A stretch of 64,000 nucleotides of DNA, taken from the sequence record MH383160.1. One strand, given 5' to 3'. How positions within the stretch are numbered: position 1 is the first letter of the stretch; each line of letters starts with the position of its first letter. The notes beneath the pieces are model-generated. The model had not been told where the DNA came from, made no database searches, and saw nothing but the letters and a program-made list of their open reading frames with translations. This document shows, one piece after another, positions 1 through 64,000 of this stretch. The position numbers were made by a program, and so were the translations under genes.

Positions 1-619
1 ATATAGTACTAAAACATTTGAGTACTGTCAATTAGATAATATTATATTTCTTAAAATAAAATGCGTCCTGTGTTGGTTGATACTCAATGCCATTGCCGTT
101 ATTGACTTCAACTAATAAACCTTTGTCAATAAGTTTTTTAATAGTACGATACCCTTGTTGAAAATTGGTAAAATGTGAATCATTACGAAAGGTATAACCG
201 TGCTTAACTGCTTCATCAATAGTTTTCTTTTCGATTTTAGATAATTTCATTTTGTTTCTCCCGTGTTGGTATAGATATATAATACTAAAACATTTGAGTA
301 CTGTCAACGTGATATTAGTTTTATTTTCTTATTATACTGTTGATGCTCATAAAGGTTTATCTTTCCAGTATTCTCAATTACTATTCTGTTGTTGGTGTCC
401 ACGTCGATTACACGTAGTTTCCCGTTGCTTAACTTCCTAGGCAATAGGTTACCATTAATAAACTCATTAGCAAGCTGTACGGCCTTTGTGATGATTCTCT
501 GAGGTGCTTTATAGTGTACCCGTAAGATGTTATCTTTATATAGTTGAACCTTAATCATTTTGTTTGTCCTATAAAAAAGGCGGGAACTGATCCCGCCGTG
601 TTGTTAGTACTGCAAGTTA

Positions 620-1024
620 TTAGATAACCTGGCGGCGTTTACTGTATACTGTTACACGATTACCCTTACGATCATGTCGGATCTCTTTCTGGTTGCGAAT
701 CAGTTCACTTGGACGCTTAAGGTTTGCCAGGTGATCCGCGTGAGTCCATGCGGTGTGGTTTACCTGTACTTTGATATCAGAATCAGCGATAAACTCATCT
801 TGTGCATCAAGTATTGACGCCAGTAAATCCGCTCGTTTTAGTTCTGCTGCTGTTAGTACTGGCTCCGGTGAATTCACAATATCAGAGATCTCTTTGAACT
901 GTACGGCCCAGCGTTGACCTTTCGGTGCATCTTTGCCCATGTCTTTAAATGTTTCGCCTTCCTCGCGTGCAACAATACGGGCAGCTTCACGGGTAGCGTA
1001 AAATTTAGTAATCATGGTATACAT
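620..1024 (-). CDS. Early hypothetical protein, paralogue of 12330-12596
   Basis: Shares FxATRExARIxARxxGxTFKDMG...G.RWAV and (I/K)HDRKGNRVTVYS blocks with 12330-12596. Confidence 0.8.
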   Translation of the reverse strand: MYTMITKFYATREAARIVAREEGETFKDMGKDAPKGQRWAVQFKEISDIVNSPEPVLTAAELKRADLLASILDAQDEFIADSDIKVQVNHTAWTHADHLANLKRPSELIRNQKEIRHDRKGNRVTVYSKRRQVI

Positions 1025-2086
1025 CCTATTAGTTAAGTTAGTACTACAAGTTAGAGTCTATTATAAAGTACTATCTGGGCAATGTCAAATAGTACTTTAA
1101 ATGGATTCTATTACATGTCTTTCTTACGTTTTACATCGTGGTAGCGAACTGTTATTTCTTTGTTGATCTCTTCCTCGATGCGGTGAATAACTTTTTCTTT
1201 CGGGTTGAAACCTATAACGGTTTCTTTAATGATCTCCAAGCCCGTGTATTCGCCTTGTGTACCGTAACCGTATGTAAAGGTTTCGTGTCCCAGGTCTTCC
1301 CAGCGGTCGCCAATTAACGCAGACACGTAGCAAGAGTGGTAAGTATTGCCGTGTGAATCAGTCCACCGATTAACATTAATGTCAAAGGAGGTTACAATTT
1401 TCAGTTCCACTTTCTGGGCAAGGATCATAGCCATTTTTATTTCTCTCTCTTTGTTAGGAGGGGAACCGTTTCCCCTCACTTGATGTAAACTATTATACAG
1501 TACTAAGATACTTTGTCAATACTTATTTTTTGGAAAGTTTACGCATTAATTCTACGCTTTCTTGTGAACGTTTTGCTACCTGGCAAGCTGTATGGGTAGT
1601 AAACATTTTTGTATAGTCTGACGCTTTGCCACCGAACCGAGCGGCACGTTCACGGGCACTTGGAACTAATACTATTTCTTTCTTGCAGATAGTGCACTTA
1701 GCCATTTTTATTTCTCTCTTTTAGTTAGGAGGGGAACCATTCCCCTCGCTTGATGTAAACTATTATACAGTACTAAGATACTTTGTCAATACTTAATTAT
1801 TGTAAATGTCGTGAATAGTGATAAAGTTTTTACGACCGTAAACCTGCAAATCAGTATCAATAAAGTGCTTATCTAGTACATCCTCGACGCTTAACGCGGT
1901 GTCGTGGATATCTTCGTAGAATTGAGGATCTACAATCTTGCTTAAGTCATCCGGCGTTAACTTATCATTTAACCATTGAACCGCCTGGATATCTGCTTCA
2001 CGTTTCCAGTCTTCCAGGTTAGTAGTCAGTACTTGCTCGATTTCGTTAGCTGTCAGTAGAATCCGCATTTTTATGTTTCCTTATCA

Positions 2087-2260
2087 GTGGTTGATGTAAG
2101 TATTATACTCTTTTACTTTCTATTGTCAAACTATTTTATCAGGGGAGGTTTTCTTATGTCTTACTCCTGGACTACTTAACGGGGTTACTTGTTTCGTTCC
2201 CCGTCCTGATGTAAAACATTATACTTGATTCTAAGTACAATGCAAGTACTTTTTAAAAAT
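2087..2260 (-). repeat. ~175-bp dispersed repeat (copy 1): two tandem promoters flanking an ORF-less hairpin pair
   Basis: Aligns by eye with 12046-12225 (shared ttgtcaaactattttatcaggggag, ttactcctgg, ctacttaacgggg, ccccgtcctgatgtaaaacattatac). Confidence 0.85.
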
Positions 2261-3723
2261 AGTTTTCAGTACTAGCCACCAGCATATAATAGATACATTT
2301 ATGCACCCGGTGGGCTGAATTGTTTCTATGCGTATATAATAGCAAAGGGACTGACCGGAGTCAATCCCTTTTTCAAATATTTTTAAACTTCTTTCGGGTT
2401 GCGATATGTGATAGCGTTCGGGTACATTTGTTTAATGTTATTCCATGCCTGGTTAACATTGTAACCACTTGAGCGAATCAGTTGGTTACTACCGACACCT
2501 TGAAACACTACTTCGAATAAGAATTCTTTCATGCTTTCACCTCGCGATCTGCTTTACCTTTACGCCAGGACATTACTAATTGTTCGCGTTGCCATAAGTC
2601 GAGTGATACAAAAAGTTTTGCGGTATCACTTTTAGGATACTCTCCAGTAGTACCTAACCGATAAAACAGATCTTTCAGTACTGATAATTCTACTTGAATC
2701 ATTTTATTACTCCTGATTGCGTTAATACTTCTACAATTGCATGAATGATCATAAGTACAGCTAAAACAATAATCATCGGATTCATTTGCATAAGCTGTAC
2801 TCCTTCTATTAATCTTTCAGCCAATGATCTTGAATGAATTTTTCACAGAATCCCTGTTTCATGGATTCTAACAGGCGTTCGCGGTGAGCGGCGGCATATT
2901 GCTCAGTACTATGCGTTACGCCAGGCTGATAACGTGATACCCCATCCGGTCCGATGTATTGTACATCCCACGGTTTTTCGTTAGTATCAGACCATTTACG
3001 AACGATTAGTTGACCTTGCATTTTTCTTTCCTCTCAGTGGGGAGAATCATTTCTCCCCTTCATGTAAACTATTATACAGTACTGGGTTGCATTGTCAATA
3101 GTTTTTATTCACCTTGTTTGAATTTAGTTTTCTGCATTGATTCCATGATTGCAACCAATACGCCGTGGATCTCGCTTAACGCGGAATCACTAAAAGCATT
3201 AATGAATAGTCGATCATTCTCGCGAATATTTTTAATGTACTTTTCAGCAGTAGTTGCGAATTCATTCAACGGTAGATCAAATGCTTTATCCCATGATGGA
3301 TGGCGTAATTGTAACAGTACTGGATTATCACGATCACCAGGGGAAAACGTACCAGTGATGAAACATACGCCCGGAATACTTTCGAACTGGCAACGGACTT
3401 CCTTTGTGATAGTAGTATGAATGTACATTTATTGTTATCCTCTATTAAATTAATATTACAGTTTATGAATCAATTCTTTATCTAAGCGATAGCGTACATT
3501 ATTAATAGTAACGGCATTGTTTTTAATGCTACGCTGTACAGGTCCACCAGCAATAACAAATGTTGCTTTATTGCCCCGAACAATGATAGCACTTCCAGGA
3601 TTACCGAAATCATCTTGTACTAAAATACTTGATAAGTTTTCCATTTTTTATTTCCTCTTAGTAGGGGAAGATGTTTCCCCTTGATGCAAGTACTATAACA
3701 GTACTGAAAACTAAATGCAAGTA

Positions 3724-4080
3724 CTATGATAAAATCATGATAGGATATTCACTATCGATCAGTACCTCGAATCCGAAACCTTCGTACCATTCTTTAAGAT
3801 TAAAGGCGTTATCTTCTCCCGTATCGCATTCTAAAATGATACAATCTGAATCATCGGCGGCATCAATAAAGGCATTCATTAATTCGTTACCTTCACCATT
3901 GCCCCGACTATCAGGATCAACATAAAGAGAATCAATAAACGCTACACGGTCATAATCAAGATCCGGTGCAATGATTCCACGTTTAACAAACCAGTACTGC
4001 AATTGTGCTACTTTGCCCTGTACTTGATAGCCAGTGATCTCGCCATTGTCAGTAGTACGCGTGATATGTTGTATTCCCAT
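3724..4080 (-). CDS. GNAT-family acetyltransferase
   Basis: Acetyl-CoA motif A (FIDSLYVDPDSRGNGEGNELM) and motif B (NLKEWYEGFGF). Confidence 0.85.
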   Translation of the reverse strand: MGIQHITRTTDNGEITGYQVQGKVAQLQYWFVKRGIIAPDLDYDRVAFIDSLYVDPDSRGNGEGNELMNAFIDAADDSDCIILECDTGEDNAFNLKEWYEGFGFEVLIDSEYPIMILS

Positions 4081-4143
4081 GATTTCAATCCTCAGTTAAG
4101 ATATAAAATATTATAAACTATCTTTCAGTACTGTCAATACTTT

Positions 4144-4401
4144 TTATCTCATAGATCTATGCCAACAATTACGCGGATCTCTTTTAAAAGTACTATCATG
4201 ATCCTCCTGGCAAGTAATACAATACATGCACCCTATAACGGCCTGGCGTCGATTCTCAGGAATTTTATCGCCGCAGTCGAGGCAATGTACCAGTGATTCT
4301 CTTTGTGCGTTAATTTGCTTTCTAGCGTGGTTAACGGCGGCCTGAATCACTGCGTTAATCTCGTCTTGTTCGGCCCCATCTTTCGCGAATCCTACAGCCA
4401 T
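4144..4401 (-). CDS. TraR/DksA-family C4 zinc-finger protein (YbiI-like)
   Basis: N-terminal helix with acidic D..EQDE residues followed by CLDCGDKIPENRRQAVIGCMYCITCQE. Confidence 0.9.
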   Translation of the reverse strand: MAVGFAKDGAEQDEINAVIQAAVNHARKQINAQRESLVHCLDCGDKIPENRRQAVIGCMYCITCQEDHDSTFKRDPRNCWHRSMR

Positions 4402-4732
4402 TATTTTAACCTCATTATAAAAATACTATAGTACTGTAATGCGACAATAATATTACTTGTTCTTACTTTTTCCAATCCACATGATACCACATATTCATCC
4501 CCATATGTGCGGAACGATACACCATGAAAATTTTTATACACTTGCACTACTAATCATAACCTTTCGTCTAACCAACTGCATAGAATTATACTACTTTACG
4601 CAAATTGATCAAGTATTGATCAGATCATTTTTTGATCAATATTATACAGTTACATTTGTGCACCCTATGGGTTAGTGACGTTCTCGTCTTGATGTAAGTA
4701 TTATGCCAGTACTGGATGATATTGTCAATAGT

Positions 4733-7700
4733 TTATTTTAATTTTTTTCTGTCATTGATTAATGCTTTCAGTACTATACTAATGATTTGCAATGATTCAT
4801 CAATGACTATAAAATTATTTTCTTTCATTAGATGATAGTTACCATTGATTGTATATTCTAAGGAGTACTGTTTACGTTTAATTTTTGATAATGTTTCTAT
4901 TTGTTTTTGTACTGATTTCATGCTAATCATTGTTAAACGTCCTGTAACGCATTCTAACGAGATAAACGGTTGAGTACTGGCATTGTATAGGGTAATGAAT
5001 TAAAGCCCACCAGCGTTAACCAGTGGGCTATAATCTTACATCTTGCGGATAATCTTAACAGTATCTTTCACCGATTTACCGTCTTGCTGACATTGCTCGA
5101 TCATTGCGTATTGTTCTGCGGTCAGATCCTCGCCAGTTTTTGCCAGTACTGCGTCGATGAATGAATCCAGTGCGATCATTTTGTTTCTCTCTTAGGTTAA
5201 GTTAACTACTGTTGATAAAACTTATTATACAGTACTATCAAACTATGTCAATAACTTTAATAGTACTGGTAATATATTTTAGCGGTAGTCGTCGTATGCT
5301 TTATTCACCTGGCGAATGTAACTTTCAAAGGCTTCGTCTACCGTTTCATACTCCCGAACATAATCACCATAGGAAACTACATACATACCTTTTTGATCTT
5401 CAAACGTCATGATGATAGAATCCAGACCAACGATTTCAGTTTTTGCGATGATAGCCATTTTTTAATTCCTTAGTAGTGTAGTTGATAAAACTTATTATGC
5501 CAGTACTATCAAACTATGTCAATAGCACTGTGATAATATTTTTAGTTAATAATAGTCAGTGTAAAATTGTAATCCCCTGCCTGGTATAGTACTTTATCGC
5601 CGAACGTGCCGACACGTTTCATATTGCAATAGATACCCATAACACTTTTTACATCTTTGATATTCCGAACGCCTGTAATATCTTTATTAAAATAATCGTG
5701 GTCAGAAAATAAAACTTGTTTTGCATTTTTCAGTACAGTGCGGATATTAGCCATTTTGTTTTCTCTCTGTTAGTGGGGAGAACTATTCTCCCCTTGATGT
5801 AAACTATTATACAGTACTATAATCTATTGTCAAACTATTTTTTTATATTATTCGAAATCTTCTGGACCGGACTGATAATCATCTTCACCGTATGCACTTT
5901 CTAACCGCTCACCAGTGTAATCATCAGTTAAGCTATCATCCTCATAGTTCACGTCTACGCCTGTGATGTAAAACTGGCTATCGTCTGGATCATTGAAATT
6001 AATTTTTTGGATGTTTACAATAACTGTATTGATGCCCAGGACACCGCCATCAGCCGTTACAAAGTACTGATAGTTTTCACAACCGCCTGAATTGAAACCG
6101 TAATTAATTTCGGCCCGACCATCATTTAAACGCAGTGCCTGGGCAATGATTTCATTTTCAAAGTTAGATTGAGCAATTGAGATAGTCATGATTCGTTTCC
6201 TTATTACCAGGGGAAACCGTTTCCCCTTGCGATGTAAAACATTATACGCTTATTGAGATAGTTTGCAAGTACTTTTTAAAAATAGTTTTCAGTACTCAAA
6301 CATTATACAATAGATACACTCCTGCACCCTGTGGGCTAGTGAGCTATCTCTCAATGAATATATAATAGCAAACTGGCTGACCGAAGTCAACCACTTTTTC
6401 ATTTATTTTTAGCTTTTAGAATCGCCGCCTTTCGCGTCATGCCTTGCTTGATGTACTCATTTACTTTCGCTTTTTTAGCGTTTACCTTGTCTGCTTTCGT
6501 TTTAGGAGTACTGTAAATTATACCGTTAGGATTCATTTAAATCACCATAAAGAATAGATAGGTTACTAACAATGCCGCGATCATTGCACCGACCAGGGCC
6601 GAACTGTAATAAGCTAATGATTTCATTTTTTAGCCTGAAAATAATGTTTAATTTGAGCGGCGGTCAGTGCACAATTACGCAGGAAGTTTTCTGTATAACT
6701 GCGTCGAGTACTGAAAGAAAATTGACCTTTACCGTTCCCGATAGTAACATCAAACCGAGCATTATATTGTTTCATTTTGTTTCTCCTGTTCTTGGGGAGA
6801 ATCATTTCTCCCCTTCATGTAAACTATTATACAGTACTAAAAACTAATTGCAAGTATTATTTTTTAGATTTACGTAAACTTTCTACCATCTCAGGAGTAA
6901 GCCCCAGCGGGTAGGAAACCACTTCATCCACAAAACGCAAAGGGAATACCCCATCTAAAGTTGAACGTGCTTTCTTATTAGTACTCTTTTTTGATGCTTT
7001 CATTTCATATTCCTTAATTAGTGGGGAGAACTATTTCTCCACTTCATGTAAACTATTATACAGTACTAAAAACTAATTGCAAGTATTATTTTCTAAAAAA
7101 TGTTTGTATGCTGAATCAACCACTCTTTCGATAACATACGCTAACGGCACGTATCCAACTACATGACTACAATAAAAAGGACTACGATTAGAATCATCGT
7201 ATGCAAATACTTTTTCAGGATCTGCATCAATCACATACATATTAACCTTTAAGATGTCGATCTTATCCTGTACAGTAAGCATATTAATTAACCTTTTAAG
7301 TACTGGCTTAAGTAGTCTTTTTGATCTTCGGTGATTGCAGTCATCTTCCCTAGTACTGGGTTGATGATATAATCCCCTGTAACGTCCTGTGACGCATTCT
7401 CAGGGTGTTTAACGGCTGGGGTAGCCATAGCCATTGCCTGGACTTGTTCGACGCTGTAACGCTCATAAAGGCGGCATTCTTCCGGTGTTAACATAGCATC
7501 AGTACGCTTCATCGGTTTAATGATGCTTTCGATCTCATTCAGTACTTGATTAACGTTCATGGTATAATCCCCAATATAAGCGGCCTAAAACGACCGCTAA
7601 CGATGTTTTGATTAATAGGTGTAAGGTTGACGCTCAAACAATGATTGCACGTTGTACGCCCCGCTAATGGGCTTTGCTGGCAAATCGATTTTATATTGTT

Positions 7701-8417
7701 CACGCTTAAAGATAATAAAACGGCAATTGTTTTTAACATCAAAATTGATTGAACGTTCCAGGAGTTTTCCATCGTGCACAAATACAAGATAACCGCTTGG
7801 TACTTGTTTTGTAGTACTGGTTGCAACCATAGACCGACGAACATGAGTACCTGCATCGATTAAAGTACTGATATTTTTCATTTTAGTTTCCTTAGTTGTC
7901 TTGATAAAATCTATTATGCCAGTACTATCAAACTATGTCAATAGTACTGTGATAATATTTTTACTTACTTTTTGCTTTCTTAATTGCTTCCACCTGGTCG
8001 GCCCATTCTTTACCCCATACTTGTAAATTATAATGGTACTGGCAAAGAGCAACGCCCCGCTTTAAACCAGTAATAGATTTTTTACCACATTGACAAGTTT
8101 TCATATTAGTTTCCTTGTAGTGGGGAGAATCATTTCTCCCCTTGATGTAATGTATTATACTTTATTCGATTTACTTTGCAAGTACTTTTTTAATTTAATT
8201 CATCCAGGCAAAGGATACGCTCAACGCCCAAATCAGTTAAACTAATGGTCGGCACTTGATAGGTTTCAATGTATGCTACAGTTGCCCACTGACCGAACTC
8301 ATTAACGGCCCAGGTATTCATTGCATTTTGCAATTCCGCACCTGCCTTGTTAGTAATGACTGCAACTACTTGTTCGTTGCCAGTAGTACCAGATACGCGA
8401 GTAATGATAATAGCCAT
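4733..8417 (-). other. Cluster of small early hypothetical CDSs: 4733-4930, 5036-5179 (47 aa, not in ORF track), 5542-5754, 7073-7282, 7288-7560, 7612-7881, 8190-8417
   Basis: ORFs with RBS, most behind a cassette promoter; 5036-5179 translated by hand (MIALDSFIDAVLAKTGEDL...). Confidence 0.7.
5848..6189 (-). CDS. Acidic early protein
   Basis: 113 aa with a strongly D/E-rich C-terminal half (DVNYEDDSLTDDYTGERLESAYGEDD...EDFE); own promoter and RBS. Confidence 0.75.
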   Translation of the reverse strand: MTISIAQSNFENEIIAQALRLNDGRAEINYGFNSGGCENYQYFVTADGGVLGINTVIVNIQKINFNDPDDSQFYITGVDVNYEDDSLTDDYTGERLESAYGEDDYQSGPEDFE

Positions 8418-8654
8418 TGTTTTGATTCCTTTGATTTGGAAGGAGAACCGTTTTCCCCTCTCGATGTAAAACATTATACGCTAATCTATTAATCATGCAA
8501 GTACTTTTTATTACTTTTTGCAAAATACTTTAAACGCTCTCAATCGCATTCTAACGACCTTAACGCCACCAGCTAGGGCGATGTATCAGATAATCAGTTT
8601 AATGCGTTAGAATCGATTATAGGCGGTGCTAGTGGACTGGAATACTATAGACAC

Positions 8655-8692
8655 AAAAAAGCCCACTGTTTAAGGTGGGCTATTGATTCAGT
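8655..8692 (-). terminator. Intrinsic terminator, near-identical copy at 9391-9420
   Basis: AAAAAAGCCCAC-tgtttaag-GTGGGCT hairpin with U-tract on the minus strand, downstream of 8703-9185 and 9435-9734. Confidence 0.8.
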
Positions 8693-8702
8693 ACTTTAAT
8701 TG

Positions 8703-9185
8703 TTATGCTTCAACTTTGCGATGAGCTTCGATCCATTCCTCGCGAGTCATACCGCTTTCTTTGATAGCGTCCAGTACTACCGCAATGCAGTTACCGCGTA
8801 CAGGAATCAAATGTTCTTCACCGTTATCAAGTACTACAGTAACACGTTCTTGAATCCATTTTTTAGGTTTAGATTCTGGCTTATCTTCACCATACTTAAC
8901 CGCCAGGGCTTTATGTGCCATTTCTACAACTACTTCCAGATCCAATCCAGACACTGCCGCCTGGATACTGTCAATTGTTGCTTGCAGTTCGGCTTCACGG
9001 GCTTTTTTCTGTTCTTCCAGTTCTGCTACCTTTTTGGCTTGTAATTCTTTCGCTTCACTGTACGCAATGTTAAAATTGTTGCGTACTGCTTTCATGGTAT
9101 CGTTATCCAGGTCAGCCAGCAATTCAGCAGCAATAACAGTATCGTTTGAAATCAGTGCTTTCAGGAATGATTTTACATTAGCCAT
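8703..9185 (-). CDS. H-NS/StpA-like nucleoid protein with a divergent DNA-binding loop
   Basis: N-terminal coiled coil (ELQAKKVAELEEQKKAREAELQ), basic linker, and a C-terminal domain VLDNGEEHLIPVRGNCIAVVLDAIKESGMTREEW that aligns by eye with the H-NS C-terminal domain. Confidence 0.6.
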   Translation of the reverse strand: MANVKSFLKALISNDTVIAAELLADLDNDTMKAVRNNFNIAYSEAKELQAKKVAELEEQKKAREAELQATIDSIQAAVSGLDLEVVVEMAHKALAVKYGEDKPESKPKKWIQERVTVVLDNGEEHLIPVRGNCIAVVLDAIKESGMTREEWIEAHRKVEA

Positions 9186-9434
9186 TTTATAAATCCTCAA
9201 TTAAAGTTTAGTTTACGTTTATTAGTGTATCAAAGTTTTTTTGACGTGTCCAGTTTTTCGTTCGACTTACTGGCGGTCTACTTAGTGCTCCCCGTCTTGA
9301 TGTAATACATTCTACGCCTTTTTGCGGTATTGTCAACTACTTTTTTAAAACTATTTTCAAAGTATCTCAGTACTACAATACTACAAAAATAAAAAAGCCC
9401 ACTGTTTAAGGTGGGCTAGTGATTCAGTACTATA

Positions 9435-9734
9435 TTATAAACAGTTAATTACTCCGGTGTGCGTTACTTTCTCAGTATCCATAACCGTGACCGATCCACG
9501 CTTAGTACTTGCATCATAATAAATTGTTGTGCTACCGTTTTCGTCTTCTTCATGGAACGGGCCGTTTTTAAATGCTTCTGGTTGGATCTCTAAATCCTTT
9601 AAAACAATCTCGCCCGTACTTTCATTGGTCATCGCAACAGTGCACTGAATGAATTTTTCACTACTCACATCTAACGACGCATTAACAGCGAAAGAGGAAA
9701 CAGATAAAGCCAGGGCGATGATTGCAATTTTCAT
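9435..9734 (-). CDS. Exported protein with signal peptide and a terminal Cys pair
   Basis: MKIAIIALALSVSSFAVNA signal peptide; Cys near the mature N-terminus and at the C-terminus. Confidence 0.75.
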   Translation of the reverse strand: MKIAIIALALSVSSFAVNASLDVSSEKFIQCTVAMTNESTGEIVLKDLEIQPEAFKNGPFHEEDENGSTTIYYDASTKRGSVTVMDTEKVTHTGVINCL

Positions 9735-12045
9735 TTGATTATCCTTAGTTACTAGGGGGAACCTCTCCCCCGTGCTATGTAAAATATTATACAGTACTAA
9801 AAACTAATTGCAAGTACTTTATGATTTTTTATAAAACATTTCGGCAGTGATATTTTTACCCGTTGGTTGTACTTTATCCAGAATTTTTTGATGCCCAGGC
9901 CGTCCAAATGAATATGATCCGTAAACCGTAAACCAGTAGTTACCCTCAGTGTTTACATGTACAGCACAATAGGGAACGCCCCGCGATTCATCACTAGTAA
10001 AGTGTGCTACCGTTCCCGTTACATTCGAAGTCGTTGATTTGATTTGTTCAAGCATTTTCTTATTCCTTAGTTACCAGGGGAACCGCTCCCCCTATGCAAA
10101 ACATTATACGCGTTTAAAAACTAATAGCAAGTATTTTAATAAAAAGTATTTGAAAAATAATTGTTGACAACTGCATCCAGTACTGGCATAATACTTATAT
10201 AAAGACGATACAGTCACTAACCCACAGGGTGCCGAGATCCGTCTATTAAATGATTCAGTACTGAAAAAGTAACGGGGAGTTATTATCTCCCCGCGTTGTT
10301 ATTTGGTAAGGTATAAACAGAAGTCACCTTTATTTGCTACGCCGCCAGTGTAACGCGATGAATAGTTAGAAATATCTTGTACTTCTGCTATTACCAGTGT
10401 ATCATCATTCATTTCGTCGCAGAAGCAAACGGCTGGATCTTTAACGCCGATATTGTCGGCATGTTCCCGCATAGATTTAACCAGTGCTTCCAGTTGAGAA
10501 AGAGTAGTGATATTAGCCATTGTATTTTCCTCATTACCAGGGAGAACCATTTCTCCCCTCTATGTAAAACATTATACAGTACTAAAAACTAATTGCAAGT
10601 ACTTTTTAATTAAATTCCATAAAATCATTCTCAACGTGCACAACAATCTGATTATTTTTAAAGTCCGCAGAAAACTCAATACAATCATATACTGCTTTTT
10701 CTGTTACCATACTATGAGTACCAATCGGATTAATAGGGGATTGAATTGTTTCAATCTCGTTACCTTGTTCATTAACAATTAAAATATTAAACATAACTTT
10801 TACTCCTGATAGTGTTTACCTGATATAAAGTATTATACGCCTTTATTGCTTAGTGTCCAGTACTTTTTAAAACATAATCAAAGACACTTCTCACATCATT
10901 GATCATCGCCTGGCGGTTAGCAGGTAAAGCATCAGGATCACCACTATCCCAAGCCTGTATGAAGCCTCCAAGCTCTGAATAAACTTTATTACGCAATCCG
11001 ATTAACTGTAATTCTTTTTCTTCAAGCTCTTTGATACGTTCAATTAAATCACTCATTAGATAATCCTTAGTACTTAACTGTAAGATCCGCAACGGTCGCA
11101 GTAGTGCCCGTCTTCCTCGTCATCGTCAACGAATTGCCCGACGAAATGATCTACTTTCGCTTTCAGGTTATTATAATCGTTTTCTACTTCCTTTAATCGT
11201 TCCTGGTAGTATTCCAGTGCCTCAAGATACGCCGCCTCAGCAGTTTTTGCACGCATAGCTAAATTCATGCCACGCGATTCATCATAAAGCCAATAACCAT
11301 CAGTGCACTGGCTAATAGATAATGACTTGCTTAATACTGTATAGCTAATTACTTTGCTCATTAGATATTCCTCAGTAAAGGCGGGAACCATTCCCCGCCA
11401 TTATCTCAGTACTAAATTAATATGCGATTGATTCTACTACGCCATCAATAACATTGAATTGATACTCGTTACCCTCGATCAGTGCCGTGATGTTCTCAGT
11501 AGTGAATTGATCCTCATATGCATTCTCTAAATCACGGTACAACTTGCGGGATAATTCACGAATAGTTTCAGTGAGTAGTTCCTCAAGCTCATTAACTAAC
11601 GTTTCTTGTTTTGCGGTTAAATCAGTGTAAGCCGATTCAATGTACCCGCTTACAGTATTCTCATGCGAGTAGTGGGAGTGAGAACGCTTTACACTCATCG
11701 GCAAATCATCTTCATTCAGCAGGTGACGGATTGAGCGATACTTAGTTAATGCTCTTACCTTGCGTAAAAACTTCACTGCGTCAACGTGGTCAGTACTGAT
11801 TGATGCACCGTCACCTTGCGACCAAAAACCACTGAATCGTAAATCTGCGTCATTAATGCCATATTCCGGTAGTACTGTTTCTTTATAGTATTCAATTTCA
11901 CTTTCAGAAAAATAATCATCGTTTAAGTTTTTTTCACGTTCCCGAACCAGTTCGATAGCTGACGTTTGTTGTTCTGCGTTCAATTCAGAAAAAGCCATAA
12001 CATAAGTAGTAGTAGTGATAGTTTTCATTTTGTAACCCTCATTCA

Positions 12046-12225
12046 GTAGTTGATGTAAGTATTATACGCTTTTAAAAACAATTGTCAAACTATTTTATCA
12101 GGGGAGTTTTTCGTGTGCCTTACTCCTGGGCTACTTAACGGGGAGTTACTTATTTCGTCCCCCGTCCTGATGTAAAACATTATACGCCTTTAAACATAGT
12201 TTGCAAGTACTTTTTGAAAAATAGT
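12046..12225 (-). repeat. ~175-bp dispersed repeat (copy 2)
   Basis: See 2087-2260. Confidence 0.85.
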
Positions 12226-12329
12226 TTTTAATCACTTTTATATAGATACACTCCCGCACCCTATGGGCTATCGCCTTGTGTCCGGCTTGTAAGTATTATC
12301 TCACTAAGCCGGATAATGGTCAAGTACTT

Positions 12330-12596
12330 TTATTCAAGTACTGCTATCTTTTTAGTACTGTACACAGTAACACGGTTGCCCTTGCGGTCGTGCTTTATTT
12401 CTACCACTCGACGCGATACACTATCAGGACTTTTTAACGCCGATAACCAGTACTGTAAGGATCTGGCTGTACTTTGCTTTACTACCGCCCAACGTTTACC
12501 ACGTTCCGATTGCACGCCCATATCTTTAAACGTTGCCCCGTCCTGGCGAGCGGCGATCCGAGCTTGTTCACGCGTTGCAAAGTATATAATATTCAT
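12330..12596 (-). CDS. Early hypothetical protein, paralogue of 620-1024
   Basis: Start trimmed to MNIIYFATREQ; shared motifs with 620-1024. Confidence 0.75.
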   Translation of the reverse strand: MNIIYFATREQARIAARQDGATFKDMGVQSERGKRWAVVKQSTARSLQYWLSALKSPDSVSRRVVEIKHDRKGNRVTVYSTKKIAVLE

Positions 12597-14165
12597 GCTG
12601 TTATCCCATCGTTGATGTATGAATAAAATCCTATTATAAAGTACTATCACCGTGCAATAGTACTTTAAATAAATTCTATTACATTCCAACCATTGCAGCA
12701 CGGATCGCCGTAGTGCTATATTTGAATCCGTCCGGCGTTTTATCTTGTCCAGTCTGTTCTAAAAATAGCATCATATGACGGGCCGCATCATTGCGATTAG
12801 TGTTAGCGGCAATAAAGTCCTGGGCCAACCGGTATAATGATTCATCGTTATTAATCCAAAGGCTTACATTCCATTGAGTTTTGTTAGCGTGACCTAAGAA
12901 CATTTTTGATTTAGCCATTTTTAAATCCTCGTTTGATTTGAGGCGGGAATAGTTCCCGCTCTCGATGTAAAGTATTATACGCTATTTGTTAGTACTGTCA
13001 AACTACTTTTTAAAACTTATTCGTAAATCTTGCCACTGTCAGCCCATACCAGGAAACGAGGCATATTATCCCATGCATCTTGTTTTAAATTTAAACCGTG
13101 TAATACTTCTGTACTTTCCATTCCTGGTACTGGTTTACTATACACCGCGAACAATTCACCCATATACTGATAAGCCATCGTTAAATCACTTGCGATCATC
13201 TTATGGATCATCGCATCAAGCATCACGGTAGCGGCGTATTGTTCACGCTTAAGCGGTAACATTGCAATAAGTTCCCGATAAGCTGAAATGTGAATTTTTA
13301 CCGTTTCTGCCGGAAGATCTTTCATCTCGTCGCGGAAGTTAACCAGGTTAGCAATAATTTTATTGATTTGAGTAGCCATCGTTTTAATCTCTCTTAAAGT
13401 GTAGCGGGAAGTGTTCCCGCTCTCGATGTAAAACATTCTACACCTTTCCCAATACTTTGCAAGTACTTTCTACAAATACTTTTAAAATAGTTTTCTTTCT
13501 ATATAGGAGTACTATCATTCAGTACTGCTACACTAGAATCAATCAACCAAATCACTACTATACCCCATAAAACGGCCTCAGACGCATTCTAACGCATTAA
13601 TACACCTAAGCTATACATTTGCACCGCCACCAGCTAACCAGGGCTTTACGATGCGTTTAAACGCGTTAAATTATTTTCAATTATTTTGTTTTTTGCTATT
13701 GACTCAGTACTAAAAAAGCGTATAATTACTACATAGACGCGAGAAAGCGGATATCCCAAGGGGTGCGGAATTGTGCCCAAAATTCAAGATATAAAAAAAA
13801 GGATACACTCCCGCACCCTAGCAGGTCAAAGCACTTTCTCAGTACTGAATCATAGTACCATAGTACGCCCCAGGATGGCAAGCAAATTAATTAAAACTTT
13901 TTTCATCCAGGGTATTGCTTTATTTTTCCAGTACTGTATAATAGTTTCATCAAGTCGAGAAAGACTATAGCCCACCGGGTGCATAGTTACGCCCAAAATT
14001 TCAGTACTAGATTATTTTTTAAAAATATTCATCCAGGCGGTTGACATTGCCCCCAGTTTATTAGATAATGATTCCAGATTCAGAAAAATCTAACTCCAGA
14101 TACTGCGGGGAAACTATCCCCACGCGGTAGGGGAACTATTGGAAAAAAACAAAATAAAATTTTGA

Positions 14166-14295
14166 TTTAGCCGTCTATACTTCCAGACGTGTAACCATCT
14201 AGCCGTTTAGCCGTCCAAACGTCTAGCCATACAGCCATCCAGAAATCTAGCCGTTTAGCCGTCTAGATAGATAGCCATCTTTACTTCCAGACTTC
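14166..14295. repeat. Iteron-like array: 8 x AGCC(G/A)T, a 19-bp direct repeat and an 11-bp direct repeat
   Basis: AGCCRT at 14169, 14201, 14209, 14225, 14233, 14249, 14257, 14273; ATCTAGCCGTTTAGCCGTC at 14197 and 14245; TACTTCCAGAC at 14178 and 14282. Confidence 0.9.
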
Positions 14296-14389
14296 TGGAG
14301 GGCTAGACATATCTACGTCCAAAATCCATCCAGGGTAACTACGCCCAAAATCCGTCAGTACTATACCATAGATCTATCTTTTGAAAGGG

Positions 14390-14463
14390 AGTATTCAGTA
14401 CTGCCACAATAGCCCTCACTGTTACTGTAGGAGGATGAAGACTATCATGTAGTACTGAATACT
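14390..14463. repeat. Perfect 13-bp inverted repeat
   Basis: AGTATTCAGTACT (14390-14402) and AGTACTGAATACT (14451-14463). Confidence 0.85.
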
Positions 14464-15345
14464 GTTAGAGGGAACCCACCAGCTTGTGCTGGTGGCATAA
14501 TGCTTTAGATTAAAATCAGTACTAATACCATTCTGTTAATATCAGTACTGTTATTACGATTTTCATATGAGGTTCAAAAAGATGTACCACCACAGGAGGA
14601 ACTATCTTTTCTGTACTGTCTCACGACAGGAGGTAGAGTAAATGAATTGTTCGCAGCAACTCATCTCTCTATGTAGAACATTATACAGTACTGAATCATA
14701 ATGTCAATAGCTTTCTTTCATTATTCAGTACTGATATTCTTGAGAACTACCCGACTACAAACATCATTATATCCCACAAATCATAAACGTCCCAACGTAA
14801 ATTTCAACTTTCGAAGATCCAACTTTTATTTCATAGGTACTCCAAAATTTTTAGGATCGAGATTTAGGATGGAGTACTAACCAACTTTTTGCTGGAGCCT
14901 CAAGGGGTAATGGAATTTTACCCCGAAGGGTAAAGGGGTAATTGAAATTAAGGTGAAAGTAATAATTCAGTACTAATCATTGCGTGATTACTTTTGATTA
15001 CATTTGATGTAATTTGAAAAATGGAAAAGGAGCTTGGAAACTACAAAGTACGGCAGACTTCCTCTGCCTACTTAGTGGCATATTAGTACTGAATCATTCA
15101 CACACATTTCCGTGCATTCTTGAGCAATCTTGTCTATACTAATCAGTACTGAATCATATATAATCATTCTGTGATTCTACGGTGCTCATATAAATGTTTA
15201 TATATGATTACTTATGACTACCTATGATTACGGGGTTTAGCCTGGGGAGAATCCTAGTGATCGCATTTGTCCAGGCTGAATTTTAACAATTCGCCTGTAC
15301 ATAAAGGTTGTTCACTAGGAGCTTCCCCTGTCTACTTGTGTTTAA

Positions 15346-17468
15346 TTACTTCCTATATATAAGCATTAAGATATAGTAGTACTGATTGTACTGTACATTC
15401 TCTTTAATATTATAAGGGTCTATAGCAATCTCGGTACATCTGTTAAATGCATATCTATTAAATGCCAGTGGAATTATAGATCTAATCCATACTTGTTCAT
15501 TTTCTTTTAGTTTACTTATATAGAAGTTTTTATACTCTTTATGCATAGTATTATGTCTATTAATATGATAGTACTAGTGTTAGTACTGAGCACAATTTTT
15601 CTTTATAGTTCTTAGGGTATATAGAATCTTTTATGCACTCATTGAAGTGCCATAGGTATAATCTTGGGTCGCATTCTTTATATATTCTTACGGGGACGAA
15701 TGTTAGTTTTCTTATATAGAATTCTTTATGTTCTTTATTCATATTAGTACCTGAATATAAGTAGGATTATGTTATAGTACTGGTTAGTACTGCAATGATT
15801 CTCTATACATCGATTAACAGTTATGGAATAGCTATATCTGGCGTAAGCATTATCCAGCGGGATTTTACATTGAGCACTTAGAGAAAGTACAGTAGGTAGT
15901 GTATTCAAATAGAAGTCTTTGTAATTATTCATACAGGAATAGTATACCTATGATGCCGGAGTACAGGTTAGTACTGTTACCATCTTCATTTGCGTTTAAA
16001 GTCATTTGAATACAATTATTGTAGCATACTCTGCCGAAATATGTATTAGTACTTAAAGGTGGTGTAGTCCTTAGAAACATTTGTTCTGAGGGGCTTATGT
16101 ATTTGGAGTAGAATTCTTTATGTTCTTTATTCATATTAGTTAGTGTCTGTATATAAGTAATAGTAAGAATACGTACTGCACATCTTCATCTTTAGTATTG
16201 AGTACTGTACGTATTGCGTCATGGAACAAGAATATAGTACTTGGGTCATGAAAATTTAAAGGGGTTCTGGGTACGGCACATTTGTAGTTCCCTTTAACAA
16301 ATTGTGTGTAGTATTCTCTATGCATATTAGTACCTATATATTAGGGCGAGAATGTAGTACAATTCATATGGAATGTAATTTGGGGTGATCGCACACTGTG
16401 TATGGTAAATGAATTGTTCGGTATTTTTCTTATCCTTGATATCTATTGGGATTTGTGGTATAAGCATTTGGGAGTTTAGATCGAGATGGCTTAAGTAGAA
16501 TTCTTTATGCATATTGTTCTCTTAGAATACGAAAGCTAGGTACAGGGTATGATACAGTACTCGATGATAGCTGTCAAAATCTAGTATACATGCTTTAGTA
16601 CACATAGTAAAATACACTTTATCATTTTGTGCATTGATACCGCGAGGTTTATCTAATAGATTAGTTCTGAGGTACATTGGGAAATATTTTGTGTAGTATT
16701 CTTTATGCATGTTAGTACCTGAATATAAGTAGGATAGTGTTATATAGCTGGTCATAACTACTACTATTTTCTATACTTCGTTCTATGCAGTTATTGAATC
16801 CAAGTACTGCCAAATCGTTATCCAGAGGGACTTTATATCTGGCGTAGTGTTCAAAAATGCTGGGGAGAAATTGTTTGTAGTATTCTTTGTGCATATTGTT
16901 CTCTTTAGTACTTGAATATTAGGGCGAGGATGTAATACAGTTTATATGTTCTATCCTCGTACATTAGGGTGTACTTAGTACATTCTTGGAACATTGTTTT
17001 TGCGTCATCTTTTATGCCCAATGTAACGTTTGGTATAAGGCTTTGTAGATACATTGGGAGTTTCTCTATGTAGTATTCTTTATAGTTGTTCATATTATGT
17101 GTTATTTCGTGAAAACAAGGGTTAGTACTGCATAGTACAAGTCATACGTATCTTTAGGGTTAATAGCACCTTTAATACATTCTTTCATTAATTCATTATA
17201 GATAATTTTAGTACTGAAGGTATTGGATGTTACTATATCGGAATTAAGGTACGACAAGTAGAATTCTTTATGTTTGTGCATATTAGTACTTATATATTAG
17301 TAAAAGGATGTGATACAGTACTCGATTATAGTCTTCAATATATATCGAGGATTTAGTGCACTGAATGAAGTAGTCTTTTTCGTAGTTTTTTTCTATACCC
17401 AATGGTTCTGTTGGTAGAAGGTGTTGGAGATACATTGGGAGTTTCTCTATGTAGTATTCTTTATGCAT
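15346..17468 (-). other. Tandem array A1: 11 paralogous ~59-69 aa CDSs (15346-15546, 15560-15742, 15744-15932, 15925-16134, 16140-16325, 16327-16512, 16522-16710, 16712-16894, 16905-17093, 17102-17281, 17283-17468)
   Basis: Shared N-terminal M(H/N)xx(K)E(F/Y)Y and C-terminal Yx(I/V)LxL(I/V)(F/Y)xY; tight TAA-T-ATG coupling. 17102-17281 translated by hand. Confidence 0.85.
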
Positions 17469-18126
17469 AGTTTGTAATATACGTAATGAGGTGATGCATT
17501 TTCTTATTAGTACTGATAATTTCCTGTACATGTTTTGTCAGATTGTACGCGTTTTTATAGAGTACTGGATTATCGATTACAGTACTGTACATGAATAGTT
17601 CTTCTTCCTGTAGTTCTTTGTGTTCTAGTTCTTTGAGGAATTGCAGTACTGTATCAGTTTCGTCAGTAGGTTGTGCTTGCCAGAAGTGCATTTTCTCGTG
17701 TACTTTTTCTGATCCTACGTAGTATCCATCACCGATTTGGAATTGAGCACTACTGATATCATTTGGTGTATTACAATTCACGAATAGGTATACGTTTCCA
17801 TAAGAGATATTCAAAACACACGGGATACCATTTAACTGTATAGTTAAGCCGAAATATACGTTTTTTATATTTTTAGTACTAGTATTAGTACTCAATACTT
17901 TTAAATCAGTATTATAGATATTCGCATAATCAATAGAGATATTATTTTTCTTCAAGTACGATTTGAGGTTCTTAGATACGAGAACTGTACTGAATTTATC
18001 CTTTTTATTTCGTTTCTTTAGTACATTAGGGTGATAAGTATATGAAGATGTAACTGATTCTGCTTGAATACTGTTGAGGTACTTAAAGTGCTTAAGGTAT
18101 TGTTTACTGTGTGCATTAAGTTTCAT
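17461..18126 (-). CDS. Hypothetical protein (221 aa) interrupting the small-ORF array
   Basis: ORF with AAGGA RBS; unrelated to its neighbours. Confidence 0.75.
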   Translation of the reverse strand: MKLNAHSKQYLKHFKYLNSIQAESVTSSYTYHPNVLKKRNKKDKFSTVLVSKNLKSYLKKNNISIDYANIYNTDLKVLSTNTSTKNIKNVYFGLTIQLNGIPCVLNISYGNVYLFVNCNTPNDISSAQFQIGDGYYVGSEKVHEKMHFWQAQPTDETDTVLQFLKELEHKELQEEELFMYSTVIDNPVLYKNAYNLTKHVQEIISTNKKMHHLITYITNYA

Positions 18127-18136
18127 TTGGTTTCCT

Positions 18137-19746
18137 TTATATAGATGCCAGGGCGAGGATTTCCCTGTAGGGATTATCTTGTGTTAGTACAGAATAAATG
18201 CAGCTATTGAGATTAATATTTTTAGTACTTTTTGTTCCTAGTTTGTAGTAATCAACGAATGTGTCGTACATGAAACGGTCTTTTATGGTTATACGTTCTA
18301 TATAGAATTGTTGCATAGTATTCCTTATATAGAGATTAGTTTCATTACTTCTCTGTATGTGTACTTTTCGTTTTGTGCATCTCTTGTGACGACATATAGG
18401 AAGGTGTGTTTATCTTTTTTGTTCCCGCAATTGTAGAAAATATTGAACTTATTGAAGTTGAATCTTTCGGCGTGTTGTAGTTTAGTTAAATAGAATTCTA
18501 TGTTCATTTTATTCCTTACATTTCAATAAGTTTAAGTACTGCTCGGTACGTGTACTTAGTTGTCAGTGCTTCTTTAATAGAAACACAGAAGTAATGTTTT
18601 TTGTCTCTTATACTGCCGCGTTTGTAGTACCACACATGGGAGTTGTGACTGTACTTGTCTCTGTCGGATAGTTGTTGGTAGTAGTAGCTTATATGATTCA
18701 TTATAATGTAATTAGCCTTACTATATTAAAGTACTCGGTTCCTGGTGTACCTTGTAGTATATTACGCACGACATTTTTTTGGTGCTGGATGATTGCTGAA
18801 GGTGCGGTTCTTTTTAGTTTTTTTAAAGTACTGAATTCTTGTTTAAGTATGAACTGTACATCTTTAGGGAGAATATCTATGTAGTACTGATGAATGTTTG
18901 TAGTTTTCATATAGCACCTTTTAGAACTTAAAGATGAGGTTCAGGATAGAGCGGTACTTAGTTTCAGGGAACTGATGTTCTATTGCATAACGTGTCGCCA
19001 TCCTGAAATCGTAATTGTAATATAGATTATCCTTTCTCATAGGTGGTGCTAAAGAGAATGATAGCTGGTCTTGCTTGTGTAGTTTACTACCATAGAAATC
19101 TTTATGATTATTCATAGAAGTAGATTAGTCCTATTAAACCTGAGTACATAATATTTTTGTTATTGCATTCGATTGCTTCTAGAGTACTACGTATACAATT
19201 ATTAAAGCAATCTCTACCGAATTGAGTATTGGTACTTACAGGTGATACACTCCTTAGAAACAATTGTTCTTCGTTGCTAAGGTATTTGGTGTAGAATTCT
19301 TTATGTTCAGTATTCATATTAGTACTCGATTAATAGGGTAAGGATGTAATAGTATTGCATACATTCTACCCCTTGTAAAGCATTTCTTATGTTATTATTC
19401 CTGTACGAGTTCAGGAGTTTAGGGCTACGTTTGAGGTGTTTGAAATTAGTTTGTGTATGCAGTAGGCTTTCACGTAGACCTTTTGTTGGTAGTGCATCGA
19501 TGTAGTACTGTTCGATATTCATATAGATAGCAGTACTAAGATTTTTGATAATTGTTTATTGCTATCCCCGCAGATGTTGCTGTGTAAAATACTCACAATG
19601 AGGGTATCAATTGCATTGTTCATCATAAGGGTGCATCCTGGACTATTATAATTTTTTAGCTCAATTAGCCACGAACTATCCGAGAGAAATTCCCCGTACT
19701 CTAGTTCATTTAGAGTATTGAGGTAGTACTTAAGAGTATTTGTCAT
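18137..19746 (-). other. Tandem array A2: 8 related small CDSs (18137-18316, 18325-18507, 18516-18701, 18701-18910, 18921-19115, 19108-19317, 19319-19522, 19519-19746)
   Basis: Same N-terminal (F/Y)Y motif and hydrophobic C-terminal helix; 19108-19317 is a clear paralogue of 15925-16134. 18137-18316 translated by hand. Confidence 0.8.
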
Positions 19747-19771
19747 GTGTAGTTCTCCTTATATTCCTTCT

Positions 19772-19800
19772 ATAGTACACCAGTACTGAAAGGATGTCAA
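19772..19800 (-). promoter_or_regulatory. sigma70 promoter for the small-ORF array, divergent from the plus-strand array
   Basis: TTGACA-17-TACTAT on the minus strand with AGTACT in the spacer. Confidence 0.7.
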
Positions 19801-19848
19801 GGGTTTTCTTTATGGGGTAAATATGATATAATGAATAAGGAGGGAAAT

Positions 19849-20985
19849 ATGTTACCTTTTGCAAGAATGATGAATTATGGGAACGTAGCACCAGATAAAC
19901 TAAAAATACGTGATATTGTTGCAGGTGCTAATTCATTATTACTAATAACAGAGGATAATGAATTATGGGTGCGTGGTAATAATGCGTATGGCAAATTAGG
20001 TATAGGAACTGATACTATAGTGAATGTAACCGAGTGGACTAAAGTTAGAGATGATGTTAAGTTTGCTTGTGCTAGTAATTTAGTATGCGTTGTATTAACT
20101 GTAGATAATAAAATTTTATACTGTGGTGATGAATGGTTTGAATCTGGTGGTTCGACAAGTTCTAAAGTTGTTACATGGAAAGATGTTACGACACAATTTA
20201 GTGCAGTGAATCTAAGCACAGTTCGTGAAATGAAAATAACTTATTATTGTGTAGGATTACTTACAAATGATAATAGATTATATGCTAAAGGATATGATAA
20301 TAACCAATCATTTGGTGGTTCAACAAGCAAAGTTAATGCTGTATTAGTTGCGTCAAATGTTTCAAAATTCTACACTTCTCTATCTGGTACTATATATTCT
20401 AGTACTACTGGTGGTTACTATCGCTGTGGTATAAGCAATACTGGAGCATTGGGTACTAGCACAAATTTAACTTCTTATAATTTGTACTCTGCTCCCGAAT
20501 TTGCATCCGAATGTGCAGTTGGTATGTCAACATTAAACTCTGGTATATTATATTATGATACTAATGGTATCACTAGATATGTTATAGCAGGTCAAAATAG
20601 AAATTATCAACTAGGTAATTCTTCTTCAAATACCACAAACGTATATTCGTATACAGAATTAACCGGATATAGAGGCAGGTTTAGGGATTTGTGGAGTGAT
20701 ATGAATAACTCTGTTCTTTCTTTTGCTATAAGCACAGATGGCAATACTTTATATTATGCTGGTACTAACAATACACTATCTTCTGGTGATCCTGGTGTTG
20801 AATATTCATCTGCATTCAAAGAAGTACCACACGGGTTTAATGATATAACAAAGGCGGCATCGTTAGCATATCTATCTATAGTGCAAGATTCAACGGGATG
20901 GTATTATTCTGGAAATGCAACTACGTTATATGGTTTGCCATCGAGTGGTGAATTTATACCATTACCATTACCAACATTAATTTAA
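19849..20985 (+). CDS. Array gene 1: RCC1/BLIP-II-like beta-propeller with MLPFARMMNYGN tag
   Basis: GxNxxGxLG repeats (RGNNAYGKLGIG, GQNRNYQLGN); start trimmed to MLPF after the GGAGG RBS. Confidence 0.85.
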   Translation: MLPFARMMNYGNVAPDKLKIRDIVAGANSLLLITEDNELWVRGNNAYGKLGIGTDTIVNVTEWTKVRDDVKFACASNLVCVVLTVDNKILYCGDEWFESGGSTSSKVVTWKDVTTQFSAVNLSTVREMKITYYCVGLLTNDNRLYAKGYDNNQSFGGSTSKVNAVLVASNVSKFYTSLSGTIYSSTTGGYYRCGISNTGALGTSTNLTSYNLYSAPEFASECAVGMSTLNSGILYYDTNGITRYVIAGQNRNYQLGNSSSNTTNVYSYTELTGYRGRFRDLWSDMNNSVLSFAISTDGNTLYYAGTNNTLSSGDPGVEYSSAFKEVPHGFNDITKAASLAYLSIVQDSTGWYYSGNATTLYGLPSSGEFIPLPLPTLI

Positions 20986-21057
20986 ATATAGGCCAGTACT
21001 TGATACTGGCTTTCTTTTTTTTGTATTAAATATAGTATAATGAATAAGGAGGGATTT

Positions 21058-22167
21058 ATGTTACCTTTTGGAAGAATGGTTAAGTACGGAAATATTGTAC
21101 CTGGTCCTAAAAATATAATTAAAGTTGGTGCTTCTACACAAGGTCAATTCTTATTGACTGATTCACATGATTTATATTACATAGGTAGAAATCAAGGTGG
21201 TGAATCTGGAAATGGTAATACCAACACGGTATCTTCATGGATATTAGTAAGTGCAGATGTTTCTAATTTTTTCGTGGGTGATCGTACACTTGTTATTATT
21301 AAAAATGATAATACTATATGGACATCAGGTCAAACGTACTGGTTCTCATCTTCTACAACTACTTCTTACAGTACTGTATTAGTTGAAAGGACTAGTTGGT
21401 TTACCACGGCTATACCAGTAAGTGAGATTGCTAATATTGTATGTACAAATGGTTTAATATTTGTACTTAGCACTAATTCAGTACTCTATGGTGCAGGAGA
21501 TAATGGATATCGTGGTTCTTTGGGTATTGGTTCATCATCAATTTATACATTAACTCAATGTGCTACGAACGTTCGTAAAGTAATGACAAATGCGAATGAT
21601 AGTATGTATCTTACATTAGATAATAAGCTATATAGTTCTGGATGGAATAGTAGTGGGCAGCATGGTACGGGGAACCAAACACAAATTAATACTTGGGGAT
21701 TACGTAGTTCTGGTGTAATCGATGCAGCAATTGGTGGTAATGCATTAAATTACTATAATGGTACATCATATTTCGTATGTGGTCAAACTCCAAACTTTCT
21801 TAGTTCAGGTACGACTACATTCCGTGCAGTTCCTGTAAGTACTTTGCCTAATAGTTCTCCGTTGTTTATGACGAATTCACCTGCATTAAATACTGCTACA
21901 CAAATGGTAATTACTAGTACATATCAGAAGGGTGTTGGGGCGAACCGTGGTTTGGGATTAAACAATTCTCAAACTGGTGCTATATATAGTGCTACCAATT
22001 TACAATTACCCGTTGAAGTTAGTGAGATTAGGGATGTTCTTTTTAGTGATGGTTTGACATCGATATTAACCAAAAATGGAGATGTGTATAGTACTGGATC
22101 GTATTACGCCATTCCAGGTGCAATCGAGGATGTTGCAGTCTTTACTAAAATTGATTTACCAAAATAA
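21058..22167 (+). CDS. Array gene 2: RCC1-like propeller with MLPFGRMVKYGN tag
   Basis: GRNQGGESGNG and GWNSSGQHGTG repeats. Confidence 0.85.
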   Translation: MLPFGRMVKYGNIVPGPKNIIKVGASTQGQFLLTDSHDLYYIGRNQGGESGNGNTNTVSSWILVSADVSNFFVGDRTLVIIKNDNTIWTSGQTYWFSSSTTTSYSTVLVERTSWFTTAIPVSEIANIVCTNGLIFVLSTNSVLYGAGDNGYRGSLGIGSSSIYTLTQCATNVRKVMTNANDSMYLTLDNKLYSSGWNSSGQHGTGNQTQINTWGLRSSGVIDAAIGGNALNYYNGTSYFVCGQTPNFLSSGTTTFRAVPVSTLPNSSPLFMTNSPALNTATQMVITSTYQKGVGANRGLGLNNSQTGAIYSATNLQLPVEVSEIRDVLFSDGLTSILTKNGDVYSTGSYYAIPGAIEDVAVFTKIDLPK

Positions 22168-22237
22168 CATAATGCCAGTACTTGATACTGGCTTTTATTT
22201 TTTGATTAAATATAGTATAATGAATAAAGGAGGAATT

Positions 22238-23425
22238 ATGTTACCTTTTGCAAGAATGGTTAAGTACGGGAATAAAGTCATTCCATATGTTCCCAATTTT
22301 ACTAAATTAGTCACCCCAGCAGTTGGTTATTCATTTACATGCACAATGCTGCTGGATGTAAATGGATCAGTGTGGGCTATGGGTCTTCAGAATGGTGGAA
22401 TTTTTGGGTTAGGGAATACTACACAGGTTACTGAATGGACAAAAATATATAGCAATGTTAAAGATTTTTGGTGCAGTACAGGGAATGGGTTTTGTCTAAT
22501 ACGAACAAATGATGATAGATTCTTTTATAGTGGTTTAGATAAATGGCTAGGTAATAATACAACAAATACTGTAACAACATTCACTGAATGTACGAGTTAT
22601 TTTACACAATTTGGTATTTCAAAAATCAAAGAGATATATGTAGGTCTTGATTATGCTTTGATTTTAGGTACTGATAATAGTTTATATTTGTTAGGTGATA
22701 ATAAAAATTCAAAGTTTGGTTTAAACACTGCATCATATTTTAATAAATTTACATTTTTAGTCGATAATGTTAAAAAATTCTGTTCATCCATCACACCCTC
22801 TAACTGGATTATTAAACTAGATAATACAATATGGCGTACTGGGACAACATCTCATGGAACGTTGGGAAATGGAGTTCAAAACACATATATATTTCCTTGG
22901 GTTCAATATAAGGGCACACCTGTTACCGAAGCTATAGACGTTTTTTGTAGTGCGAGTTATATTGGTATTATAACTAAAGGTACACCAGAATCATGTCCTA
23001 TGTATACAATGGGCTATCAAGCTGATGGTCAGTTGGGTAATAATACTACAGCAGGGGGTTATAAATTAACGCCAACGTTATCGAAAACCGTTCCAGATGA
23101 TAGTGAATTCATTCGAATTGAAAACATCTCATCCCGTGGCCTGGTATATTATAGCTCTGGTAAAATTTATAGTACTGGTTATAATAACAATGGTCAATTG
23201 GCAAATAACAGTACAATTAATTCTGGTTCATTTGTTGAAGCAATTTTACCTGATGGTGTTAATTTTAAGAAAAGTGAATCACTTGTAGCTGGGAACGATG
23301 CAACGTTGTATATGTACATTAATAATAAATTATACTACGCGGGGAAATCCCCTGATAATATTTCAGCAAGTAGTTCATCTGTCATGAAAGAGTTCCCACT
23401 TCCAACAATCAATGCCAGTACTTGA
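22238..23425 (+). CDS. Array gene 3: RCC1-like propeller
   Basis: GYQADGQLGN and GYNNNGQLAN repeats; the stop codon lies inside the next cassette hairpin. Confidence 0.85.
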   Translation: MLPFARMVKYGNKVIPYVPNFTKLVTPAVGYSFTCTMLLDVNGSVWAMGLQNGGIFGLGNTTQVTEWTKIYSNVKDFWCSTGNGFCLIRTNDDRFFYSGLDKWLGNNTTNTVTTFTECTSYFTQFGISKIKEIYVGLDYALILGTDNSLYLLGDNKNSKFGLNTASYFNKFTFLVDNVKKFCSSITPSNWIIKLDNTIWRTGTTSHGTLGNGVQNTYIFPWVQYKGTPVTEAIDVFCSASYIGIITKGTPESCPMYTMGYQADGQLGNNTTAGGYKLTPTLSKTVPDDSEFIRIENISSRGLVYYSSGKIYSTGYNNNGQLANNSTINSGSFVEAILPDGVNFKKSESLVAGNDATLYMYINNKLYYAGKSPDNISASSSSVMKEFPLPTINAST

Positions 23426-23477
23426 TACTGGTATTCTTATTTGTATTAAATATAGTATAATGAATAAAGGAGGAATT

Positions 23478-24665
23478 ATGTTACCTTTTGCAAGAATGAT
23501 GAATTATGGGAATATTGTGCCTGTACCACTACAAATTAAGAAAATAATACCAACTGATACTGATGTTGTTGTACTTTATACTGATGGTCAACTATACGCA
23601 CGAGGAAATAATGCTTTTGGGAAGTTTGGAAGAGGCAACAACACTGCATTAAGAACATGGACATTAATTAGAGAAAACGTTAACGATTTCTGGATCACAC
23701 AAGGAACTTTGTTAGTTCAAGATAATGACTTAAATTATTACTATTGTGGATATGGTGATCATATTGGTTTACCAAGTAGTACTACTACGTTTTTAAGTTA
23801 TAACCAATATATTGAAAATTTGTTCACGCAAAGTTCAAGTACTTCAATTAAACAGATGTATGCAGGTACTACGTGGTTTACTTTCTTAATGGATAATAAT
23901 ACAATATGGAGTACTGGTTGGAGTGGGGGTAAACAATTCGCTGATGGTACGGGTAGTACTCAACAAATAACAGATGGATCATTTGTAAAAGCTGTCACGC
24001 CTGATGTTGATATTGCACAAATACAGTCAACAAATAACTGTGTAATGTTTTTTGATACACAAAATAATTTATATATTGGTGGTGGTACGTCAGGTATAAG
24101 TACTAGTACTACATGGACTTCATATAATGAATATACTTTATATAAACCAAGTACAACATACACAAAAACGTTACAATACACTGGATGCTCAAGTGGTGCA
24201 GTCAGTGCTTTGGTTGAGAATCCAAGTACTGGTGCACGTCAGTTTCTAGTTGGTGGTTTAGCGAATAATGGTGCATGGGGCAACAATACCACAACCAGTT
24301 CAGCACTTGCTGTATTAGGGAGCAATAGTACGACATTACCACCCGGTACTTTGTATTCAATTCATACTGGATACCCAACACAATCTAGTATACTAGTTAC
24401 GAGTACTGGTGTATATGCAACTGGTTTAAATGCGAGTAGTTATGCTGGCTCTTTGGGTGTAGGTTCTAATGTTACTATTGGTAAATTTACTGCATGTCCA
24501 ATGCCTACACAAATAACATATTCTATGTATGATAAAATAAAAATATATAGAGGTTCATATCGTACATTTCTAACTGATATGAAAAATATATATTCAACCG
24601 GAACTTATGATGATGGTGGTCCTAGTACAACTAGATATGTACTAGATACACCCCGTCAATTATAA
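23478..24665 (+). CDS. Array gene 4: RCC1-like propeller
   Basis: RGNNAFGKFGRG repeat; MLPFARMMNYGN tag. Confidence 0.85.
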   Translation: MLPFARMMNYGNIVPVPLQIKKIIPTDTDVVVLYTDGQLYARGNNAFGKFGRGNNTALRTWTLIRENVNDFWITQGTLLVQDNDLNYYYCGYGDHIGLPSSTTTFLSYNQYIENLFTQSSSTSIKQMYAGTTWFTFLMDNNTIWSTGWSGGKQFADGTGSTQQITDGSFVKAVTPDVDIAQIQSTNNCVMFFDTQNNLYIGGGTSGISTSTTWTSYNEYTLYKPSTTYTKTLQYTGCSSGAVSALVENPSTGARQFLVGGLANNGAWGNNTTTSSALAVLGSNSTTLPPGTLYSIHTGYPTQSSILVTSTGVYATGLNASSYAGSLGVGSNVTIGKFTACPMPTQITYSMYDKIKIYRGSYRTFLTDMKNIYSTGTYDDGGPSTTRYVLDTPRQL

Positions 24666-24736
24666 TATAATAGCCAGTACTCAGTACTGGCTTTCTTATT
24701 TGTATTAAATATAGTATAATGAATAAAGGAGGAAGT

Positions 24737-25474
24737 ATGTTACCTTTTGGAAGAATGGTAAAGTACGGGAATAAAATTGAATATAAGCCAGATGGTGAAC
24801 AATTAATCACGACAATAGGAACAACACAATTTACAGTTCCTGCTGGCGTTACCGAAATATCAGTATGTGTTATTTCGCCGGGTGGTCAACGTGGTGCTGG
24901 TGGCGGCTTATCGTGGCGTAATAATATTCCGGTTACTAGTGGTGAGTACTTAAGTGTTTCTCTTACACATCCCAACACTACTACACCAGTTGAAAACGGT
25001 TTATATCGTGGAACTGAAAAACTATGTGTTAGCTTCACTGGTGAATATAGGGTTGGTGGACTAGGTGGGAAAGCTGCTAACGCTATTAATGATGGTGGTG
25101 GTAATGGGGGCAACGCTGGTGTAAGTGGTGGTGCAGTCATTGGTGGTGGTGCTGGTGGCTACACTGGTAAAGGTGGTAACGGAGATGCAATCACTGGTGA
25201 AAATGGTGCTGGCGGCGGCGGTGGTGGTGGTGCATTCTATAATACCTCGTTCATTGGTACGGGTGGTGGTACTGGTATCATTGTTCAAGGTGCTAATGGT
25301 ATTGGCGGTAGATACGATGGTTCATATAATGGTGGTGCTGGTAGTGGTGGTGCTGGTAAGATGTATGGTGGTGGTGGTAGTATATGGGATAATTTTTCTT
25401 ATACGGCTGCTGGTGGTGGTGCTGTGCGAATAATATGGGGACGTGGGAGATATTATCCTAACAATTCAGTCTAA
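24737..25474 (+). CDS. Array gene 5: glycine-rich (polyglycine, adhesin-like) protein with the same MLPFGRMVKYGN tag
   Basis: Many GGxGG/GGGGGG runs, ending GGGAVRIIWGRGRYYP; no RCC1 repeats. Confidence 0.8.
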   Translation: MLPFGRMVKYGNKIEYKPDGEQLITTIGTTQFTVPAGVTEISVCVISPGGQRGAGGGLSWRNNIPVTSGEYLSVSLTHPNTTTPVENGLYRGTEKLCVSFTGEYRVGGLGGKAANAINDGGGNGGNAGVSGGAVIGGGAGGYTGKGGNGDAITGENGAGGGGGGGAFYNTSFIGTGGGTGIIVQGANGIGGRYDGSYNGGAGSGGAGKMYGGGGSIWDNFSYTAAGGGAVRIIWGRGRYYPNNSV

Positions 25475-25546
25475 AATATAGGCCAGTACTTGATACTGGC
25501 TTTCTTATTTGTATTAAATATAGTATAATGAATAAGGAGGGGAATT

Positions 25547-26689
25547 ATGTTACCTTTTGCAAGAATGGTTAAGTACGGGAATATAGCACCAGTTCCAGTA
25601 GTTCCTACAATAAAAGATTTTAAGATTGGCTTTTCACATGAAGTGTTATTGGACAGTGCAGGTGATGCATGGGGTATTGGATACAATACAGATGGGCAGT
25701 TAGGCTTTTTGGATGCAAATACCAATTCACTAGGTGTGTGGTCTAAGATATATACTGATGTTCGATTAATTGGAGTTACTGCTAGATATACAGTGGTAGT
25801 TACTAATAATAATAGAATCCTTTACGCAGGAAATAACTTAATTTCTAGTACTACTACTCTTGGGTGGACCGATATAACTGCCAGTATGGGTCCGGTTGCG
25901 GTGGATAGCATCGATGCATTATATTGCACAGATGGTATGATGCATATTAAAACTTCAGATGGTTCTTTATATGCATATGGTCGTAACATGAACGCAAACA
26001 GTGGTGTTACTGGTGGTGTTATTAGTGTTGCAACTAAGGTTAATTTGCCTTCTGCTGTAAATGACATGCGATATACGTTTAGTTATGGTTCAGTACTATG
26101 TCGATTGGATACGACTTCTATATACGCATGGGGACGAAACACAAATGGTGAATTAGGCCAGGGTAATACAACAGCTATCGTTACCCCAAAACTATTGTCT
26201 GGTGCTTCTATTGCAATGGGTACTTCGTATAATGCTACTGCAATTGTTTCTGGTTCTGCATCGTTAGTTACGTGTGGTGGTCAGAACAGTGGTCAGTTGG
26301 GTAATGGTATTACTACTGATGGTAATGTTTACGTATATGCTGCTAGAACATACCCAGGCGATCTTAATACTATAAGAAGTCCAGTGGATTGTAGTACAAC
26401 GTACACCTCTGCATTTATGAGTCCAGATGGTATATATTACACTGGTGCTAACCGAAGCATGTTTGGTGGTATTAGTGGTGCTGCTACCGTTGGTGTATAT
26501 ACTAAATGTAGTGATTTACCAATAACATATTCTAATATAATTCAGTGGGGTAGTGGTACTATTGGTGGTGCTATATGTAGTAGTACAGAGTTATACCAAT
26601 GTGGCATCGGTCGATACATTGCTGGCGATGGTGCGAGCACAACCAGGTATGGATTTAGGAAGACACCATTACCTTGGGATGTTTATTGA
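25547..26689 (+). CDS. Array gene 6: RCC1-like propeller
   Basis: GYNTDGQLG, GRNTNGELGQG and GQNSGQLGNG repeats. Confidence 0.9.
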   Translation: MLPFARMVKYGNIAPVPVVPTIKDFKIGFSHEVLLDSAGDAWGIGYNTDGQLGFLDANTNSLGVWSKIYTDVRLIGVTARYTVVVTNNNRILYAGNNLISSTTTLGWTDITASMGPVAVDSIDALYCTDGMMHIKTSDGSLYAYGRNMNANSGVTGGVISVATKVNLPSAVNDMRYTFSYGSVLCRLDTTSIYAWGRNTNGELGQGNTTAIVTPKLLSGASIAMGTSYNATAIVSGSASLVTCGGQNSGQLGNGITTDGNVYVYAARTYPGDLNTIRSPVDCSTTYTSAFMSPDGIYYTGANRSMFGGISGAATVGVYTKCSDLPITYSNIIQWGSGTIGGAICSSTELYQCGIGRYIAGDGASTTRYGFRKTPLPWDVY

Positions 26690-26760
26690 AATTATGCCAG
26701 TACTTTGTACTGGCTTTTCTTTTTGTATTAAATATAGTATAATGAATAAAGGAGGGAAGT

Positions 26761-27936
26761 ATGTTACCTTTTGCAAGAATGGTTAAGTACGGGAATAGAG
26801 TTCCAGCACCTTCAGGTGTTATGAAGATAAGTACATCTCATGTACATATGGGTATGTTATTCGATACAGGCAATTTATATCTACGTGGATTAGGTACACA
26901 GTACAGGTTAGGAAATGATAGTACTGCGACACTACAAAATGGGTGGGTCAAGTGTCCATATAAAGTTTCTGATGTTTGGTGCTTCTTCGCAGCGACAATT
27001 ATACTTACGACTGATGGAGAATTTTACTTAGCTGGTCAAATGGGTTATGTCGGTGTCTCTGCATCACCAGTTCCTGGATGGACTAATATCACATCTTTAT
27101 TGTCTACAATACCAGCACTTACTACAGTGGTAGATATAGCTTCTACTGAAACTACCGAATCAAATGGTTCGTTATTGATTTTGTTAAGTAATGGGGACTT
27201 ATATGGTATTGGGCGTAATACAGGAGGTGTATTGGGTGTTACTGGTATACAAACAACGCCGATTCAGATTGCTACTGGAGTTAGTATGATTGCGGGAACA
27301 CCGTCAGGTGAGGCTTTCCATTATGTCAAAAATAATCAATACTACAGATGTGGGAATAACGCAAGTTACAACTTAGGGTCAAGTTCTTCTAAACTTTCTA
27401 CATTTACGGTAAGTACTGATATATCGGGAACAGTTATTGGTATTTCATGTACTACATTAACGACTTCAGTACTTACATCTAATAATGGTAATATTAGAGT
27501 ATATAATGCTGGCAGAAACACTGATTATTGTTTAGGAATAGGGTATGGAGACACTAAGACTATAATGAGTCCATTTAGTATGACTCCAGCAATTGTTGGT
27601 ATCACACCAGATGCTAATTCAATGAATAACCACTGTTTGAATTATTCTTTAATGGCAATGACACAGAATGGTAAGCTTTATACATGTGGTAGTGGTGTTG
27701 CTCTTGGTTGGCCTGTTTCTATTGAATCAGAAAGATCTTATTATCACCAGGTACAATATGAGGATATGGATATTGCACCAGATGTTAATGCATTTTCAGC
27801 ACAAGGGGGTTCCGGTGTGTTATACGCATTAGTGGGGACAAATGAGGTGTACTGGTGTGGTAGTGGTTCTATGTTCCAGGAACAGAGTGCAGGTACACGA
27901 CAAGTTAAAATGAAGAAAATGATTTTACCGGAATAG
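26761..27936 (+). CDS. Array gene 7: RCC1-like propeller
   Basis: N-terminal blade closely similar to gene 10 (HMGMLFDTGNLYLRG vs HVGLLYSTGNMYMRG). Confidence 0.85.
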   Translation: MLPFARMVKYGNRVPAPSGVMKISTSHVHMGMLFDTGNLYLRGLGTQYRLGNDSTATLQNGWVKCPYKVSDVWCFFAATIILTTDGEFYLAGQMGYVGVSASPVPGWTNITSLLSTIPALTTVVDIASTETTESNGSLLILLSNGDLYGIGRNTGGVLGVTGIQTTPIQIATGVSMIAGTPSGEAFHYVKNNQYYRCGNNASYNLGSSSSKLSTFTVSTDISGTVIGISCTTLTTSVLTSNNGNIRVYNAGRNTDYCLGIGYGDTKTIMSPFSMTPAIVGITPDANSMNNHCLNYSLMAMTQNGKLYTCGSGVALGWPVSIESERSYYHQVQYEDMDIAPDVNAFSAQGGSGVLYALVGTNEVYWCGSGSMFQEQSAGTRQVKMKKMILPE

Positions 27937-27945
27937 GAGGAAAAT

Positions 27946-29133
27946 ATGTTACCTTTTGCAAGACTGGTCAAGTACGGGAATAAGATACCACCACCCGCTG
28001 GTATCCGCAAGATTAATACTTATGGATTAGGGCATTTATTTTTAACTACCGATGGTAAGTTATTTGCATATGGTTCAAATAATGAGTATCGTTTTGGTAC
28101 ACCAACCACTTCGATTGTTGGTGGAGTGCCTAGCTTAGTTCTTATAAATGTAGCTATGATATACTGTCATCCAGCATATACTATATGTCTAATGAATGAT
28201 GGAAGATATATGGCGGCGGGGAATTTAAGTCAATTTGGATTAGGTTCACAAACAAGTTTCGTTGATGTGAGTTCATTTTTCAGCACATTAGGAACTATTA
28301 CAAAGATTGCAATTACACGCCGTGAAACACCAGGAACTAGTACAATATACGCATTGAATAGTACTGGAATATTATATGCTATGGGTTCAAATAACCGTGG
28401 ACAGTTTGGTAATAATACCCTAACTGGGAAGATAGGTGAATTTGTACAAATCAACACTAACTGTAAAGATGTGGTAACCTGTTCTTATGAAACAGTTGTT
28501 GTGTTAAAGAACGATAACACAGCTTGGTTTTGTGGTAATTATGGATTAACATCTGGATCATCTGATATTAAGGTATTCACCAATATAGGTGATACTGATA
28601 TCCTTTCAATCAATTCGGATGGTTCAGGCGGCTCATTGTTATACACCAAGAGTACTGGATTATATGTTCGTGGTTTGCTCACTTCATTGTATGGATTGAC
28701 GTATACTTCAGGTTCCCAGGGAACTAACAGATTAGCAGTTCTTCCCTTTACATACGATAGTGCTAATTTTAGATACTGGACTGATCCAGAGGGTCAAGGA
28801 CCATCATGTTGGATTCAGGATTTGAGTACAGGTACACGTTATGCAACTGGCTCTACTAATAGTAGCAATGGCAGATTAGGATTTAGTGTTCCGACAGCTT
28901 CTGGTAATAGTTTCAGAGAGCAGGTTATAAACCTACCAGAAGGTACATCAACAATGACAGTACTGTCAGTTGGTATGGGAAATAATTATTCTGCATTAAT
29001 TAGCACCGATGGTATAGTATATGGTTCAGGTGCATTCAACGGGTATGGTGCATATCCAGGAACAGAAGTGGTGAACTACCCTGACTCCAATCCTACACTA
29101 TTTCAATATGAGCCAATTAAATTGGGTATATGA
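27946..29133 (+). CDS. Array gene 8: RCC1-like propeller (RBS only, no own cassette)
   Basis: GSNNRGQFGN repeat; starts 10 nt after the gene 7 stop. Confidence 0.85.
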   Translation: MLPFARLVKYGNKIPPPAGIRKINTYGLGHLFLTTDGKLFAYGSNNEYRFGTPTTSIVGGVPSLVLINVAMIYCHPAYTICLMNDGRYMAAGNLSQFGLGSQTSFVDVSSFFSTLGTITKIAITRRETPGTSTIYALNSTGILYAMGSNNRGQFGNNTLTGKIGEFVQINTNCKDVVTCSYETVVVLKNDNTAWFCGNYGLTSGSSDIKVFTNIGDTDILSINSDGSGGSLLYTKSTGLYVRGLLTSLYGLTYTSGSQGTNRLAVLPFTYDSANFRYWTDPEGQGPSCWIQDLSTGTRYATGSTNSSNGRLGFSVPTASGNSFREQVINLPEGTSTMTVLSVGMGNNYSALISTDGIVYGSGAFNGYGAYPGTEVVNYPDSNPTLFQYEPIKLGI

Positions 29134-29214
29134 AGTATGTATATCAAACAGCCAGTACTTGATACTGGCTTTTCTTTTTGATTAAATATAGTATAATGAA
29201 TAAAGGAGGGATTT

Positions 29215-30394
29215 ATGTTACCTTTTGCAAGAATGGTTAAGTACGGGAATATAGCACCTATATATGAATCTAGTGTAATTAAAATGCAAGCACCATCGGC
29301 TTTTACCAACAACACATTGATGATTCTGTATAAGAACGGTGATTTGTGGGGTATTGGCGGTAACAATGCTGGTATATTCGGTCTTGGAAATACAACGACA
29401 CAGACCAAATGGGTTCGCTTAATGCAAAATGTGAAAAATTTTTGGTGCACAAGGAATGCTTCATATAGCTTAGTTCAGACCAATGATAATAAATTTTATT
29501 ATGCAGGTTGGAACCTTTGGACTGGTACATCTAGTGCAGTTCAAAGTACTACATTTGTTGATTGTACGTCTTATTTTTCAGGTTTTAATGTGGATAATAT
29601 CAAGGAGATATATCCAAATGTTCGTAATATGTTTTTACTAACAAATGATAGTGTTCTTTACGCAATAGGTGATAATTCAACCTATGAGTTGGGTAGTAGT
29701 TCATCTACACTTACATCATTTACACAGGTTAATATTAATGTTAAAAAGGTTAGTTCATTTTTCAATAGTCCAACTTGGATAATTAAAAATGATAATTCAG
29801 CATGGAGATGTGGTAAAACTAGTACTGGTACATTGTTAACTGGTTCTGCTACTGATACTTTGACGAGTTGGACAAAGTATAGTTTTCCTACAGGCCAGTA
29901 CCCCGTTGATATAATTTCATATAACAATATGTTGGGTATAGTTCTTAATGTAGATAATACTTATCCGCTATATGGTGTAGGGTCACAAAATTCACGGACA
30001 ATTAGGAAATGGTGTTCTATCTAATACTAATAAGATATCTTTAACGCCACAAAGTACTTATTTACAATTAACTAATGTTTCCGATTTTGAATTTATACAA
30101 ACATATTCACAAAATCCTAGGGGATTATTATATAGAAATGGAAGTCGTATTTTTGGAACAGGGTATAATAATTATGGACAGCTTGGTAACAATTCATCTA
30201 ATAATGCTTCAATTTTTGTCCAAGCACAATTTCCAAATTCTGTAGTTTATGATCCGTCAACATCGTTGGTTGCTGCGAATGACAATGCATTATTTGCATA
30301 TGTGAATGGGAAATTATACTACACTGGTATGTCTCCAGTGGGGACAGTTGTTGGTACATGGACTTTAACTGAATACCAATTGCCACAAATTTAA
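29215..30394 (+). pseudogene. Array gene 9: RCC1-like propeller split by a +1 frameshift at CGG 29995-29997 (pseudogene, recoded gene or sequence error)
   Basis: Frame 1 stops at 30024. Skipping C29995 gives GSQNS-GQLGNG...GYNNYGQLGN...LPQI* (stop 30392-30394), colinear with the C-terminus of gene 3. Confidence 0.85.
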
Positions 30395-30404
30395 GGAGAA
30401 AATT

Positions 30405-31574
30405 ATGTTACCTTTTGGAAGAATGTTAAAGTACGGAAATATTAAACCAACTCTTCCTGAAATAAAGAAATTGGATGGTAGTCAATTACATGTCGGATTA
30501 CTTTATAGTACAGGGAATATGTACATGCGTGGTTCTGGTTCGAACTATAAATTAGGTACAGGGGATGCTAGTGATGTATTCGGTGGTTGGGTACATGTAC
30601 CCTATGAAGTTGATGATTTTTGGGCGTGTGTATCCGGTACATTAATAAAGACTGTTGATAATAAATTATATTGTGCAGGTCTATACATGGGTGGATATTT
30701 TGGGGCTAGTGGTTCATATGTTAACTGGACTGAAGTAACTTCATTATTTGTAGGTATTGACGTGTCGCAAATAAAGAATATAGAATTTACGTCAGCGGGT
30801 ACGTCAGGTAGTACACTAATATTGATGTTAGATGGTCGTTTATATGGGTTCGGTATGAACAGTAGATCCGAGTTAGGTGTTAATAACAAAGTTGTATCTC
30901 CCATTCTTATAGATACTGGGGTAAGTGCAATAGGAGCACATAAGTTAGGGGGTTCATCGTTCCATTATATAAAAGGCGGTAAGTACTACAGATGTGGAAC
31001 ATCGGTTGGTAGTAATATTGGAAGTTCTTCTTTGACTACTTTTACTGTATTGAGTATTCCTGATAACGTTATATCTATGCAAATATTATATGACAACGTA
31101 CAGTTATTATGTGTAGGAAGTTCTGGATATAGTATCTATATGGCTGGTTCGAATGATTATGGTGGAAGAGGTGTTGGCGGTTCTACGGTTTATACTACAT
31201 TCAGGAAAATAGATCTTACAGGATTTGGTGTTGTTCCCAGTGAAATACTATTTGAAAATGCCGGAAATGGTTATGTTAATATATCAACTGATAGTACTGG
31301 AGTATATACATGTGGTGGTGGTGCGGGTGTTAACGGTTTAGGTAGACCAACTAATGTAATACCAAGTTCACAGTTGGGGGTAGTTCAGTTCAGTACTGGA
31401 GTAGAACAATCAAATATAAGTCGTGTGTATTCACAGAGTTCGAGTTCTGTTATATATTGTATAGTCAATAATGAATTGTACTGGGCTGGTAGTAATTCAT
31501 ATTTTACTGATCAAACCACATCCACTGGTACACAATTTTCATTTATTAAGATGAAGGACATGCCTTCTGCTTAG
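30405..31574 (+). CDS. Array gene 10: RCC1-like propeller (RBS only)
   Basis: GMNSRSELG and GSNDYGGRG repeats; MLPFGRMLKYGN tag. Confidence 0.85.
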   Translation: MLPFGRMLKYGNIKPTLPEIKKLDGSQLHVGLLYSTGNMYMRGSGSNYKLGTGDASDVFGGWVHVPYEVDDFWACVSGTLIKTVDNKLYCAGLYMGGYFGASGSYVNWTEVTSLFVGIDVSQIKNIEFTSAGTSGSTLILMLDGRLYGFGMNSRSELGVNNKVVSPILIDTGVSAIGAHKLGGSSFHYIKGGKYYRCGTSVGSNIGSSSLTTFTVLSIPDNVISMQILYDNVQLLCVGSSGYSIYMAGSNDYGGRGVGGSTVYTTFRKIDLTGFGVVPSEILFENAGNGYVNISTDSTGVYTCGGGAGVNGLGRPTNVIPSSQLGVVQFSTGVEQSNISRVYSQSSSSVIYCIVNNELYWAGSNSYFTDQTTSTGTQFSFIKMKDMPSA

Positions 31575-31645
31575 ATTTTATGCCAGTACTTAACACTGGC
31601 TTTTCTTTTTGATTAAATATAGTATAATGAATAAAGGAGGATTTT

Positions 31646-32851
31646 ATGTTACCTTTTCCAAGGATGATAAAATACGCAAATAAAATGAAAGTTCCTGAAG
31701 TGAAAGAAATCTTTATTTACAATGGTTATAGTGCGTCAGTTATTCCAGCAACAGCACTCTTACTATTATATAAAAATGGAGACTTAATGGGTATAGGTGG
31801 AACTAGTTCACAAAACTATGGATTCGGAAATGGTGTACCTAATGCGAAAGTAAAAGAGTGGACTTTAATATACCAAAATGTAAAACGTTTTAGAACAGCC
31901 CAAGGTTCTTTTAATTTAATCCAAACCGAAGATAATAAATTTTATTACAGTGGCGTAGGTAGAGCTATTGGTACAGGATTAAGTACTGTCAGTACTTATA
32001 CTGATTGTACTTCATATTTTACATCAGTATTCAATGCAACACAATTGTCCCAAATTAAGGACATTCAAATTGTAGGGGAGGGTATTTTTGTTTTACTTCA
32101 AAATGGTACGCTATATGGAATGGGGGCCAATACACAGGGATATTTTGGTAATAACACAACCACAAGATTATCAACATTTACTTCAATTAATACGAATGTG
32201 GATAGTGTAAAAACAGGTTCAAGTGCAGTGATTGTACAGAAAATTGATAAAACACTTTGGGTCACTGGTCAAAACACATGGGGTTCACTTGGTATAAGCA
32301 ATGGTGAAACTAACATTAGAGTATGGACACAAATGGGTGCATTAGCCAACAATACTGTTATACATTATGAACTTGGTGGGAGTGCATCATGGGTTGTATC
32401 TAAACACAACACGAATAATACATATACAGTTCGTGCAAGTGGGATTCAATCGGAAGGTAACTTGGGTAATGGTTCAGCCGCTTCATCAGGGACAGTATTA
32501 TCTACAATCTCCACTCTACCAATATCCGATAATATGGAAATGAAATCAAATTCATTAACATATGGTGGGCTTACGGTTAAAACTACCAATTCACTTTATA
32601 TGTGTGGTATAAACACATATGGTAGGCTCGGTCGCGGTAATACAACATCAAGTACTACATTTGTAGTTCCAGTTGATGCACCTAAAGTTGGCAGCATCGA
32701 GTTATTCTGTCCAAGTGAATGTACAAATGTGTATATGGATAATCAAGGGGATGTGTATTTGAGTGGCTATATCCCACAAGCGACAGGTACAACAGTTTCT
32801 GATTATTACACTAAATTTCAATTATATAAAATACCCAGTCGTGGTATATAA
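31646..32851 (+). CDS. Array gene 11: RCC1-like propeller
   Basis: GQNTWGSLG and GINTYGRLGRG repeats; MLPFPRMIKYAN tag. Confidence 0.9.
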   Translation: MLPFPRMIKYANKMKVPEVKEIFIYNGYSASVIPATALLLLYKNGDLMGIGGTSSQNYGFGNGVPNAKVKEWTLIYQNVKRFRTAQGSFNLIQTEDNKFYYSGVGRAIGTGLSTVSTYTDCTSYFTSVFNATQLSQIKDIQIVGEGIFVLLQNGTLYGMGANTQGYFGNNTTTRLSTFTSINTNVDSVKTGSSAVIVQKIDKTLWVTGQNTWGSLGISNGETNIRVWTQMGALANNTVIHYELGGSASWVVSKHNTNNTYTVRASGIQSEGNLGNGSAASSGTVLSTISTLPISDNMEMKSNSLTYGGLTVKTTNSLYMCGINTYGRLGRGNTTSSTTFVVPVDAPKVGSIELFCPSECTNVYMDNQGDVYLSGYIPQATGTTVSDYYTKFQLYKIPSRGI

Positions 32852-32922
32852 AATAAAGCCAGTATTTTGTACTGGCATTTTTTTGTCCTAAATATAATAA
32901 CGATTTACATTTGGAGGATACA

Positions 32923-34075
32923 ATGCTACCCTTTGGAAGAATTATCACATCATCAAAAAAGAACATACAACCTTCTGTTACAAAAATAGCTTCATCTGAT
33001 ACAACAGTTTTTGCCCTTATGTCAGATGGTACGTTGTACAGTAGAGGCTCTCAAGAGTTTGGGCAAATGGGTATAGGTAATATTATAACACAAACCAAAT
33101 GGGTTTTGTGCAATACAAACGTAGAAGATCTATGGGTTCGGGTATGAGTCAACATTAATTAAAAAGAAAGATAATACGATGTGGTATGCTGGAAATGGTG
33201 CATCATTCGGTTTATCAACTGATAAGTCAACAACGTGGGCTTCTGCAAAGATAGTGTTTGATAGAATAACAGCACTTGGAAAAACAATAAAACAAATTGC
33301 AGTTAGTGCAGGTGCATTAAGCGTATTATGTACAGACAACACGATATGGAATACGGGTTATGGTAGTTATGGACAACTGGGAAATGGTAGAAGTACCGAT
33401 TCACTTTCATCATTTGTACAAGGAACAGTACCTACTGGAGTAACACCATCCAAAATACTGGCAAATTTTCTTATGCAAGGATTTATTGGAACCGATGGGA
33501 GATTGTATTATACTGGTGCAATATCAGGCGTAGGTACAACCGACATGACGTTATATTCAAAGTACACGTTATGTTCTCAAATAACTAATACCTATACGGT
33601 GAAAGATTATACAACAAACTCAAGTTACTTCGCTTTTGCTATAGCAAGTAATAATAGTACTAATAAATTATTTGCATATCATGGTGGTGGACAATACTTT
33701 GGTCAGTTAGCAAATGGTTCTACATCACAAACATATATTTCGTTAAGACAAACAACACAAGCACCAGGTGATATAATAAGAAGCAGTGTGGGTTATTCAT
33801 ATTTTTCTAATCATATTATAACTTCATTAGGTGTTTACGCAACTGGTTATAACACAGGCGATAACGCAGGTCAATTGGGTATAGGTACACAAACAGATGT
33901 GTCGGCCTATACCAAATGTGTACTACCAATAGAGATGAATATGAATAACGTATATGTTACAGCAACTTTATACAGAACTTACTTAACCGATGGTATACAA
34001 ATTTACAGTACTGGACAAAATATTACAGATGGCGGTATTGCCAGTACTGTATTTGTCAAAGATTCACCATTTTAG
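32923..34075 (+). pseudogene. Array gene 12: RCC1-like propeller split by a +1 frameshift at CGG 33139-33141
   Basis: Frame 1 stops at 33147. Skipping C33139 gives LWV-GYESTLIKKKDNTMWYAG, continuing into ORF 33179-34075. Confidence 0.85.
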
Positions 34076-34718
34076 GAATATTGTACAAAGTGTATGCGGT
34101 TATTTTAGAACTCTTTTTAAATTCATCGTAAAGATAATTCAAAATTTTGGAACATTCAATATACTTTTCAATATCTTTATGGATTAATGAGTACTGAAAC
34201 ATTAAATCAGATGATATATTGTAGGTACTACCTTTTAAACTGTTTAAAATATCACAGATTTCAGGGTTTACGGGTACTTCGTCAAAATTATCATCTAAAA
34301 CATTTATTTCAAAATCAAAGCTATCTTTGTTTTTGATTAATTTGATAATAGAATCACCATAAACATTATATTGTTTTAATGGATTTACTACAATGTTAAA
34401 AAGATTGGATGTATTACAATCAATATCCATAAAGTATGTATTATCATTATACTTAATATTGAAACATCCGTACTCAATAAAATCACCCGGAGTTATTGAT
34501 GAGTTTCTTCTCGTTTCAACATAAGAAGCTTTAATTTTGTTTTTATTTAAAAGAGTAATAAATTTCTTAGACTGTTTAGCACCAGCTAAGTAAGTATTAT
34601 AACTTGGTCTTTTAAAAATTATAGGACTAGTCTTCTCACCAGAGAAATATTTTTTTATAAATTTACGCTGTTTAACGAAATAATTTTTATAAAACAAACC
34701 TAATTTTGTTTTCATCAT
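34056..34718 (-). CDS. Hypothetical protein (220 aa), convergent with the array
   Basis: ORF with GGAG RBS; CCAGTACT-tgat-AGTACTGG hairpin at 34733-34752 just upstream. Confidence 0.75.
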   Translation of the reverse strand: MMKTKLGLFYKNYFVKQRKFIKKYFSGEKTSPIIFKRPSYNTYLAGAKQSKKFITLLNKNKIKASYVETRRNSSITPGDFIEYGCFNIKYNDNTYFMDIDCNTSNLFNIVVNPLKQYNVYGDSIIKLIKNKDSFDFEINVLDDNFDEVPVNPEICDILNSLKGSTYNISSDLMFQYSLIHKDIEKYIECSKILNYLYDEFKKSSKITAYTLYNIPKMVNL

Positions 34719-34759
34719 AACTCCTTATACATCCAGTACTTGATAGTACTGGATTTTTA

Positions 34760-37540
34760 TTATGACATACGCTTATTATGAATGGAATTATGAATGGATT
34801 TTAAATAATTATATAATTTTATCAATCCACTACCAGTAGCTACAAACAGTAGTGCTGTTGGTATCATACATCCAAACATGGTTATTAATTCATGTATTTC
34901 CATACCATCACTATTTGGTCCCACATCAAATATAACAACCAAAACAACACCTAAAATGCTTAGACAATAATATCCCATAAAGACCATAAAAGTGATATAT
35001 CCGGCACTTGATTTAATATTACATAACATATTATACACTGGATTAATACAGAAGAAGTATAATAACCATACCAGTGTTCCAGTACTGAACATAATGATTG
35101 AAATAATGGAAAATATCTCACGGTAACTCATATTATTTCCTCATACCCAAACGTTGGTGGATTTCAGAGATCTTTATATACAATAGTACCACAAGGTGCA
35201 GTACTAAACAACATATAATTACGGCTAATACCAATGAACATATCATAAGACCGAAGGTTATTGTATTCAAAGATGATGTGAACAGTCCAATTATTAATAC
35301 AATAAAACCAAAATTGAATACTGTACCCAACACAGTATATGCTGGACTATATCTCTTTTGGATTACATCATATATATTTGATAATGGTCGCTTATGGAAG
35401 TACTTCCCAATGCACACGAATGCATTCAGTGAGAAGATAAATGTATACGCCATTACTAGTAATTGACCAACGAAAGATAATTCTATCCCGTTCATACTAA
35501 CCTCGTTTACGTTTTTTAATTGTACTGTGCATCTTTTCGAAATAGGGAACCAAAACATATTGAACAGTTTGCCAGATAACCATTAGATTATGCACTGCAC
35601 CACCAAGGATACCAAACACTAGAACAATAATTGCCATAATAGGATCACCGTCTACCATACCCCATTTAAAGATATGTAAAATCCAAGCAATGACTAGACA
35701 AAATAAACTAAGCCAATACGTAATGAAAAATCCGGCTTGTAATTCATAATCATCAGCAATTTCATCGTATACCGTTTCTAAAAATGATACACAAAAGAAT
35801 TTACCAATTATAACCACAGTACTAATAAACAGCATAGCAGTTAAGATAATAAGAGCAATTTCCATTACATCCCTCGTTTACGCTTTTGATTGCGTCTAAA
35901 TTCAGTTAGTCCACGGCTAATCGGCGGCATCAGACTACATAAAAAAGTAACAGTTGTTGGTAGTAACATCAAGTCAATCATTGCAGTGTTATCTGGTGGA
36001 TCAAAAACCAAAAAATACACACAAGAAACACTAATAATGGTTGAACCGATAAAAGGAATACAAAATTCTTTTATCTGTTTTTCAACATAATCAAACATCT
36101 TGAGTACAAATAAAAATCCAACCCAACACATAATGAAATAGAATGAATACAACGTGTAAATCAATGTTACGATATCCATTAGTACCTCGCATCAGGAACT
36201 TTAGCACGTAATTTATGAACGACTGGGAACAACAACAAACTTACATATGCAATAGTTGAACCCCAATAGAATACTAATACAATTGGTTCACCATTAGAAC
36301 GGAAACCTCTACTAATCATTGAGTAGTGAATAATAGGCATAATCATCGCCATACCAAACCATGCGTGTAATTTTAATTGCAGCATGTTATCAGCGATGAA
36401 TACTGAAATTGGTCGTTTAAAGAACCACATCAGAAAGTAGAATCCAGCACTAATAATATAGTACAAAGTACTAACTTTCATATACCACGGCAGTAAATCA
36501 ATAAAGTACTCCATCATTCCTCCGGTATCTTATTTCGAAGTTCAATCATAACACAACAAATTTTAATGGTCAATATAAAAGTTAAACATATCATCCCAAG
36601 TGTGCCGTAAACTGCGGAAAAAGCTGGTAGTACCTTTCCTGTGAGTGTTGCTACAATACATGCAATCAATGTTGATGCAAACAACGATTGATTAATGGCA
36701 GAATTCATAAAATCTTCACCATTACGTTTATAGAATTGTCGTTTAAAATACCATCCTAGAAACATAACTACCCAAAATGATACATAAGTTGTTAGAATAA
36801 TCCCTGCAAGTGAATGTGCAACTGAACTACTCCTTAAAAACTCAAGATAAGCTTCAAACATTAGAAGTCTCCGCGAATTTTATCTCTACCATGAATAATG
36901 AGATGGATTAAGTATACAACTAACCAAATGAACAACCCAAAGAATACAATATATTGTGAGATTGAGTTCAAGTGAGGATTAGCACAATAAATTAAGTGTG
37001 CCATAAGACCAACAATTGCAAACAAACCTTGAACAAGTGTGTAAAGAACTAGTGATGAATTCCTCACTGGATACAGTTTAAAAACAATTTTCTTTTTAAA
37101 ATACCATAGTACTACAACTAGTGCATGATAAAAGAAAAAACCAAAAAGATAAATCAAAGTAATACTAATCATTGTATCTGATTTAAAAAATTCTAACATT
37201 AGAATCCCCATTTAAAGTTATCACGAGCTTTAATAATAAAATACATAGTACACACCAATAACCAGACGATTAGTCCTGAAAACACAACATATTGTGTAAT
37301 GTGTGGTGTATTATCAATTTGTAACATGTAAATCACATATGTCATCACACCAAATAAAATAAACCCACCTTGTATAATGCTATATACAACTAAGAATACA
37401 TTATCATACGAATACAATTTAAAAACAACTTTCCTTTTAAAATACCAAAGACTAATTACAATTGAATGATAAAACAAGAATACAAACATGTATATCAGTG
37501 TAATACCAAGCATTATATTAGATTCAAAAAACTCACGCAT
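34760..37540 (-). other. Tandem array of 8 paralogous small membrane proteins (34760-35131, 35133-35495, 35497-35865, 35865-36179, 36179-36517, 36514-36861, 36861-37199, 37199-37540)
   Basis: Each 104-123 aa with about 3 hydrophobic segments, an aromatic/basic motif (often WYFK or KYF) after the first, and a basic C-terminal tail; overlapping stop/start codons. Confidence 0.85.
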
Positions 37541-37566
37541 TGGGTGTCTCCAGTGATTAAACTTTT

Positions 37567-37598
37567 GTTATAGTACTACACATTGTTAGTACTGTCAA
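37567..37598 (-). promoter_or_regulatory. sigma70 promoter of the membrane-protein array
   Basis: TTGACA-17-TACTAT with AGTACT overlapping both hexamers. Confidence 0.7.
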
Positions 37599-37605
37599 TA
37601 TGGAA

Positions 37606-38376
37606 TTAAATTTTCTCAAGGAACAAGTTTTCGCACTGTTCTTCCCAATCGTATGGGTTGTTGTTATATACTGCCGAAATCAACAGTGGCATACGCAGTG
37701 AAGGTGAACGAAGAGAATCTTCGTGCTTCAACATCCAGTTCAGAATTGCTTTACTACCATTACGGTTAATACCCTTAGATTCTAAAATGTTAGTCTGATT
37801 CATCACGTTCTCAATGTGAATCATGATATCGCTTTTGGTCTGAATCTGTAAGTCAACGTATACAGAACGAGACATAAGAGCAGCATAGTGAGCAGACATT
37901 TTAGTTTTAGCTTTAGCATCTAATGCTAAATCTTTGTTCGTAATGAATACGATGCGACCATTAAAATCAAAGCTATTAGGAATACCGTTAGTGGTTAAGT
38001 ACTTAGAGCTAGTCATATAAGACACAGTACGCTTACCACTATCCAGCACTGCTTTGAGCAGGTTCATACCGTCTTCTGAATCAAAGATGCTGTCCATATC
38101 ATCCAGTACTAATACGTTAGTGCTGTGACGATTCTTGTACAGAACTTCGTACAGAGCAAGAGTAGTCATCTTGCCACTGATAGTAGCTACGTTCCATTCT
38201 GCTGCGTCATGAGCTTTCTGGAGGCGTTTAGACAGGGTGTAAGTTTTACCAACACCAGGTGCACCGCTGACAACCATACTTTTTACAGTACTGCTATCGT
38301 CGAGCAAACACTCAAGAGCAACCATCATGGAGTTGAAGTTTTTCTGGATTTGAATGCTACGTGCTTCTCTGGTCAT
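37606..38376 (-). CDS. AAA+-type P-loop ATPase
   Basis: Walker A GAPGVGKT, Walker B VLVLDDMD, sensor-1-like IVFITN. Confidence 0.85.
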   Translation of the reverse strand: MTREARSIQIQKNFNSMMVALECLLDDSSTVKSMVVSGAPGVGKTYTLSKRLQKAHDAAEWNVATISGKMTTLALYEVLYKNRHSTNVLVLDDMDSIFDSEDGMNLLKAVLDSGKRTVSYMTSSKYLTTNGIPNSFDFNGRIVFITNKDLALDAKAKTKMSAHYAALMSRSVYVDLQIQTKSDIMIHIENVMNQTNILESKGINRNGSKAILNWMLKHEDSLRSPSLRMPLLISAVYNNNPYDWEEQCENLFLEKI

Positions 38377-38455
38377 TTCGTTATCCTCATCAGTTGATGA
38401 AATAATTATAGCAAAAAGGGTTGACCGAAGTCAACACTTTTACAAAAAAAACCAT

Positions 38456-38782
38456 TCAGTACACACAATTACCAATATCAATATTTTTACCATTATAGGT
38501 AATTATATATTTTATCTTATTTGGTTTTATAACAAAAACTTTTAATTTTTGATTTAATTTATCATTTGAAAAAATAGTATATGAACCACTCCCGTCTTTA
38601 AAAACTTCTTGACTTTCGAACATAAATTTCTTTCCATCAATTTTAGCAGCTTTTGTTGAAACATCCAAATACAGTTGATAAATCTTATCAGATTTTGAAG
38701 ATTTACAAGTAGTTGATGATTCATTTTTTGCATTCACTGTTGTTGATAAACACATTAACATAACTAACATTAACTTTTTCAT
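38456..38782 (-). CDS. Exported small protein (signal peptide, terminal Cys pair)
   Basis: MKKLMLVMLMCLSTTVNA signal; C...IDG..F.F...C pattern. Confidence 0.75.
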   Translation of the reverse strand: MKKLMLVMLMCLSTTVNAKNESSTTCKSSKSDKIYQLYLDVSTKAAKIDGKKFMFESQEVFKDGSGSYTIFSNDKLNQKLKVFVIKPNKIKYIITYNGKNIDIGNCVY

Positions 38783-38802
38783 TTTAATTAACCTCTTTTA
38801 TT

Positions 38803-40266
38803 TTATAAAATTACTTCACCAAAAATACCATTAATATCACGTTCAATAATGTACTCACCTTCATGTTTGGCTAAGAATTGTTTTATTACTTCAATTACAT
38901 TTTGACGATGTATGTTGTTGTATGTTTCAGTATAACCATCACCTCTGTTATAATAGCCAATATTTTTATGTGGTTTTCCACACAATGCAACAGTATGAAC
39001 TTGTGTTTCTAACTCCGATGCCAAAAATCCCCCTTCTTCGGTGTGAAAAAAAATAACTAATACATTAGTCCAAAAATTATCAACACCATACTCTTCTAAA
39101 AAAGATTTGTTAATTTTTTTAAGTCGGGGTTTGATACTGTTACCCTGTTGGGTTATTCCGAATTTATCCGATTCGTTTGTTTGATCAACGTTCATATATG
39201 AACGTGTAGGTTTGTTTTTCTTAAACCCGTACTCATTATACATTGAAAAACCATATTCAAAACTGAAAAAATCTGCAATATTAATTTTTTGTTGAATTGA
39301 ACTATCACTACGAGAATATAAAAACACACTACGGTAATTAGTGTATTCACCGTCCCAACCAATAAATGTAAACGTCACTTCATCAGTTGAGCGATTACAT
39401 AATTCTTTTTTAATTTGATATTCACGCTGTTCTTTTGTCCAACGAAACCCGCCAGTACAGCGACAACTTAAATGCCCCTGTTTGAGTGTGTGCATTTCTT
39501 GCTCAAATTCACCAGTACATAAACCATTTTTTGTATATTCATCGTTTGCACAAATTGGACATGAGTATACAAGTTTACTAAATCTCCCATAATCATTAAC
39601 TGTATCACTACGCTTGAACGTGGTCTTTGGATGAAACTTACCAGTATTCATTATTTCGTTAATGTGATTTTCCAATCCGTTATTGCTTTCACGATGATAC
39701 TGTTTCTTTCTTTCATTCCCACATTTAACACATCCATCATTTGTACCATTCGATCCAAATAAAATACCATTTATAGTTGCACTGTTCATGAGTTCATCTG
39801 GGTGATGTTCACATACAAGAGTTGGTTTATATGTATTACTTTTAATTATACCAGTTGGAATTGATAATAATTTCTTTCCAGTTTTTGAAATTTTTCTTTC
39901 TATTCGAATAATATATTGATAACGAGTCCATTTTGGTATCTCACTACAACCACATGGAATTATTGAATTCAAATATGACGATTGTGCAATAATATACACA
40001 CCCAAACCATGCAATTGAACATCATTTGCACAAATTTTACAAATTTTAAGATAGAACTTAGCTTTGGTCTTTGGATTTCGAATTAATCCCAACAGACTTT
40101 CATCACATTCTGTATTAGTATCCTGCTCCAATTGATCAAATGAATCAGGAATTGGCAATTGTGGATGCTTTTCACGAAGAATGAATAACGAAATTCTAAA
40201 TGCTTCTTCACTTTTTGCCAAGCTTAATGCATTTTCAACTTCAATTGAACGATGTACTTTATACAT
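38803..40266 (-). mobile_element. Putative free-standing homing endonuclease with multiple CxxC Zn-ribbons and a C-terminal GIY-YIG-like domain
   Basis: CKIC, CEHH, CVKC, CPIC; C-terminal SYMNV...KFGIT...RL...LETQVH...GYTETY matches the pattern in 49187-49960. Confidence 0.65.
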
Positions 40267-40309
40267 TTAAGGTTCCCATTTATTATCATATGATGAATAA
40301 CAAAAAATT

Positions 40310-41275
40310 TCAAATTGAATTTGATAATATACCTTTCCAGTACTGAACCCGTCCAGCACCATTAATTTTAGCTTTAATCTTATCTTTTTCGACAAGACCT
40401 TCTTTGTAATCAATTGAAGTATTATCACACTTAATTACATCTAAGTCAAGTACTTCTTGGGTAGTTAATGATGTATTATCTGCGATTTGTTGTAGAGTAA
40501 TTACATCAGTACCGAAGTATTCTGCTAAACGTATAAAAGATAGTTTCATGTATTACCTCTCGTTTCGATAAAATAATTATAGCAAAAAGGGCTGACCGAA
40601 GTCAACCCTTTATGTTATTCTAAGTCACTCATAGTACTAATAGTTAATCCCATTTCTTCTGCAATGTTGCATAGCAAACCAACAGCATTACGAAGAATAT
40701 CAGTGTTGTCCACCGAGAATGATGAGTTTTCATTTACAGTTGAAGACTCAATGTAGTACTCAAAATAACGAGAAGTTGAACGCACAACTTTAACACCTTC
40801 ATACTTCTGTAGTTCAGAGTTGATACGCTCGATTAGTGAATCTTCCAGTACTCGATAGTCACCATTCATTCCACGTTTCCATCCATCAGCAGGACGGAAA
40901 TAAAAAGTTTTTGTACGTTGAATTGTTGAGATTGTTAGTGGGTTGTATTCTGCGATTTCACTTAAAGATGCCATGTTGTATTCCTCATTTGGTGATGTAC
41001 ATAATACAGAAAGATAGAACAGGTGTCAATGTTTATATCTAAAATATCCAAATACTTTGGTGTAGCACATACTACATCAACTAATCCTCGCTGAAGACAA
41101 CAATAAGGAATGACACGAACAATGCCGCATAACAAGGAGCTATCTTCATGTACCACGGGACTTCATAATACCATGTACCCAATTCATCCCACGAAAAGAG
41201 TATACTCAAACCGAAGCCGATTAGCGATAGTACAATAAAAGAAATCCAGAAACGCTTTGAATATACTAATAACAT
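40310..41275 (-). other. Hypothetical CDSs 40310-40549, 40615-40974, 41081-41275 (two hydrophobic segments)
   Basis: ORF track with RBS. Confidence 0.65.
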
Positions 41276-41313
41276 GTTATGTTCCTTTGTGTAACCGAAG
41301 TCAACCCTTTCCT

Positions 41314-41829
41314 TTAATAATTATTCATTTCATCTTTGATTTGTTCTTCAATTTCGTCGAACATATCAGTACTAGATTCGTTCTTACTACTTACGTTCTG
41401 CATATCTTTAACGTACTGTGGACATTCAACATCAGTAAACTTATACCACGTAGGCTTCATCTGGAGCTTCTCAATCAAACGATCACGAGACATTTTAATC
41501 TCTGACTCCGTTGGTACGTAGTCATTACAAAACTCAGCAGGGAAGCCGCTAATGTCGTTTACTTCAGTGTTTTGAATCTTCATACCACGACGCAGACATT
41601 CGTTGACAATATCAATATGACGCTTCTGTAAGTACAATAACTTGTTGTAGAAGAATGTTACATGACCTGAACCCAACAGGTAAGTACTGTTAATTTTGAA
41701 ATCACGAACTCGCTTACGTGCTTGAACGTGTTTTTGTACAGCACCAAATACACGTGGGAGTTCACGATATTCAGCCATCAGATGTTGGTCAGCAAGTTCT
41801 TTAACGTGTACTAAGTTAATGCGTGTCAT
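41314..41829 (-). CDS. denV: Pyrimidine-dimer DNA glycosylase (T4 endonuclease V)
   Basis: MTRINL...[20 protein letters not shown]...GHVTFFY.KL, close to T4 DenV; acidic C-terminal extension. Confidence 0.97.
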
Positions 41830-41883
41830 GTATTCATCCTCTCGTTTCGATGAAATGATTATAGCAAAAAGGGCTGACCGTAG

Positions 41884-42297
41884 TCAACCCTTTTTTCTTT
41901 CAATTAAACATAATCTACCAGCATGTACCATGCGATGGTGATTAGAACAAAGAATTACACACTTTCGAATTTCATCTTTGATAGATTCTCGACTTTTACT
42001 GAACATAGAACTTGGTGTATGTTCTTTGGTATTAGGTTCAAGATGATGAAAGTCTAAACATTCTGGATACTTCATCATGCAAATACTACAACCATAAAAT
42101 GATTTAACTCTGGTCATGAAATCTTTATTTTTTCTTTTGATTTCTTCAAGTTTTTTTACATCAGTTTTTTTATTTCTGGTTTTCTTACTGGTAATATTAC
42201 TACAACATTTGCATGTATTTCTTTGTTTCCCAGTATCACTTCTTATACCAAATTCACTAATGTCTTTTTCAATATTACACGTGATACACTTCTTCAT
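41884..42297 (-). mobile_element. HNH endonuclease
   Basis: CxxC pairs, then CLDFHHLEP...CVILCSNHHRMVH. Confidence 0.85.
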
Positions 42298-44412
42298 GGT
42301 TTAACCCATTTATTCAACAATTCACCCAACTTCACAATCTCATACCCATCCAGATAGCCATAGGAACACTCAGGTGTTTCATAAGTTGAACCATCATGGA
42401 TACCTTGACATTGGCTTTTGGAACGTTCAAGCAATCGTTGCAGTACTGATACGTCATCAAGAACGTAATACAAGTTAGCATATGGGTCCGTCACAATACA
42501 GTACTTAAACATGCCAAATGTATCAATCGATTTTTCAACCTTAGCAAATTGTTTCTTTTCTTTATTATACAATGCGTACATATTAATCTCCATAATCAAG
42601 TTTAACTAACTTACCATCCAGATACCCAAAGTTTTCTGGCTTCGCATCTGAATAGAAGAAGTCAGTACTTAACTCTGAATTCAATGCTAAAGCACACAAC
42701 TCCACCCAAAATAAACCCCTATGTTGCACTGGCTTACAACGTTTCTGTACAGTTACTAGTCCAGTACATGATGACCACAATGTAGGACAGATACTACTAT
42801 CACTACGATTAGAGTACTGCATCCACGAACGTTCATTGAGGTTAGCTATCATTCCCGTTAAGAATAACTTCCAGCTTTTGAAGGTTGGAATCTTGATAGC
42901 GTATTCCCCAATGAGGATAACAGTTCGGGTTGCACCTTTCAAATCTATATTCATAATATTAGTACGAATCAGATTCCCAGTACTCGATTGCTTCTTTCAG
43001 CAATTCTTTAGCACGTTGTTTTGCAATGCGAGCGGGTAACAGATATGTGTACATTAACTGACGCTTCACTTCATTCAGTGAAAGCTGTTCATGGTACAGT
43101 GCATCCATCAGTCGATTACGAGTACGTAGTTTCATATAAGTTATCCTTATTTCAAAGAATCATAGTAAGCAGTGTCAAAGATTGGAGTCATAATAACATA
43201 GTCAATACGGTCAATGTAAGTTGAACTCCACATTTCTGGTTTGTCATATAACTGACGCTCGCGTTCATTCATACGAGTCAGTACTTCTTCCAATTTACTA
43301 CGTGAATCCATCAATGTATTACTCGAACCATAAGTGAAGTACTCAGTCCAATGATATTCATATTCAGTACTGATAGATTGAATAGTACCATCTTTGAAAT
43401 GAGCTAAGGCATAACCTTTCTCTACAAAGTTATCAGGTGGAAGAACACCATCTGGATTAGTTTTCAATGCTTGTGCTAACTTTTCTTTAATTTCAGTTAA
43501 CGTGCATACTGAACGAATGTTCTTCAGGTTTGATACTTGAAAATCACTGTACTTTCCAAAGAAAAAGACACGCCAATCTTTAGGTTCATTATCAGATACG
43601 GTAGCATCAGGGTGATGGGCGAGTAAACGAAGAAGGCCAGCTTTGTGACCGTTAATGTAGATTTCATGGATGTGGTTAGCAGTTTTCTTAAAAGTAATCA
43701 TGGTAGATCCTCGATTGTAGGGATGAGAAGTTCATCCCCTTGATAAGCATTATACAGTACTGAATGTGTTTGTCAACTCAAAATAAATTCATTTCATGTG
43801 CGTATTGTGGTTCAAGATAAGATAAGTTTTTGAAACTGTCTTTCAATTCTGCATCATCTACGTACACAGTACCAGGTACATTCCCCATAGTGAAGCCAAC
43901 CCAAACAGTCATGTTTCCAGTTCCTAAGCGGGGCATTGATAGCGTCCCGTCAGGTGAAACATCAAACGCTACACTAAAGTCATCCGTTACAACTTCCGAA
44001 CCATTTTCCAGAATAATACAACCACGTTCTTTAAGCTTCTGAATGTGGATAGCAGCCTCTACAGCACGTTTAAAGTTATAATAAGACTCTTTATCCTCGA
44101 ACATTGATTGTTTAACCAGACGCTTGTTTAGCTCGGTTACTTTGTGCATTTGACGCATTACTTCAACTCCCACAGTTGTAGAATTTCATAAGAGCCTGGT
44201 GGTGCTGGATTGATAATCTCAGGGTATTCAGTACTGTTAGGATTACCACCAGCATTGAACTCAGCAAGTAATAATTCGAGTTCATTCCTATCATGAACAA
44301 CAAACACGCAATATCCAGTTCCTTCTTCAAGAACTGTAGTTGATCCCGCACAATCCCATACGGTATCAATACATAATAATTCTTTAGTGTTTTTATTACG
44401 CAACGCAAACAT
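42294..44412 (-). other. Hypothetical CDSs 42294-42599, 43147-43701, 43778-44173, 44158-44412 (42294 and 44158 have similar N-termini)
   Basis: ORF track; an early cassette with GGGATGA..TCATCCC hairpin and TTGACA promoter lies at 43720-43775. Confidence 0.65.
42583..42954 (-). CDS. Minimal protein-kinase-like protein
   Basis: VILIGEYAIKIP (beta3 Lys), SDAKPENFG (catalytic loop), LVKLDYG (DFG-like). Confidence 0.6.
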   Translation of the reverse strand: MNIDLKGATRTVILIGEYAIKIPTFKSWKLFLTGMIANLNERSWMQYSNRSDSSICPTLWSSCTGLVTVQKRCKPVQHRGLFWVELCALALNSELSTDFFYSDAKPENFGYLDGKLVKLDYGD

Positions 44413-44421
44413 ATATGTCTC

Positions 44422-45457
44422 CTATCGATTCGGCATATTCTTTCGTAGTCGCAAGAGAAATTCAACCACTGACCATGTTGTAATGAAGGCAATATAAGTT
44501 GCAAGGAATCCAGTAAGAATGAATGCAACCAGCGTACTACCATTTGGGGAATCAGTTTTAATGCCGATGACACCATCGGCTACAGTGAAACATGTAGCCA
44601 TTAATGTGTAACCTACGTACAACACAAAGAAAAACTCATTCTCCATTGAAGGATAGAAACGGTTAAACACTTTATAAAATTTAAAGTACAGTAGGATTAT
44701 ACCAACAAAGGCATAGAATGTAAACAGTGTTGTTATAATATATGAGATTAGGTTCAAATTATACATATCAACGCTCCGGTAGATTATCACGTAATGTTTT
44801 AATTCGATGATACATTTTCATACCAATATTACCAAAGATACCATATCCAAGTACTAAAATGTATGCAATAAGCATAGTAATAATTACTATAGTGCCAAAA
44901 CTATAATGTACACTACTGATACCCATTGTAGTTTCAACGATTATTTGAGAAACTGAAAGAATCAAAAGTACAACTACAATTGGATGATTTGGGTACATTC
45001 GGTTGAACAACGTTTTGTACTTAAAGAAGCACAGTACTCCACCGAATAAGAAGTAAACAATGTAAATGCAAGCAACAGCATAGGCAAACATGTTAGTGTA
45101 ATAAATCATTACCAATCCTTACTTTTCAGGGATATTAGAACGCCATATATCAATGCGATGAACTAGTCCAAAGAACAACCATACTGGAACGGCAGCTATC
45201 ATAACAACAAATGAAAACCCAGTCAAGACCGATACCAGATTTAATTCATCAGTACTATACCCACATATCAGTACTTCTAATATTCCCCACGTACATGCAC
45301 AAAACATCAAGAATGAAATTGGGGCATCATAGTAGATACGTTCATATAAAGTAGTGTATCGGAAGAATGCAATAATGTAGCAAAACATATAATACACCCA
45401 AACCAAAGATACTACATAAAATGATACTTTGTTTATTAATTCAAAATATTGTTCCAT
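44422..45457 (-). other. Second cluster of 3 membrane-protein paralogues (44422-44790, 44768-45115, 45119-45457)
   Basis: Same hydrophobic architecture; F(K/R)(F/Y).K/T.F/Y.R.YP motif; R.N(M/L/I)P.R/K tails. Confidence 0.8.
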
Positions 45458-45802
45458 TTTTACCCCAATATATATTCAGAGAGTAATGTATTAGCTTCAT
45501 CTTTGTTCTTAAGGTAATACATGTAATATAGATTCGGTTCACCATCTTTAGCACTCAAATCGAAGTACTTTAAACTATGTACTTTCATAGTAAAAACAAA
45601 TAATGACTTAAAACCAATTTCACCGTACTTAATAAACAGTTCATCCAAATGAATGTAACTTTTTGATTTGGATAATTCTTTAACGTCTGCATCAATTTCA
45701 GATAAAAGATGCTTACCTATTAAGTTTTCAAATGAACGCATGATTTTATCCTTTACCGCAATTTTTATGGTTTATTAAGAATACACCAGAACATCAGTTC
45801 TG

Positions 45803-64000: not shown

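What the first reader, a model, noticed from the sequence alone, without database searches (positions are those of the whole stretch)
1434..13470. Early genes are built as standard cassettes with a conserved 5' leader (ACAUCAAG + GGGGAGAA/UUCUCCCC hairpin)
Seen: about 20 promoters in 12 kb, nearly one per gene, with a conserved start sequence and a G/C-clamped hairpin between +1 and the RBS. Stem sequences co-vary (GGGGAGAA/TTCTCCCC, GGGGAA/TTCCCC, GCGGGAA/TTCCCGC, and GGGATGA/TCATCCC at 43.7 kb), which suggests selection on structure. Established: 5' stem-loops stabilise E. coli mRNA against 5'-end-dependent RNase E decay. Inference: a phage-wide 'self' leader that protects or prioritises early mRNA during host shut-off; the repeats may also let early genes be gained or lost by recombination.
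Basis: partly seen in the sequence, partly recalled or inferred. Interest (0 to 1): 0.65.

Follow-up and report, generated by a model that had tools for sequence, protein, structure and literature searches.

The report
Early-gene cassettes with leader hairpin
A jumbo E. coli phage expresses many of its first-entering small genes from repeated host-type promoter units that often carry a short G/C-clamped RNA hairpin just after the predicted transcript start. These units are a variant of cassettes known from T4-type phages, and they are swapped between genes and between phage lineages.

Summary
The window is 100% identical to Escherichia phage UB (Asteriusvirus, PBECO4 species), and window 1-15,072 lies in the block that is a ~21-kb direct terminal repeat in its relative fEgEco12.

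On the minus strand of 1434-13470 there are 26 near-consensus sigma-70 promoters for about 35 genes. Fifteen of them, plus one at 43.7 kb, are followed by a 6-9 bp hairpin with a G-rich 5' arm. The hairpin starts 1-6 nt after the predicted +1 and ends 14-23 nt before the AUG. The RBS stays unstructured.

All 20 copies in the 353-kb genome sit in one 17-kb block. RaK2, Munch, rV5-like and phAPEC8-like phages share the layout with different stem sequences. Mismatches in the stems are G.U rather than A.C, so a sense-strand RNA structure is selected. None of the hairpins has a T-run. True terminator-in-promoter elements co-exist elsewhere in the window.

Orthologous genes carry different hairpins, or none, in different phages. 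Gene gains, losses and replacements break inside the cassettes.

Best reading: a PeSL-like mobile early-expression cassette whose stem-loop has moved into the 5' UTR, probably as an mRNA stabiliser. The stabiliser role is inferred, because no TSS or half-life data exist. "Phage-wide self tag" is not supported. I class it as a new variant of a known kind.

The parts
1432..1519 (-). Cassette: -35 at 1519, TATAAT, leader hairpin 1456-1480 (GAGGGGAA/TTCCCCTC), SD, ATG at 1434
1703..1789 (-). Cassette with hairpin 1727-1750 (GAGGGGAA/TTCCCCTC, 3-nt loop), ATG 1705
3019..3098 (-). Cassette with hairpin 3039-3058 (GGGGAGAA/TTCTCCCC), ATG 3021; drives 4 overlapping small ORFs
3642..3720 (-). Cassette (weaker -10, TATAGT) with hairpin 3663-3681 (GGGGAA/TTCCCC), ATG 3644
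5752..5833 (-). Cassette with hairpin 5775-5793, ATG 5754
6187..6268 (-). Cassette with hairpin 6206-6230 (GGGGAAA/TTTCCCC), ATG 6189
6773..6853 (-). Cassette with hairpin 6794-6813, ATG 6775
7001..7082 (-). Cassette with imperfect hairpin 7020-7043 (GGAGAA/TTCTCC core), ATG 7003
8102..8181 (-). Cassette with hairpin 8122-8141, ATG 8104. Cassette and gene are also present in Vequintavirinae phage A7_1.
8415..8500 (-). Cassette with hairpin 8441-8459 containing a G.U pair, ATG 8417
9732..9813 (-). Cassette with hairpin 9751-9775 (GGGGGA/TCCCCC), ATG 9734
10053..10130 (-). Cassette with hairpin 10075-10094, ATG 10055
10518..10598 (-). Cassette with hairpin 10535-10562 (GGGAGAA/TTCTCCC), ATG 10520
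12916..13001 (-). Cassette with hairpin 12940-12963 (GCGGGAA/TTCCCGC), ATG 12918. The orthologous gene carries two other stems in SP27 and fEgEco12.
13377..13462 (-). Cassette with hairpin 13403-13421 (GCGGGAA/TTCCCGC), ATG 13379
43699..43776 (-). The only copy outside the block: hairpin 43719-43739 (GGGATGA/TCATCCC), ATG 43701
11375..11406 (-). Same kind of hairpin (11380-11400) with no -35 element, about 20 nt after a stop codon and before the next SD. It shows the hairpin is not tied to a 5' end in every case.
579..597 (-). Related GGCGGGA/TCCCGCC hairpin followed by T6, so terminator-like, between two genes
2066..2129 (-). Example of a hairpin-less cassette (same promoter, ACATCAAC start, unstructured leader). 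Others are at 4078-4137, 5177-5251, 5456-5522, 7879-7941, 10792-10859 and 12026-12088. The orthologue of this gene has a hairpin leader in phAPEC6.
2336..2371 (-). Type-B composite. A terminator hairpin encloses the -35 hexamer TTGACT, followed by a T-run and a -10 (classic PeSL / promoter-coupled terminator layout). Others have their -35 at 6390, 38434, 40605, 41887 and 53270.

Best explanation
The region is an array of modular early-gene expression cassettes in the terminal-repeat block of an Asteriusvirus jumbo phage.

Each cassette has these parts in order:
- an AT-rich upstream stretch;
- a near-consensus sigma-70 promoter;
- a conserved start, TTTACAT(C)RR;
- an optional 6-9 bp hairpin with a G-rich 5' arm and a C/U-rich 3' arm;
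- an unstructured A-rich Shine-Dalgarno region and the AUG.

What is shown:
- The hairpin is a structure selected in the sense RNA.
- It sits a few nucleotides from the predicted 5' end and leaves the RBS open.
- It lacks a terminator T-run.
- It is a facultative, exchangeable module.
- The cassettes are the breakpoints of gene gain, loss and replacement, and they are shared with unrelated large coliphages.

What is inferred:
- The hairpin acts as an mRNA stabiliser. On the cassette's own transcript it would hinder 5'-end-dependent entry of RppH and RNase E.
- Few terminators separate the cassettes. On read-through transcripts the hairpin would therefore also stop 3' exonucleases after a cut in the AU-rich leader, and so protect the upstream cistron.
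- The repeated ~80-nt units serve as homology for PeSL-type modular shuffling.
For: - Promoter and hairpin anatomy.
- All 16 leaders fold into a single 5'-proximal hairpin. The SD and AUG are unpaired in most. Hairpin-less leaders have dG of about 0.
- Enrichment is 111 of 446 leaders against about 12 in shuffles and 22 of 445 in a gene-internal control.
- At least 12 different stem sequences occupy the same place in UB, phAPEC6, RaK2, Munch, A7_1, nepoznato and IMG/VR contigs.
- Model-fitted alignment: 76 cells changed on both sides against 29.5 in shuffles (0 of 500 reach it); covariation score 0.35 against 0.24.
- Non-Watson-Crick stem positions are G.T 8 against A.C 1 in unique hairpins, and GU 79 cells against UG 1. 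This points to the sense RNA, not to duplex DNA.
- None of the 15 leader hairpins is terminator-like. The phage does use T-run hairpins where it terminates.
- All 20 genome copies lie in a 17-kb block. This block falls inside the stretch that aligns to positions 1-20,461 of fEgEco12, whose direct terminal repeat is 20,993 bp (PMC13070987).
- Shuffling: breakpoints against SP27 and fEgEco12 fall in leaders and promoters. Orthologous genes carry different hairpins or none. Genes are shared in a different order with Vequintavirinae and Phapecoctavirus phages.
- The PeSL precedent is in PMC2839356 and PMC4122927.
Against: - No transcription start site, RNA end or half-life was measured. The only public runs are assembled contigs.
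- The predicted unpaired 5' tail is 1-6 nt, mostly 3-5. By my own knowledge of Emory and Belasco's work, this is borderline for classical 5'-hairpin protection.
- One family member (11380-11400) has no convincing promoter, so a 5'-terminal position is not obligatory.
- The 5' arm is always purine-rich (mean 0.86, never pyrimidine-rich). Pure structural selection does not predict this. It could reflect common descent or a sequence-specific partner.
- z-scores of single leaders are modest, from -0.2 to -4.0.
- Breakpoints in intergenic DNA are also what purifying selection alone would leave behind.
Confidence: 0.55

Rival explanations
1. Attenuator or terminator, as in classical PeSLs. The hairpin would stop or pause polymerases that read through from upstream cassettes, so that transcription does not pile up along the array.
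For: - In RB49/phi1 PeSLs a Gn-loop-Cn stem-loop terminates as well as rrnB T1.
- The related hairpins at 579-597 and 10272-10294 do carry T-runs.
- 11380-11400 follows a stop codon without a clear promoter.
Against: - All 15 leader hairpins lie downstream of the -10, so they would also act on their own transcripts.
- None has a T-run.
- The phage has a separate, canonical terminator-in-promoter element where termination is wanted.
Confidence: 0.1
2. The hairpin is a recognition tag for a protein. The protein could be phage- or host-encoded, an RNA-binding factor or a nuclease. It would time the shut-off of early messages or give them priority.
For: - The strand asymmetry is invariant: the 5' arm is G-rich and the base is clamped by GGG...CCC in all lineages.
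- Flanks are conserved on both sides of the stem.
- The element is confined to the earliest block.
Against: - Loops, stem length and stem interior vary freely.
- The same gene works with or without the element.
- No candidate partner was identified. The neighbouring proteins are ORFans apart from a GNAT and a DksA/TraR zinc finger.
Confidence: 0.12
3. Insulator or expression booster. The clamp would keep the A-rich RBS free of upstream pairing in any transcript context. Alternatively the nascent hairpin would prevent backtracking and so speed clearance of very strong promoters.
For: - The RBS is predicted to be open in most leaders.
- The distance from hairpin to AUG is tight, 14-23 nt.
- In the window the hairpin goes with TTGCAA/16-nt-spacer promoters: 7 with the hairpin against 1 without. 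TTGACA promoters show 5 with against 11 without.
Against: - Hairpin-less leaders are just as unstructured, so no insulation need is visible.
- The promoter-type linkage may only reflect descent of whole modules.
Confidence: 0.12
4. DNA palindrome that serves as an operator for a dimeric repressor shutting off early promoters.
For: - The inverted repeat is centred near +16, where a bound protein would block polymerase.
- Palindromes can double as factor sites.
Against: - Within one genome the half-sites differ in sequence, and the distance between the GGG and CCC ends varies with stem length (6-9 bp) and loop length (3-6 nt).
- Mismatches are G.T, not A.C. This is a single-strand, sense-RNA signature.
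Confidence: 0.05
5. No present function. The hairpin would be a relic of an ancestral PeSL terminator carried along as the cassette duplicated and spread.
For: - The element is facultative.
- Cassettes are clearly copied as units.
Against: - Hairpin potential is kept in lineages whose stem sequences have diverged completely (RaK2, nepoznato).
- Compensatory changes and G.U-only mismatches are seen.
Confidence: 0.06

Closest known systems
PeSL (promoter-early stem-loop) cassettes of T4-type phages RB49/phi1, T4/PST and KVP40/nt-1 (Arbiol 2010, PMC2839356; Comeau 2014, PMC4122927)
   Same: - Near-consensus sigma-70 early promoter with an AT-rich upstream region.
- An adjacent Gn-loop-Cn stem-loop.
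- An SD and start codon at the 3' end.
- About 80-100 nt units repeated before small ORFans in a hyperplastic region.
- Indels and replacements between close relatives that break in the units.
   Different: In published PeSLs the stem-loop lies upstream of the promoter, or between or over the -35 and -10, and acts as a terminator. Here it lies after the -10, in the transcribed leader, and has no T-run. The hosts are Rak2-like jumbo, rV5-like and phAPEC8-like phages rather than Tevenvirinae. Mini-circles were not tested.
5'-terminal stem-loop mRNA stabilisers (ompA, papA; T7 phi10 leader). My own knowledge, plus the review PMC3997798.
   Same: A short stable hairpin close to the 5' end of a message whose sequence is free to vary. 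It precedes an open RBS in an organism whose decay starts with RppH and RNase E sensing the 5' end.
   Different: The position relative to a mapped 5' end is unknown. The predicted 3-5 nt tail is at or beyond the tolerated length. No half-life data exist. The element is repeated about 20 times as part of a mobile cassette.
Intercistronic REP-type 3' stabiliser hairpins (malE-malF). My own knowledge.
   Same: A GC-rich hairpin without a T-run between cistrons of read-through transcripts could block PNPase and RNase II.
   Different: It lies downstream of an internal promoter rather than directly after the stop codon, and it is much shorter than REP.
Promoter-coupled terminators (bioRxiv 10.64898/2026.08.19.745784)
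   Same: The type-B elements of this window (terminator hairpin enclosing the -35, T-run as spacer, then the -10) match this idea and the RB49 PeSL layout.
   Different: This applies to the six type-B sites, not to the leader hairpins that are the subject of the finding.
Lambda boxB/nut leader hairpins. My own knowledge.
   Same: A small hairpin early in early transcripts.
   Different: There is no conserved loop and no boxA-like partner. About 20 copies occur, each at its own promoter, and there is no need for long-range antitermination.

Membership tests
PeSL cassette | Near-consensus sigma-70 early promoter with an AT-rich upstream region | tested here: met
   26 promoters in 1434-13470; 11 are 12/12 matches in 1-15 kb
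PeSL cassette | Adjacent stable stem-loop, often Gn-loop-Cn | tested here: met
   15 of 26 promoters plus 43776; dG -7 to -15 kcal/mol
PeSL cassette | Stem-loop upstream of or inside the promoter, acting as terminator for upstream transcription | tested here: not met
   The leader hairpins start 9-14 nt after the -10 and none has a T-run. The feature is met only by the separate type-B sites.
PeSL cassette | Clustered in hyperplastic regions before small ORFans | tested here: met
   All 20 genome copies lie in 17 kb. The genes are nearly all hypothetical.
PeSL cassette | Indels and replacements between close relatives that break in the cassettes | tested here: met
   Junctions against SP27 and fEgEco12 fall in leaders and promoters. 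Orthologous genes carry different leaders.
PeSL cassette | Excised mini-circles formed by recombination between cassettes | not testable with these tools
   Contig 'skips' that end at cassettes may be assembly effects at repeats.
5'-terminal stem-loop stabiliser | Hairpin within a few (about 2-4) unpaired nt of the true 5' end | tested here: inconclusive
   The predicted tail is 1-6 nt if +1 is the A eight nt after the -10. No TSS data exist.
5'-terminal stem-loop stabiliser | Structure matters, not sequence | tested here: met
   At least 12 stem variants, compensatory changes and G.U-only mismatches. However, the 5' arm is always purine-rich.
5'-terminal stem-loop stabiliser | Lengthens mRNA half-life in an RNase E/RppH-dependent way | not testable with these tools
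   Needs rifampicin-chase experiments.
Intrinsic terminator | GC-rich stem followed directly by a U-tract | tested here: not met
   None of the 15 leader hairpins is listed on the minus strand.

The most novel reading that the evidence does not exclude
The G-clamped hairpin with its conserved short 5' tail is a recognition mark read by a phage-encoded or host factor. That factor would act only on messages of the first-entering terminal-repeat block, for instance for timed destruction, translation priority or 5'-end modification. If so, three unrelated lineages of large coliphages share a portable 'immediate-early mRNA' tag.
Probability: 0.12. Interest if true: 0.8.

Novelty: new variant of a known kind. 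Interest (0 to 1): 0.5.

Why it matters
If the hairpin acts as proposed, large coliphages carry a compact, portable unit of promoter, stabilising leader and RBS that can be attached to any small gene. That would explain how the fast-evolving host-takeover gene sets of jumbo, rV5-like and phAPEC8-like phages are expressed at once and exchanged between lineages.

It extends the PeSL idea beyond T4-type phages, with a different placement of the stem-loop.

Natural paired variants exist, with the same gene carried with and without the hairpin. These make the function directly testable.

The units are also ready-made strong expression parts for E. coli.

Tried and rejected
- Whole genome of the window: not held. 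I used the identical record MH383160 through a locus handle instead.
- Rfam at gathering threshold: no family in the 64 kb. tRNA scan: none.
- RNA evidence. All runs that hold the stretch are kept as assembled contigs, mostly wastewater metatranscriptomes. Laying four of them gave no starts or ends, only contig pieces and joints at cassette repeats. I treat these as weak evidence because repeats of 31 nt or more can mislead assemblers.
- Literature. I found no description of a leader hairpin in papers on phAPEC6, CBB, fEgEco12, Sharanji or rV5. The library is not exhaustive.
- Model R1 is too sequence-specific. It did not find the RaK2 variants, which the promoter-anchored fold scan did find.
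- Alternative pairing of the 3' arm with the SD, as a switch. This is convincing only in the 6853 cassette and was dropped.
- A uORF starting at the AUG in AUGA loops. This occurs in only 4-5 cassettes and the frames are inconsistent. Dropped.
- A sigma-70-dependent pause element in the start region. The match to a -10 hexamer is only 3 of 6. Dropped.
- Pfam scan of the ten largest proteins. It gives a GNAT, a DksA/TraR zinc finger and DUFs, with no RNA-binding or nuclease candidate.


Full report
**Identity and setting.** Window 1-15,400 is 100% identical to Escherichia phage UB (MH383160.1, 353 kb, Asteriusvirus, PBECO4 species). All genes in 1-14.7 kb are on the minus strand. In the related phage fEgEco12 the homologous stretch is positions 1-20,461 of a linear genome. 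Window position ~15,072 aligns to its position 1. That genome has a 20,993-bp direct terminal repeat confirmed by restriction digests (PMC13070987). The finding therefore lies in the terminal-repeat block of small, mostly ORFan genes. The few recognisable products are a GNAT acetyltransferase, a DksA/TraR zinc finger and DUF7247. This is the picture of an immediate-early host-takeover region.

**Check of the observation.** Two independent scans find 26 strong sigma-70 promoters on the minus strand in 1434-13470. They have TTGACA or TTGCAA, a 16-17 nt spacer and TATAAT. Three weaker promoters are embedded in terminator hairpins.
- There are about 35 genes there, so roughly two promoters per three genes. 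Some promoters drive 2-4 overlapping ORFs. Three drive non-coding units.
- Exact ACATCAAG occurs 11 times against 2.8 expected. The true consensus after the -10 is RNTTTACAT(C/G/A)RR.
- Fifteen promoters, plus one at 43,776, are followed by a hairpin with a G-rich 5' arm and a C/U-rich 3' arm: 6-9 bp, loops of 3-5 nt, dG -7 to -15 kcal/mol.
- If +1 is the A eight nt after the -10, the hairpin starts 1-6 nt after +1. This placement follows the standard rule for sigma-70 start-site choice and is my inference.
- The hairpin ends 14-23 nt before the AUG.
- Folded from predicted +1 to codon 4, all 16 leaders give this one hairpin. The SD and AUG are unpaired in most.
- Nine further promoters carry the same leader without the hairpin, and those leaders are completely unstructured.
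- The hairpin thus looks like an insert in an otherwise standard leader.

**More than chance, and localised.** Among 446 unique leaders picked only by promoter consensus, in this window and related loci, 111 have such a hairpin. Shuffled leaders give about 12. A control segment inside the genes gives 22 of 445. A covariance model of the 18 window copies finds nothing else in the 64 kb. In the whole 353-kb UB record all 20 distinct hits lie in one 17-kb stretch, all on the gene strand. The 'phage-wide' claim therefore fails.

**RNA or DNA?** The same layout (TATAAT, 9-14 nt, hairpin, 5-12 nt, SD) occurs in several other phages:
- phAPEC6, SP27 and fEgEco12;
- Klebsiella phage RaK2 and Salmonella phage Munch;
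- the rV5-like phage A7_1 and the Phapecoctavirus nepoznato;
- several IMG/VR contigs.

At least a dozen unrelated stem sequences are used. Examples are GGGATACA/TGTATCCC, GGGAATGAA/TTCATTCCC, GGGGCAA/TTGCCCC, AGGAGGT/ACCTCCT and GGCGGCA/TGCCGCC.

On the model-fitted alignment, 76 cells are changed on both sides against 29.5 in shuffles (0 of 500 reach it). The slid registers score lower. Non-Watson-Crick positions are G.T 8 against A.C 1 in unique stems, and GU 79 cells against UG 1. Transitions would give both kinds equally in duplex DNA or in the antisense strand. The bias therefore indicates selection on the sense RNA.

Variable stem and loop lengths also speak against a rigid dimeric operator.

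One feature is not explained by structure alone. The 5' arm is always purine-rich (mean 0.86), and no flipped version occurs.

**Not a terminator.** None of the 15 leader hairpins has a T-run. The phage does terminate with T-run hairpins elsewhere. These include six composite elements in which the hairpin encloses the -35 hexamer TTGACT, has a UUCG-type loop, and is followed by a T-run and the -10. That is the published PeSL and promoter-coupled-terminator layout. Only about seven terminator-like sites occur on the gene strand in 15 kb. Read-through across cassettes is therefore expected, and in such transcripts the hairpins are internal.

**Modularity and exchange.** Against SP27 and fEgEco12, gene insertions, deletions and replacements break inside the cassettes.
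- At 7941 the same promoter and leader drives a different gene.
- At 10859 homology ends right at the start site and resumes at the upstream element of the next promoter, so leader plus ORF were replaced as one unit.
- The gene at 12918 has three different stems in three phages.
- The gene at 2068 has no hairpin in UB, SP27 and fEgEco12 but has one in phAPEC6 and a 121Q-like contig.
- The gene at 1024 has a hairpin in RaK2 but none in phAPEC6 and a 121Q-like contig; the UB promoter at 1088 upstream of it is also hairpin-less.
- Six UB early genes recur at 70-85% nucleotide identity, in a different order, in the Vequintavirinae phage A7_1. Three recur in nepoznato.
- One case includes the whole promoter-hairpin-gene unit (window 8102-8181).
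- Contigs from wastewater RNA libraries show further joints that end at cassettes. Assembly at repeats makes this evidence weak.

**Mechanism.** Shown: a selected sense-RNA hairpin near the predicted 5' end, an open RBS, no terminator features, and facultative, portable behaviour.

Inferred: mRNA stabilisation. RNase E cuts much faster when it can bind an accessible 5'-monophosphate than when the 5' end is base-paired (PMC3997798). The B. subtilis pyrophosphohydrolase needs at least two unpaired 5' nucleotides (PMC3997798). From my own knowledge, the ompA-type hairpin protects only within a few nt of the end. The predicted tails of mostly 3-5 nt make full protection uncertain.

A second, compatible role is as a 3' exonuclease barrier for the upstream cistron on read-through transcripts. 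The promoter-less copy at 11380-11400 fits that role better.

The rivals are scored in the report sections: attenuator, protein tag, insulator or escape aid, DNA operator, and relic. No TSS or half-life data exist, so the choice among RNA-level functions stays open.

**Comparison and novelty.** The closest known system is the PeSL cassette of T4-type phages (PMC2839356, PMC4122927). It shares the promoter, the Gn-loop-Cn stem, the SD, the ORFan context and the shuffling. The defining placement and terminator role of the stem-loop are not met here. I therefore call it a new variant of a known kind, not a member. I found no description of it in the papers on related phages that the library holds.

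**Verdict.** Interest is moderate (0.5). The element is widespread, undescribed and easy to test, but it is a variation on known themes.

Noticed in passing
whole window: The palindrome AGTACT occurs 260 times in 64 kb. An order-2 Markov model expects about 44, and the next most common palindromic hexamer occurs 76 times. It is found in genes and between them, and often as CAGTACTG just before the -10. The cause is unknown; a recognition site for some phage function is one possibility.
   Followed up: partly
window -35 positions 2364, 6390, 38434, 40605, 41887, 53270 (minus strand): Composite terminator-promoters. A hairpin (AAAGGG-TTGACT-TCGG-TCAGCCC, dG -10 to -19.5 kcal/mol) encloses the -35, and is followed by a T-run and TATAAT. 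This is the classic PeSL / promoter-coupled-terminator layout, and it is spread over the window, unlike the leader hairpins.
   Followed up: yes
window 2118-2245 (-) and 12077-12206 (-): Two roughly 85%-alike promoter-driven units of about 95-110 nt without an ORF, each ending at the next promoter. They fold with a closing helix AUCAGG/CCUGAU (dG -19 and -22 kcal/mol). A third copy lies just upstream of the window in UB. They are candidate small RNAs with no Rfam match.
   Followed up: partly
window 2314, 4671, 6335, 12267 (-); 10221, 13971 (+): The conserved motif CCCAYNGGGTGC occurs six times, each about 25 nt after a promoter, on either strand. The same motif follows promoters in Klebsiella phage RaK2 (L007). 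Its function is unknown.
   Followed up: partly
window 14168-14266: An array of about 12 copies of an 8-nt unit (TAGCCGTC-like) in a 1.2-kb non-coding stretch. It lies about 0.8 kb from the position that aligns with the left physical end (terminal-repeat start) of fEgEco12. It may be terminus-related.
   Followed up: partly
window 5440-6167, 7965-8506, 9828-10067, 11069-11417, 12677-13015 against L001 and L002: Early genes are shared at 70-85% nucleotide identity, in a different order, with the rV5-like phage A7_1 and the Phapecoctavirus nepoznato. Unrelated large coliphages thus draw on a common pool of early genes.
   Followed up: partly
window 1-14800, minus-strand promoters: Hairpin leaders go with TTGCAA -35 boxes and 16-nt spacers: 7 with the hairpin, 1 without. 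TTGACA promoters mostly lack the hairpin: 5 with, 11 without. This suggests two module lineages inherited as whole units.
   Followed up: partly
window 3724-4080 and 4144-4401 (-): A GNAT acetyltransferase and a DksA/TraR C4 zinc-finger protein lie among the early ORFans. Relatives also annotate a protein kinase in the same block. These are plausible host-takeover functions.
   Followed up: partly

Follow-up and report, generated by a model that had tools for sequence, protein, structure and literature searches.

The stretch of DNA analysed here (the window, 64,000 nucleotides of sequence record MH383160.1) begins with 22,000 nt (1-22000) that are 100% identical to Escherichia phage UB (MH383160), a 353-kb Asteriusvirus, which is a Rak2-like jumbo and giant E. 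coli phage. By sequence alignment, window 1-15072 is homologous, in reversed orientation, to positions 1-15860 (equal to 353741-369600) of phage fEgEco12, which carries a direct terminal repeat (DTR) of 20,993 bp with ends determined by PhageTerm and confirmed with restriction digests (PMC13070987), and in which both DTR copies are identical. The alignment is near-identical on both sides of window position 15072, where position 1 of the fEgEco12 DTR falls, and the UB record contains a single copy of the repeat, as expected of a collapsed assembly. By homology to this mapped DTR, its boundary included, window 1-15072 very likely belongs to the long DTR of a Rak2-like jumbo phage; the presence of the repeat at both ends of the UB virion is inferred. 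UB's own ends are known by homology only, and in the collapsed assembly window 15072 would at the same time mark where the right DTR copy has its inner edge. The UB DTR is inferred to be ∼19.7 kb long, with the other ∼4.6 kb lying outside the window, past position 1. The features of the region are as follows.

1..15072, minus strand: inner 15 kb of the DTR of phage UB, very likely, by homology to the fEgEco12 DTR
2276..2283, minus strand: intergenic Chi facing the right end, orthologue of fEgEco12 13577 (plus strand)
3544..3551, minus strand: Chi within a 62-aa ORF (3456-3644, minus strand), facing the right end, orthologue of fEgEco12 12328 (plus strand)
5004..5029, minus strand: terminator-like hairpin with Chi 5007-5014 as its 3' arm (-21.8 kcal/mol, z = -3.8)
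8566..8573, minus strand: intergenic Chi facing the right end, orthologue of fEgEco12 6681 (plus strand)
8628..8635, plus strand: decayed Chi GCTAGTGG with one mismatch, fEgEco12 orthologue 6619 (minus strand)
13627..13634, minus strand: Chi in a non-coding leader, facing the right physical end, exact match
14476..14495, no strand: back-to-back Chi pair CCACCAGC-TTGT-GCTGGTGG, a perfect hairpin (8-bp stem, 4-nt loop) with one Chi per orientation
14680..14707, minus strand: first perfect sigma-70-type promoter inside the left end (TTGACA-16-TATAAT, 12/12 matches)
15072..15072, no strand: inferred left physical genome end of UB, where fEgEco12 DTR position 1 (AGTAGGCAGAGGAAGTCTGCC...) aligns

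The small ORFs of the early-gene region in the UB DTR read leftward in window coordinates, and perfect TTGACA-N16/17-TATAAT promoters occur 11 times on the minus strand of window 1-15072 and not at all in window 15073-30000. The one at 14680..14707 is directed inward, toward the Chi pair. Because perfect sigma-70 promoters are found only in the DTR, terminal redundancy and a host-transcribed early region are confounded as properties of this DNA.

The exact Chi octamer GCTGGTGG, which enteric RecBCD is known to recognise (PMC13181404), occurs on the minus strand at 2276, 3544, 5007, 8566, 13627 and 14476, and on the plus strand at 14488; hosts of these phages, according to database records, are E. 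coli and Klebsiella. With expectations for window 1-15072 from Markov models of orders 0-3 in which the Chi sites were masked, the minus strand contains 6 sites against 0.08-0.10 expected (Poisson P 1.6e-9), and the plus strand 1 against 0.02-0.05. The whole window contains 12, while shuffling leads one to expect 0.48, and no shuffle out of 100 reaches that count. The exact Chi sites are thus real and far above chance in window 1-15072. Those of the window outside the DTR lie at 24896, 25151 and 25409 on the plus strand, all three being Gly codons of one gene (ORF 24719-25474), and at 44246 and 61498 on the minus strand. The earlier note, made from the sequence alone, had listed the seven sites, and all positions and strands proved exact; its estimate of about 0.05-0.07 expected per strand is about right, and its placing of every site except 3544 between genes agrees with the deposited UB annotation. 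It had also read the pair as a point where Chi polarity switches strand, and this is corrected: there is no boundary between two polarised fields, since the pair lies just 577 bp from the inferred end and the plus-strand sites further right are Gly codons.

The plus-strand member of the pair (14488-14495) lies 577 bp inside the left physical end and faces it, while the minus-strand member (14476-14483) is the innermost of the sites facing the right end. The pair is kept in fEgEco12 (578/590) and in 121Q, and has a counterpart in the DTR of Klebsiella phage fENko-Kae01 (Kae01), CCACCAGC-TTAA-GCTGGTGG at 484/496; lacking a U-tract, it is not a typical intrinsic terminator. The hairpin at 5004..5029 is followed by UUUAAUU, a weak fit to a terminator with a G+C-rich stem and U-tract, and contains no opposite-strand Chi because of G-U pairs in its 5' arm; a hairpin of like design is present at Kae01 19354 (GGCCACUGG-UUAAC-GCUGGUGGCC-UUUU). 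Folding gives no significant hairpin for Chi 13627 (z = +0.6), which is shared with 121Q and missing at the homologous fEgEco12 position, or for Chi 2276, which lies directly upstream of an early promoter, and leaves the octamer at 8566 itself largely unpaired. The orthologue of Chi 3544 sits inside fEgEco12 g032. The orthologue of the decayed site 8628..8635 is an exact, left-end-facing Chi in fEgEco12, and a left-facing Chi recurs 6.5-7 kb from the left end (fEgEco12 6619, Muenster 6454, Kae01 7013).

In fEgEco12 the DTR contains 12 Chi in 21.0 kb (1 per 1.75 kb), against 24 in the 332.7 kb outside it (1 per 13.9 kb), a rate ratio of 7.9 (P 6e-7); 12 of the 36 sites thus fall in 5.9% of the non-redundant genome. 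Masked Markov models (orders 0-4) predict 0.10-0.23 sites on the plus strand of this DTR, where 10 occur, and masked Markov expectation on its minus strand is 0.03-0.09, where 2 occur. The Klebsiella phages Muenster and fENko-Kae01 share only ∼30% nucleotide identity with fEgEco12. The PhageTerm-defined DTR of Muenster contains 8 Chi (7 plus, 1 minus), the left-facing one nearest the left end being 6.45 kb in, with none in the 30 kb beyond the DTR, and that of Kae01 contains 14 (12 plus, 2 minus), with its back-to-back pair 0.48 kb from the left end and none in the 20 kb beyond. RaK2-like, GAP32-like and other jumbo contigs have 5-10 Chi per 20 kb with the same bias. In the jumbo phages DTR G+C is 36-37%, and DTR Chi occur at 1 per 1.4-2.5 kb. 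The excess of Chi is therefore confined to the repeat and recurs independently in three lineages. Equal Chi density genome-wide, which the earlier note had named as grounds for refutation, does not hold in fEgEco12, where the DTR has 7.9 times the density of the rest (P 6e-7).

The enrichment is specific to the octamer. The exact word is at 70-120 times expectation in four DTRs, while its 24 one-mismatch neighbours, pooled, are at expectation (4 vs 3.3, 5 vs 2.4, 6 vs 2.9). In an unbiased 8-mer ranking Chi stands 2nd to 26th in the DTRs, and the words ranked above it, as checked in fEgEco12, are just overlapping words of AGTACT and promoter motifs. That the cluster arose without selection, from composition alone (G-richness of the coding strand, codon usage or DNA taken from the host), can be all but set aside. 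In its favor, Chi orientation tracks GC skew and transcription across the window, and some Chi outside the DTR, three in the window and six in fEgEco12, coincide with Gly-rich codons of RCC1-like genes. Against it, the 10 sites observed compare with 0.1-0.2 under masked Markov models (orders 0-4), a result that together with the lack of enrichment of one-mismatch neighbours in the DTR contradicts this explanation; in addition, adjacent regions of the same gene orientation lack Chi, most DTR sites are non-coding, and a G+C of 36-37% is not host-like.

The flanks of Chi vary between sites and between lineages. Non-coding DNA holds 20 of the 34 DTR sites and makes up ∼32% of the DTR, four of the Kae01 sites lie in promoter spacers, and some DTR Chi serve as terminator arms, so that Chi are probably placed where their cost is small (non-coding DNA, promoter spacers and terminator arms). 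Purine-rich context (A or G at +4 to +7) enhances Chi (Taylor et al. 2016, PMC5041463), and among 97 distinct sites such purines are not enriched (0.45-0.54 vs a background of 0.53). A second alternative is that the octamer is part of phage regulatory elements, such as hairpins or a protein-binding site, its identity with Chi being accidental. Two window sites do lie in strong hairpins (5004-5029 and the pair), and the cluster overlaps the early region read by host RNA polymerase. We nevertheless regard this as very unlikely: 2276 and 13627 have no significant structure and the 8566 octamer is largely unpaired, flanks differ and sites occur alike in coding sequence, promoter spacers and leaders, and in these phages of E. 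coli and Klebsiella the enriched word matches the enterobacterial Chi exactly, with single mismatches not tolerated.

With the repeat at both ends of the packaged DNA, each DTR Chi faces one physical end, and this holds for every DTR Chi in fEgEco12, Muenster and Kae01, whose ends are mapped, and by homology in UB. The UB bottom-strand sites face the right physical end, which is the outer end of the right repeat copy. UB has nine coding-strand Chi (six of them in the window), all facing the right end with the nearest ∼1.4 kb in, and one left-facing Chi, in the back-to-back pair, 0.58 kb from the left end. Measured inward from the ends, the first end-facing Chi of fEgEco12 come at 0.58 kb on the left and at 1.36 kb on the right, and UB is the same. 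The proposal in the earlier note of a terminal-repeat region with end-facing Chi is thus supported by homology to the mapped fEgEco12 DTR: the sites face the ends, not away from them (mapped in fEgEco12, by homology in UB). Over the DTR Chi of the three lineages the coding strand has 29 sites and the other strand 5. Composition models place 56-75% of sites on the coding strand, and one-mismatch variants split 15:5, so the 29:5 bias is not clearly beyond composition: P is 4e-4 to 0.03 with Markov baselines of 56-70% coding strand, but rises to ∼0.1-0.3 with a baseline of 75-80%, the level that the one-mismatch variants point to. The strand bias is therefore partly compositional.

On balance we lean toward the view that the DTR Chi are selected RecBCD control sites, which protect the ends and drive recombination of repeat with repeat, a function inferred without any experiment. 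RecBCD would load wherever the injected DNA, or an intermediate that is replicating or has been cut, exposes an end, and would run into a Chi of the proper orientation within ∼0.5-1.5 kb; on the right side, up to ∼10 more such sites would be available. At Chi, degradation would stop and RecA would be loaded on a 3' tail still within the repeat. The RecA-coated tail may then invade the other repeat copy, on the same or a sister molecule, giving a circle, a concatemer or a recombination-primed replication fork, and sparing the early genes in the repeat. Such a mechanism needs no phage protein and can therefore act at time zero. An encounter of RecBCD with the ends in vivo, and recombination or protection as its outcome, are inferred, as are nicking, hotspot activity and attenuation at these sites. 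The role in end protection or end recombination put forward in the earlier note thus stays an inference, and its wording of mimicry of host 'self' DNA is disputed in the literature (bioRxiv 10.1101/2021.07.08.451572). In the literature searched, no data on RecBCD dependence of growth were found for this phage group. The deposited fEgEco12 annotation includes a RecA/UvsX-like protein (g372), a UvsY-like ssDNA-binding repair protein (g373), a gp47/46-like pair (g337/g338) and endonuclease VII (g339). These genes count against the reading of the DTR Chi as RecBCD control sites, as do the strand bias that composition may explain, the confounding with the early promoters, the lack of enriched purines at +4 to +7, the 6.45 kb from Muenster's left end to its nearest left-facing Chi, and the scarcity of Chi in the T5 DTR. 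No match to Gam, Abc2 or gp5.9 was found among the 10 largest DTR ORFs; an inhibitor is not excluded.

Chi is known to attenuate RecBCD degradation of linear DNA and to bound hotspots of CRISPR adaptation. A third alternative is that Chi act on RecBCD purely in defense, capping degradation, sparing the early genes and limiting the fragments available for CRISPR spacer acquisition, while recombination is incidental and done by a phage UvsX/gp46/47-type system. Both the annotation of recombination genes in the phage family itself and the position of the first end-facing Chi, 0.4-1.4 kb from the ends, favor this reading. It is nonetheless unlikely, as defense alone predicts back-up Chi past the repeat, yet there are none in the next 20-39 kb in three lineages. 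The stopping of Chi at the DTR boundary fits the need for a homologous partner, as in the preferred reading of control sites for both protection and recombination.

A bolder version of that preferred reading, to which we give somewhat less than even credence, is that the 20-kb repeat of Rak2-like jumbos is a dedicated RecBCD-capture module. A bidirectional Chi gate ∼0.5 kb inside the left end and some ten Chi facing the right end would lead host RecBCD/RecA to close the genome into a circle, or to prime its replication, at time zero, ahead of all phage gene expression. If true, this would occur in virulent phages that carry their own recombinases too, and the top over-represented non-promoter word in the DTRs of relatives with other hosts would reveal the Chi of those hosts.

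The E. coli chromosome uses the same octamer with a one-strand bias, facing the commonest DNA ends, but its polarity follows the direction of replication at ∼1 Chi per 4.6 kb (PMC12315714), whereas the jumbo Chi form a 20-kb terminal module at 1 per 1.4-2.5 kb in DNA of 36% G+C. Phage T5 likewise has a long fixed DTR (10.2 kb), which contains pre-early genes read by host RNA polymerase and enters the cell first (first-step-transfer DNA), but this DTR has just 2 Chi (8127 and 8689, both plus) and no DTR-specific cluster, T5 relying on pre-early proteins; Chi clustering is thus not general to DTR phages. In lambda red gam chi+, Chi activity is likewise set by orientation to the RecBCD entry end, and Chi rescues growth via RecBCD-dependent concatemers, but those sites are laboratory mutations in a phage naturally without Chi (PMC12315714), while the jumbo sites are natural, multiple and conserved. 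Natural end-clustered Chi are known from P1 and the lambdoid LLS, by analogy the closest precedents for the jumbo DTR cluster; in both, Chi are end-clustered and end-oriented, and the phages depend on or gain from RecBCD (PMC12315714; bioRxiv 10.1101/2021.07.08.451572). P1 (with P7 and D6) carries 50 Chi over 94.8 kb, their density peaking near the pac-proximal, terminally redundant ends (PMC12315714; bioRxiv 10.1101/2021.07.08.451572). Like the jumbo phages it is terminally redundant and linear on injection, with Chi concentrated where packaged ends fall and a proposed RecBCD/RecA recombination of terminal repeats to circularise; P1, however, is temperate and headful, with variable ends and Chi genome-wide (1 per 1.9 kb), while the 350-kb jumbo phages are virulent, with fixed ends and a Chi excess limited to a defined 20-kb repeat. 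LLS belongs to the 'no Rec module, high Chi' class, for which positive selection to exploit RecBCD was inferred (Zheng et al. 2025, PMC12315714). It has a Chi cluster at one end, with 20 of 23 sites oriented for RecBCD entering there and Chi as its top octamer, but its ends are of the cos type, it carries neither recombination genes nor a RecBCD inhibitor, and its growth enhancement by RecBCD has been measured, whereas annotation gives the jumbo phages recombinase genes of their own, and they have a bidirectional Chi pair at one end.

An exact search for the octamer GCTGGTGG (CCACCAGC when read on the opposite strand), the Chi site of the host DNA-end-degrading enzyme RecBCD, places the following sites in the window:

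2276, 3544, 5007, 8566, 13627 and 14476, bottom strand: Chi, GCTGGTGG
14488, top strand: Chi, GCTGGTGG
14476 and 14488, both strands: back-to-back pair, CCACCAGC-TTGT-GCTGGTGG
24896, 25151 and 25409, top strand: further Chi
44246 and 61498, bottom strand: further Chi

The seven sites from 2276 to 14488 and the TTGT spacing of the pair had been claimed in an earlier note made from the sequence alone, and all were confirmed by exact search; its claim that all but 3544 are intergenic also held, the deposited annotation placing only that site inside a gene. The whole window contains 12 Chi, compared with 0.48 expected from dinucleotide-preserving shuffles. Positions 1-15072 carry 6 Chi on the bottom strand (0.08-0.10 expected, P 1.6e-9) and 1 on the top strand (0.02-0.05 expected; Markov orders 0-3 with the sites masked). 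The three top-strand Chi near 25 kb are a matter apart from this cluster, being formed by GGT-GCT-GGT-GG codons of the Gly-rich ORF 24719-25474. This ORF has no Pfam match and is surrounded by a top-strand series (19831-27936) of paralogous 375-450-aa genes with RCC1-like repeats (Pfam RCC1_2, WD40_RLD), about 13 of which occur in the related phage fEgEco12 (PP777464), annotated as 'chromosome condensation regulator' or 'DNA condensation protein'.

Over positions 1-22000 the window matches Escherichia phage UB (MH383160), an Asteriusvirus of 353 kb, with 100% identity. The direct terminal repeats (DTRs) of its relative fEgEco12, 20,993 bp in length, were detected by PhageTerm, with confirmation from restriction digests (PMC13070987), and positions 1-20993 of its record are identical to 353741-374733. 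The window runs in the reverse orientation, its position 1 corresponding to fEgEco12 15860 (369600 in the right copy). Position 1 of the fEgEco12 DTR aligns at window 15072, with near-identical flanks on either side, which makes window 1-15072 the inner 15-kb part of UB's repeat. The UB record is a collapsed assembly with a single repeat copy, and the remaining ~4.6 kb, containing three more bottom-strand Chi, lies to the left of window position 1. A UB repeat of ~19.7 kb is thus inferred from sequence alone, with ends placed by homology to fEgEco12. The repeat is an early region, consisting of small ORFs with their own promoters, and includes 11 perfect sigma-70-type promoters on the bottom strand; none was found in window 15073-30000.

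Several other features lie close to the repeat boundary. The non-coding leader contains short tandem repeats (14168-14266, 14985-15017 and 15203-15231) with 8/16/24-nt units of the TAGCCGTC type, and units of the TGATTACATT type flank the inferred left end at 15072 on both sides; these may be packaging or end-recognition elements. Just beyond the repeat, bottom-strand positions 15346-19891 encode about 20 densely packed ORFs of ~60 aa each, a block that in the virion borders the right-hand DTR and whose GC skew is reversed relative to the DTR genes, although these too lie on the bottom strand. The fEgEco12 counterparts (g596-g613) are annotated as hypothetical, and the only ORF of the block that was tested (69 aa, 15925-16134) had no Pfam match.

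Confinement of Chi to the repeat was assessed across the entire fEgEco12 genome, with the repeat counted once (36 non-redundant Chi). The DTR contains 12 Chi (10 top, 2 bottom; 1 per 1.75 kb), where 0.10-0.23 and 0.03-0.09 are expected on the respective strands with sites masked, while the other 332.7 kb contain 24 (1 per 13.9 kb), 6 of them in the block where the Gly-rich RCC1-like genes lie. Chi density in the DTR is 7.9 times that of the rest (P 6e-7), and the rival possibility of an equal Chi density genome-wide was not borne out. In an unbiased ranking Chi is 16th of all 8-mers in the fEgEco12 DTR, and those that outrank it are all overlapping parts of the CAGTACTG palindrome or of the early promoter. 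Clustering as a general property of DTR phages was also considered and rejected, as the 10.2-kb DTR of T5 holds just 2 Chi. The repeat is the sole region with strong host-type promoters, so that early region and terminal redundancy remain confounded as correlates. Single sites turn over within the genus: GCTAGTGG at 8628-8635 on the top strand is a left-facing Chi remnant with one mismatch, intact in fEgEco12 (6619, bottom strand), while 13627 is missing in fEgEco12 and fEgEco12 11378 is missing in UB.

Chi is recognized by RecBCD only on approach from the 3' side of the octamer. The bottom-strand Chi of the window are in the active orientation for RecBCD that enters at the outer end of the right-hand repeat; in UB as in fEgEco12, the first Chi facing this end lies 1.36 kb from it. 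The top-strand Chi at 14488 is in the active orientation for entry at the left physical end (15072), from which it lies 577 bp inside. Because the virion DNA carries the repeat at each end, every repeat Chi, on either strand, faces one physical end, and its strand decides merely which end it serves. The earlier proposal of a terminal-repeat region with Chi facing the ends is supported by the mapped ends of fEgEco12, those of UB being placed by homology.

Similar clusters occur in the Klebsiella phages Muenster (Alcyoneusvirus) and fENko-Kae01 (Kae01), which share ~30% nucleotide identity with fEgEco12. The PhageTerm-annotated DTR of Muenster (1-20030) contains 8 Chi (7 top, 1 bottom), with none in 20031-50000, and that of Kae01 (1-19736) contains 14 (12 top, 2 bottom), with none in 19737-40000. 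Kae01 also has a back-to-back pair, CCACCAGC-TTAA-GCTGGTGG, at 484-503, ~0.5 kb from its left end, and all three lineages have a Chi that faces the left end from a distance of 6.5-7 kb. The sequences flanking Chi are unrelated among these lineages. Four Kae01 Chi (3711, 9192, 16840 and 18721) lie exactly in the -35/-10 spacers of early promoters, a position where sequence can mostly vary.

Further relatives were taken from an alignment-based search with the bottom-strand ORF 11417-12028. This ORF encodes a 203-aa DTR protein (phrog_5162, annotated in Muenster as a YeeU-like antitoxin) with 43-95% identity across the jumbo group and >300 IMG/VR relatives, many on ordinary-sized contigs; because the family is so widespread, only contigs of >=340 kb were used. 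Phages 121Q and RaK2, GAP32-like phages and other jumbo contigs have 5-10 Chi per 20 kb around this common gene, with the same strand bias, and in the Kae01 DTR and the jumbo loci L018 and L016 Chi takes 2nd to 6th place among all 8-mers. Two IMG/VR contigs, L056 and L058 (343.5 and 373.5 kb), carry the DTR-type gene with one Chi only in 20 kb. Their hosts may have a different Chi, and they might serve as a natural negative control; no candidate alternative Chi was found among the over-represented 8-mers in the 20 kb of L056 examined. A single-protein locus search with ORF 11417-12028 matched 121Q alone, and an IMG/VR scan for CCACCAGC-N4-GCTGGTGG was uninformative, returning 46 contigs with 121Q as the single jumbo relative and the others unrelated (mostly 1.9-60 kb, three at 81-92 kb).

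An origin of Chi in composition, codon usage or strand skew was rejected on the masked Markov expectations together with a one-mismatch control. Exact Chi is at 70-120x the order-0 expectation in four DTRs, while the 24 one-mismatch variants, summed on the coding strand, number 4, 3, 5 and 6 against expectations of 3.3, 3.0, 2.4 and 2.9. This enrichment of exact Chi, with its variants at expectation, indicates that the repeat has been selected for the exact RecBCD recognition sequence and not for its compositional neighbourhood. In the non-repeated sequence of fEgEco12 both are raised, the variants less (~3-5x expectation; 127 and 146) than exact Chi (~11x; 14 and 10). The coding-strand bias of DTR Chi, 29:5 in three lineages, may itself owe something to composition: composition models predict 56-75%, and the one-mismatch variants are distributed 15:5. 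Purines at +4 to +7 are said to enhance Chi (PMC5041463), and no enrichment of A/G at these positions was seen over 97 sites; T is present at -1 in 55 of the 97, many of them mutually homologous.

An origin in terminator hairpins is suggested by a strong hairpin resembling a terminator (-21.8 kcal/mol, z = -3.8), with the Chi at 5007 as its 3' arm, and by the 14476/14488 pair, which forms a perfect hairpin without a U-tract. These are the only sites with the octamer in a strong hairpin; 2276 and 13627 have no significant structure and the 8566 octamer is mostly unpaired, so structure fails to explain the Chi set and this origin was rejected. The hairpins at 5007 and Kae01 19354 are maintained by G-U pairs in the 5' arm, with Chi formed on a single strand, and in the left-end pair both arms are Chi. 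Over three lineages 20 of 34 Chi are non-coding, compared with ~32% of the DTR.

Separately, an AGTACT palindrome (often CAGTACTG) is strongly over-represented, with 92 copies in 1-15072 (e.g. 14500-14760) and 168 in the remaining window, and is the top 8-mer of the fEgEco12 (40 copies) and Muenster (61 copies) DTRs. In early promoters it directly adjoins the -35 box (AAAGTACTTGACA or ...TTGCA), and beyond the DTR it supplies the two arms of terminator hairpins (AGCCAGTACTnnnAGTACTGGCT and then a T-run; e.g. 20990-21012, 24672-24692 and 26696-26714).

The Chi sites, their exact-sequence specificity, their confinement to the repeat and their geometry are shown; the action of RecBCD on these ends in vivo is inferred, the searched literature containing no RecBCD experiment on these phages. 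In the proposed mechanism, RecBCD would load on an exposed end, degrade inward and within ~0.5-1.5 kb reach a Chi facing that end; on the right side it would have up to about ten such opportunities. At Chi it would nick the DNA, cease degradation and load RecA on a 3' tail still within the repeat. The coated tail would then invade the second copy of the repeat, whether on that molecule or on a sister, to give a circle, a concatemer or a fork primed by recombination, and the early genes in the repeat would be spared. The proposal offers functional reasons both for the very long repeats, which would leave homology to spare after RecBCD resection, and for the Chi cluster ending exactly at the repeat boundary, since a RecA-coated tail needs a homologous partner. 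End protection or end recombination, the function inferred in the earlier note, has not been shown and remains an inference. The phage group is annotated with RecA/UvsX-, UvsY- and gp46/47-like recombination genes. Pfam and PHROGs searches of the 10 largest DTR ORFs recognized no RecBCD inhibitor or end-protecting protein, matching only a GNAT acetyltransferase, DUF7247 and PHROG families of unknown function; this is a weak negative that does not exclude an inhibitor. A separate scan matched ORF 4144-4401 to the DksA/TraR zinc finger.

Since Sharanji, a phage of this genus, grows on MG1655, E. coli K-12 allows a direct test of the hypothesis. The hypothesis bears on the prediction of host range and efficiency for therapeutic jumbo phages on hosts differing in recBCD status, and potentially provides a sequence-only route to inferring the Chi motifs of other hosts.

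No report of Chi in these jumbo-phage repeats was found in the literature searched. The closest precedents are P1, with 50 Chi that are densest near its terminally redundant ends and a circularization that needs RecBCD and RecA, and the lambdoid phage LLS, with 23 Chi clustered at one end, of which 20 have the orientation for RecBCD entry. LLS has no Rec module, and its growth is enhanced by RecBCD. If the proposal is true, Chi accumulation to exploit RecBCD extends beyond temperate P1 and Rec-less lambdoids to virulent jumbo phages whose long terminal repeats are fixed and which have recombination genes of their own. The jumbo phages resemble P1 and LLS in their proposed mode of working but carry recombination genes, the lack of which is one defining feature of the LLS class, and the traits new relative to both precedents are the confinement of Chi to a fixed 20-kb DTR, the bidirectional Chi palindrome near one end, and the occurrence in virulent jumbo phages of several genera.

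What the first reader, a model, noticed from the sequence alone, without database searches (positions are those of the whole stretch)
8703..9185. H-NS-like protein whose DNA-binding loop is replaced (candidate dominant-negative anti-silencer)
Seen: H-NS-type architecture, but the AT-hook-like TWTGQGR loop corresponds to LIPVRGN while flanking residues (D.NGE, AV..A..E.G) are kept. Established: H-NS silences AT-rich foreign DNA; T7 gp5.5 and H-NST antagonise it. Inference: it co-oligomerises with host H-NS to de-silence this AT-rich genome, or has new sequence specificity, which would make it a candidate AGTACT binder.
Basis: partly seen in the sequence, partly recalled or inferred. Interest (0 to 1): 0.65.

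Follow-up and report, generated by a model that had tools for sequence, protein, structure and literature searches.

The report
Divergent H-NS-like protein of a jumbo coliphage
An early gene of an Asteriusvirus jumbo E. coli phage encodes a previously unannotated, very divergent relative of the bacterial DNA-silencing protein H-NS, and its changed DNA-contact loop resembles the working loop of the Pseudomonas relative MvaT, not a broken one.

Summary
Window 8703..9185 (minus strand) is a real 160-aa gene under purifying selection (dN/dS 0.04-0.19). The window is from an Asteriusvirus jumbo coliphage (99% identical to phage UB). Public records and PHROGs call the protein hypothetical, and Pfam and NCBIfam give no H-NS hit.

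Evidence that it is an H-NS relative:
- Profile-profile comparison with H-NS: 93.5% probability, E 2.3e-7, score 49. Column shuffles scored 11±2 (maximum 21). The accepted MvaT/H-NS pair scores 46.
- The predicted architecture is H-NS-like: two short helices, a long helix, a turn, a helix, a linker, then strand-strand-loop-helix-helix.
- A fold search of the C-terminal domain against 48,161 PDB chains gave only five hits with Z≥2. Rank 1 was the MvaT DNA-binding domain (Z 3.8) and rank 3 was Ler (Z 2.3).

The loop is RGN where H-NS has QGR. G131-N132 are the only invariant residues, apart from the start Met, in an 18-member phage family (20-86% identity). MvaT uses Gly-Asn in this same loop to contact the DNA minor groove.

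I therefore read it as a phage H-NS/MvaT-type DNA-binding protein, not a dead-loop dominant negative. Binding to host H-NS could not be tested. Nothing links the protein to AGTACT. It is a new variant of a known kind.

The parts
8703..9185 (-). CDS of the 160-aa H-NS-like protein (P0001), stop codon included
   Evidence: ORF list and translation. PHROG 27871, function unknown, E 5e-92. dN/dS 0.04-0.19 against phage G17 and the nearest held virus record. One copy in the nearest genome.
8895..9185 (-). N-terminal helical region, residues 1-97: predicted helices 7-12, 16-24, 28-77 and 83-97. This is the presumed oligomerisation domain.
   Evidence: AlphaFold2 model, mean pLDDT 83. The helix order matches the published H-NS a1-a2-a3-turn-a4 layout (PMC6936261). 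Residues 1-70 have no significant profile similarity to H-NS 1-60. Family member P0149 hits Pfam Histone_HNS_N at 21.5 bits, below the 24.5 cut-off.
8895..9005 (-). Residues 61-97: end of the long helix, the turn (SGLDLE) and the next helix. It resembles the H-NS 'site 2' helix-turn-helix (H-NS GIDPNE).
   Evidence: Included in the hhalign match. Taken alone it scores 19.3; shuffles gave 7.0 +/- 1.6, maximum 12.9. G80 is nearly invariant in the family.
8847..8894 (-). Linker, residues 98-113 (pLDDT dips to about 62), with the conserved KK(W/Y) at residues 108-110
   Evidence: Model confidence profile and family columns. Over the stretch K97-R114 the net charge is about +2, hand-counted from the sequence. 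By the computation, the whole tail from residue 97 is net -2, whereas the H-NS tails are +2 to +7.
8721..8846 (-). C-terminal H-NS/MvaT-type domain, residues 114-155: strand 114-118, strand 124-128, loop 129-134, helix 135-144, helix 148-155
   Evidence: Models. VIA-align over 48,161 PDB chains put 2mxf (MvaT Ctd-DNA) at rank 1, Z 3.8, rmsd 2.8 A, 44 of 47 residues aligned, and 2lev (Ler Ctd-DNA) at rank 3, Z 2.3. The second look gave the same two families. Foldseek ranked 2l93 (Salmonella H-NS Ctd) fourth, TM 0.44/0.49 over 47 of 49 columns, E 1.9. hhalign of the domain alone scored 24.5; shuffles reached at most 14.2.
8787..8804 (-). Loop P128-V-R-G-N-C133, which aligns with H-NS T110-G-Q-G-R-T115. 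G131-N132 are encoded at 8790..8795.
   Evidence: Read directly from the sequence and the alignments. G131 and N132 are invariant in 18 of 18 family members. Position 130 varies (R/N/T/K/S/H).
8844..8846 (-). R114 at the start of strand 1. It is conserved in 17 of 18 family members and is a candidate for the second arm of an MvaT-like R...G-N 'pincer'.
   Evidence: Family columns. The functional assignment is inference from MvaT Arg80. No coordinates were available to check the geometry.
9309..9336 (-). Sigma-70-type promoter TTGACA-16-TAGAAT (11 of 12 matches) that serves this gene. The leader is about 117 nt.
   Evidence: Consensus scan. It is one of 17 near-perfect promoters in the window, all on the minus strand. 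Function is inferred, not shown.
9194..9198 (-). Shine-Dalgarno GAGGA, 8 nt before the ATG
   Evidence: Read from the sequence.
8660..8681 (-). Intrinsic terminator hairpin plus T-run just after the stop codon
   Evidence: Scan. An identical hairpin sequence lies upstream at 9396..9417. Phage G17's record annotates terminators at both matching places.
9396..9417 (-). Identical terminator hairpin that ends the upstream gene, so the H-NS-like gene forms its own promoter-to-terminator unit
   Evidence: Scan and the G17 annotation.

Best explanation
The gene encodes a full-length but very divergent member of the H-NS/MvaT superfamily of nucleoid-associated proteins. It belongs to a small family found so far in Asteriusvirus genomes and in short, phage-like metagenomic contigs.

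Shown or predicted with support:
- An N-terminal helical domain with H-NS-like helix order, including a site-2-like helix-turn-helix.
- A flexible linker.
- A C-terminal strand-strand-loop-helix-helix domain of the H-NS/MvaT/Ler fold.
- A loop of H-NS length that ends in an invariant Gly-Asn where H-NS has Gly-Arg.

Inferred:
- As in MvaT, the Gly-Asn backbone and the Asn side chain enter the minor groove of AT-rich DNA, helped by R114 and, in the Asteriusvirus proteins, by R130.
- The N-terminal domain makes homo-oligomers, so the protein coats or bridges AT-rich DNA.
- It has its own strong sigma-70-type promoter within an array of such promoters, so it is probably made early by host RNA polymerase.
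- The most likely role is a phage-encoded nucleoid protein that occupies the 35% GC phage genome, or AT-rich host DNA, in competition with host H-NS. That would be Ler-type counter-silencing by DNA binding, not poisoning of H-NS filaments.
For: Homology:
- hhalign of the phage family against H-NS plus plasmid paralogues gives 93.5%, E 2.3e-7, score 49.0. Shuffles gave 11.1 +/- 2.2 and the reversed alignment 24.9.
- The same method gives 92.1%, E 6.2e-7, score 46.1 for MvaT against H-NS, two accepted relatives.
- Pairwise BLASTP gives E 0.002 in the expected register.
- Family member P0149 scores 21.5 bits on Pfam Histone_HNS_N.
- The ESM Atlas nearest named clusters are H-NS families, though the scores are weak (0.75-0.76).

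Fold:
- The AlphaFold2 models have pLDDT 83 and 80.
- Of 48,161 PDB representatives only five reach Z>=2. Rank 1 is the MvaT Ctd-DNA complex (Z 3.8, 44 of 47 aligned) and rank 3 is the Ler Ctd-DNA complex. The second look agrees.
- Salmonella H-NS Ctd has the best TM-score in the Foldseek list.

Loop function:
- G131-N132 are invariant across 20-86% identity. R114 is kept in 17 of 18 members, K/R138 in 15 of 18 and R/H148 in 18 of 18.
- In MvaT, Gly99-Asn100 and Arg80 are the minor-groove contacts, and N100A and R80A weaken both binding and silencing (PMC4466236).

Selection and expression:
- dN/dS is 0.04-0.19.
- The gene has an 11/12 sigma-70 promoter and flanking terminators.
Against: - No Pfam or NCBIfam H-NS model hits this protein, and PF00816 hits none of the 18 family members. 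PDB sequence searches find no H-NS, MvaT or Ler chain.
- The structural Z-scores are low in absolute terms (3.8 and 2.3), as expected for a 45-residue domain. The Foldseek E-value for H-NS is 1.9.
- The window's C-terminal domain is acidic (net -3, pI 5.2), with a tail of net -2. H-NS domains are +1 to +3 with tails of +2 to +7.
- The Asteriusvirus proteins have Leu at position 138, where 15 of 18 family members have Lys or Arg, aligned with H-NS K120. They also lack MvaT's lysine network.
- By sequence profile the family does not match MvaT (1.3%, E 0.04).
- DNA binding, oligomerisation, time of expression and biological role are all untested. The RNA libraries gave only contig fragments, which cannot show transcription.
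Confidence: 0.55

Rival explanations
1. One reading: a dominant-negative anti-silencer. The N-terminal domain co-oligomerises with host H-NS or StpA. The altered C-terminal domain no longer binds DNA, so mixed filaments fail and the AT-rich phage genome is de-silenced.
For: - The site-2-like helix-turn-helix resembles that of H-NS (score 19.3; shuffles at most 12.9).
- The C-terminal domain of the window's protein is acidic and has lost the conserved K/R138, and the linker is only weakly basic.
- The gene looks like an early gene.
- Truncated H-NS paralogues such as H-NST are known to work this way (PMC7074111).
Against: - The loop is the most conserved part of the family (G131-N132 in 18 of 18) and the whole C-terminal domain is under purifying selection. 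Known dominant negatives simply lack the domain.
- Gly-Asn is a working minor-groove contact in MvaT.
- The N-terminal 70 residues, which would form site 1, show no significant similarity to H-NS, and the NIR..R..ARE residues invariant in H-NS are absent.
- The interaction could not be modelled.
Confidence: 0.17
2. A sequence-specific DNA binder with a new specificity, for example for the over-represented palindrome AGTACT.
For: AGTACT occurs 260 times where 21 are expected, and CAGTACTG is about 67-fold enriched, so a reader of this motif may well exist in this phage. The loop differs from every H-NS loop sampled.
Against: - Nothing connects the motif to this protein.
- The fold family reads minor-groove shape in AT-rich DNA with low specificity (PMC6936261).
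- AGTACT has G/C at positions 2 and 5.
- 12 of the 17 strongest promoters carry the motif in the spacer as AGTACTGTATAAT, an extended -10 context, which points to the transcription machinery.
- The distant family members come from other phages whose motif content is unknown.
Confidence: 0.05
3. Not an H-NS relative in function. It could be a helical phage protein, such as a scaffold or adaptor, whose small C-terminal domain resembles H-NS by convergence and binds a protein or RNA instead of DNA.
For: - Curated family models do not hit it.
- There is a weak PHROG match to a head scaffolding family (E 0.0046).
- Structural Z-scores are below 4.
- The domain is acidic.
Against: - The sequence-profile evidence and the fold evidence, which rest on different methods, both point to the same superfamily and the same register.
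- The match covers both the site-2 region and the C-terminal domain, in the same order as in H-NS.
- The gene sits in an early-promoter array, not among structural genes.
Confidence: 0.13

Closest known systems
H-NS / StpA and plasmid paralogues (Sfh, Sfx and similar; Pfam PF22470 + PF00816)
   Same: - Same domain order: two short helices, a long helix, a turn and a helix, then a linker, then a strand-strand-loop-helix-helix domain.
- Same loop length: Gly of the NGE turn to Gly of the loop is 9 residues in both.
- Shared D.NGE turn, the A-V-[IV]...A...G helix and the F/W-[IL] C-terminal motif.
- Profile match at 93.5%.
   Different: - No curated model hits it.
- The N-terminal site-1 sequence is unrelated.
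- The W109-T-G-Q-G-R hook is I-P-V-R-G-N, with Asn never Arg. The 52 distinct H-NS-family sequences compared, 42 of them drawn from bacterial genomes, show GR, GK, GL or GP but no GN.
- The tail is acidic rather than basic.
- It is encoded by a virulent jumbo phage. tblastn with H-NS finds no phage among 50,697 phage records.
MvaT / MvaU / TurB of Pseudomonas (structures 2MXE and 2MXF)
   Same: - Best structural match to the C-terminal domain (Z 3.8).
- An invariant Gly-Asn in the DNA-contact loop.
- A conserved Arg N-terminal to strand 1 that could act like MvaT Arg80 in the 'AT-pincer'.
   Different: - No significant sequence-profile similarity.
- MvaT's loop is one residue shorter and lacks the position where this protein has R130.
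- MvaT's lysine network is absent here.
- MvaT lacks the two short N-terminal helices that the phage model has.
Ler (LEE-encoded regulator of EPEC/EHEC)
   Same: A horizontally acquired H-NS-family protein whose C-terminal domain binds DNA and which counteracts H-NS silencing without being a truncated poison. It is the third-ranked structural match (Z 2.3, 40 residues). It is the best functional analogy for a DNA-binding counter-silencer.
   Different: Ler keeps an Arg in the hook and has detectable sequence similarity to the C-terminal part of H-NS (PMC7074111, Table 1). It is encoded in a pathogenicity island, not a phage. No functional data exist for the phage protein.
H-NST, T7 gp5.5, T4 Arn and LUZ24 Mip (proteins that antagonise H-NS or MvaT by binding the protein)
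   Same: Possible shared purpose: relieving xenogeneic silencing of AT-rich foreign DNA early in infection.
   Different: According to the review read here, H-NST shares only the N-terminal domain with H-NS (PMC7074111). The phage protein here keeps a conserved full-length H-NS-type architecture, including the DNA-binding fold.
Phage EPV1 H-NS and mycobacteriophage Lsr2 homologues
   Same: Precedents for full-length xenogeneic-silencer homologues encoded by phages (PMC7074111).
   Different: Those are close copies of the host's own silencer. This family is far from E. coli H-NS (27% identity over 66 residues) and forms its own phage-borne lineage.

Membership tests
H-NS family (Pfam Histone_HNS PF00816, C-terminal domain) | Scores above the curated gathering threshold of the family HMM | tested here: not met
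   No PF00816 hit for P0001 at E<=10, for any of the 18 family members at E<=1 or in the nearest phage genome. The same model finds hns and stpA in E. coli.
H-NS family (Pfam Histone_HNS_N PF22470, N-terminal domain) | Scores above the curated gathering threshold | tested here: not met
   No hit for P0001. The best family member, P0149, scores 21.5 bits, E 2.1e-4, against a cut-off of 24.5. hhalign of residues 1-70 against H-NS 1-60 scores 12.8, with shuffles up to 11.3.
H-NS superfamily (remote homology) | Significant profile-profile similarity in the right order and register | tested here: met
   hhalign gives 93.5%, E 2.3e-7, score 49.0 over 80 columns covering site 2, the linker and the C-terminal domain. 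Controls scored 11.1 +/- 2.2, maximum 21.4. The score is comparable to MvaT against H-NS, 46.1. With a larger and rougher H-NS alignment the result drops to 65.5%, E 5.9e-5.
H-NS superfamily | C-terminal domain fold: two-stranded hairpin, DNA-contact loop, helix, short helix | tested here: met
   The model shows E114-118, E124-128, loop, H135-144, H148-155. The top PDB matches are MvaT Ctd (Z 3.8), Ler Ctd (Z 2.3) and H-NS Ctd (TM 0.44/0.49). This rests on a prediction, and the absolute scores are low.
H-NS superfamily | N-terminal oligomerisation domain with two dimerisation sites (site 1 and the site 2 helix-turn-helix) | tested here: inconclusive
   The predicted helix order matches (one search compared with PMC6936261), and site 2 has modest profile support. 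Fold searches of the full model returned only generic helical matches. Oligomerisation could not be modelled.
H-NS / Lsr2 | Q/RGR AT-hook-like motif in the loop | tested here: not met
   The loop reads R130-G131-N132. Asn is invariant in 18 of 18 and the first position is variable.
MvaT family | 'AT-pincer': Gly-Asn in loop 2 plus an Arg before strand 1 | tested here: inconclusive
   Gly-Asn is present and invariant, and R114 is conserved in 17 of 18. Whether R114 sits where MvaT Arg80 does could not be checked, because no coordinates were available. The loop has H-NS length, not MvaT length.
MvaT family | Sequence similarity to MvaT/MvaU and the lysine network (K81, K83, K97, K102, K105, K108) | tested here: not met
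   hhalign against 41 MvaT-family sequences gives 1.3%, E 0.04. The window's domain has net charge -3 and Leu at the conserved K/R138 position.
Truncated dominant-negative H-NS antagonists (H-NST type) | H-NS-like N-terminal domain without a DNA-binding domain | tested here: not met
   A conserved C-terminal domain is present and under purifying selection. The N-terminal region is the least H-NS-like part.
Any H-NS-like protein | Binds AT-rich DNA and forms filaments or bridges; interacts with H-NS or StpA | not testable with these tools
There are no experimental data. The literature search found no paper that links Asteriusvirus phages with H-NS.

The most novel reading that the evidence does not exclude
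Virulent jumbo coliphages, and a wider set of uncultured phages, carry their own lineage of H-NS-superfamily proteins. These combine an H-NS-length loop with an MvaT-type Gly-Asn contact (here R-G-N). The protein is made early and coats the AT-rich phage genome, keeping host H-NS off it. That would be a Ler-like counter-silencer in a lytic phage, with a third kind of minor-groove hook that may have its own sequence or shape preference.
Probability: 0.3. Interest if true: 0.65.

Novelty: new variant of a known kind. Interest (0 to 1): 0.5.

Why it matters
H-NS silences AT-rich foreign DNA, and lytic phages with AT-rich genomes must deal with it. The known coliphage answers are small proteins that bind H-NS itself. 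This gene suggests another route: the phage brings its own full-length H-NS-type protein. No curated model detects this protein, and a tblastn search of 50,697 phage records with E. coli H-NS finds no phage hit.

The result also gives the structure-function picture of xenogeneic silencers a natural intermediate. It has an H-NS scaffold and loop length but the Gly-Asn contact of MvaT. That makes the question of how loop chemistry sets DNA preference directly testable, and the family alignment supplies obvious point mutants (N132, R130, R114, L138K).

For annotation, it gives a function hypothesis to PHROG 27871 and to one 'hypothetical protein' present in all sequenced Asteriusvirus genomes examined.

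Tried and rejected
- Pfam, NCBIfam and PDB sequence searches with the protein and with two profiles gave no H-NS, MvaT or Ler hit. The link rests on profile-profile and fold comparison only.
- Foldseek and VIA-align with the full-length model returned only generic long-helix matches. The N-terminal domain therefore remains structurally unassigned.
- The ESM Atlas gave weak leads for the whole protein (0.75-0.76, H-NS clusters) and nothing for the C-terminal part.
- The search for related loci in viral contigs failed because the family alignment is too divergent.
- Two attempts to widen the H-NS set returned only close orthologues. Diversity came from plasmid paralogues and from genome searches.
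- Public RNA libraries from wastewater hold short contigs of relatives over the region, but contigs cannot show transcription, strand or level, so expression is not shown.
- I considered a scaffold-protein reading (PHROG 206, E 0.0046) and rejected it because the gene lies in an early-promoter array and the fold evidence points elsewhere.
- I considered and rejected the AGTACT-binder idea.

Full report
**What is there**

The finding's coordinates hold one ORF on the minus strand. It starts with ATG at 9185, stops at 8705..8703 and encodes 160 aa (P0001).
- A GAGGA ribosome-binding site lies 8 nt upstream of the ATG.
- A sigma-70-type promoter, TTGACA-16-TAGAAT, lies at 9336..9309.
- Two identical terminator hairpins flank the gene, at 9417..9396 and 8681..8660, so the gene forms its own transcription unit.
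- The first 16 kb of the window carry 11 perfect 12/12 sigma-70 consensus promoters, all on the minus strand. This looks like an early region read by host RNA polymerase. That reading is inference; no transcript data are usable.

**Source**

The window is from an Asteriusvirus jumbo coliphage. It is 99.2% identical to Escherichia phage UB and 92-97% identical to slurp01, SP27, G17, PBECO4 and others.
- The orthologue is annotated 'hypothetical protein' throughout, and it belongs to PHROG 27871, function unknown.
- The gene is single-copy in the nearest held genome.
- It evolves under purifying selection, with dN/dS 0.04-0.19.

**Checking the observation**

Curated models do not see H-NS here. 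There is no Pfam or NCBIfam hit, no PF00816 hit in the nearest genome and no PDB sequence hit.

BLASTP against E. coli H-NS gives 27% identity over 66 residues, E 0.002 for that single comparison, with DNGEE over DENGE, RGN over QGR, the AV..A..E.G helix in register and EEWI over DDFL.

**The family**

A word-based search found only 22 close relatives. A full HMMER search of 1.8 billion representatives with the family profile added about a dozen proteins of 150-225 aa at 20-50% identity.
- They lie on short contigs of small, same-strand unknown ORFs, which looks phage-like.
- In the 18-sequence alignment the only invariant residues besides Met1 are G131 and N132.
- G80, R114, G122, G145 and I152 are nearly invariant.
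- Position 130, Arg in the window, varies.

**Homology to H-NS**

Profile-profile comparison with H-NS/StpA gave 81%, E 1.2e-5. Adding divergent plasmid paralogues raised this to 93.5%, E 2.3e-7, score 49.0 over 80 columns, covering phage residues 71-158 and H-NS residues 58-137.

| Comparison (hhalign) | Score | Control or note |
|---|---|---|
| Phage family vs H-NS + plasmid paralogues | 49.0 | 60 column shuffles 11.1 ± 2.2, maximum 21.4; reversed 24.9 |
| C-terminal domain alone | 24.5 | shuffles ≤ 14.2 |
| Site-2-like region alone | 19.3 | shuffles ≤ 12.9 |
| N-terminal 70 residues | 12.8 | shuffles ≤ 11.3, so not significant |
| MvaT family vs H-NS (yardstick) | 46.1 | 92.1%, E 6.2e-7 |
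| Phage family vs larger, rougher H-NS alignment | 36.9 | 65.5%, E 5.9e-5 |
| Phage family vs MvaT | 17.9 | 1.3%, E 0.04, not significant |

The phage family is therefore about as close to H-NS as MvaT is. One further point: family member P0149 reaches 21.5 bits on Pfam Histone_HNS_N, just under the 24.5 cut-off.

**Structure**

AlphaFold2 with the family alignment gave a model with pLDDT 83. It predicts helices 7-12, 16-24, 28-77 and 83-97, a low-confidence linker, strands 114-118 and 124-128, a loop at 129-134, and helices 135-144 and 148-155. This is the published H-NS layout: a1, a2 and a long a3 for site 1, an a3-turn-a4 helix-turn-helix for site 2, a linker, and the DNA-binding domain (PMC6936261).

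Fold searches with the whole model only found generic helices. I therefore folded residues 104-160 alone (pLDDT 80).
- VIA-align against 48,161 PDB representatives gave only five chains with Z≥2.
- Rank 1 is the MvaT C-terminal domain in complex with DNA (2mxf: Z 3.8, rmsd 2.8 Å, 44 of 47 residues aligned).
- Rank 3 is the Ler C-terminal domain with DNA (2lev: Z 2.3).
- Re-aligning Foldseek's top 738 chains left only MvaT (2mxe, Z 3.8) and Ler above Z 2.
- Foldseek ranked the Salmonella H-NS domain (2l93) fourth. It had the best TM-scores in the list (0.44/0.49 over 47 of 49 columns), but E was 1.9.

The absolute scores are low, as they must be for 45 residues. Even so, the few hits all come from one small superfamily.

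**The loop**

The evidence says it has changed type.
- In MvaT, the backbone of Gly99-Asn100 and the Asn100 side chain enter the minor groove. [quoted passage not shown] N100A and R80A weaken both binding and silencing (PMC4466236).
- The phage family has an invariant Gly-Asn at the position of the H-NS Gly-Arg, and a conserved Arg (R114) at the start of strand 1. The Asteriusvirus proteins also have an Arg at the H-NS Gln position.
- The spacing on both sides of the loop is that of H-NS, not of MvaT. From the Gly of the NGE turn to the Gly of the loop is 9 residues, and the hydrophobic residue and Lys follow at +5 and +6.
- The 52 distinct H-NS-family sequences compared (ten from the H-NS, StpA and plasmid-paralogue alignment, 42 from bacterial genomes) show GR, GK, GL or GP in this loop, but never GN.
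- 38 of the 41 MvaT-family sequences have GGN.

The phage loop is thus a hybrid: H-NS geometry with MvaT chemistry. Its invariance argues that it does something.

**Caveats on DNA binding**

- The window's C-terminal domain is net -3 (pI 5.2), and the tail from residue 97 is net -2. H-NS domains are +1 to +3, with tails of +2 to +7.
- Some distant family members are basic (+2 to +4).
- The Asteriusvirus proteins carry Leu at position 138, where 15 of 18 members have Lys or Arg, aligned with H-NS K120.

DNA binding is therefore likely for the family as a whole. For this particular protein it is plausible but not certain, and it may be weaker or depend on oligomerisation.

**Dominant-negative model**

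This model needs an N-terminal domain that fits host H-NS. That is the part with no detectable similarity, and it lacks the NIR..R..ARE residues that are invariant in H-NS. Known poisons of this type drop the DNA-binding domain altogether (PMC7074111). Here the domain is conserved. Heteromerisation through the site-2-like element therefore stays open.

**AGTACT**

The motif is truly over-represented. There are 260 sites where 21 are expected, which makes it the top hexamer, and CAGTACTG is about 67-fold enriched. Twelve of the 17 strongest promoters have it in the spacer as AGTACTGTATAAT. The gene's own promoter does not. The two sites inside the gene come from V-V-L encoded as GTA GTA CTx. 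Nothing ties the motif to this protein.

**Comparison and novelty**

Phage-borne silencer homologues are known, for example EPV1 H-NS and mycobacteriophage Lsr2. Those are close copies of host genes. tblastn with E. coli H-NS finds no phage among 50,697 phage records, and I found no paper that links Asteriusvirus phages with H-NS.

This is a new, divergent, phage-borne branch of a known superfamily with a new loop variant. By function it probably works like H-NS, MvaT or Ler. By curated-model membership it fails Pfam's thresholds and lacks the Q/RGR motif.

**Verdict**

- I put remote homology to the H-NS superfamily at about 0.85.
- I put the full mechanism (an early, self-oligomerising, minor-groove-binding phage nucleoid protein or counter-silencer) at about 0.55 or less for its individual steps.
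- Interest is 0.5.

Noticed in passing
whole window; e.g. 8500, 8690, 8773, 8830, 9369: AGTACT occurs 260 times where about 21 are expected and is the most over-represented hexamer (12-fold). CAGTACTG occurs 45 times, about 67-fold over expectation, and GTAC is the top tetramer (2.8-fold). Sites are densest in the first 20 kb.
   Followed up: partly
minus strand, e.g. 1519..1492, 1789..1762, 3098..3071, 5251..5224, 5833..5806, 14707..14680, 43776, 55042, 59355: There are 17 near-perfect sigma-70 consensus promoters (TTGACA-N16/17-TAnAAT), all on the minus strand. Twelve carry AGTACT in the spacer, mostly as AGTACTGTATAAT, which gives an extended -10 TG. Promoters account for under a tenth of the AGTACT sites.
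   Followed up: partly
9396..9417 and 8660..8681 (minus strand): The same 22-nt terminator hairpin sequence (AGCCCACCTTAAACAGTGGGCT) occurs on both sides of the gene. Repeated promoter and terminator modules may make such small genes exchangeable cassettes.
   Followed up: no
8487 to 9289: One contig of run X1 joins 8487 to 9289 and skips 801 bases, which is exactly the H-NS-like gene with its terminator and leader (table 5). Support is a single contig with a 33-nt side at 85% likeness. It may be a relative that lacks the cassette, or an artefact of repeated flanks.
   Followed up: no
L006:698-1291 and L006:2047-2640: A distant, uncultured phage-like contig carries two paralogues of the family 61% identical to each other, about 750 bp apart with a small ORF between them. 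This recalls the H-NS/StpA and MvaT/MvaU pairs.
   Followed up: partly
L006, L007, L008, L098: In the distant branch the family gene is followed, in conserved order, by a 121-aa ORF and, directly or after one small ORF, by an 86-aa DksA/TraR-type zinc-finger ORF. This may be a small transcription-takeover module. The window has no such neighbours.
   Followed up: no
L113, L116, L118, L119, L128, L138, L139 (bacterial genomes): Bona fide chromosomal H-NS-family proteins vary at the last hook residue: GKGP, GRGL and GVGK occur in place of GQGR or GRGR. The final Arg is therefore not universal even within Pfam-recognised members.
   Followed up: no
9186..9308 (minus strand): The leader between the predicted promoter and the start codon is unusually long, about 117 nt. 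It contains two weaker promoter-like sites, at 9252..9224 and 9233..9205. It was not examined for RNA structure.
   Followed up: no

What the first reader, a model, noticed from the sequence alone, without database searches (positions are those of the whole stretch)
13437..15345. 1.9-kb non-coding hub with iterons, inverted repeats and a symmetry axis
Seen: 8 AGCC(G/A)T units with a 48-bp-period 19-mer (14166-14295), a 13-bp inverted repeat (14390/14451), the Chi palindrome (14476-14495), GGGGTAA x3 plus one inverted copy (about 14904-14941), and recurring CATCCAGG and GCCCAAAAT motifs. It separates the early cassette region from the paralogue arrays. Established: T7-like termini carry short tandem heptamer arrays, and some jumbo enterobacterial phages have long direct terminal repeats. 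Inference: terminal-repeat boundary, terminase site or origin.
Basis: partly seen in the sequence, partly recalled or inferred. Interest (0 to 1): 0.65.

Follow-up and report, generated by a model that had tools for sequence, protein, structure and literature searches.

The report
Jumbo phage terminal-repeat end region
This 1.9-kb gene-free stretch holds one physical end of a giant E. coli phage genome, the inner edge of its 19.7-kb terminal repeat, packed with signals for cutting the DNA, starting early transcription and resisting the host nuclease RecBCD.

Summary
The window is Escherichia phage UB (Asteriusvirus, 121Q/PBECO4-like jumbo phage).

Four relatives with mapped ends (fEgEco12, G17, vB_Ec-M-J, CRJP21) start or stop at the base matching window 15072. 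So 13437-15072 is the last 1.6 kb of a 19.7-kb direct terminal repeat (DTR), and 15073-15345 is unique DNA.

The cut lies at the foot of a hairpin, in a site (GACTTC-N11-cut-TAGYGG) conserved in four of the five genera examined. All eight DTR boundaries examined have TAG just outside the repeat, so the two boundaries of one repeat are inverted copies of each other. This fits staggered nicks followed by fill-in duplication of the repeat.

The region also holds:
- phased TGATTAC repeats on both sides of the cut;
- near-consensus sigma-70 promoters;
- a Chi palindrome, the only Chi guarding this end, while nine Chi in the repeat face the other end;
- an 8-bp-period array also found near the ends of unrelated terminal-repeat phages.

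The terminal-repeat boundary reading is supported. An origin is neither supported nor excluded. The closest analogue is the untranslated Repeat Region 3 of phage T5. No reads for UB could be obtained.

The parts
13437..15072 (.). Gene-free leader: the last 1,636 bp of the 19,710-bp direct terminal repeat (record MH383160.1 193,510-213,219)
   Evidence: Ends of G17 and fEgEco12 map to window 15072 and to L008:4511. No ORF exceeds 65 aa. Identity across 9 Asteriusviruses is mostly 0.85-0.97 (lowest 25-bp bins 0.66-0.8).
15045..15083 (.). End-forming site. Imperfect 11-bp hairpin at 15045-15073, GACTTC at 15056-15061, cut between 15072 and 15073, then TAGTGGCATAT on the unique side.
   Evidence: Identical first bases in fEgEco12, vB_Ec-M-J, CRJP21 and G17. 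DNA fold -8.7 kcal/mol, z = -2.8. The motif is conserved in Muenster, XbC2 and BF. The pattern occurs once in the 353-kb record, at this place.
14985..15017 (+). TGATTAC repeats at 10-bp phase, 55-87 bp inside the cut
   Evidence: TRF period 10, 3.3 copies. All five TGAYTAC hits in window 13000-16000 fall in the two repeat arrays flanking the cut. Conservation 0.84-0.91.
15203..15231 (+). Second TGAYTAC array at 10-bp phase, 131-159 bp outside the cut, in unique DNA
   Evidence: TRF period 10, 2.9 copies. Conservation is 0.88-0.92, although the 100 bp between it and the cut are only 0.45-0.65 conserved.
15073..15345 (.). Unique-side flank of the boundary, 273 bp up to the first paralogue gene. 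Contains AGTACTGAATCAT copies at 15085 and 15145.
   Evidence: The same AGTACTGAAT copies follow the cut in Muenster, as a run of three at 10-bp spacing, and one follows it in Kae01.
14904..14941 (.). GGGGTAA cluster: two exact, one imperfect and one inverted copy. Copy number varies among relatives.
14680..14707 (-). Perfect sigma-70 consensus promoter (TTGACA, 16-nt spacer ending in AGTACTG, TATAAT), 366-393 bp from the end and pointing into the repeat
   Evidence: The -10 block 14679-14695 is invariant in 9 genomes.
14766..14807 (-). Two overlapping weaker inward promoter-like sites (10 of 12 matches each)
14476..14495 (.). Chi palindrome: reverse-complement Chi at 14476-14483, 4-nt loop, Chi at 14488-14495. 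The plus-strand Chi is the only one in the repeat that RecBCD entering at the 15072 end would recognise.
   Evidence: fold -9.6 kcal/mol, z = -3.3. The loop reads TTGT or ACAA in different relatives while the stem is kept. The same palindrome lies 484-503 bp from the end in Munch and Kae01.
14390..14463 (.). 13-bp inverted repeat built on AGTACT (14390-14402 and 14451-14463)
14164..14331 (+). 8-bp-period array, unit about TCTAGCCR, roughly 20 units (core 14168-14266), preceded by an A/T-rich stretch at 14137-14165
   Evidence: Similar arrays are at 680-840 bp from the record start in BF, pEa12 and XbC2, at 43-114 bp in PGT2 and at 486-602 bp in Vibrio phage Pontus.
13699..14069 (+). Three outward-facing promoter units: TTGACT/16/TATAAT at 13699-13726; TTGCTT/16/TATAAT at 13915-13942; TTGACA/17/GATAAT at 14041-14069. 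Each is followed by GAGAAAG-type, GCCCAAAAT and CATCCAGG boxes.
   Evidence: The -10 blocks and an upstream A/T-rich block (13654-13688) are invariant in 9 genomes. A 146-bp block is shared with Klebsiella phage Muenster.
13435..13462 (-). Promoter-like site (TTGCAA/16/TAGAAT, preceded by AGTAC) for the first repeat gene, 13436-13017
   Evidence: The block 13458-13496 is invariant.

Best explanation
The interval is the non-coding control region at one end of the phage's long direct terminal repeat (DTR). Virion DNA ends at window 15072.

**Shown by comparison**
- The end position.
- A cut-site motif conserved in four of the five genera examined.
- The same TAG flank, in inverted orientation, at both boundaries of the repeat.
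- A repeat dense in near-consensus sigma-70-like promoter sites, 31 of 38 reading away from this region, and dense in Chi sites.

**Inferred mechanism**
1. In replicating concatemers the packaging nuclease is positioned by the 10-bp-phased TGATTAC repeats on both sides of the site. It cuts or nicks next to the hairpin, after CTA on the strand that reads into the repeat.
2. The same event on the opposite strand at the far boundary, 19.7 kb away, leaves 3' ends that a polymerase extends through the repeat. Each daughter genome therefore receives a full copy.
3. After infection, host RNA polymerase starts at the consensus promoter 366-393 bp from the end and at about 30 further promoters, transcribing the small early genes inward.
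4. RecBCD entering at this end meets the correctly oriented Chi 577 bp in. RecBCD entering at the other end meets nine Chi. This limits degradation and loads RecA for repeat-to-repeat recombination, giving circles, concatemers or recombination-primed replication.

The roles of the 8-bp array and of the three outward promoters are not resolved.
For: **Identity of the window.** The finding's interval (window 13437-15345) is 100% identical to MH383160.1, an Asteriusvirus.

**End position.** fEgEco12 base 1 and the last base of G17 both map to window 15072. G17 base 1 and the last base of fEgEco12 both map to record 193,510. vB_Ec-M-J and CRJP21 start at the same base. fEgEco12 ends were set by PhageTerm and confirmed by restriction digests (PMC13070987). 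G17 ends were set by coverage (PMC6563267).

**Same layout in other genera.** Five other genera or groups start their records with a 1.3-1.8-kb (almost) gene-free leader followed by small genes reading inward. Two of them carry PhageTerm-annotated repeats of 20,030 and 19,736 bp.

**Boundary motif.** Six boundaries in three genera read inside|TAG. The prediction then held for XbC2 and BF.

**Structures and repeats.** The cut lies at the foot of a hairpin, with phased repeats on both sides of it.

**Promoters.** In window 1-15072 there are 31 minus-strand against 7 plus-strand sites with at least 10 of 12 matches, 12 of them perfect. Density falls to about 2-3 per 5 kb from the boundary to about 40 kb.

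**Chi.**
- 10 of the 25 Chi in the genome lie in the repeat, which is 5.6% of the DNA. A reversed-pattern control gives 3 in the whole genome.
- Strand counts in the repeat are 9:1 in UB, 12:2 in Kae01 and 7:1 in Muenster, against 0-2 per strand in the adjacent 25-49 kb.
- The orientation rule is as stated in PMC12315714.

**Conservation.** The leader is as conserved as the flanking genes, and conservation drops just past the cut.
Against: - No sequencing reads of UB itself could be examined. The UB record holds one collapsed copy of the repeat, so the end is inferred from 92-97% identical relatives.
- Depositors may have copied each other's start points, although three records cite their own PhageTerm runs.
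- Promoters are consensus matches only.
- The near ends of the five genera are homologous, so the TAG rule rests on fewer independent events than eight.
- Kae01 lacks GACTTC.
- Muenster has no Chi near this end.
- Chi excess could partly reflect oligonucleotide bias or hitch-hiking in repeated intergenic modules.
- Nick polarity and any role of the phased repeats in terminase binding are untested.
Confidence: 0.75

Rival explanations
1. Injection-stop or two-step DNA-transfer signal, as proposed for T5 Repeat Region 3. The far end of the repeat would enter first, the early genes would be expressed, and entry would pause at this repeat-rich region until early proteins release it. This is not exclusive of the end-forming role.
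For: The placement matches T5: an untranslated 1.2-kb region, mostly in the terminal repeat and overrunning 270 bp into unique DNA, full of direct repeats, inverted repeats and palindromes. Here the figures are 1.6 kb and 273 bp. T5-like Vibrio and Aeromonas phages share the 8-bp array. Most Chi face the far end, the end that would be exposed first.
Against: There are no DnaA boxes here or in the related leaders, although they define the T5 model. There is no sequence match to T5 itself. Genes run colinearly from this end inward for more than 45 kb in relatives, which fits entry from this end as in T7. The repeat genes next to the region that were scanned have no known function, so no A1/A2-like pair can be named. 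There are no injection data for this clade.
Confidence: 0.2
2. Replication origin. Transcription from the three outward promoters would open the A/T-rich stretch and the repeat array, by R-loop or iteron-type initiation.
For: Three conserved promoters face an A/T-rich stretch (14137-14165) and a tandem array. Cumulative GC skew has its minimum near 15000. T4-type phages use promoter-dependent R-loop origins (established knowledge).
Against: Units are 8 bp, not 17-22-bp iterons. The same array lies 43-114 bp from the end of a 42.7-kb T7-type phage and about 30-150 bp from the end of a 63.5-kb contig. There are no DnaA boxes. No initiator gene is recognisable nearby. The skew turn occurs without a change of gene strand and tracks a block of paralogues with a C-rich coding strand.
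Confidence: 0.15
3. The region encodes unannotated small proteins or small RNAs, and the repeats are incidental.
For: Several related records annotate 5-8 hypothetical proteins under the match. Strong promoters and two AGGAGG boxes are present.
Against: No ORF exceeds 65 aa. The 65-aa ORF (13773-13970) and the 19-aa ORF after AGGAGG are broken by 1-nt or 8-nt indels or lose their start codon in relatives. There is no Rfam or tRNA match. The one long-range stem examined is broken by one-sided changes. Short transcripts from the promoters remain possible.
Confidence: 0.1

Closest known systems
Phage T5 Repeat Region 3 (untranslated end of the left terminal repeat; candidate injection stop signal)
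   Same: A long terminal repeat carrying host-takeover genes. A 1-2-kb untranslated block of direct repeats, inverted repeats and palindromes sits at the repeat boundary and overruns about 270 bp into unique DNA. Repeated boxes lie on both sides of the boundary.
   Different: There is no sequence similarity to T5 and there are no DnaA boxes. The repeat units differ (AGTACT-based boxes, TGATTAC and the 8-bp array, against the T5 DRD box). A Chi palindrome is present. Two-step transfer is unknown for this clade.
Phage T7 left end (terminal repeat, short repeat arrays, A1-A3 host promoters)
   Same: Strong host-polymerase promoters lie within a few hundred bp of the end and point inward. Genes are colinear from that end. 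Short tandem arrays sit next to the terminus, and a related T7-type phage (PGT2) carries the same 8-bp array. A hairpin lies next to the end-forming site.
   Different: The repeat is 19.7 kb rather than 160 bp and carries dozens of small early-type genes. The virion is a myovirus with T4-like core genes. Extra outward-facing promoters are present.
Terminally clustered, oriented Chi sites of P1 and of LLS-type lambdoid phages
   Same: Chi is far above expectation, is concentrated near the packaged ends and shows a strong orientation bias.
   Different: Here the cluster fills a fixed direct terminal repeat of a virulent jumbo phage, and a back-to-back Chi palindrome marks the switch of polarity. 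Dependence on RecBCD has not been tested.
SPP1-type pac site (phased small-terminase binding boxes flanking the cut)
   Same: Heptamer boxes at 10-bp phase lie on both sides of a defined cut.
   Different: SPP1 packages by headful from one pac cut. Here both ends are fixed. Protein binding has not been tested. This comparison rests on my own knowledge of SPP1, not on a tool result.

Membership tests
Direct-terminal-repeat end of Rak2-like / Asteriusvirus jumbo phages | Sequence corresponds to termini mapped in close relatives | tested here: met
   Four records begin or end at the base equal to window 15072. Both boundaries map consistently. The methods are given.
Direct-terminal-repeat end of Rak2-like / Asteriusvirus jumbo phages | Doubled read depth over the repeat and read-start pile-ups at its two boundaries in virion DNA of this phage | not testable with these tools
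Direct-terminal-repeat end of Rak2-like / Asteriusvirus jumbo phages | Gene-free leader followed by small early genes reading inward | tested here: met
   Muenster, Kae01, Munch, BF, pEa12 and XbC2 all show a 1.3-1.8-kb leader.
T5 injection stop region (Repeat Region 3) | Untranslated repeat-rich block at the inner boundary of the terminal repeat, overrunning into unique DNA | tested here: met
   1,636 bp inside plus 273 bp outside, against T5's 1.2 kb with a 270-bp overrun.
T5 injection stop region (Repeat Region 3) | Paired DnaA boxes in inverted-repeat modules | tested here: not met
   No TTWTNCACA on either strand in the UB leader or in five related leaders.
T5 injection stop region (Repeat Region 3) | Two-step DNA transfer that halts here | not testable with these tools
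   Needs interrupted-infection experiments.
Iteron-type or R-loop replication origin | Iterons of about 17-22 bp with an adjacent initiator gene, or DnaA boxes next to an A/T-rich unwinding element | tested here: not met
   Units are 8 bp. There are no DnaA boxes. Neighbouring genes have unknown function. An A/T-rich stretch and promoters are present.
Iteron-type or R-loop replication origin | Copy-number peak or autonomous replication | not testable with these tools
   Needs marker-frequency or plasmid assays.
Chi-guarded phage ends (P1, LLS class) | Chi over-represented, clustered at the ends and oriented to be read by RecBCD entering from the end | tested here: met
   Chi density in the repeat is 11 times that of the rest of the genome. 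Strand counts are 9:1, 12:2 and 7:1 in three genera. The nearest correctly oriented Chi is 577 bp from this end and 1,361 bp from the far end.
Chi-guarded phage ends (P1, LLS class) | Growth or recombination depends on RecBCD and Chi | not testable with these tools
   Needs rec mutant hosts and Chi mutants.
Terminase recognition (pac-type) site | Conserved sequence at the cut, with phased binding boxes | tested here: met
   GACTTC-N11-cut-TAGYGG, or a close variant, occurs in four of five genera. TGAYTAC boxes at 10-bp phase lie on both sides.
Terminase recognition (pac-type) site | Binding and cleavage by the phage terminase | not testable with these tools
   Needs biochemistry or packaging assays.

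The most novel reading that the evidence does not exclude
Long terminal repeats in the Rak2-like jumbo phages are made by one strand-specific nicking activity. It acts after CTA at two sites placed as inverted copies 20 kb apart, and the whole repeat is then copied by strand displacement. The repeat would also be a Chi-armoured early-gene cassette whose polarity flips at the Chi palindrome. The 8-bp array shared with T5-like and T7-like phages would be a cross-family end element, for packaging, ejection or binding of a host protein, that has not been described.
Probability: 0.3. Interest if true: 0.7.

Novelty: new member of a known kind. Interest (0 to 1): 0.5.

Why it matters
- **Better annotation.** Most of the roughly 40 Asteriusvirus records found here are deposited permuted, with this stretch blank or filled with doubtful small ORFs. 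The comparison fixes both ends of the UB genome and gives a short motif for finding ends in related jumbo phages.
- **A testable model for long repeats.** How 10-20-kb terminal repeats are duplicated is still poorly understood. The inverted CTA/TAG flanks, the hairpin at the cut and the phased repeats give a concrete model that can be tested.
- **A link to RecBCD.** The Chi-dense, polarised repeat suggests how a virulent jumbo phage with exposed ends copes with, or exploits, RecBCD. This connects it to recent work on Chi-rich lambdoid phages.
- **Practical use.** Knowing the packaging and end signals helps in engineering these phages and in judging genome completeness.

Tried and rejected
- **Reads.** No whole genome is held for the window.
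- **RNA genes.** Rfam at permissive E-values and ARAGORN found nothing.
- **Hidden genes.** Candidate ORFs are not conserved in frame.
- **Long-range stem.** The stem at 13759-13818 in the first outward unit has one-sided changes in A4 and fEgEco12, so I dropped it.
- **DnaA boxes.** None.
- **IHF and SlmA.** I compared the IHF consensus and the SlmA site (recalled from memory; its core contains AGTACT) by eye. The flanking positions do not fit, so I dropped both.
- **GC skew as an origin signal.** Rejected, because the turn occurs without a change of gene strand.
- **Uniqueness of the cut-site pattern.** It occurs once in UB, but reversed-pattern controls also give 0-1 per genome. Only its position is informative, not its rarity.
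- **Neighbouring proteins.** Pfam and PHROGs scans gave only families of unknown function.
- **Literature.** A search for the octamer sequence found nothing relevant.
- **Not used or not met.** The large protein searches, structure tools and complex prediction were not used, because the finding is non-coding.
Full report
**Identity of the window.** The flagged interval is 100% identical to Escherichia phage UB, MH383160.1. This is an Asteriusvirus, a 353-kb jumbo myovirus of the 121Q/PBECO4 type. Window 13437 equals record 211,584. Forty-two phage records match at 80% identity or more. Most leave the stretch unannotated, and some place 5-8 hypothetical proteins on it.

**The observation.**
- The AGCC(G/A)T units are part of an array with a strict 8-bp period. 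Identity at lags 8, 16, 24 and 32 is 0.57-0.61 against about 0.2 elsewhere, and TRF finds period 8 with 12.4 copies.
- The region has no ORF above 65 aa, no tRNA and no Rfam match.
- The small ORFs that exist are broken by indels or lose their start codon in relatives.

**What it is.** Published relatives carry direct terminal repeats (DTRs) of about 20 kb:
- fEgEco12, 20,993 bp by PhageTerm, confirmed by restriction digests;
- G17, about 20 kb by read depth;
- phage CBB, 22,456 bp by doubled depth and pulsed-field gels.

Base 1 of fEgEco12 and the last base of G17 both align to window 15072. vB_Ec-M-J, which has an annotated repeat, and CRJP21 begin with the same bases. The opposite ends of G17 and fEgEco12 both align to record 193,510.

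By homology, the UB repeat is therefore record 193,510-213,219, which is 19,710 bp. It reaches from about 4.6 kb left of the window to window 15072. The flagged interval is the last 1,636 bp of the repeat plus the first 273 bp of unique DNA.

**The same layout in other genera.** Records of Klebsiella phages Muenster and fENko-Kae01 (Kae01), Salmonella phage Munch, Serratia phage BF, Erwinia phage pEa_SNUABM_12 and Xanthomonas phage XbC2 all start with 1.3-1.8 kb that is gene-free (one doubtful 46-aa ORF is annotated in Kae01), followed by small genes reading inward. In Muenster and Kae01 the start is annotated as a PhageTerm-defined repeat of 20,030 and 19,736 bp.

**The cut site.**
- In UB the end lies at the foot of an imperfect 11-bp hairpin (15045-15073; -8.7 kcal/mol, z = -2.8).
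- I wrote each boundary as inside|outside on the strand that reads outward. All six boundaries of UB, Muenster and Kae01 then have TAG as the first three outside bases, and five have CT just inside.
- I predicted the same for XbC2 and BF and fetched the ends of their unit-length records. Both read ...GATA|TAGYGG.
- At this end, four of five genera share GACTT(C/T) 11 nt inside the cut (GACTTC in UB, XbC2 and BF). All five have TAGYGG just outside, followed 5-9 nt later by AGTACTG.
- The two boundaries of one repeat carry the motif in inverted orientation, so on one strand the repeat is bracketed as ...CTA^[repeat]^TAG...

This is what the classical model for terminal repeats expects. Nicks on opposite strands at the two boundaries leave 3' ends that are extended through the repeat, so that both daughters receive a copy. 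The symmetry is shown. The nicking mechanism and its polarity are inferred.

TGAYTAC boxes at 10-bp phase lie 55-87 bp inside and 131-159 bp outside the cut. They occur nowhere else within 1.5 kb, and not at the far boundary. This suggests that this boundary is where the packaging enzyme is positioned. That too is an inference.

**Conservation.** Across nine Asteriusviruses the leader is mostly 0.85-0.97 identical per 25-bp bin (a few bins fall to 0.66-0.8), no less than the flanking genes. Identity falls to 0.45-0.65, with indels, in the 100 bp just outside the cut, then recovers over the outer TGAYTAC array. Invariant blocks include the -10 regions of the predicted promoters.

**Promoters.**
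- The repeat portion of the window holds 31 minus-strand and 7 plus-strand sigma-70-type sites with at least 10 of 12 matches. Twelve are perfect.
- Density falls to about 2-3 per 5 kb from the boundary to about 40 kb.
- The promoter nearest the end is a perfect consensus at 14707-14680, 366-393 bp from the end and pointing inward.
- Many have AGTACTG directly before TATAAT.
- Three conserved promoter units at 13699-14069 point the other way, toward the 8-bp array and the end. Their role is open.

**Chi.**
- The palindrome at 14476-14495 is the E. coli Chi octamer and its complement, separated by four bases.
- Relatives keep the stem while the loop reads TTGT or ACAA. The same palindrome lies 484-503 bp from the end in Munch and Kae01.
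- Across the UB genome there are 25 Chi, against 3 for a reversed-pattern control. Ten lie in the repeat, an 11-fold excess in density.
- Nine of those ten are on the strand read by RecBCD entering from the far end, the nearest 1,361 bp in. The tenth, in the palindrome, is the only one read from the 15072 end, 577 bp in (orientation rule).
- Kae01 (12:2) and Muenster (7:1) show the same bias in their repeats, with almost no Chi in the next 25 kb.
- About half of the UB sites are in intergenic contexts.
- Terminal, oriented Chi clusters are known for P1 and for LLS-type lambdoid phages. I found no description of them for this clade.

**The 8-bp array.** Its unit (about TCTAGCCR) and even a 19-nt core recur in several places:
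- at the same distance from the end in Eneladusvirus and Mimasvirus;
- 43-114 bp from the end of the T7-type phage PGT2, at both ends of that record;
- in phiKT;
- in T5-like Vibrio and Aeromonas phages;
- about 30-150 bp from the end of a 63.5-kb metagenomic contig.

A literature search for the sequence found nothing. An element that sits next to the ends of unrelated terminal-repeat phages argues for a role tied to ends, not to a jumbo-phage origin. What that role is remains unknown.

**Comparison with known systems.** The nearest analogue is T5 Repeat Region 3. It is 1.2 kb, untranslated, mostly within the terminal repeat with a 270-bp overrun into unique DNA, and crowded with repeats and palindromes. 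It has been proposed as the injection stop signal. The placement is the same here. The defining DnaA boxes are absent and there is no sequence similarity to T5 itself, so this is not a member of that family, though it may work in a related way. The T7 left end is a second analogue, with inward host promoters near the end, short arrays and colinear genes.

**Limits.** The end is inferred for UB from close relatives. No reads could be examined. Promoters, terminase binding, nick polarity, Chi function, the direction of DNA entry and any origin activity are untested.

**Verdict.** The terminal-repeat-boundary reading is supported and can be placed to the base. The kind of element is known, while several details appear to be new: the inverted cut-site flanks, the Chi-dense polarised repeat with its palindrome, and the shared 8-bp array.

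Noticed in passing
whole window; also L027 (Kae01 1-45 kb) and L028 (Muenster 1-45 kb): AGTACT occurs 260 times in 64 kb against 21 +/- 4 in shuffles, in coding and non-coding DNA alike. It is 12-fold over expectation, while the next palindromic hexamer reaches 2.3-fold. The same 12-14-fold excess is seen in two other genera. Only part of it is explained by promoter spacers (TTGACA-N9-AGTACTG-TATAAT) and -35 regions (AGTACTTGCAA).
   Followed up: partly
whole window: Six palindromic hexamers are entirely absent (CCGCGG, CCCGGG, CCATGG, CAGCTG, AGGCCT, AGCGCT; expected 2-6 each). This looks like avoidance of restriction sites.
   Followed up: no
window 15346-19400: The tightly packed genes for about 60-aa paralogues are on the minus strand, yet plus-strand GC skew is strongly positive (0.16-0.24). 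Their coding strand is therefore C-rich, the opposite of the repeat genes next door. This, not replication, makes the cumulative-skew minimum at about 15000.
   Followed up: partly
L036:5000-5148 (IMG/VR contig of 63,557 bp); L006:1195-1290 (PGT2); L007:478-606 (Pontus): The 8-bp array, including the 19-nt core of the UB array, lies within about 30-600 bp of the ends of phages from unrelated families. In Pontus it is directly followed by three TTATCCACA DnaA boxes.
   Followed up: partly
window 14484-14487 and the same place in relatives: The 4-nt loop of the Chi palindrome is TTGT in UB and ph0011 but ACAA in 121Q, G17, fEgEco12 and UE-S1. The hairpin centre has therefore been inverted during evolution while the stem was kept.
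   Followed up: no
window 13587-13602; L008:4645-4670; window about 8590: A box of the form TAACGCATTAA recurs at the gene-proximal edge of the leader, just inside the far boundary of the repeat, and beside another Chi site. Its function is unknown.
   Followed up: no
window 1-13000, minus strand: Early-type promoters fall into two spacer classes, ending in AGTACTG or in AAAGCG/AAGGCG directly before TATAAT. Many are followed by a conserved start region, AGTTTACATCAAGGG-like.
   Followed up: no
alignment of 13437-13640: The leader is mosaic. Variant blocks, such as a 30-40-bp insertion after 13520 and the presence or absence of the Chi at 13627, are shared in patterns that cut across overall similarity. 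This suggests frequent recombination among Asteriusviruses within the repeat.
   Followed up: no

What the first reader, a model, noticed from the sequence alone, without database searches (positions are those of the whole stretch)
15346..19746. Tandem library of about 19 mini-proteins with fixed ends and a hypervariable middle
Seen: 59-75 aa ORFs with a conserved N-terminal HKE(F/Y)Y-like motif, often a central Cys, a C-terminal YxILxLI(F/Y)xY helix and divergent interiors; translationally coupled from one sigma70 promoter. Evidence of repeated duplication (15925/19108, 18701/19319, 16905/17283). Inference: a gene-accordion family using one small scaffold to address many targets, such as anti-defence inhibitors or decoys. 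I cannot name a known family for it.
Basis: partly seen in the sequence, partly recalled or inferred. Interest (0 to 1): 0.7.

Follow-up and report, generated by a model that had tools for sequence, protein, structure and literature searches.

The report
Jumbo-phage operon of diversified mini-proteins
A giant E. coli phage carries one tightly packed operon of 19 tiny (about 60-residue) genes, 18 of them old, diverged copies of one small helical protein found only in this phage genus; their function is unknown, and the best guess is a set of early infection proteins that each bind a different host target.

Summary
Window 15346-19746 (minus strand) of Escherichia phage UB, a 353-kb Asteriusvirus, holds 19 ORFs of 59-75 aa. 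They are spaced -8 to +13 nt apart and interrupted by one unrelated 221-aa gene. Thirteen form a solid family (PHROG 11711, function unknown). Two smaller subfamilies (2 and 3 genes) join it at profile level (90-93% probability). The first gene, m01, cannot be shown to belong.

AlphaFold gives confident small helical folds (pLDDT 91 and 88) with no PDB match. The conserved ends and central F..C..I columns follow buried-face helix periodicity; the variable residues lie in the loop and on the other helix faces.

The family occurs only in Asteriusvirus-like phages and only in this array. Copy number is 15-22 across 13 complete arrays, with gene order conserved.

The paralogs are old (closest pair 57-59% identical), so this is a birth-and-death family, not a recent gene accordion. 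Orthologs are under purifying but relaxed selection (dN/dS 0.36-0.47), with no clear positive selection.

A sigma70-type promoter and Shine-Dalgarno site upstream are nearly invariant in nine phages, which suggests early expression. No member appears in the published phAPEC6 virion proteome.

Function is untested. An early repertoire of host-target or counter-defence binders is the most likely reading (about 0.4).

The parts
19772..19800 (-). Sigma70-type promoter of the array: TTGACA, 17-nt spacer containing CAGTACTG, then TACTAT. An AGGAG Shine-Dalgarno follows, 8 nt before the m01 ATG.
   Evidence: The -35 hexamer and Shine-Dalgarno are invariant in 9 phages, and the -10 has a single change in JNE01.
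19519..19746 (-). m01, 75 aa, first gene of the operon (group D). Similar size and end motifs, but homology to the family is unproven.
   Evidence: Its orthogroup is in 11 of 14 phages, and JNE01 and Turkey5 carry a diverged D-type gene at the same position.
19319..19522 (-). m02, 67 aa, subfamily B
19108..19317 (-). m03, 69 aa, subfamily A. Closest paralog is m16 (59%).
18921..19115 (-). m04, 64 aa, subfamily A
18701..18910 (-). m05, 69 aa, subfamily B (paralog of m02, 39%). Present in only 6 of 14 phages.
18516..18701 (-). m06, 61 aa, subfamily C
18325..18507 (-). m07, 60 aa, subfamily C (AlphaFold model, pLDDT 88)
18137..18316 (-). m08, 59 aa, subfamily C
17461..18126 (-). Unrelated 221-aa gene embedded in the array (phrog_29152, unknown function). 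It occupies the same position in every phage examined and is lineage-restricted.
17283..17468 (-). m09, 61 aa, subfamily A (AlphaFold model, pLDDT 90.8). The mechanical ORF extends to 17531, but the family start is the MHKEYY Met.
17102..17281 (-). m10, 59 aa, subfamily A
16905..17093 (-). m11, 62 aa, subfamily A (paralog of m09, 57%)
16712..16894 (-). m12, 60 aa, subfamily A
16522..16710 (-). m13, 62 aa, subfamily A. The mechanical ORF extends to 16755.
16327..16512 (-). m14, 61 aa, subfamily A
16140..16325 (-). m15, 61 aa, subfamily A. The only orthogroup found in all 14 phages.
15925..16134 (-). m16, 69 aa, subfamily A (paralog of m03)
15744..15932 (-). m17, 62 aa, subfamily A. Present in 5 of 14 phages.
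15560..15742 (-). m18, 60 aa, subfamily A
15346..15546 (-). m19, 66 aa, subfamily A, last gene of the array
15238..15334 (-). Long stable RNA hairpin just after the m19 stop codon (-39.7 kcal/mol, z = -4.0). No U-tract follows. It may mark the 3' end of the operon or stabilise the transcript.
   Evidence: (I4)

Best explanation
The locus is a single conserved operon of an Asteriusvirus jumbo phage. It encodes a genus-restricted superfamily of soluble helical mini-domains of about 60 residues.

Shown:
- 18 of the 19 genes are homologous.
- Two subfamilies give confident, similar four-element helical models.
- The conserved N-terminal motif, the central F..C..I stripe and the C-terminal helix follow buried-face periodicity. 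Paralog-specific residues lie in the loop or second helix and at the other helix positions.
- The paralogs are old. Each is kept as its own orthogroup in fixed order under purifying selection, with gene gain and loss giving 15-22 copies.
- The family exists nowhere else in the genome or outside this phage lineage.

Inferred:
- The invariant TTGACA-17-TACTAT promoter is read by unmodified host RNA polymerase, so the operon is expressed early.
- Genes that lack a Shine-Dalgarno sequence are translated by coupling to the gene upstream.
- The proteins act inside the infected cell as small binders. Each paralog uses its own variable surface on the common scaffold to bind a different host or rival-element protein. 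That makes the array a host-takeover or counter-defence repertoire whose content shifts with the hosts each phage meets.
For: - Homology: phmmer and HMM E-values of 1e-21 to 1e-29 within subfamily A; hhalign A-B 90%, A-C 93% over 52-57 columns; controls 3% or less.
- Fold: AlphaFold2 pLDDT 90.8 / pTM 0.74 (A) and 88.0 / 0.67 (C), with the same order of helices.
- Conserved columns 4-8, 12, 25, 37, 40-41, 45, 54, 57-58, 60-62 and 64 show i/i+3/i+4/i+7 spacing within the helices.
- Real genes: pooled ortholog dN/dS 0.36-0.47. Core columns 0.21-0.27 against variable columns 0.46-0.70, so each paralog keeps its own surface.
- Birth and death: 38 orthogroups in 14 phages, 15-22 genes in the 13 complete arrays, order conserved.
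- Restriction: only 36 phage records, 72 database proteins, and 29 clusters among 1.84 billion representatives, all in the same synteny. Only this array in the UB genome.
- Early-type control: promoter and Shine-Dalgarno nearly invariant in 9 phages, including JNE01, whose proteins are only 27-58% identical. No TATAAATA late motif in the array.
- Context: the window also holds a gp0.7-like kinase and many short genes of unknown function. In the related phage CBB, RpoD-like promoters mark a region of short genes that its authors suspect are early host-takeover genes (PMC5259590).
- Soluble: no TM segment; pI 4.7-10.
- Not seen among the 62 virion proteins of phAPEC6 (PMC7247149).
Against: - No expression, interaction or phenotype data exist for any member.
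- No clear diversifying selection, which an arms race would predict. Variable columns still give dN/dS below 1, and only one column reaches about 1. The test pools paralogs and is crude.
- Sigma70-like hexamer matches in the region are no more frequent than in shuffled sequence, so the promoter rests on conservation, not on the scan.
- The neighbouring genes evolve just as fast (dN/dS 0.23-0.73), so rapid evolution is a property of the whole genome arm, not of this family.
- Foldseek has little power for 60-residue helical proteins, so 'no known fold' is weak.
- I could not superpose the two models or inspect coordinates. 'Core' versus 'surface' is inferred from helix periodicity only.
Confidence: 0.42

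Rival explanations
1. Partners of the neighbouring RCC1-like beta-propeller paralogs. The mini-proteins would act as cognate chaperones, adaptors or inhibitors for the roughly 12 RCC1-like proteins encoded divergently next door, and the two arrays expanded together.
For: The two arrays share one short intergenic region of about 85 bp that is highly conserved and carries divergent promoters, in every phage examined. Both are lineage-specific expansions that vary between phages.
Against: Copy numbers do not match (12 against 19 in UB). Two RCC1-like proteins are virion-associated in phAPEC6, but no mini-protein was detected there. My attempt to test copy-number co-variation failed for technical reasons.
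Confidence: 0.15
2. Packaged internal or virion proteins. The conserved N-terminal motif would be a targeting or processing signal, as in the internal proteins of T4-type phages, and the proteins would enter the host with the DNA.
For: The conserved polar N-terminal motif (H, K, E at 67-84%) is unusual for a purely structural core. The family is a variable set of small proteins. Tiny proteins are easily missed by mass spectrometry.
Against: None of the 62 virion proteins reported for phAPEC6 maps to the array, although a 4.7-kDa protein was detected. The N-terminal residues are modelled with confidence as a helix within the fold (pLDDT 87 for the first ten residues). The C-terminus is equally conserved, which a leader model does not explain. 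The promoter is sigma70-type, not late-type. No sequence or fold match to any virion protein.
Confidence: 0.1
3. Small nucleic-acid-binding regulators. Each would be a transcription or translation factor with its own specificity, as proposed for the roughly 35-copy zinc-ribbon expansion of Bacillus phage G.
For: Small helical proteins, about half of them basic (pI 9-10 in 8 of 19). There is precedent for such expansions in jumbo phages (PMC7824862). A palindromic motif (TCAGTACTGA) is over-represented about 20-fold in the window and could be an operator.
Against: No helix-turn-helix, zinc-ribbon or other DNA-binding family is detected by Pfam, NCBIfam, PDB profile search or Foldseek. Charge ranges from acidic to basic (pI 4.7-10), so there is no uniform nucleic-acid-binding surface.
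Confidence: 0.1
4. A recent gene accordion: transient tandem amplification of one gene for dosage, followed by divergence.
For: Copy number differs between phages (15-22). A few closer pairs exist (m03/m16 and m09/m11 at 57-59%).
Against: There are no near-identical copies. Paralog protein identity is mostly 27-47%. Orthogroups and their order are conserved across the genus. TRF finds no DNA-level tandem repeat.
Confidence: 0.04
5. Not functional proteins: chance ORFs or decaying remnants in a fast-evolving region.
For: The UB GenBank record annotates none of them. The region is AT-rich and evolves quickly.
Against: dN/dS is well below 1 in five independent phage comparisons. All 19 frames are intact in UB, and most orthogroups recur with open frames across the phages examined. 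AlphaFold models built from natural alignments are confident. The promoter and Shine-Dalgarno are conserved.
Confidence: 0.02

Closest known systems
PHROG 11711 (phage orthologous group, function unknown)
   Same: 13 of the 19 genes match it at E down to 5.5e-27. It is the same family as subfamily A.
   Different: The PHROG carries no annotation. It does not capture subfamilies B and C or m01, and nothing is recorded about the tandem architecture.
Lineage-specific expansions of small proteins in jumbo phages, such as the roughly 35-copy zinc-ribbon family of Bacillus phage G (PMC7824862)
   Same: Dozens of small paralogs confined to one phage lineage, with function only guessed.
   Different: No zinc ribbon and no detectable homology. 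This family is helical with a single, partly conserved Cys. All copies sit in one operon behind one conserved promoter.
Early 'hyperplastic' regions of T4-type phages and the presumed early region of phage CBB (PMC5259590)
   Same: Clusters of short genes of unknown function behind host-type (RpoD-like) promoters, variable between related phages, and thought to serve host takeover (the T4 literature is cited from my own knowledge).
   Different: Those regions are mostly mixtures of unrelated ORFans. Here 18 consecutive genes are one diverged superfamily on one scaffold.
Gene accordions (poxvirus K3L amplification; segmental amplification in phage T4 under defence pressure), cited from my own knowledge
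   Same: Tandem copies of a small viral gene, with copy number differing between isolates.
   Different: Accordions are recent, near-identical and unstable. These paralogs are 27-59% identical and positionally conserved across a genus.
Multigene families in variable genome regions of large eukaryotic DNA viruses, cited from my own knowledge and named only as a concept
   Same: Old, diverged tandem paralogs with birth-and-death turnover in an accessory genome arm.
   Different: No homology. Different hosts and biology. Those proteins are several times larger.
Second mini-protein array in the same phage ('LGTNYQE' family, UB record 187.5-193.4 kb)
   Same: About 27 back-to-back genes of 65-90 aa on the same strand, about 20 kb away, with the same architecture.
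   Different: No detectable sequence relationship (hhalign 3% or less). Its conserved motif is central, not terminal.

Membership tests
PHROG 11711 | Significant match to the family HMM | tested here: met
   13 of 19 members match, best E 5.5e-27. The other 6 (B, C, D) do not match directly.
   A-B 90% and A-C 93% by hhalign, over 52-57 columns. m01 (D) scores 0.7% against the merged profile and 33% against B. So 18 members are supported and 1 is not.
   The A and C models are both confident and share the order of helices: H3-7/H12-15/H28-43/H47-60 against H3-8/H12-27/H30-45/H47-59. No tool was available to superpose them. B and D were not modelled.
Gene accordion | Recent, near-identical tandem copies | tested here: not met
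   The closest paralogs are 57-59% identical at the protein level. TRF detects no DNA repeat with the gene period.
Gene accordion | Copy number varies among close relatives | tested here: met
   15-22 copies in the 13 complete arrays, but through gain and loss of diverged orthogroups.
T4-type internal (packaged) proteins | Presence in the virion | tested here: not met
   No array product is among the 62 virion proteins of phAPEC6 (PMC7247149). This is literature evidence from a relative, not from UB itself.
T4-type internal (packaged) proteins | N-terminal targeting peptide removed by the prohead protease | not testable with these tools
   No N-terminal proteomic data exist. The motif is modelled as part of the fold.
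Known anti-defence proteins (anti-CRISPR, anti-restriction and similar) | Homology to a characterised inhibitor, or demonstrated inhibition | not testable with these tools
   No anti-defence library was available. Pfam, NCBIfam, PHROG annotation, PDB sequence and fold searches gave no named hit.
Defence-system components (PADLOC) | Match to a defence-protein model | tested here: not met
   Only two single-member hits, at E 0.005 and 0.014, with no family-wide match.
RiPP precursor peptide arrays | Adjacent modifying enzymes, and an unstructured variable core behind a conserved leader | tested here: not met
   No enzyme gene lies in or beside the array. The proteins are predicted to be folded and are conserved at both ends.
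Membrane mini-proteins | A hydrophobic segment long enough to span a membrane | tested here: not met
   The maximum 19-residue Kyte-Doolittle mean is 1.18 or less. The C-terminal hydrophobic helix is only about 10-14 residues long.

The most novel reading that the evidence does not exclude
Asteriusvirus phages keep genome-encoded libraries of binders. One 60-residue helical scaffold, diversified into 15-22 stable paralogs, would provide a panel of inhibitors, each neutralising a different host defence or takeover target in the first minutes of infection. Library content would track host range. At least one further, unrelated mini-protein library (about 27 genes) lies nearby in the same genome. 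This would be a germline-repertoire style of counter-defence, distinct from single anti-defence genes and from mutagenic diversity-generating retroelements.
Probability: 0.25. Interest if true: 0.8.

Novelty: new variant of a known kind. Interest (0 to 1): 0.55.

Why it matters
Most genes of jumbo phages have no known function, and short early genes are where many host-takeover and counter-defence factors have been found.

This locus supplies 18 natural variants of one small, confidently modelled scaffold, plus dozens of orthologs. That makes it an unusually tractable set for asking what determines target specificity in small phage proteins.

If the paralogs bind different host factors, the array, together with the second array nearby, would show that phages can build stable, inherited repertoires of binders. 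It would also give a new compact protein scaffold.

If the proteins instead serve the neighbouring RCC1-like proteins or the virion, that would shed light on the unexplained RCC1-like expansion of this phage group.

The finding also exposes an annotation gap: the UB GenBank record omits all 19 genes.

Tried and rejected
- Pfam, NCBIfam, PADLOC, PDB sequence-profile search and Foldseek against PDB gave no credible named hit. Foldseek against BFVD returned only the family's own members.
- Plasmids and complete E. coli genomes gave no match.
- Decayed family members in the 1.9-kb ORF-poor stretch downstream: none found.
- tRNA and Rfam scans of the window: nothing.
- Copy-number co-variation with the RCC1-like array: tblastn place counts were unusable because those paralogs are too divergent.
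- A conserved-gene baseline for divergence: the stretch I chose (36-41 kb) is itself mosaic, so it gives only a rough comparison (array 2-5 points more diverged).
- Literature: no paper in the library describes this family, and no transcriptome of an Asteriusvirus was found.
- The embedded 221-aa gene has no domain, no PDB relative, and only lineage-restricted homologs.
- Rejected: gene accordion, RiPP precursors, membrane peptides, spurious ORFs (see membership tests and rivals).

I stopped and used it in no tool call, query or comparison. It plays no part in the evidence.
Full report
**Identity of the window**
- The window is 100% identical to Escherichia phage UB (MH383160.1), a 353-kb jumbo myovirus of genus Asteriusvirus, species PBECO4. 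Window base 1 is record base 198,148.
- The UB record annotates only the 221-aa gene in this stretch and none of the mini-ORFs. Relatives such as E9.1, 121Q, WPEC5 and A4 annotate them all as hypothetical proteins.

**The observation**
- On the minus strand from 19746 to 15346 there are 19 ORFs of 59-75 aa. I numbered them m01 to m19 in the direction of transcription.
- Neighbouring genes are spaced from an 8-nt overlap to a 13-nt gap.
- One unrelated 221-aa gene (17461-18126) lies between m08 and m09.
- Two mechanical ORFs (m09, m13) extend upstream of the family start. The conserved MHKEYY methionine is the likely start.
- About half the genes have a recognisable AAGGA/AGGAG/AAGAG element upstream. 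The others overlap the preceding stop or follow it by one base, which fits translational coupling (inference).

**Is it one family?**
- All-against-all phmmer links 13 genes (m03, m04, m09-m19; subfamily A) at E down to 4e-29. It also gives a pair (m02, m05; B), a trio (m06-m08; C) and a singleton (m01; D).
- An HMM of A scores its members at E 1e-21 to 1e-26. The best of 2,080 shuffled ORFs scores 0.03.
- I enlarged the alignments with ORFs from 13 related phages. Profile-profile comparison then gives A-B 90% (E 1.4e-6, 57 columns) and A-C 93% (E 2.7e-7, 52 columns). Both run end to end and align the N-terminal aromatic-Tyr...Leu and the C-terminal Y..IL.LI.
- The A-C link was reproduced with database homologs (92.5%).
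- Negative controls scored 3% or less. These were the 221-aa protein and an unrelated mini-protein family from the same genome.
- m01 is not supported: 0.7% against the merged profile, and 33% (E 4e-4) against B.
- So 18 genes are one superfamily, and m01 is a positional look-alike of uncertain origin.

**Fold**
- AlphaFold2 on a 70-sequence alignment of A, with m09 as target, gives mean pLDDT 90.8 and pTM 0.74. The helices are at 3-7, 12-15, 28-43 and 47-60, with a Pro-rich loop at 16-27.
- A 22-sequence alignment of C, with m07 as target, gives pLDDT 88 and pTM 0.67. The helices are at 3-8, 12-27, 30-45 and 47-59.
- The order of elements is the same. The second element is a short helix plus loop in A and a full helix in C.
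- Column statistics over 124 distinct A sequences show low entropy at columns 4-8 (H, K, E, aromatic, invariant Y), 12 (L), 17, 25 (P), 37 (F), 40-41 (C at 65%, then T/I), 45, 54, 57-58, 60-62 and 64.
- Within helices 3 and 4 these columns follow i/i+3/i+4/i+7 spacing, which is one face of each helix. Columns 13-24, 27-36, 38-39, 42-44 and 46-53 are highly variable.
- 'Fixed ends, hypervariable middle' is therefore best read as a conserved core with paralog-specific loop and exposed faces. I could not inspect coordinates, so this rests on periodicity.
- Foldseek finds nothing in the PDB (best E 4.8) and only family members in BFVD. The power of this search is low for such small helical proteins.

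**Known families**
- PHROG 11711 (unknown function) matches the 13 A members.
- Pfam, NCBIfam, PADLOC and a PDB profile search give nothing credible.

**Distribution**
- tblastn finds the family in 36 phage records, all Asteriusvirus-like phages of Escherichia or Salmonella.
- A profile search of 5.8 billion proteins gives 72 hits.
- An exhaustive HMMER search of 1.84 billion representatives gives 29 clusters, all 57-69 aa.
- The contigs I looked up have the same synteny, with an RCC1-like array diverging from the mini-array.
- There is no match in plasmids or in complete E. coli genomes.
- I scanned the rest of the UB genome in separate pieces with the four HMMs. No member lies outside this array.

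**Evolution**
- In 14 phages the layout is always D-B-A..-(B)-C(n)-[221-aa gene]-A(n). The 13 complete arrays hold 15-22 mini-genes; the ph0011 record starts inside the array.
- Reciprocal-best-hit clustering gives 38 orthogroups. Most UB genes have positional orthologs in 9-14 phages. m05, m10 and m17 are patchy (5-6 phages). JNE01 and Turkey5 carry many private orthogroups. An m03-type gene sits at a different place in five phages.
- The closest paralogs within UB are 57-59% identical (m03/m16, m09/m11); most are 27-47%. TRF sees no DNA-level repeat with the gene period.
- This is an old birth-and-death family, not a recent accordion.
- Pooled ortholog dN/dS is 0.36-0.47 in five phage comparisons. 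That matches the embedded 221-aa gene (0.23-0.50) and the adjacent RCC1-like gene (0.54-0.73).
- Core columns give 0.21-0.27 and variable columns 0.46-0.70. The column classes were defined on an alignment that includes orthologs, so the two measures are not fully independent.
- On 115 roughly independent comparisons only one column reaches pN/pS of about 1.
- The genes are therefore real and constrained. Each paralog conserves its own variable surface. No blanket signal of diversifying selection was found.

**Control region**
- Upstream of m01 the sequence reads TTGACA, a 17-nt spacer containing CAGTACTG, TACTAT, then AGGAG 8 nt before the ATG.
- This intergenic region is almost invariant in nine phages. 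That includes JNE01, whose reciprocal-best orthologs are only 27-58% identical to UB's.
- The other strand of the same region carries a TATAAT and a Shine-Dalgarno for the first RCC1-like gene.
- The generic promoter scan is not enriched over shuffles, so conservation is the evidence.
- A related form, TTGACA-N7/8-CAGTACTG-TATAAT, recurs at three other sites in the window.
- No T4-type late motif lies in the array.
- In the related phage CBB, RpoD-like promoters cluster in a region of short hypothetical genes that its authors suspect are early host-takeover genes (PMC5259590).
- No Asteriusvirus transcriptome was found in the library.
- A stable hairpin without a U-tract follows m19.

**Other properties**
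- The proteins have no membrane-spanning segment. Their pI ranges from 4.7 to 10, and they are Tyr-rich at 10.6%.
- In the phAPEC6 virion proteome (62 proteins) the only products from this neighbourhood are two RCC1-like proteins, gp549 and gp551. The m09 ortholog gp542c and the m08-type gp545c are not listed.

**Interpretation**
- The descriptive core is well supported: one early-type operon, a genus-restricted helical mini-domain superfamily, old paralogs with conserved individual identities, and gain-and-loss turnover.
- The function is inferred. Small, soluble, early-type, non-virion, lineage-specific proteins with paralog-specific surfaces are most simply a repertoire of intracellular binders for host or rival-element targets (host takeover or counter-defence). 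I give this about 0.4.
- Rivals are partners of the adjacent RCC1-like paralogs (0.15), packaged proteins with an N-terminal signal (0.1), nucleic-acid-binding regulators (0.1), a recent accordion (0.04) and non-genes (0.02).

**Context noticed**
- The same genome holds a second, unrelated tandem array of about 27 mini-proteins with an LGTNYQE-like motif, about 20 kb away. It also holds the 12-member RCC1-like array. This lineage therefore builds tandem paralog libraries repeatedly.

- I stopped there, and it entered no tool call or comparison.

Noticed in passing
UB record MH383160.1 about 187,477-193,412 (locus L021 about 38,378-44,313), outside the window: A second tandem library: about 27 back-to-back minus-strand ORFs of 65-90 aa sharing a central LGTNYQE-like motif. 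It is unrelated to the family studied (hhalign 3% or less).
   Followed up: partly
window 13436-15346: About 1.9 kb with no ORF of 55 aa or more on the array strand, downstream of the array, and left largely unannotated in several relatives. It holds at least 11 copies of the palindromic motif TCAGTACTGA (49 in the window against 2.3 expected) and an 8-nt periodic tandem repeat at 14168-14266. It has no decayed family members and no Rfam or tRNA hit. It could be a regulatory, origin or non-coding RNA region.
   Followed up: partly
window 14678-14707(-), 59326-59355(-), 10569-10598(-), 19772-19800(-): A recurrent promoter form, TTGACA-N7/8-(T)CAGTACTG-TATAAT(GT), in which the palindrome supplies an extended -10 TG. 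It is probably a phage-specific class of strong host-type promoters.
   Followed up: partly
window 19831-34075 (+): An array of about 12 paralogous RCC1-like / WD40_RLD beta-propeller genes (phrog_4219), transcribed divergently from the mini-array. Individual paralogs are present or absent between close relatives: the best slurp01 match to the gene at 26761-27936 is only 34% identical. Two homologs are virion proteins in phAPEC6.
   Followed up: partly
window 15238-15334 (-): A long, very stable RNA hairpin (-39.7 kcal/mol, z = -4.0) directly after the last mini-gene, with no U-tract.
   Followed up: partly
window 17461-18126 (-): The embedded 221-aa gene of UB is far more diverged from its relatives (dN 0.12 against slurp01; 75-80% aa identity to the closest database proteins) than most flanking mini-genes (15 of 19 are 97-100% identical to slurp01). 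This suggests an exchanged allele, that is, mosaic recombination inside the array.
   Followed up: no
loci L005, L006, L009, L010, L011 (WPEC5, CMSTMSU, TH47, BF17, ph0011): The m03-type gene lies between the m13 and m14 orthologs in these phages instead of near the start of the array. This indicates movement or gene conversion within the array.
   Followed up: no
window 15346-19746 / GenBank MH383160.1: The UB GenBank record annotates none of the 19 mini-genes, although relatives do. This is an annotation gap.
   Followed up: yes
window 12679-12918 (-), and loci L015 and L017: Small DUF7249 proteins (79 aa) occur at least twice in the arm downstream of the array in relatives, so they are another small paralog family in this region.
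   Followed up: no
window 45803-46477 (-), 41314-41829 (-), 61737-62702 (-): A T7 gp0.7-like protein kinase (a host-transcription shut-off family), endonuclease V and a sigma-factor-like protein lie in the same window. They fit an early or middle functional arm.
   Followed up: no
proteins P0025, P0115, P0117, P0129, P0130: Several family or neighbour proteins are labelled 'Escherichia coli' in public databases but sit on contigs of 125-383 kb, most of them about 350 kb. These are probably phage genomes co-assembled with bacterial isolates. No RefSeq complete E. coli genome contains the array.
   Followed up: partly

What the first reader, a model, noticed from the sequence alone, without database searches (positions are those of the whole stretch)
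19849..34075. Twelve-gene array of interchangeable adhesin-like heads sharing a 12-residue N-terminal tag
Seen: all 12 genes start MLPF(A/G/P)R, with (M/L)xxY(G/A)N in 11, then diverge almost completely; 11 continue as Ser/Thr/Gly-rich RCC1-like propellers and one as a glycine-rich domain. This is the only plus-strand block, and ten genes have their own TAAATA late-type promoter. Established: beta-propellers and polyglycine domains serve as receptor- or glycan-binding modules. Inference: the tag is a docking peptide that plugs alternative tips into a common virion socket (fibre, whisker or baseplate), giving a multivalent or mosaic host-recognition system.
Basis: partly seen in the sequence, partly recalled or inferred. 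Interest (0 to 1): 0.88.

Follow-up and report, generated by a model that had tools for sequence, protein, structure and literature searches.

The report
Shared address peptide on phage lectin-like proteins
A giant E. coli phage carries twelve late genes for sugar-binding-type protein heads that all begin with the same 12-residue peptide, which most likely fastens these interchangeable heads to the virus particle; the peptide itself seems not to have been described before.

Summary
The window is Escherichia phage UB, a 353-kb jumbo myovirus of the genus Asteriusvirus (121Q/PBECO4 group). Twelve plus-strand genes begin MLPF.R. Eleven of them continue with Y-(G/A)-N at positions 10-12. The first 12 residues are 83% identical between paralogues, against 21% for the rest. 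Eleven heads are RCC1-like seven-bladed propellers and one is a glycine-rich, fibre-tip-like domain. Ten genes have their own TAAATA promoter, the motif that also precedes this phage's capsid and tail genes. Two genes (the 9th and 12th) each carry one frameshift.

New here: the peptide is kept through synonymous codon changes and occurs across several genera. There it precedes RCC1, Kelch, concanavalin-like and glycine-rich heads. In structure models it is a free, unstructured N-terminus. Published virion proteomes contain the tagged proteins: 8 of 15 in phAPEC6, 7 of 9 in CBB, and GAP32 gp1 and gp2. CBB peptide data show the tag is still attached in virions. Homology blocks between related phages start and stop at the tag and the intergenic cassette, so heads are shuffled as cassettes.

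The docking-peptide reading is well supported, but the socket, an exterior location and a host-recognition role are not shown. The "DNA condensation" annotation is unsupported.

The parts
19849..20985 (+). Gene 1: tag plus RCC1-like propeller (378 aa). It has no close counterpart in JP4, PBECO4, 121Q or phAPEC6.
21058..22167 (+). Gene 2: tag plus RCC1-like propeller (369 aa).
22238..23425 (+). Gene 3: tag plus RCC1-like propeller (395 aa).
23478..24665 (+). Gene 4: tag plus RCC1-like propeller (395 aa).
24737..25474 (+). Gene 5: tag plus beta-sandwich and glycine-rich domain (245 aa), PHROG 4474.
25547..26689 (+). Gene 6: tag plus RCC1-like seven-bladed propeller (380 aa). This is the propeller that was modelled.
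26761..27936 (+). Gene 7: tag plus RCC1-like propeller (391 aa). It heads a two-gene unit with gene 8.
27946..29133 (+). Gene 8: tag plus RCC1-like propeller (395 aa). It has no promoter of its own.
29215..30394 (+). Gene 9: tag plus RCC1-like propeller, interrupted by one frameshift. The same state is seen in 121Q, JP4 and phAPEC6. The shortened phAPEC6 counterpart (gp007) was detected in virions.
30405..31574 (+). Gene 10: tag plus RCC1-like propeller (389 aa). It has no promoter of its own.
31646..32851 (+). Gene 11: tag (P at residue 5, A at residue 11) plus RCC1-like propeller (401 aa).
32923..34075 (+). Gene 12: degenerate tag (only the first six residues kept) plus RCC1-like propeller, interrupted by one frameshift. 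The same split is seen in 121Q and PBECO4, and in a similar form in JP4.
19812..19848 (+). Promoter-like TAAATA motif and Shine-Dalgarno site before gene 1.
20990..21057 (+). Intergenic cassette: terminator hairpin, TAAATA promoter motif, Shine-Dalgarno site.
22174..22237 (+). Intergenic cassette (hairpin, promoter motif, Shine-Dalgarno site).
23411..23477 (+). Intergenic cassette (hairpin, promoter motif, Shine-Dalgarno site).
24672..24736 (+). Intergenic cassette (hairpin, promoter motif, Shine-Dalgarno site).
25480..25546 (+). Intergenic cassette (hairpin, promoter motif, Shine-Dalgarno site).
26696..26760 (+). Intergenic cassette (hairpin, promoter motif, Shine-Dalgarno site).
29150..29214 (+). 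Intergenic cassette (hairpin, promoter motif, Shine-Dalgarno site).
31582..31645 (+). Intergenic cassette (hairpin, promoter motif, Shine-Dalgarno site).
32858..32922 (+). Intergenic cassette, diverged copy (hairpin, promoter motif, Shine-Dalgarno site).

Best explanation
The array encodes late-expressed, virion-associated, lectin-like binding modules: RCC1-type propellers and one fibre-tip-like glycine-rich domain.

Each module carries the same free N-terminal 12-residue peptide followed by a short proline-containing linker. The peptide is an address or docking tag. It stays on the mature protein and, by binding one common multi-copy site on the particle, fastens whichever heads are made to the virion. 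Particles would therefore display a mixed set of heads.

The likely role is weak, multivalent adhesion to surface polysaccharides of hosts or of the gut environment.

The repertoire is renewed by recombination at the repeated unit of terminator, promoter, ribosome site and tag-coding DNA, which swaps whole heads between related phages.

Shown: the anatomy of the array, selection on the tag, the diversity of head folds, virion association in relatives, retention of the tag in virions, and cassette-level mosaicism.

Inferred: that the tag itself mediates incorporation, that there is one socket, that it lies on the outside, and that the heads bind glycans.
For: - Tag versus rest: 83% against 21% identity.
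- Conserved positions in 27 distinct Asteriusvirus versions: P3, F4 and R6 in 27 of 27; Y10 and G11 in 24 of 27; N12 in 25 of 27. They are kept through synonymous codons (CCT/CCC/CCA/CCG, AGA/AGG/CGA, TAC/TAT, GGG/GGA/GGT) in Asteriusvirus, a 361-kb metagenomic relative, GAP32 and CBB.
- In the metagenomic relative all 14 array genes carry the tag, although most lack the conserved upstream DNA.
- Heads behind the tag: RCC1, Kelch, Laminin_G_3 (concanavalin-like) and Gly_rich_2.
- Models: the propeller has pLDDT 90.7 and the glycine-rich protein 93.1. In both, about the first 20 residues are low-confidence and lie outside the fold.
- Virion proteomes: phAPEC6 has 8 of 15 tagged proteins among 62 of 551 detected proteins (hypergeometric P about 6e-5). 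CBB has 7 of 9, with 9.5-51% sequence coverage. GAP32 gp1 was identified by MS, and gp2 is annotated as a virion structural protein.
- Tag-spanning tryptic peptides of CBB_536, CBB_548 and CBB_553 appear in the published CBB peptide report.
- TAAATA lies upstream of 10 of 12 array genes and 19 of 24 structural genes, against 4 of 45 neighbouring small ORFs.
- Homology blocks with JP4, PBECO4 and 121Q end 20-43 nt after an ATG and restart in the intergenic cassettes. Gene order is permuted in PBECO4.
- An RCC1 domain sits among tail-fibre genes in phage phiCD211.
- Glycine-rich tips are receptor-binding in the Pam3 and S16 fibres.
Against: - No partner protein was identified, and no complex prediction could be run.
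- The virion proteomes also list a few non-structural-looking proteins (topoisomerase subunit, PhoH-like), so co-purification is not excluded.
- Peptide counts in phAPEC6 are low, 1-5 per protein.
- Within UB the tag-coding DNA is nearly identical between copies, so part of its local uniformity is recombination or gene conversion rather than selection.
- No binding data exist for any head.
Confidence: 0.55

Rival explanations
1. The tag is a capsid-targeting peptide. It would carry the proteins into the prohead as internal or ejected proteins. This is the logic of the T4 internal proteins and of the 'inner body / DNA condensation' idea of the phAPEC6 authors.
For: - A short shared N-terminal peptide on otherwise unrelated proteins, encoded at a hypervariable locus, is exactly the T4 internal-protein pattern (my own knowledge).
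- The proteins are virion-associated.
- phAPEC6 has an inner body whose proteins are unassigned.
- The phage encodes a ClpA-like protein inside its structural module.
Against: - The tag is retained in virion protein rather than cut off.
- The proteins are near-neutral and poor in charged residues: pI 5.2-9.0, about 12% charged.
- They are compact 25-45 kDa beta folds of lectin or receptor-binding type. Such folds suit DNA condensation or passage through a tail tube poorly.
- The glycine-rich head resembles a fibre tip.
Confidence: 0.17
2. The conserved 5' end is a nucleic-acid feature. It would be a repeated expression and recombination cassette (terminator, promoter, ribosome site, first codons) kept uniform by gene conversion, and the peptide would have no docking role.
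For: - Eight identical 23-mers and nearly identical first 36 nt within UB.
- Recombination block boundaries fall in this unit.
Against: - The peptide is conserved where the upstream DNA is not (metagenomic relative, CBB, GAP32), and through synonymous changes.
- The leader plus tag RNA folds no better than shuffled sequence (z = 0.01).
- It matches no Rfam family.
Confidence: 0.1
3. The tag is recognised by an assembly chaperone or a Clp-type machine for folding, quality control or timing, and not by a structural socket.
For: - Rak2-like phages encode ClpA-like and ClpS-like proteins.
- The tag is a free, unstructured N-terminus.
Against: - The proteins end up in virions with the tag still on.
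- No link between the tag and these genes was tested.
Confidence: 0.06
4. The proteins are what the database names say: regulators of chromosome condensation, or DNA-condensing proteins.
For: Only the Pfam and PHROG family names and the suggestion in the phAPEC6 paper.
Against: - The name comes from eukaryotic RCC1, whose partner Ran has no bacterial counterpart (my own knowledge).
- The proteins have neutral pI.
- The same tag sits on Kelch, concanavalin-like and glycine-rich heads.
Confidence: 0.02

Closest known systems
RCC1-like 'DNA condensation protein' arrays already annotated in 121Q, PBECO4 and phAPEC6
   Same: These are the same genes. Multiple copies were noted in the CBB and phAPEC6 papers, and several members were found in phAPEC6 virions.
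   Different: I found no mention in those papers of the shared N-terminal peptide, of its presence on non-RCC1 heads, or of cassette shuffling. They propose DNA condensation. A full-text search of the held library for the tag letters found nothing.
T4 internal proteins with their capsid-targeting sequence
   Same: A roughly ten-residue shared N-terminal address on unrelated proteins, encoded at a hypervariable locus (my own knowledge).
   Different: Here the tag is retained in the virion. The proteins are large, neutral, lectin-like beta folds. Location is unknown.
Modular tailspikes and tail fibres with a conserved N-terminal anchor domain and exchangeable distal domains (for example the branched systems of CBA120, G7C and K1-type phages)
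   Same: Conserved N-terminus, variable receptor-binding part, and horizontal exchange of heads between relatives.
   Different: The anchor here is 12 residues with no fold of its own, not a domain of about 100 residues. The heads are globular propellers or lectin domains, not trimeric fibres or beta-helices. Attachment to the tail is not shown.
Cyanophage Pam3 gp24 and phage S16 gp38 glycine-rich fibre tips (and the ALK glycine-rich domain)
   Same: Gene 5 has a beta-sandwich followed by a glycine-rich region. Its best solved-structure matches are 7yfw and 7lir.
   Different: The TM-scores are low (0.28 and 0.24). The helical docking domain of gp24 is replaced by the 12-residue tag.
Cohesin-dockerin assembly of cellulosomes
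   Same: Many different modules with one common tag plug into repeated sockets and give mosaic assemblies. This is an analogy only.
   Different: Dockerin is a folded domain of about 70 residues. There is no sequence or structural relation, and the socket here is hypothetical.
Promoter-stem-loop cassettes that mediate modular shuffling in T4-type genomes
   Same: Repeated intergenic stem-loop plus promoter units lie at the borders of exchanged genes.
   Different: The promoter motif here is the one found before structural genes, and the repeat extends into the first 12 codons.

Membership tests
RCC1-like repeat beta-propeller (Pfam RCC1, RCC1_2, WD40_RLD) | RCC1 repeats detectable above Pfam's gathering score | tested here: met
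   In seven of the eight RCC1-type proteins tested, RCC1_2 (24.1-43.7 bits, cut-off 22) and/or RCC1 (22.5-37 bits, cut-off 21.7) pass. Gene 10 (19.3 and 15.6 bits) and the downstream piece of gene 12 (21.0 bits) fall just below.
RCC1-like repeat beta-propeller (Pfam RCC1, RCC1_2, WD40_RLD) | Seven-bladed propeller fold | tested here: met
   The gene 6 model has pLDDT 90.7, and TM-score 0.76 to UVR8 and 0.65-0.66 to human RCC1.
RCC1-like repeat beta-propeller (Pfam RCC1, RCC1_2, WD40_RLD) | Ran exchange-factor or chromatin-binding function (the basis of the 'chromosome condensation' name) | not testable with these tools
Neutral pI and low charge and the absence of Ran in bacteria argue against it.
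Glycine-rich receptor-binding tip (Pfam Gly_rich_2; Pam3 gp24, S16 gp38, ALK glycine-rich domain) | Match to PF21722 | tested here: inconclusive
   Gene 5 itself has no Pfam hit at E up to 1. Its homologues, and the tagged 267-aa protein of the metagenomic relative, do match PF21722.
Glycine-rich receptor-binding tip (Pfam Gly_rich_2; Pam3 gp24, S16 gp38, ALK glycine-rich domain) | Beta-sandwich plus glycine-rich lattice fold | tested here: inconclusive
   The top solved matches are the Pam3 fibre (probability 0.95, TM 0.28) and the ALK glycine-rich domain (TM 0.24). Viral predicted glycine-rich proteins match with TM up to 0.74.
Modular phage receptor-binding proteins with an N-terminal anchor | Conserved N-terminus with exchangeable distal part | tested here: met
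Modular phage receptor-binding proteins with an N-terminal anchor | The anchor is an independently folded domain | tested here: not met
   The tag is 12 residues and is low-confidence and unstructured in both models.
Modular phage receptor-binding proteins with an N-terminal anchor | Component of the particle | tested here: met
   Shown for relatives only, through published virion proteomes: phAPEC6, CBB and GAP32.
Modular phage receptor-binding proteins with an N-terminal anchor | Sits on the baseplate or tail and binds the host receptor | not testable with these tools
   No structural localisation or binding data exist.
T4-type internal proteins with a capsid-targeting sequence | Short shared N-terminal peptide on otherwise unrelated proteins | tested here: met
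T4-type internal proteins with a capsid-targeting sequence | The peptide is removed from the mature virion protein | tested here: not met
   Tryptic peptides covering tag residues 7-12 (two proteins) and 10-12 (one protein) are present in the CBB virion peptide report. The first six residues were not observable.
T4-type internal proteins with a capsid-targeting sequence | Located inside the head | not testable with these tools
   No localisation data exist.
Stem-loop plus promoter shuffling cassettes of T4-type phages | Repeated intergenic stem-loop plus promoter at the borders of exchanged modules | tested here: met
   Hairpins and promoter motif. Block borders at the cassettes. The promoter class differs from the early-promoter cassettes described for T4 (my own knowledge).

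The most novel reading that the evidence does not exclude
A so far unrecognised peptide-address system for building mosaic virions. One short N-terminal peptide would plug any of a dozen or more lectin-like heads (RCC1, Kelch, concanavalin-like, glycine-rich) into one repeated socket on the particle, for example the hexon-centre or sheath-ring decoration sites seen in 121Q and phAPEC6. This would give giant phages a combinatorial glycan-binding coat. The principle may recur with a different address peptide in the rV5-like phages (Vequintavirinae).
Probability: 0.35. Interest if true: 0.85.

Novelty: new variant of a known kind. Interest (0 to 1): 0.7.

Why it matters
- It replaces a misleading annotation ('regulator of chromosome condensation / DNA condensation protein') that is spread over dozens of jumbo-phage records.
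- It points to the hypervariable, probably host- or environment-facing part of phages that are being isolated for therapy of E. coli, Salmonella, Cronobacter and plant pathogens.
- It gives a concrete handle, a 12-residue peptide, for finding the unassigned decoration or fibre-anchoring sites seen in low-resolution maps of 121Q and phAPEC6.
- If one small peptide is enough for incorporation into the particle, that would be a new and unusually economical assembly principle.

Tried and rejected
- **Tag as the closing ('velcro') strand of the propeller:** rejected. The propeller closes without it, the tag is low-confidence and outside the fold, and the same tag sits on non-propeller heads.
- **RNA-level explanation for the conserved 5' end:** no Rfam family matches, and the fold energy equals that of shuffles.
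- **The tagged proteins are the long 'hairs':** unlikely. The heads are globular, and CBB has hairs but no RCC1 gene. They could still sit on such fibres.
- **DNA condensation:** no support.
- **Sequence search of gene 5 against solved structures:** nothing found.
- **tRNA scan of the window:** none found.
- **Finding the socket:** not achieved. Both structure-prediction jobs went on single chains, and no tool here predicts complexes.
- **Tag in Rak2 and K64-1:** I did not scan these phages, so the limits of the tag's distribution are not drawn. The exact-pattern scan of viral contigs found it in seven contigs: five whole jumbo-phage genomes of 348-378 kb and two shorter ones of 24 and 109 kb.

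Full report
**Identity of the window.** Megablast places window 19000-35000 at 100% identity on Escherichia phage UB (MH383160.1, 353 kb, Asteriusvirus PBECO4). UB is a Rak2-like jumbo myovirus of E. coli. It is a bacteriophage. In the record the genes of the finding are called 'regulator of chromosome condensation', 'putative DNA condensation protein' or 'hypothetical protein'.

**The observation.**
- A six-frame scan finds 12 reading frames that begin MLPF. All are on the + strand, between 19849 and 32923, and there are none elsewhere in the window. There are also none in 148 kb of the rest of the genome.
- Among the ten intact genes the first 12 residues are 83% identical on average and the remainder 21%.
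- Pfam finds RCC1-type repeats in all eight RCC1-type proteins tested, and PHROG 4219 covers the eight tested in that library, adding g3 and g4.
- The gene at 24737 is glycine-rich and belongs to PHROG 4474.
- The 9th and 12th genes each read as two pieces in two frames against intact relatives, that is, one frameshift each.
- The same interrupted state is present in 121Q, JP4 and phAPEC6 for the 9th gene. For the 12th it is present in 121Q and PBECO4, and in a similar form in JP4.
- The shortened phAPEC6 counterpart of the 9th gene (gp007) was detected in virions.

**Expression signals.**
- Nine spacers hold a G+C-rich hairpin followed by a T run, then a promoter-like stretch that contains TAAATA 31-34 nt before the ATG, then AAGGAGG. 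The first gene has the promoter motif and ribosome site but no complete hairpin.
- Eight copies share an identical 23-mer, where none is expected by chance.
- Genes 8 and 10 lack these signals and follow their neighbours directly. The array therefore reads as ten transcription units.
- The same TAAATA motif stands within 70 nt upstream of 19 of 24 structural genes of this phage that I inspected. These include the major capsid, scaffold, sheath, neck, baseplate hub and long tail fibre genes. It stands upstream of only 4 of 45 neighbouring minus-strand small ORFs.
- The phage encodes its own sigma factor next to structural genes.
- So 'late-type' is supported by analogy within this genome, not by expression data.

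**What the proteins are.**
- The model of gene 6 (pLDDT 90.7) is a seven-bladed propeller, closest to UVR8 (TM 0.76), RPGR, HERC2 and RCC1.
- The model of gene 5 (pLDDT 93.1) is a beta-sandwich followed by a glycine-rich region. Its two best solved matches, though weak, are the cyanophage Pam3 fibre and the ALK glycine-rich domain.
- The Pam3 paper describes these two structures as relatives and as the receptor-binding tip of the fibre, together with S16 gp38.
- In both models about the first 20 residues are low-confidence and outside the fold. So the tag is a free N-terminal peptide and not the closing strand of the propeller.
- The proteins have pI 5.2-9.0 and few charged residues, which does not fit DNA condensation.

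**The tag beyond this phage.**
- A 361-kb metagenomic relative has 14 array genes. All begin with the MIPF form of the tag, and most have no conserved upstream DNA. Their heads are RCC1, Kelch, Laminin_G_3, Gly_rich_2 and one unknown fold.
- GAP32 (Mimasvirus) has at least three tagged genes: an RCC1 protein (gp1), a concanavalin-like protein (gp2), and one that runs off the record end.
- CBB has nine tagged genes in one region, with Kelch and concanavalin-like heads and no RCC1 head.
- Xanthomonas phage XaC1 has a diverged form.
- An exact-pattern scan of 2.9 million viral contigs found the tag in seven contigs: five whole jumbo-phage genomes of 348-378 kb and two shorter ones of 24 and 109 kb.
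- Column counts show positions 3, 4, 6, 10, 11 and 12 held through several synonymous codons. This means selection acts on the peptide.
- The leader plus tag RNA folds no better than shuffled sequence and matches no Rfam family.

**Virion association.** Published proteomes of purified particles say the opposite.
- phAPEC6 lists gp003, 005, 006, 007, 009, 010, 549 and 551. All are tagged array members, 8 of 15, with P about 6e-5 against 62 of 551 detected proteins.
- CBB lists CBB_536, 537, 548, 549, 551, 552 and 553. That is 7 of 9 tagged genes, with 9.5-51% coverage.
- GAP32 gp1 was identified by MS, and gp2 is annotated as a virion structural protein.
- The CBB peptide report contains tryptic peptides that start inside the tag in three proteins: after residue 6 in two of them and after residue 9 in one. 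So the tag is still on the protein in the particle. The first six residues make too short a tryptic peptide to be seen.

**Interchangeability.**
- Against JP4, PBECO4, 121Q and phAPEC6, single UB heads are either 97-100% identical, or 71-93%, or have no counterpart above about 30%.
- Nucleotide homology blocks end 20-43 nt after an ATG (for example at 19883, 22274, 24773 and 30443) and restart in the hairpin and promoter cassettes (for example at 20988 and 23411).
- Gene order is permuted in PBECO4.
- The repeated unit, including the tag-coding DNA, is therefore also the recombination joint.

**Mechanism proposed.** The tag is a retained address peptide that fastens alternative lectin-like heads to a common repeated site on the particle. 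The array is a shuffled repertoire for multivalent adhesion.
- Candidate sites are the unassigned decoration at each hexon centre and the fibre bases on capsid and sheath, seen in 121Q and phAPEC6. This is speculation.
- The main rival is an internal, capsid-targeted cargo. Tag retention, the fold types and the charge count against it, but it is not excluded.

**Comparison with what is known.**
- The arrays and their virion presence were already noted in the literature.
- The shared peptide, its use on four folds across genera, its retention in virions and the cassette borders were not found in the papers I could search.
- I file this as a new variant of the known 'conserved anchor, exchangeable receptor-binding head' design, with an anchor reduced to 12 residues.

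**Limits.**
- All virion evidence comes from relatives, not from UB itself.
- No complex prediction was possible.
- Rak2 and K64-1 were not scanned.

Noticed in passing
window 15346-19746, minus strand: A tandem array of about 20 small paralogous genes of roughly 60 aa lies directly upstream of the RCC1 array. Most begin MHKE(Y/F)Y or MNKEHKEFY and end in a hydrophobic LI(F/Y)(R/K)(Y/F)-like tail. They are almost wholly unannotated in the UB record. [quoted passage not shown]
   Followed up: partly
window 34760-37540, minus strand: A run of eight back-to-back genes of 104-141 aa lies directly downstream of the array. The three whose translations I read (123, 141 and 122 aa) look like hydrophobic membrane proteins. 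The CBB and GAP32 annotations call the corresponding genes 'putative membrane protein'.
   Followed up: no
window 38803-40266, minus strand: A 487-aa endonuclease-like gene is present at 99% identity or more only in UB and 121Q. Weak relatives (26-35% identity) are annotated as homing endonucleases in Vibrio, Aeromonas and Klebsiella phages. PBECO4 has a different endonuclease at this place. It is probably a mobile homing endonuclease.
   Followed up: partly
P0056, P0083 (Salmonella phage PVP-SE1 gp19), L033:5995-6645 (Cronobacter phage CR3 gp255): In rV5-like phages of about 150 kb (Vequintavirinae), the same glycine-rich and concanavalin-like heads carry a different short N-terminal peptide of the type M-x-E-(M/L)-(L/M). 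This may be a second address peptide in another phage lineage.
   Followed up: partly
L007:43927-46215 (UB record 43927-46215): A ClpA-like protein is encoded inside the structural gene module of UB. CBB and GAP32 also encode a ClpS-like adaptor next to a structural gene. Any relation to the tag was not tested.
   Followed up: no
window 29215-30394 and 32923-34075: The frameshifted state of the 9th and 12th genes is shared by several phages that are 97-100% identical there. The shortened product of the 9th gene's phAPEC6 counterpart is in the virion proteome. So these may be tolerated, or even used, rather than dead genes.
   Followed up: partly
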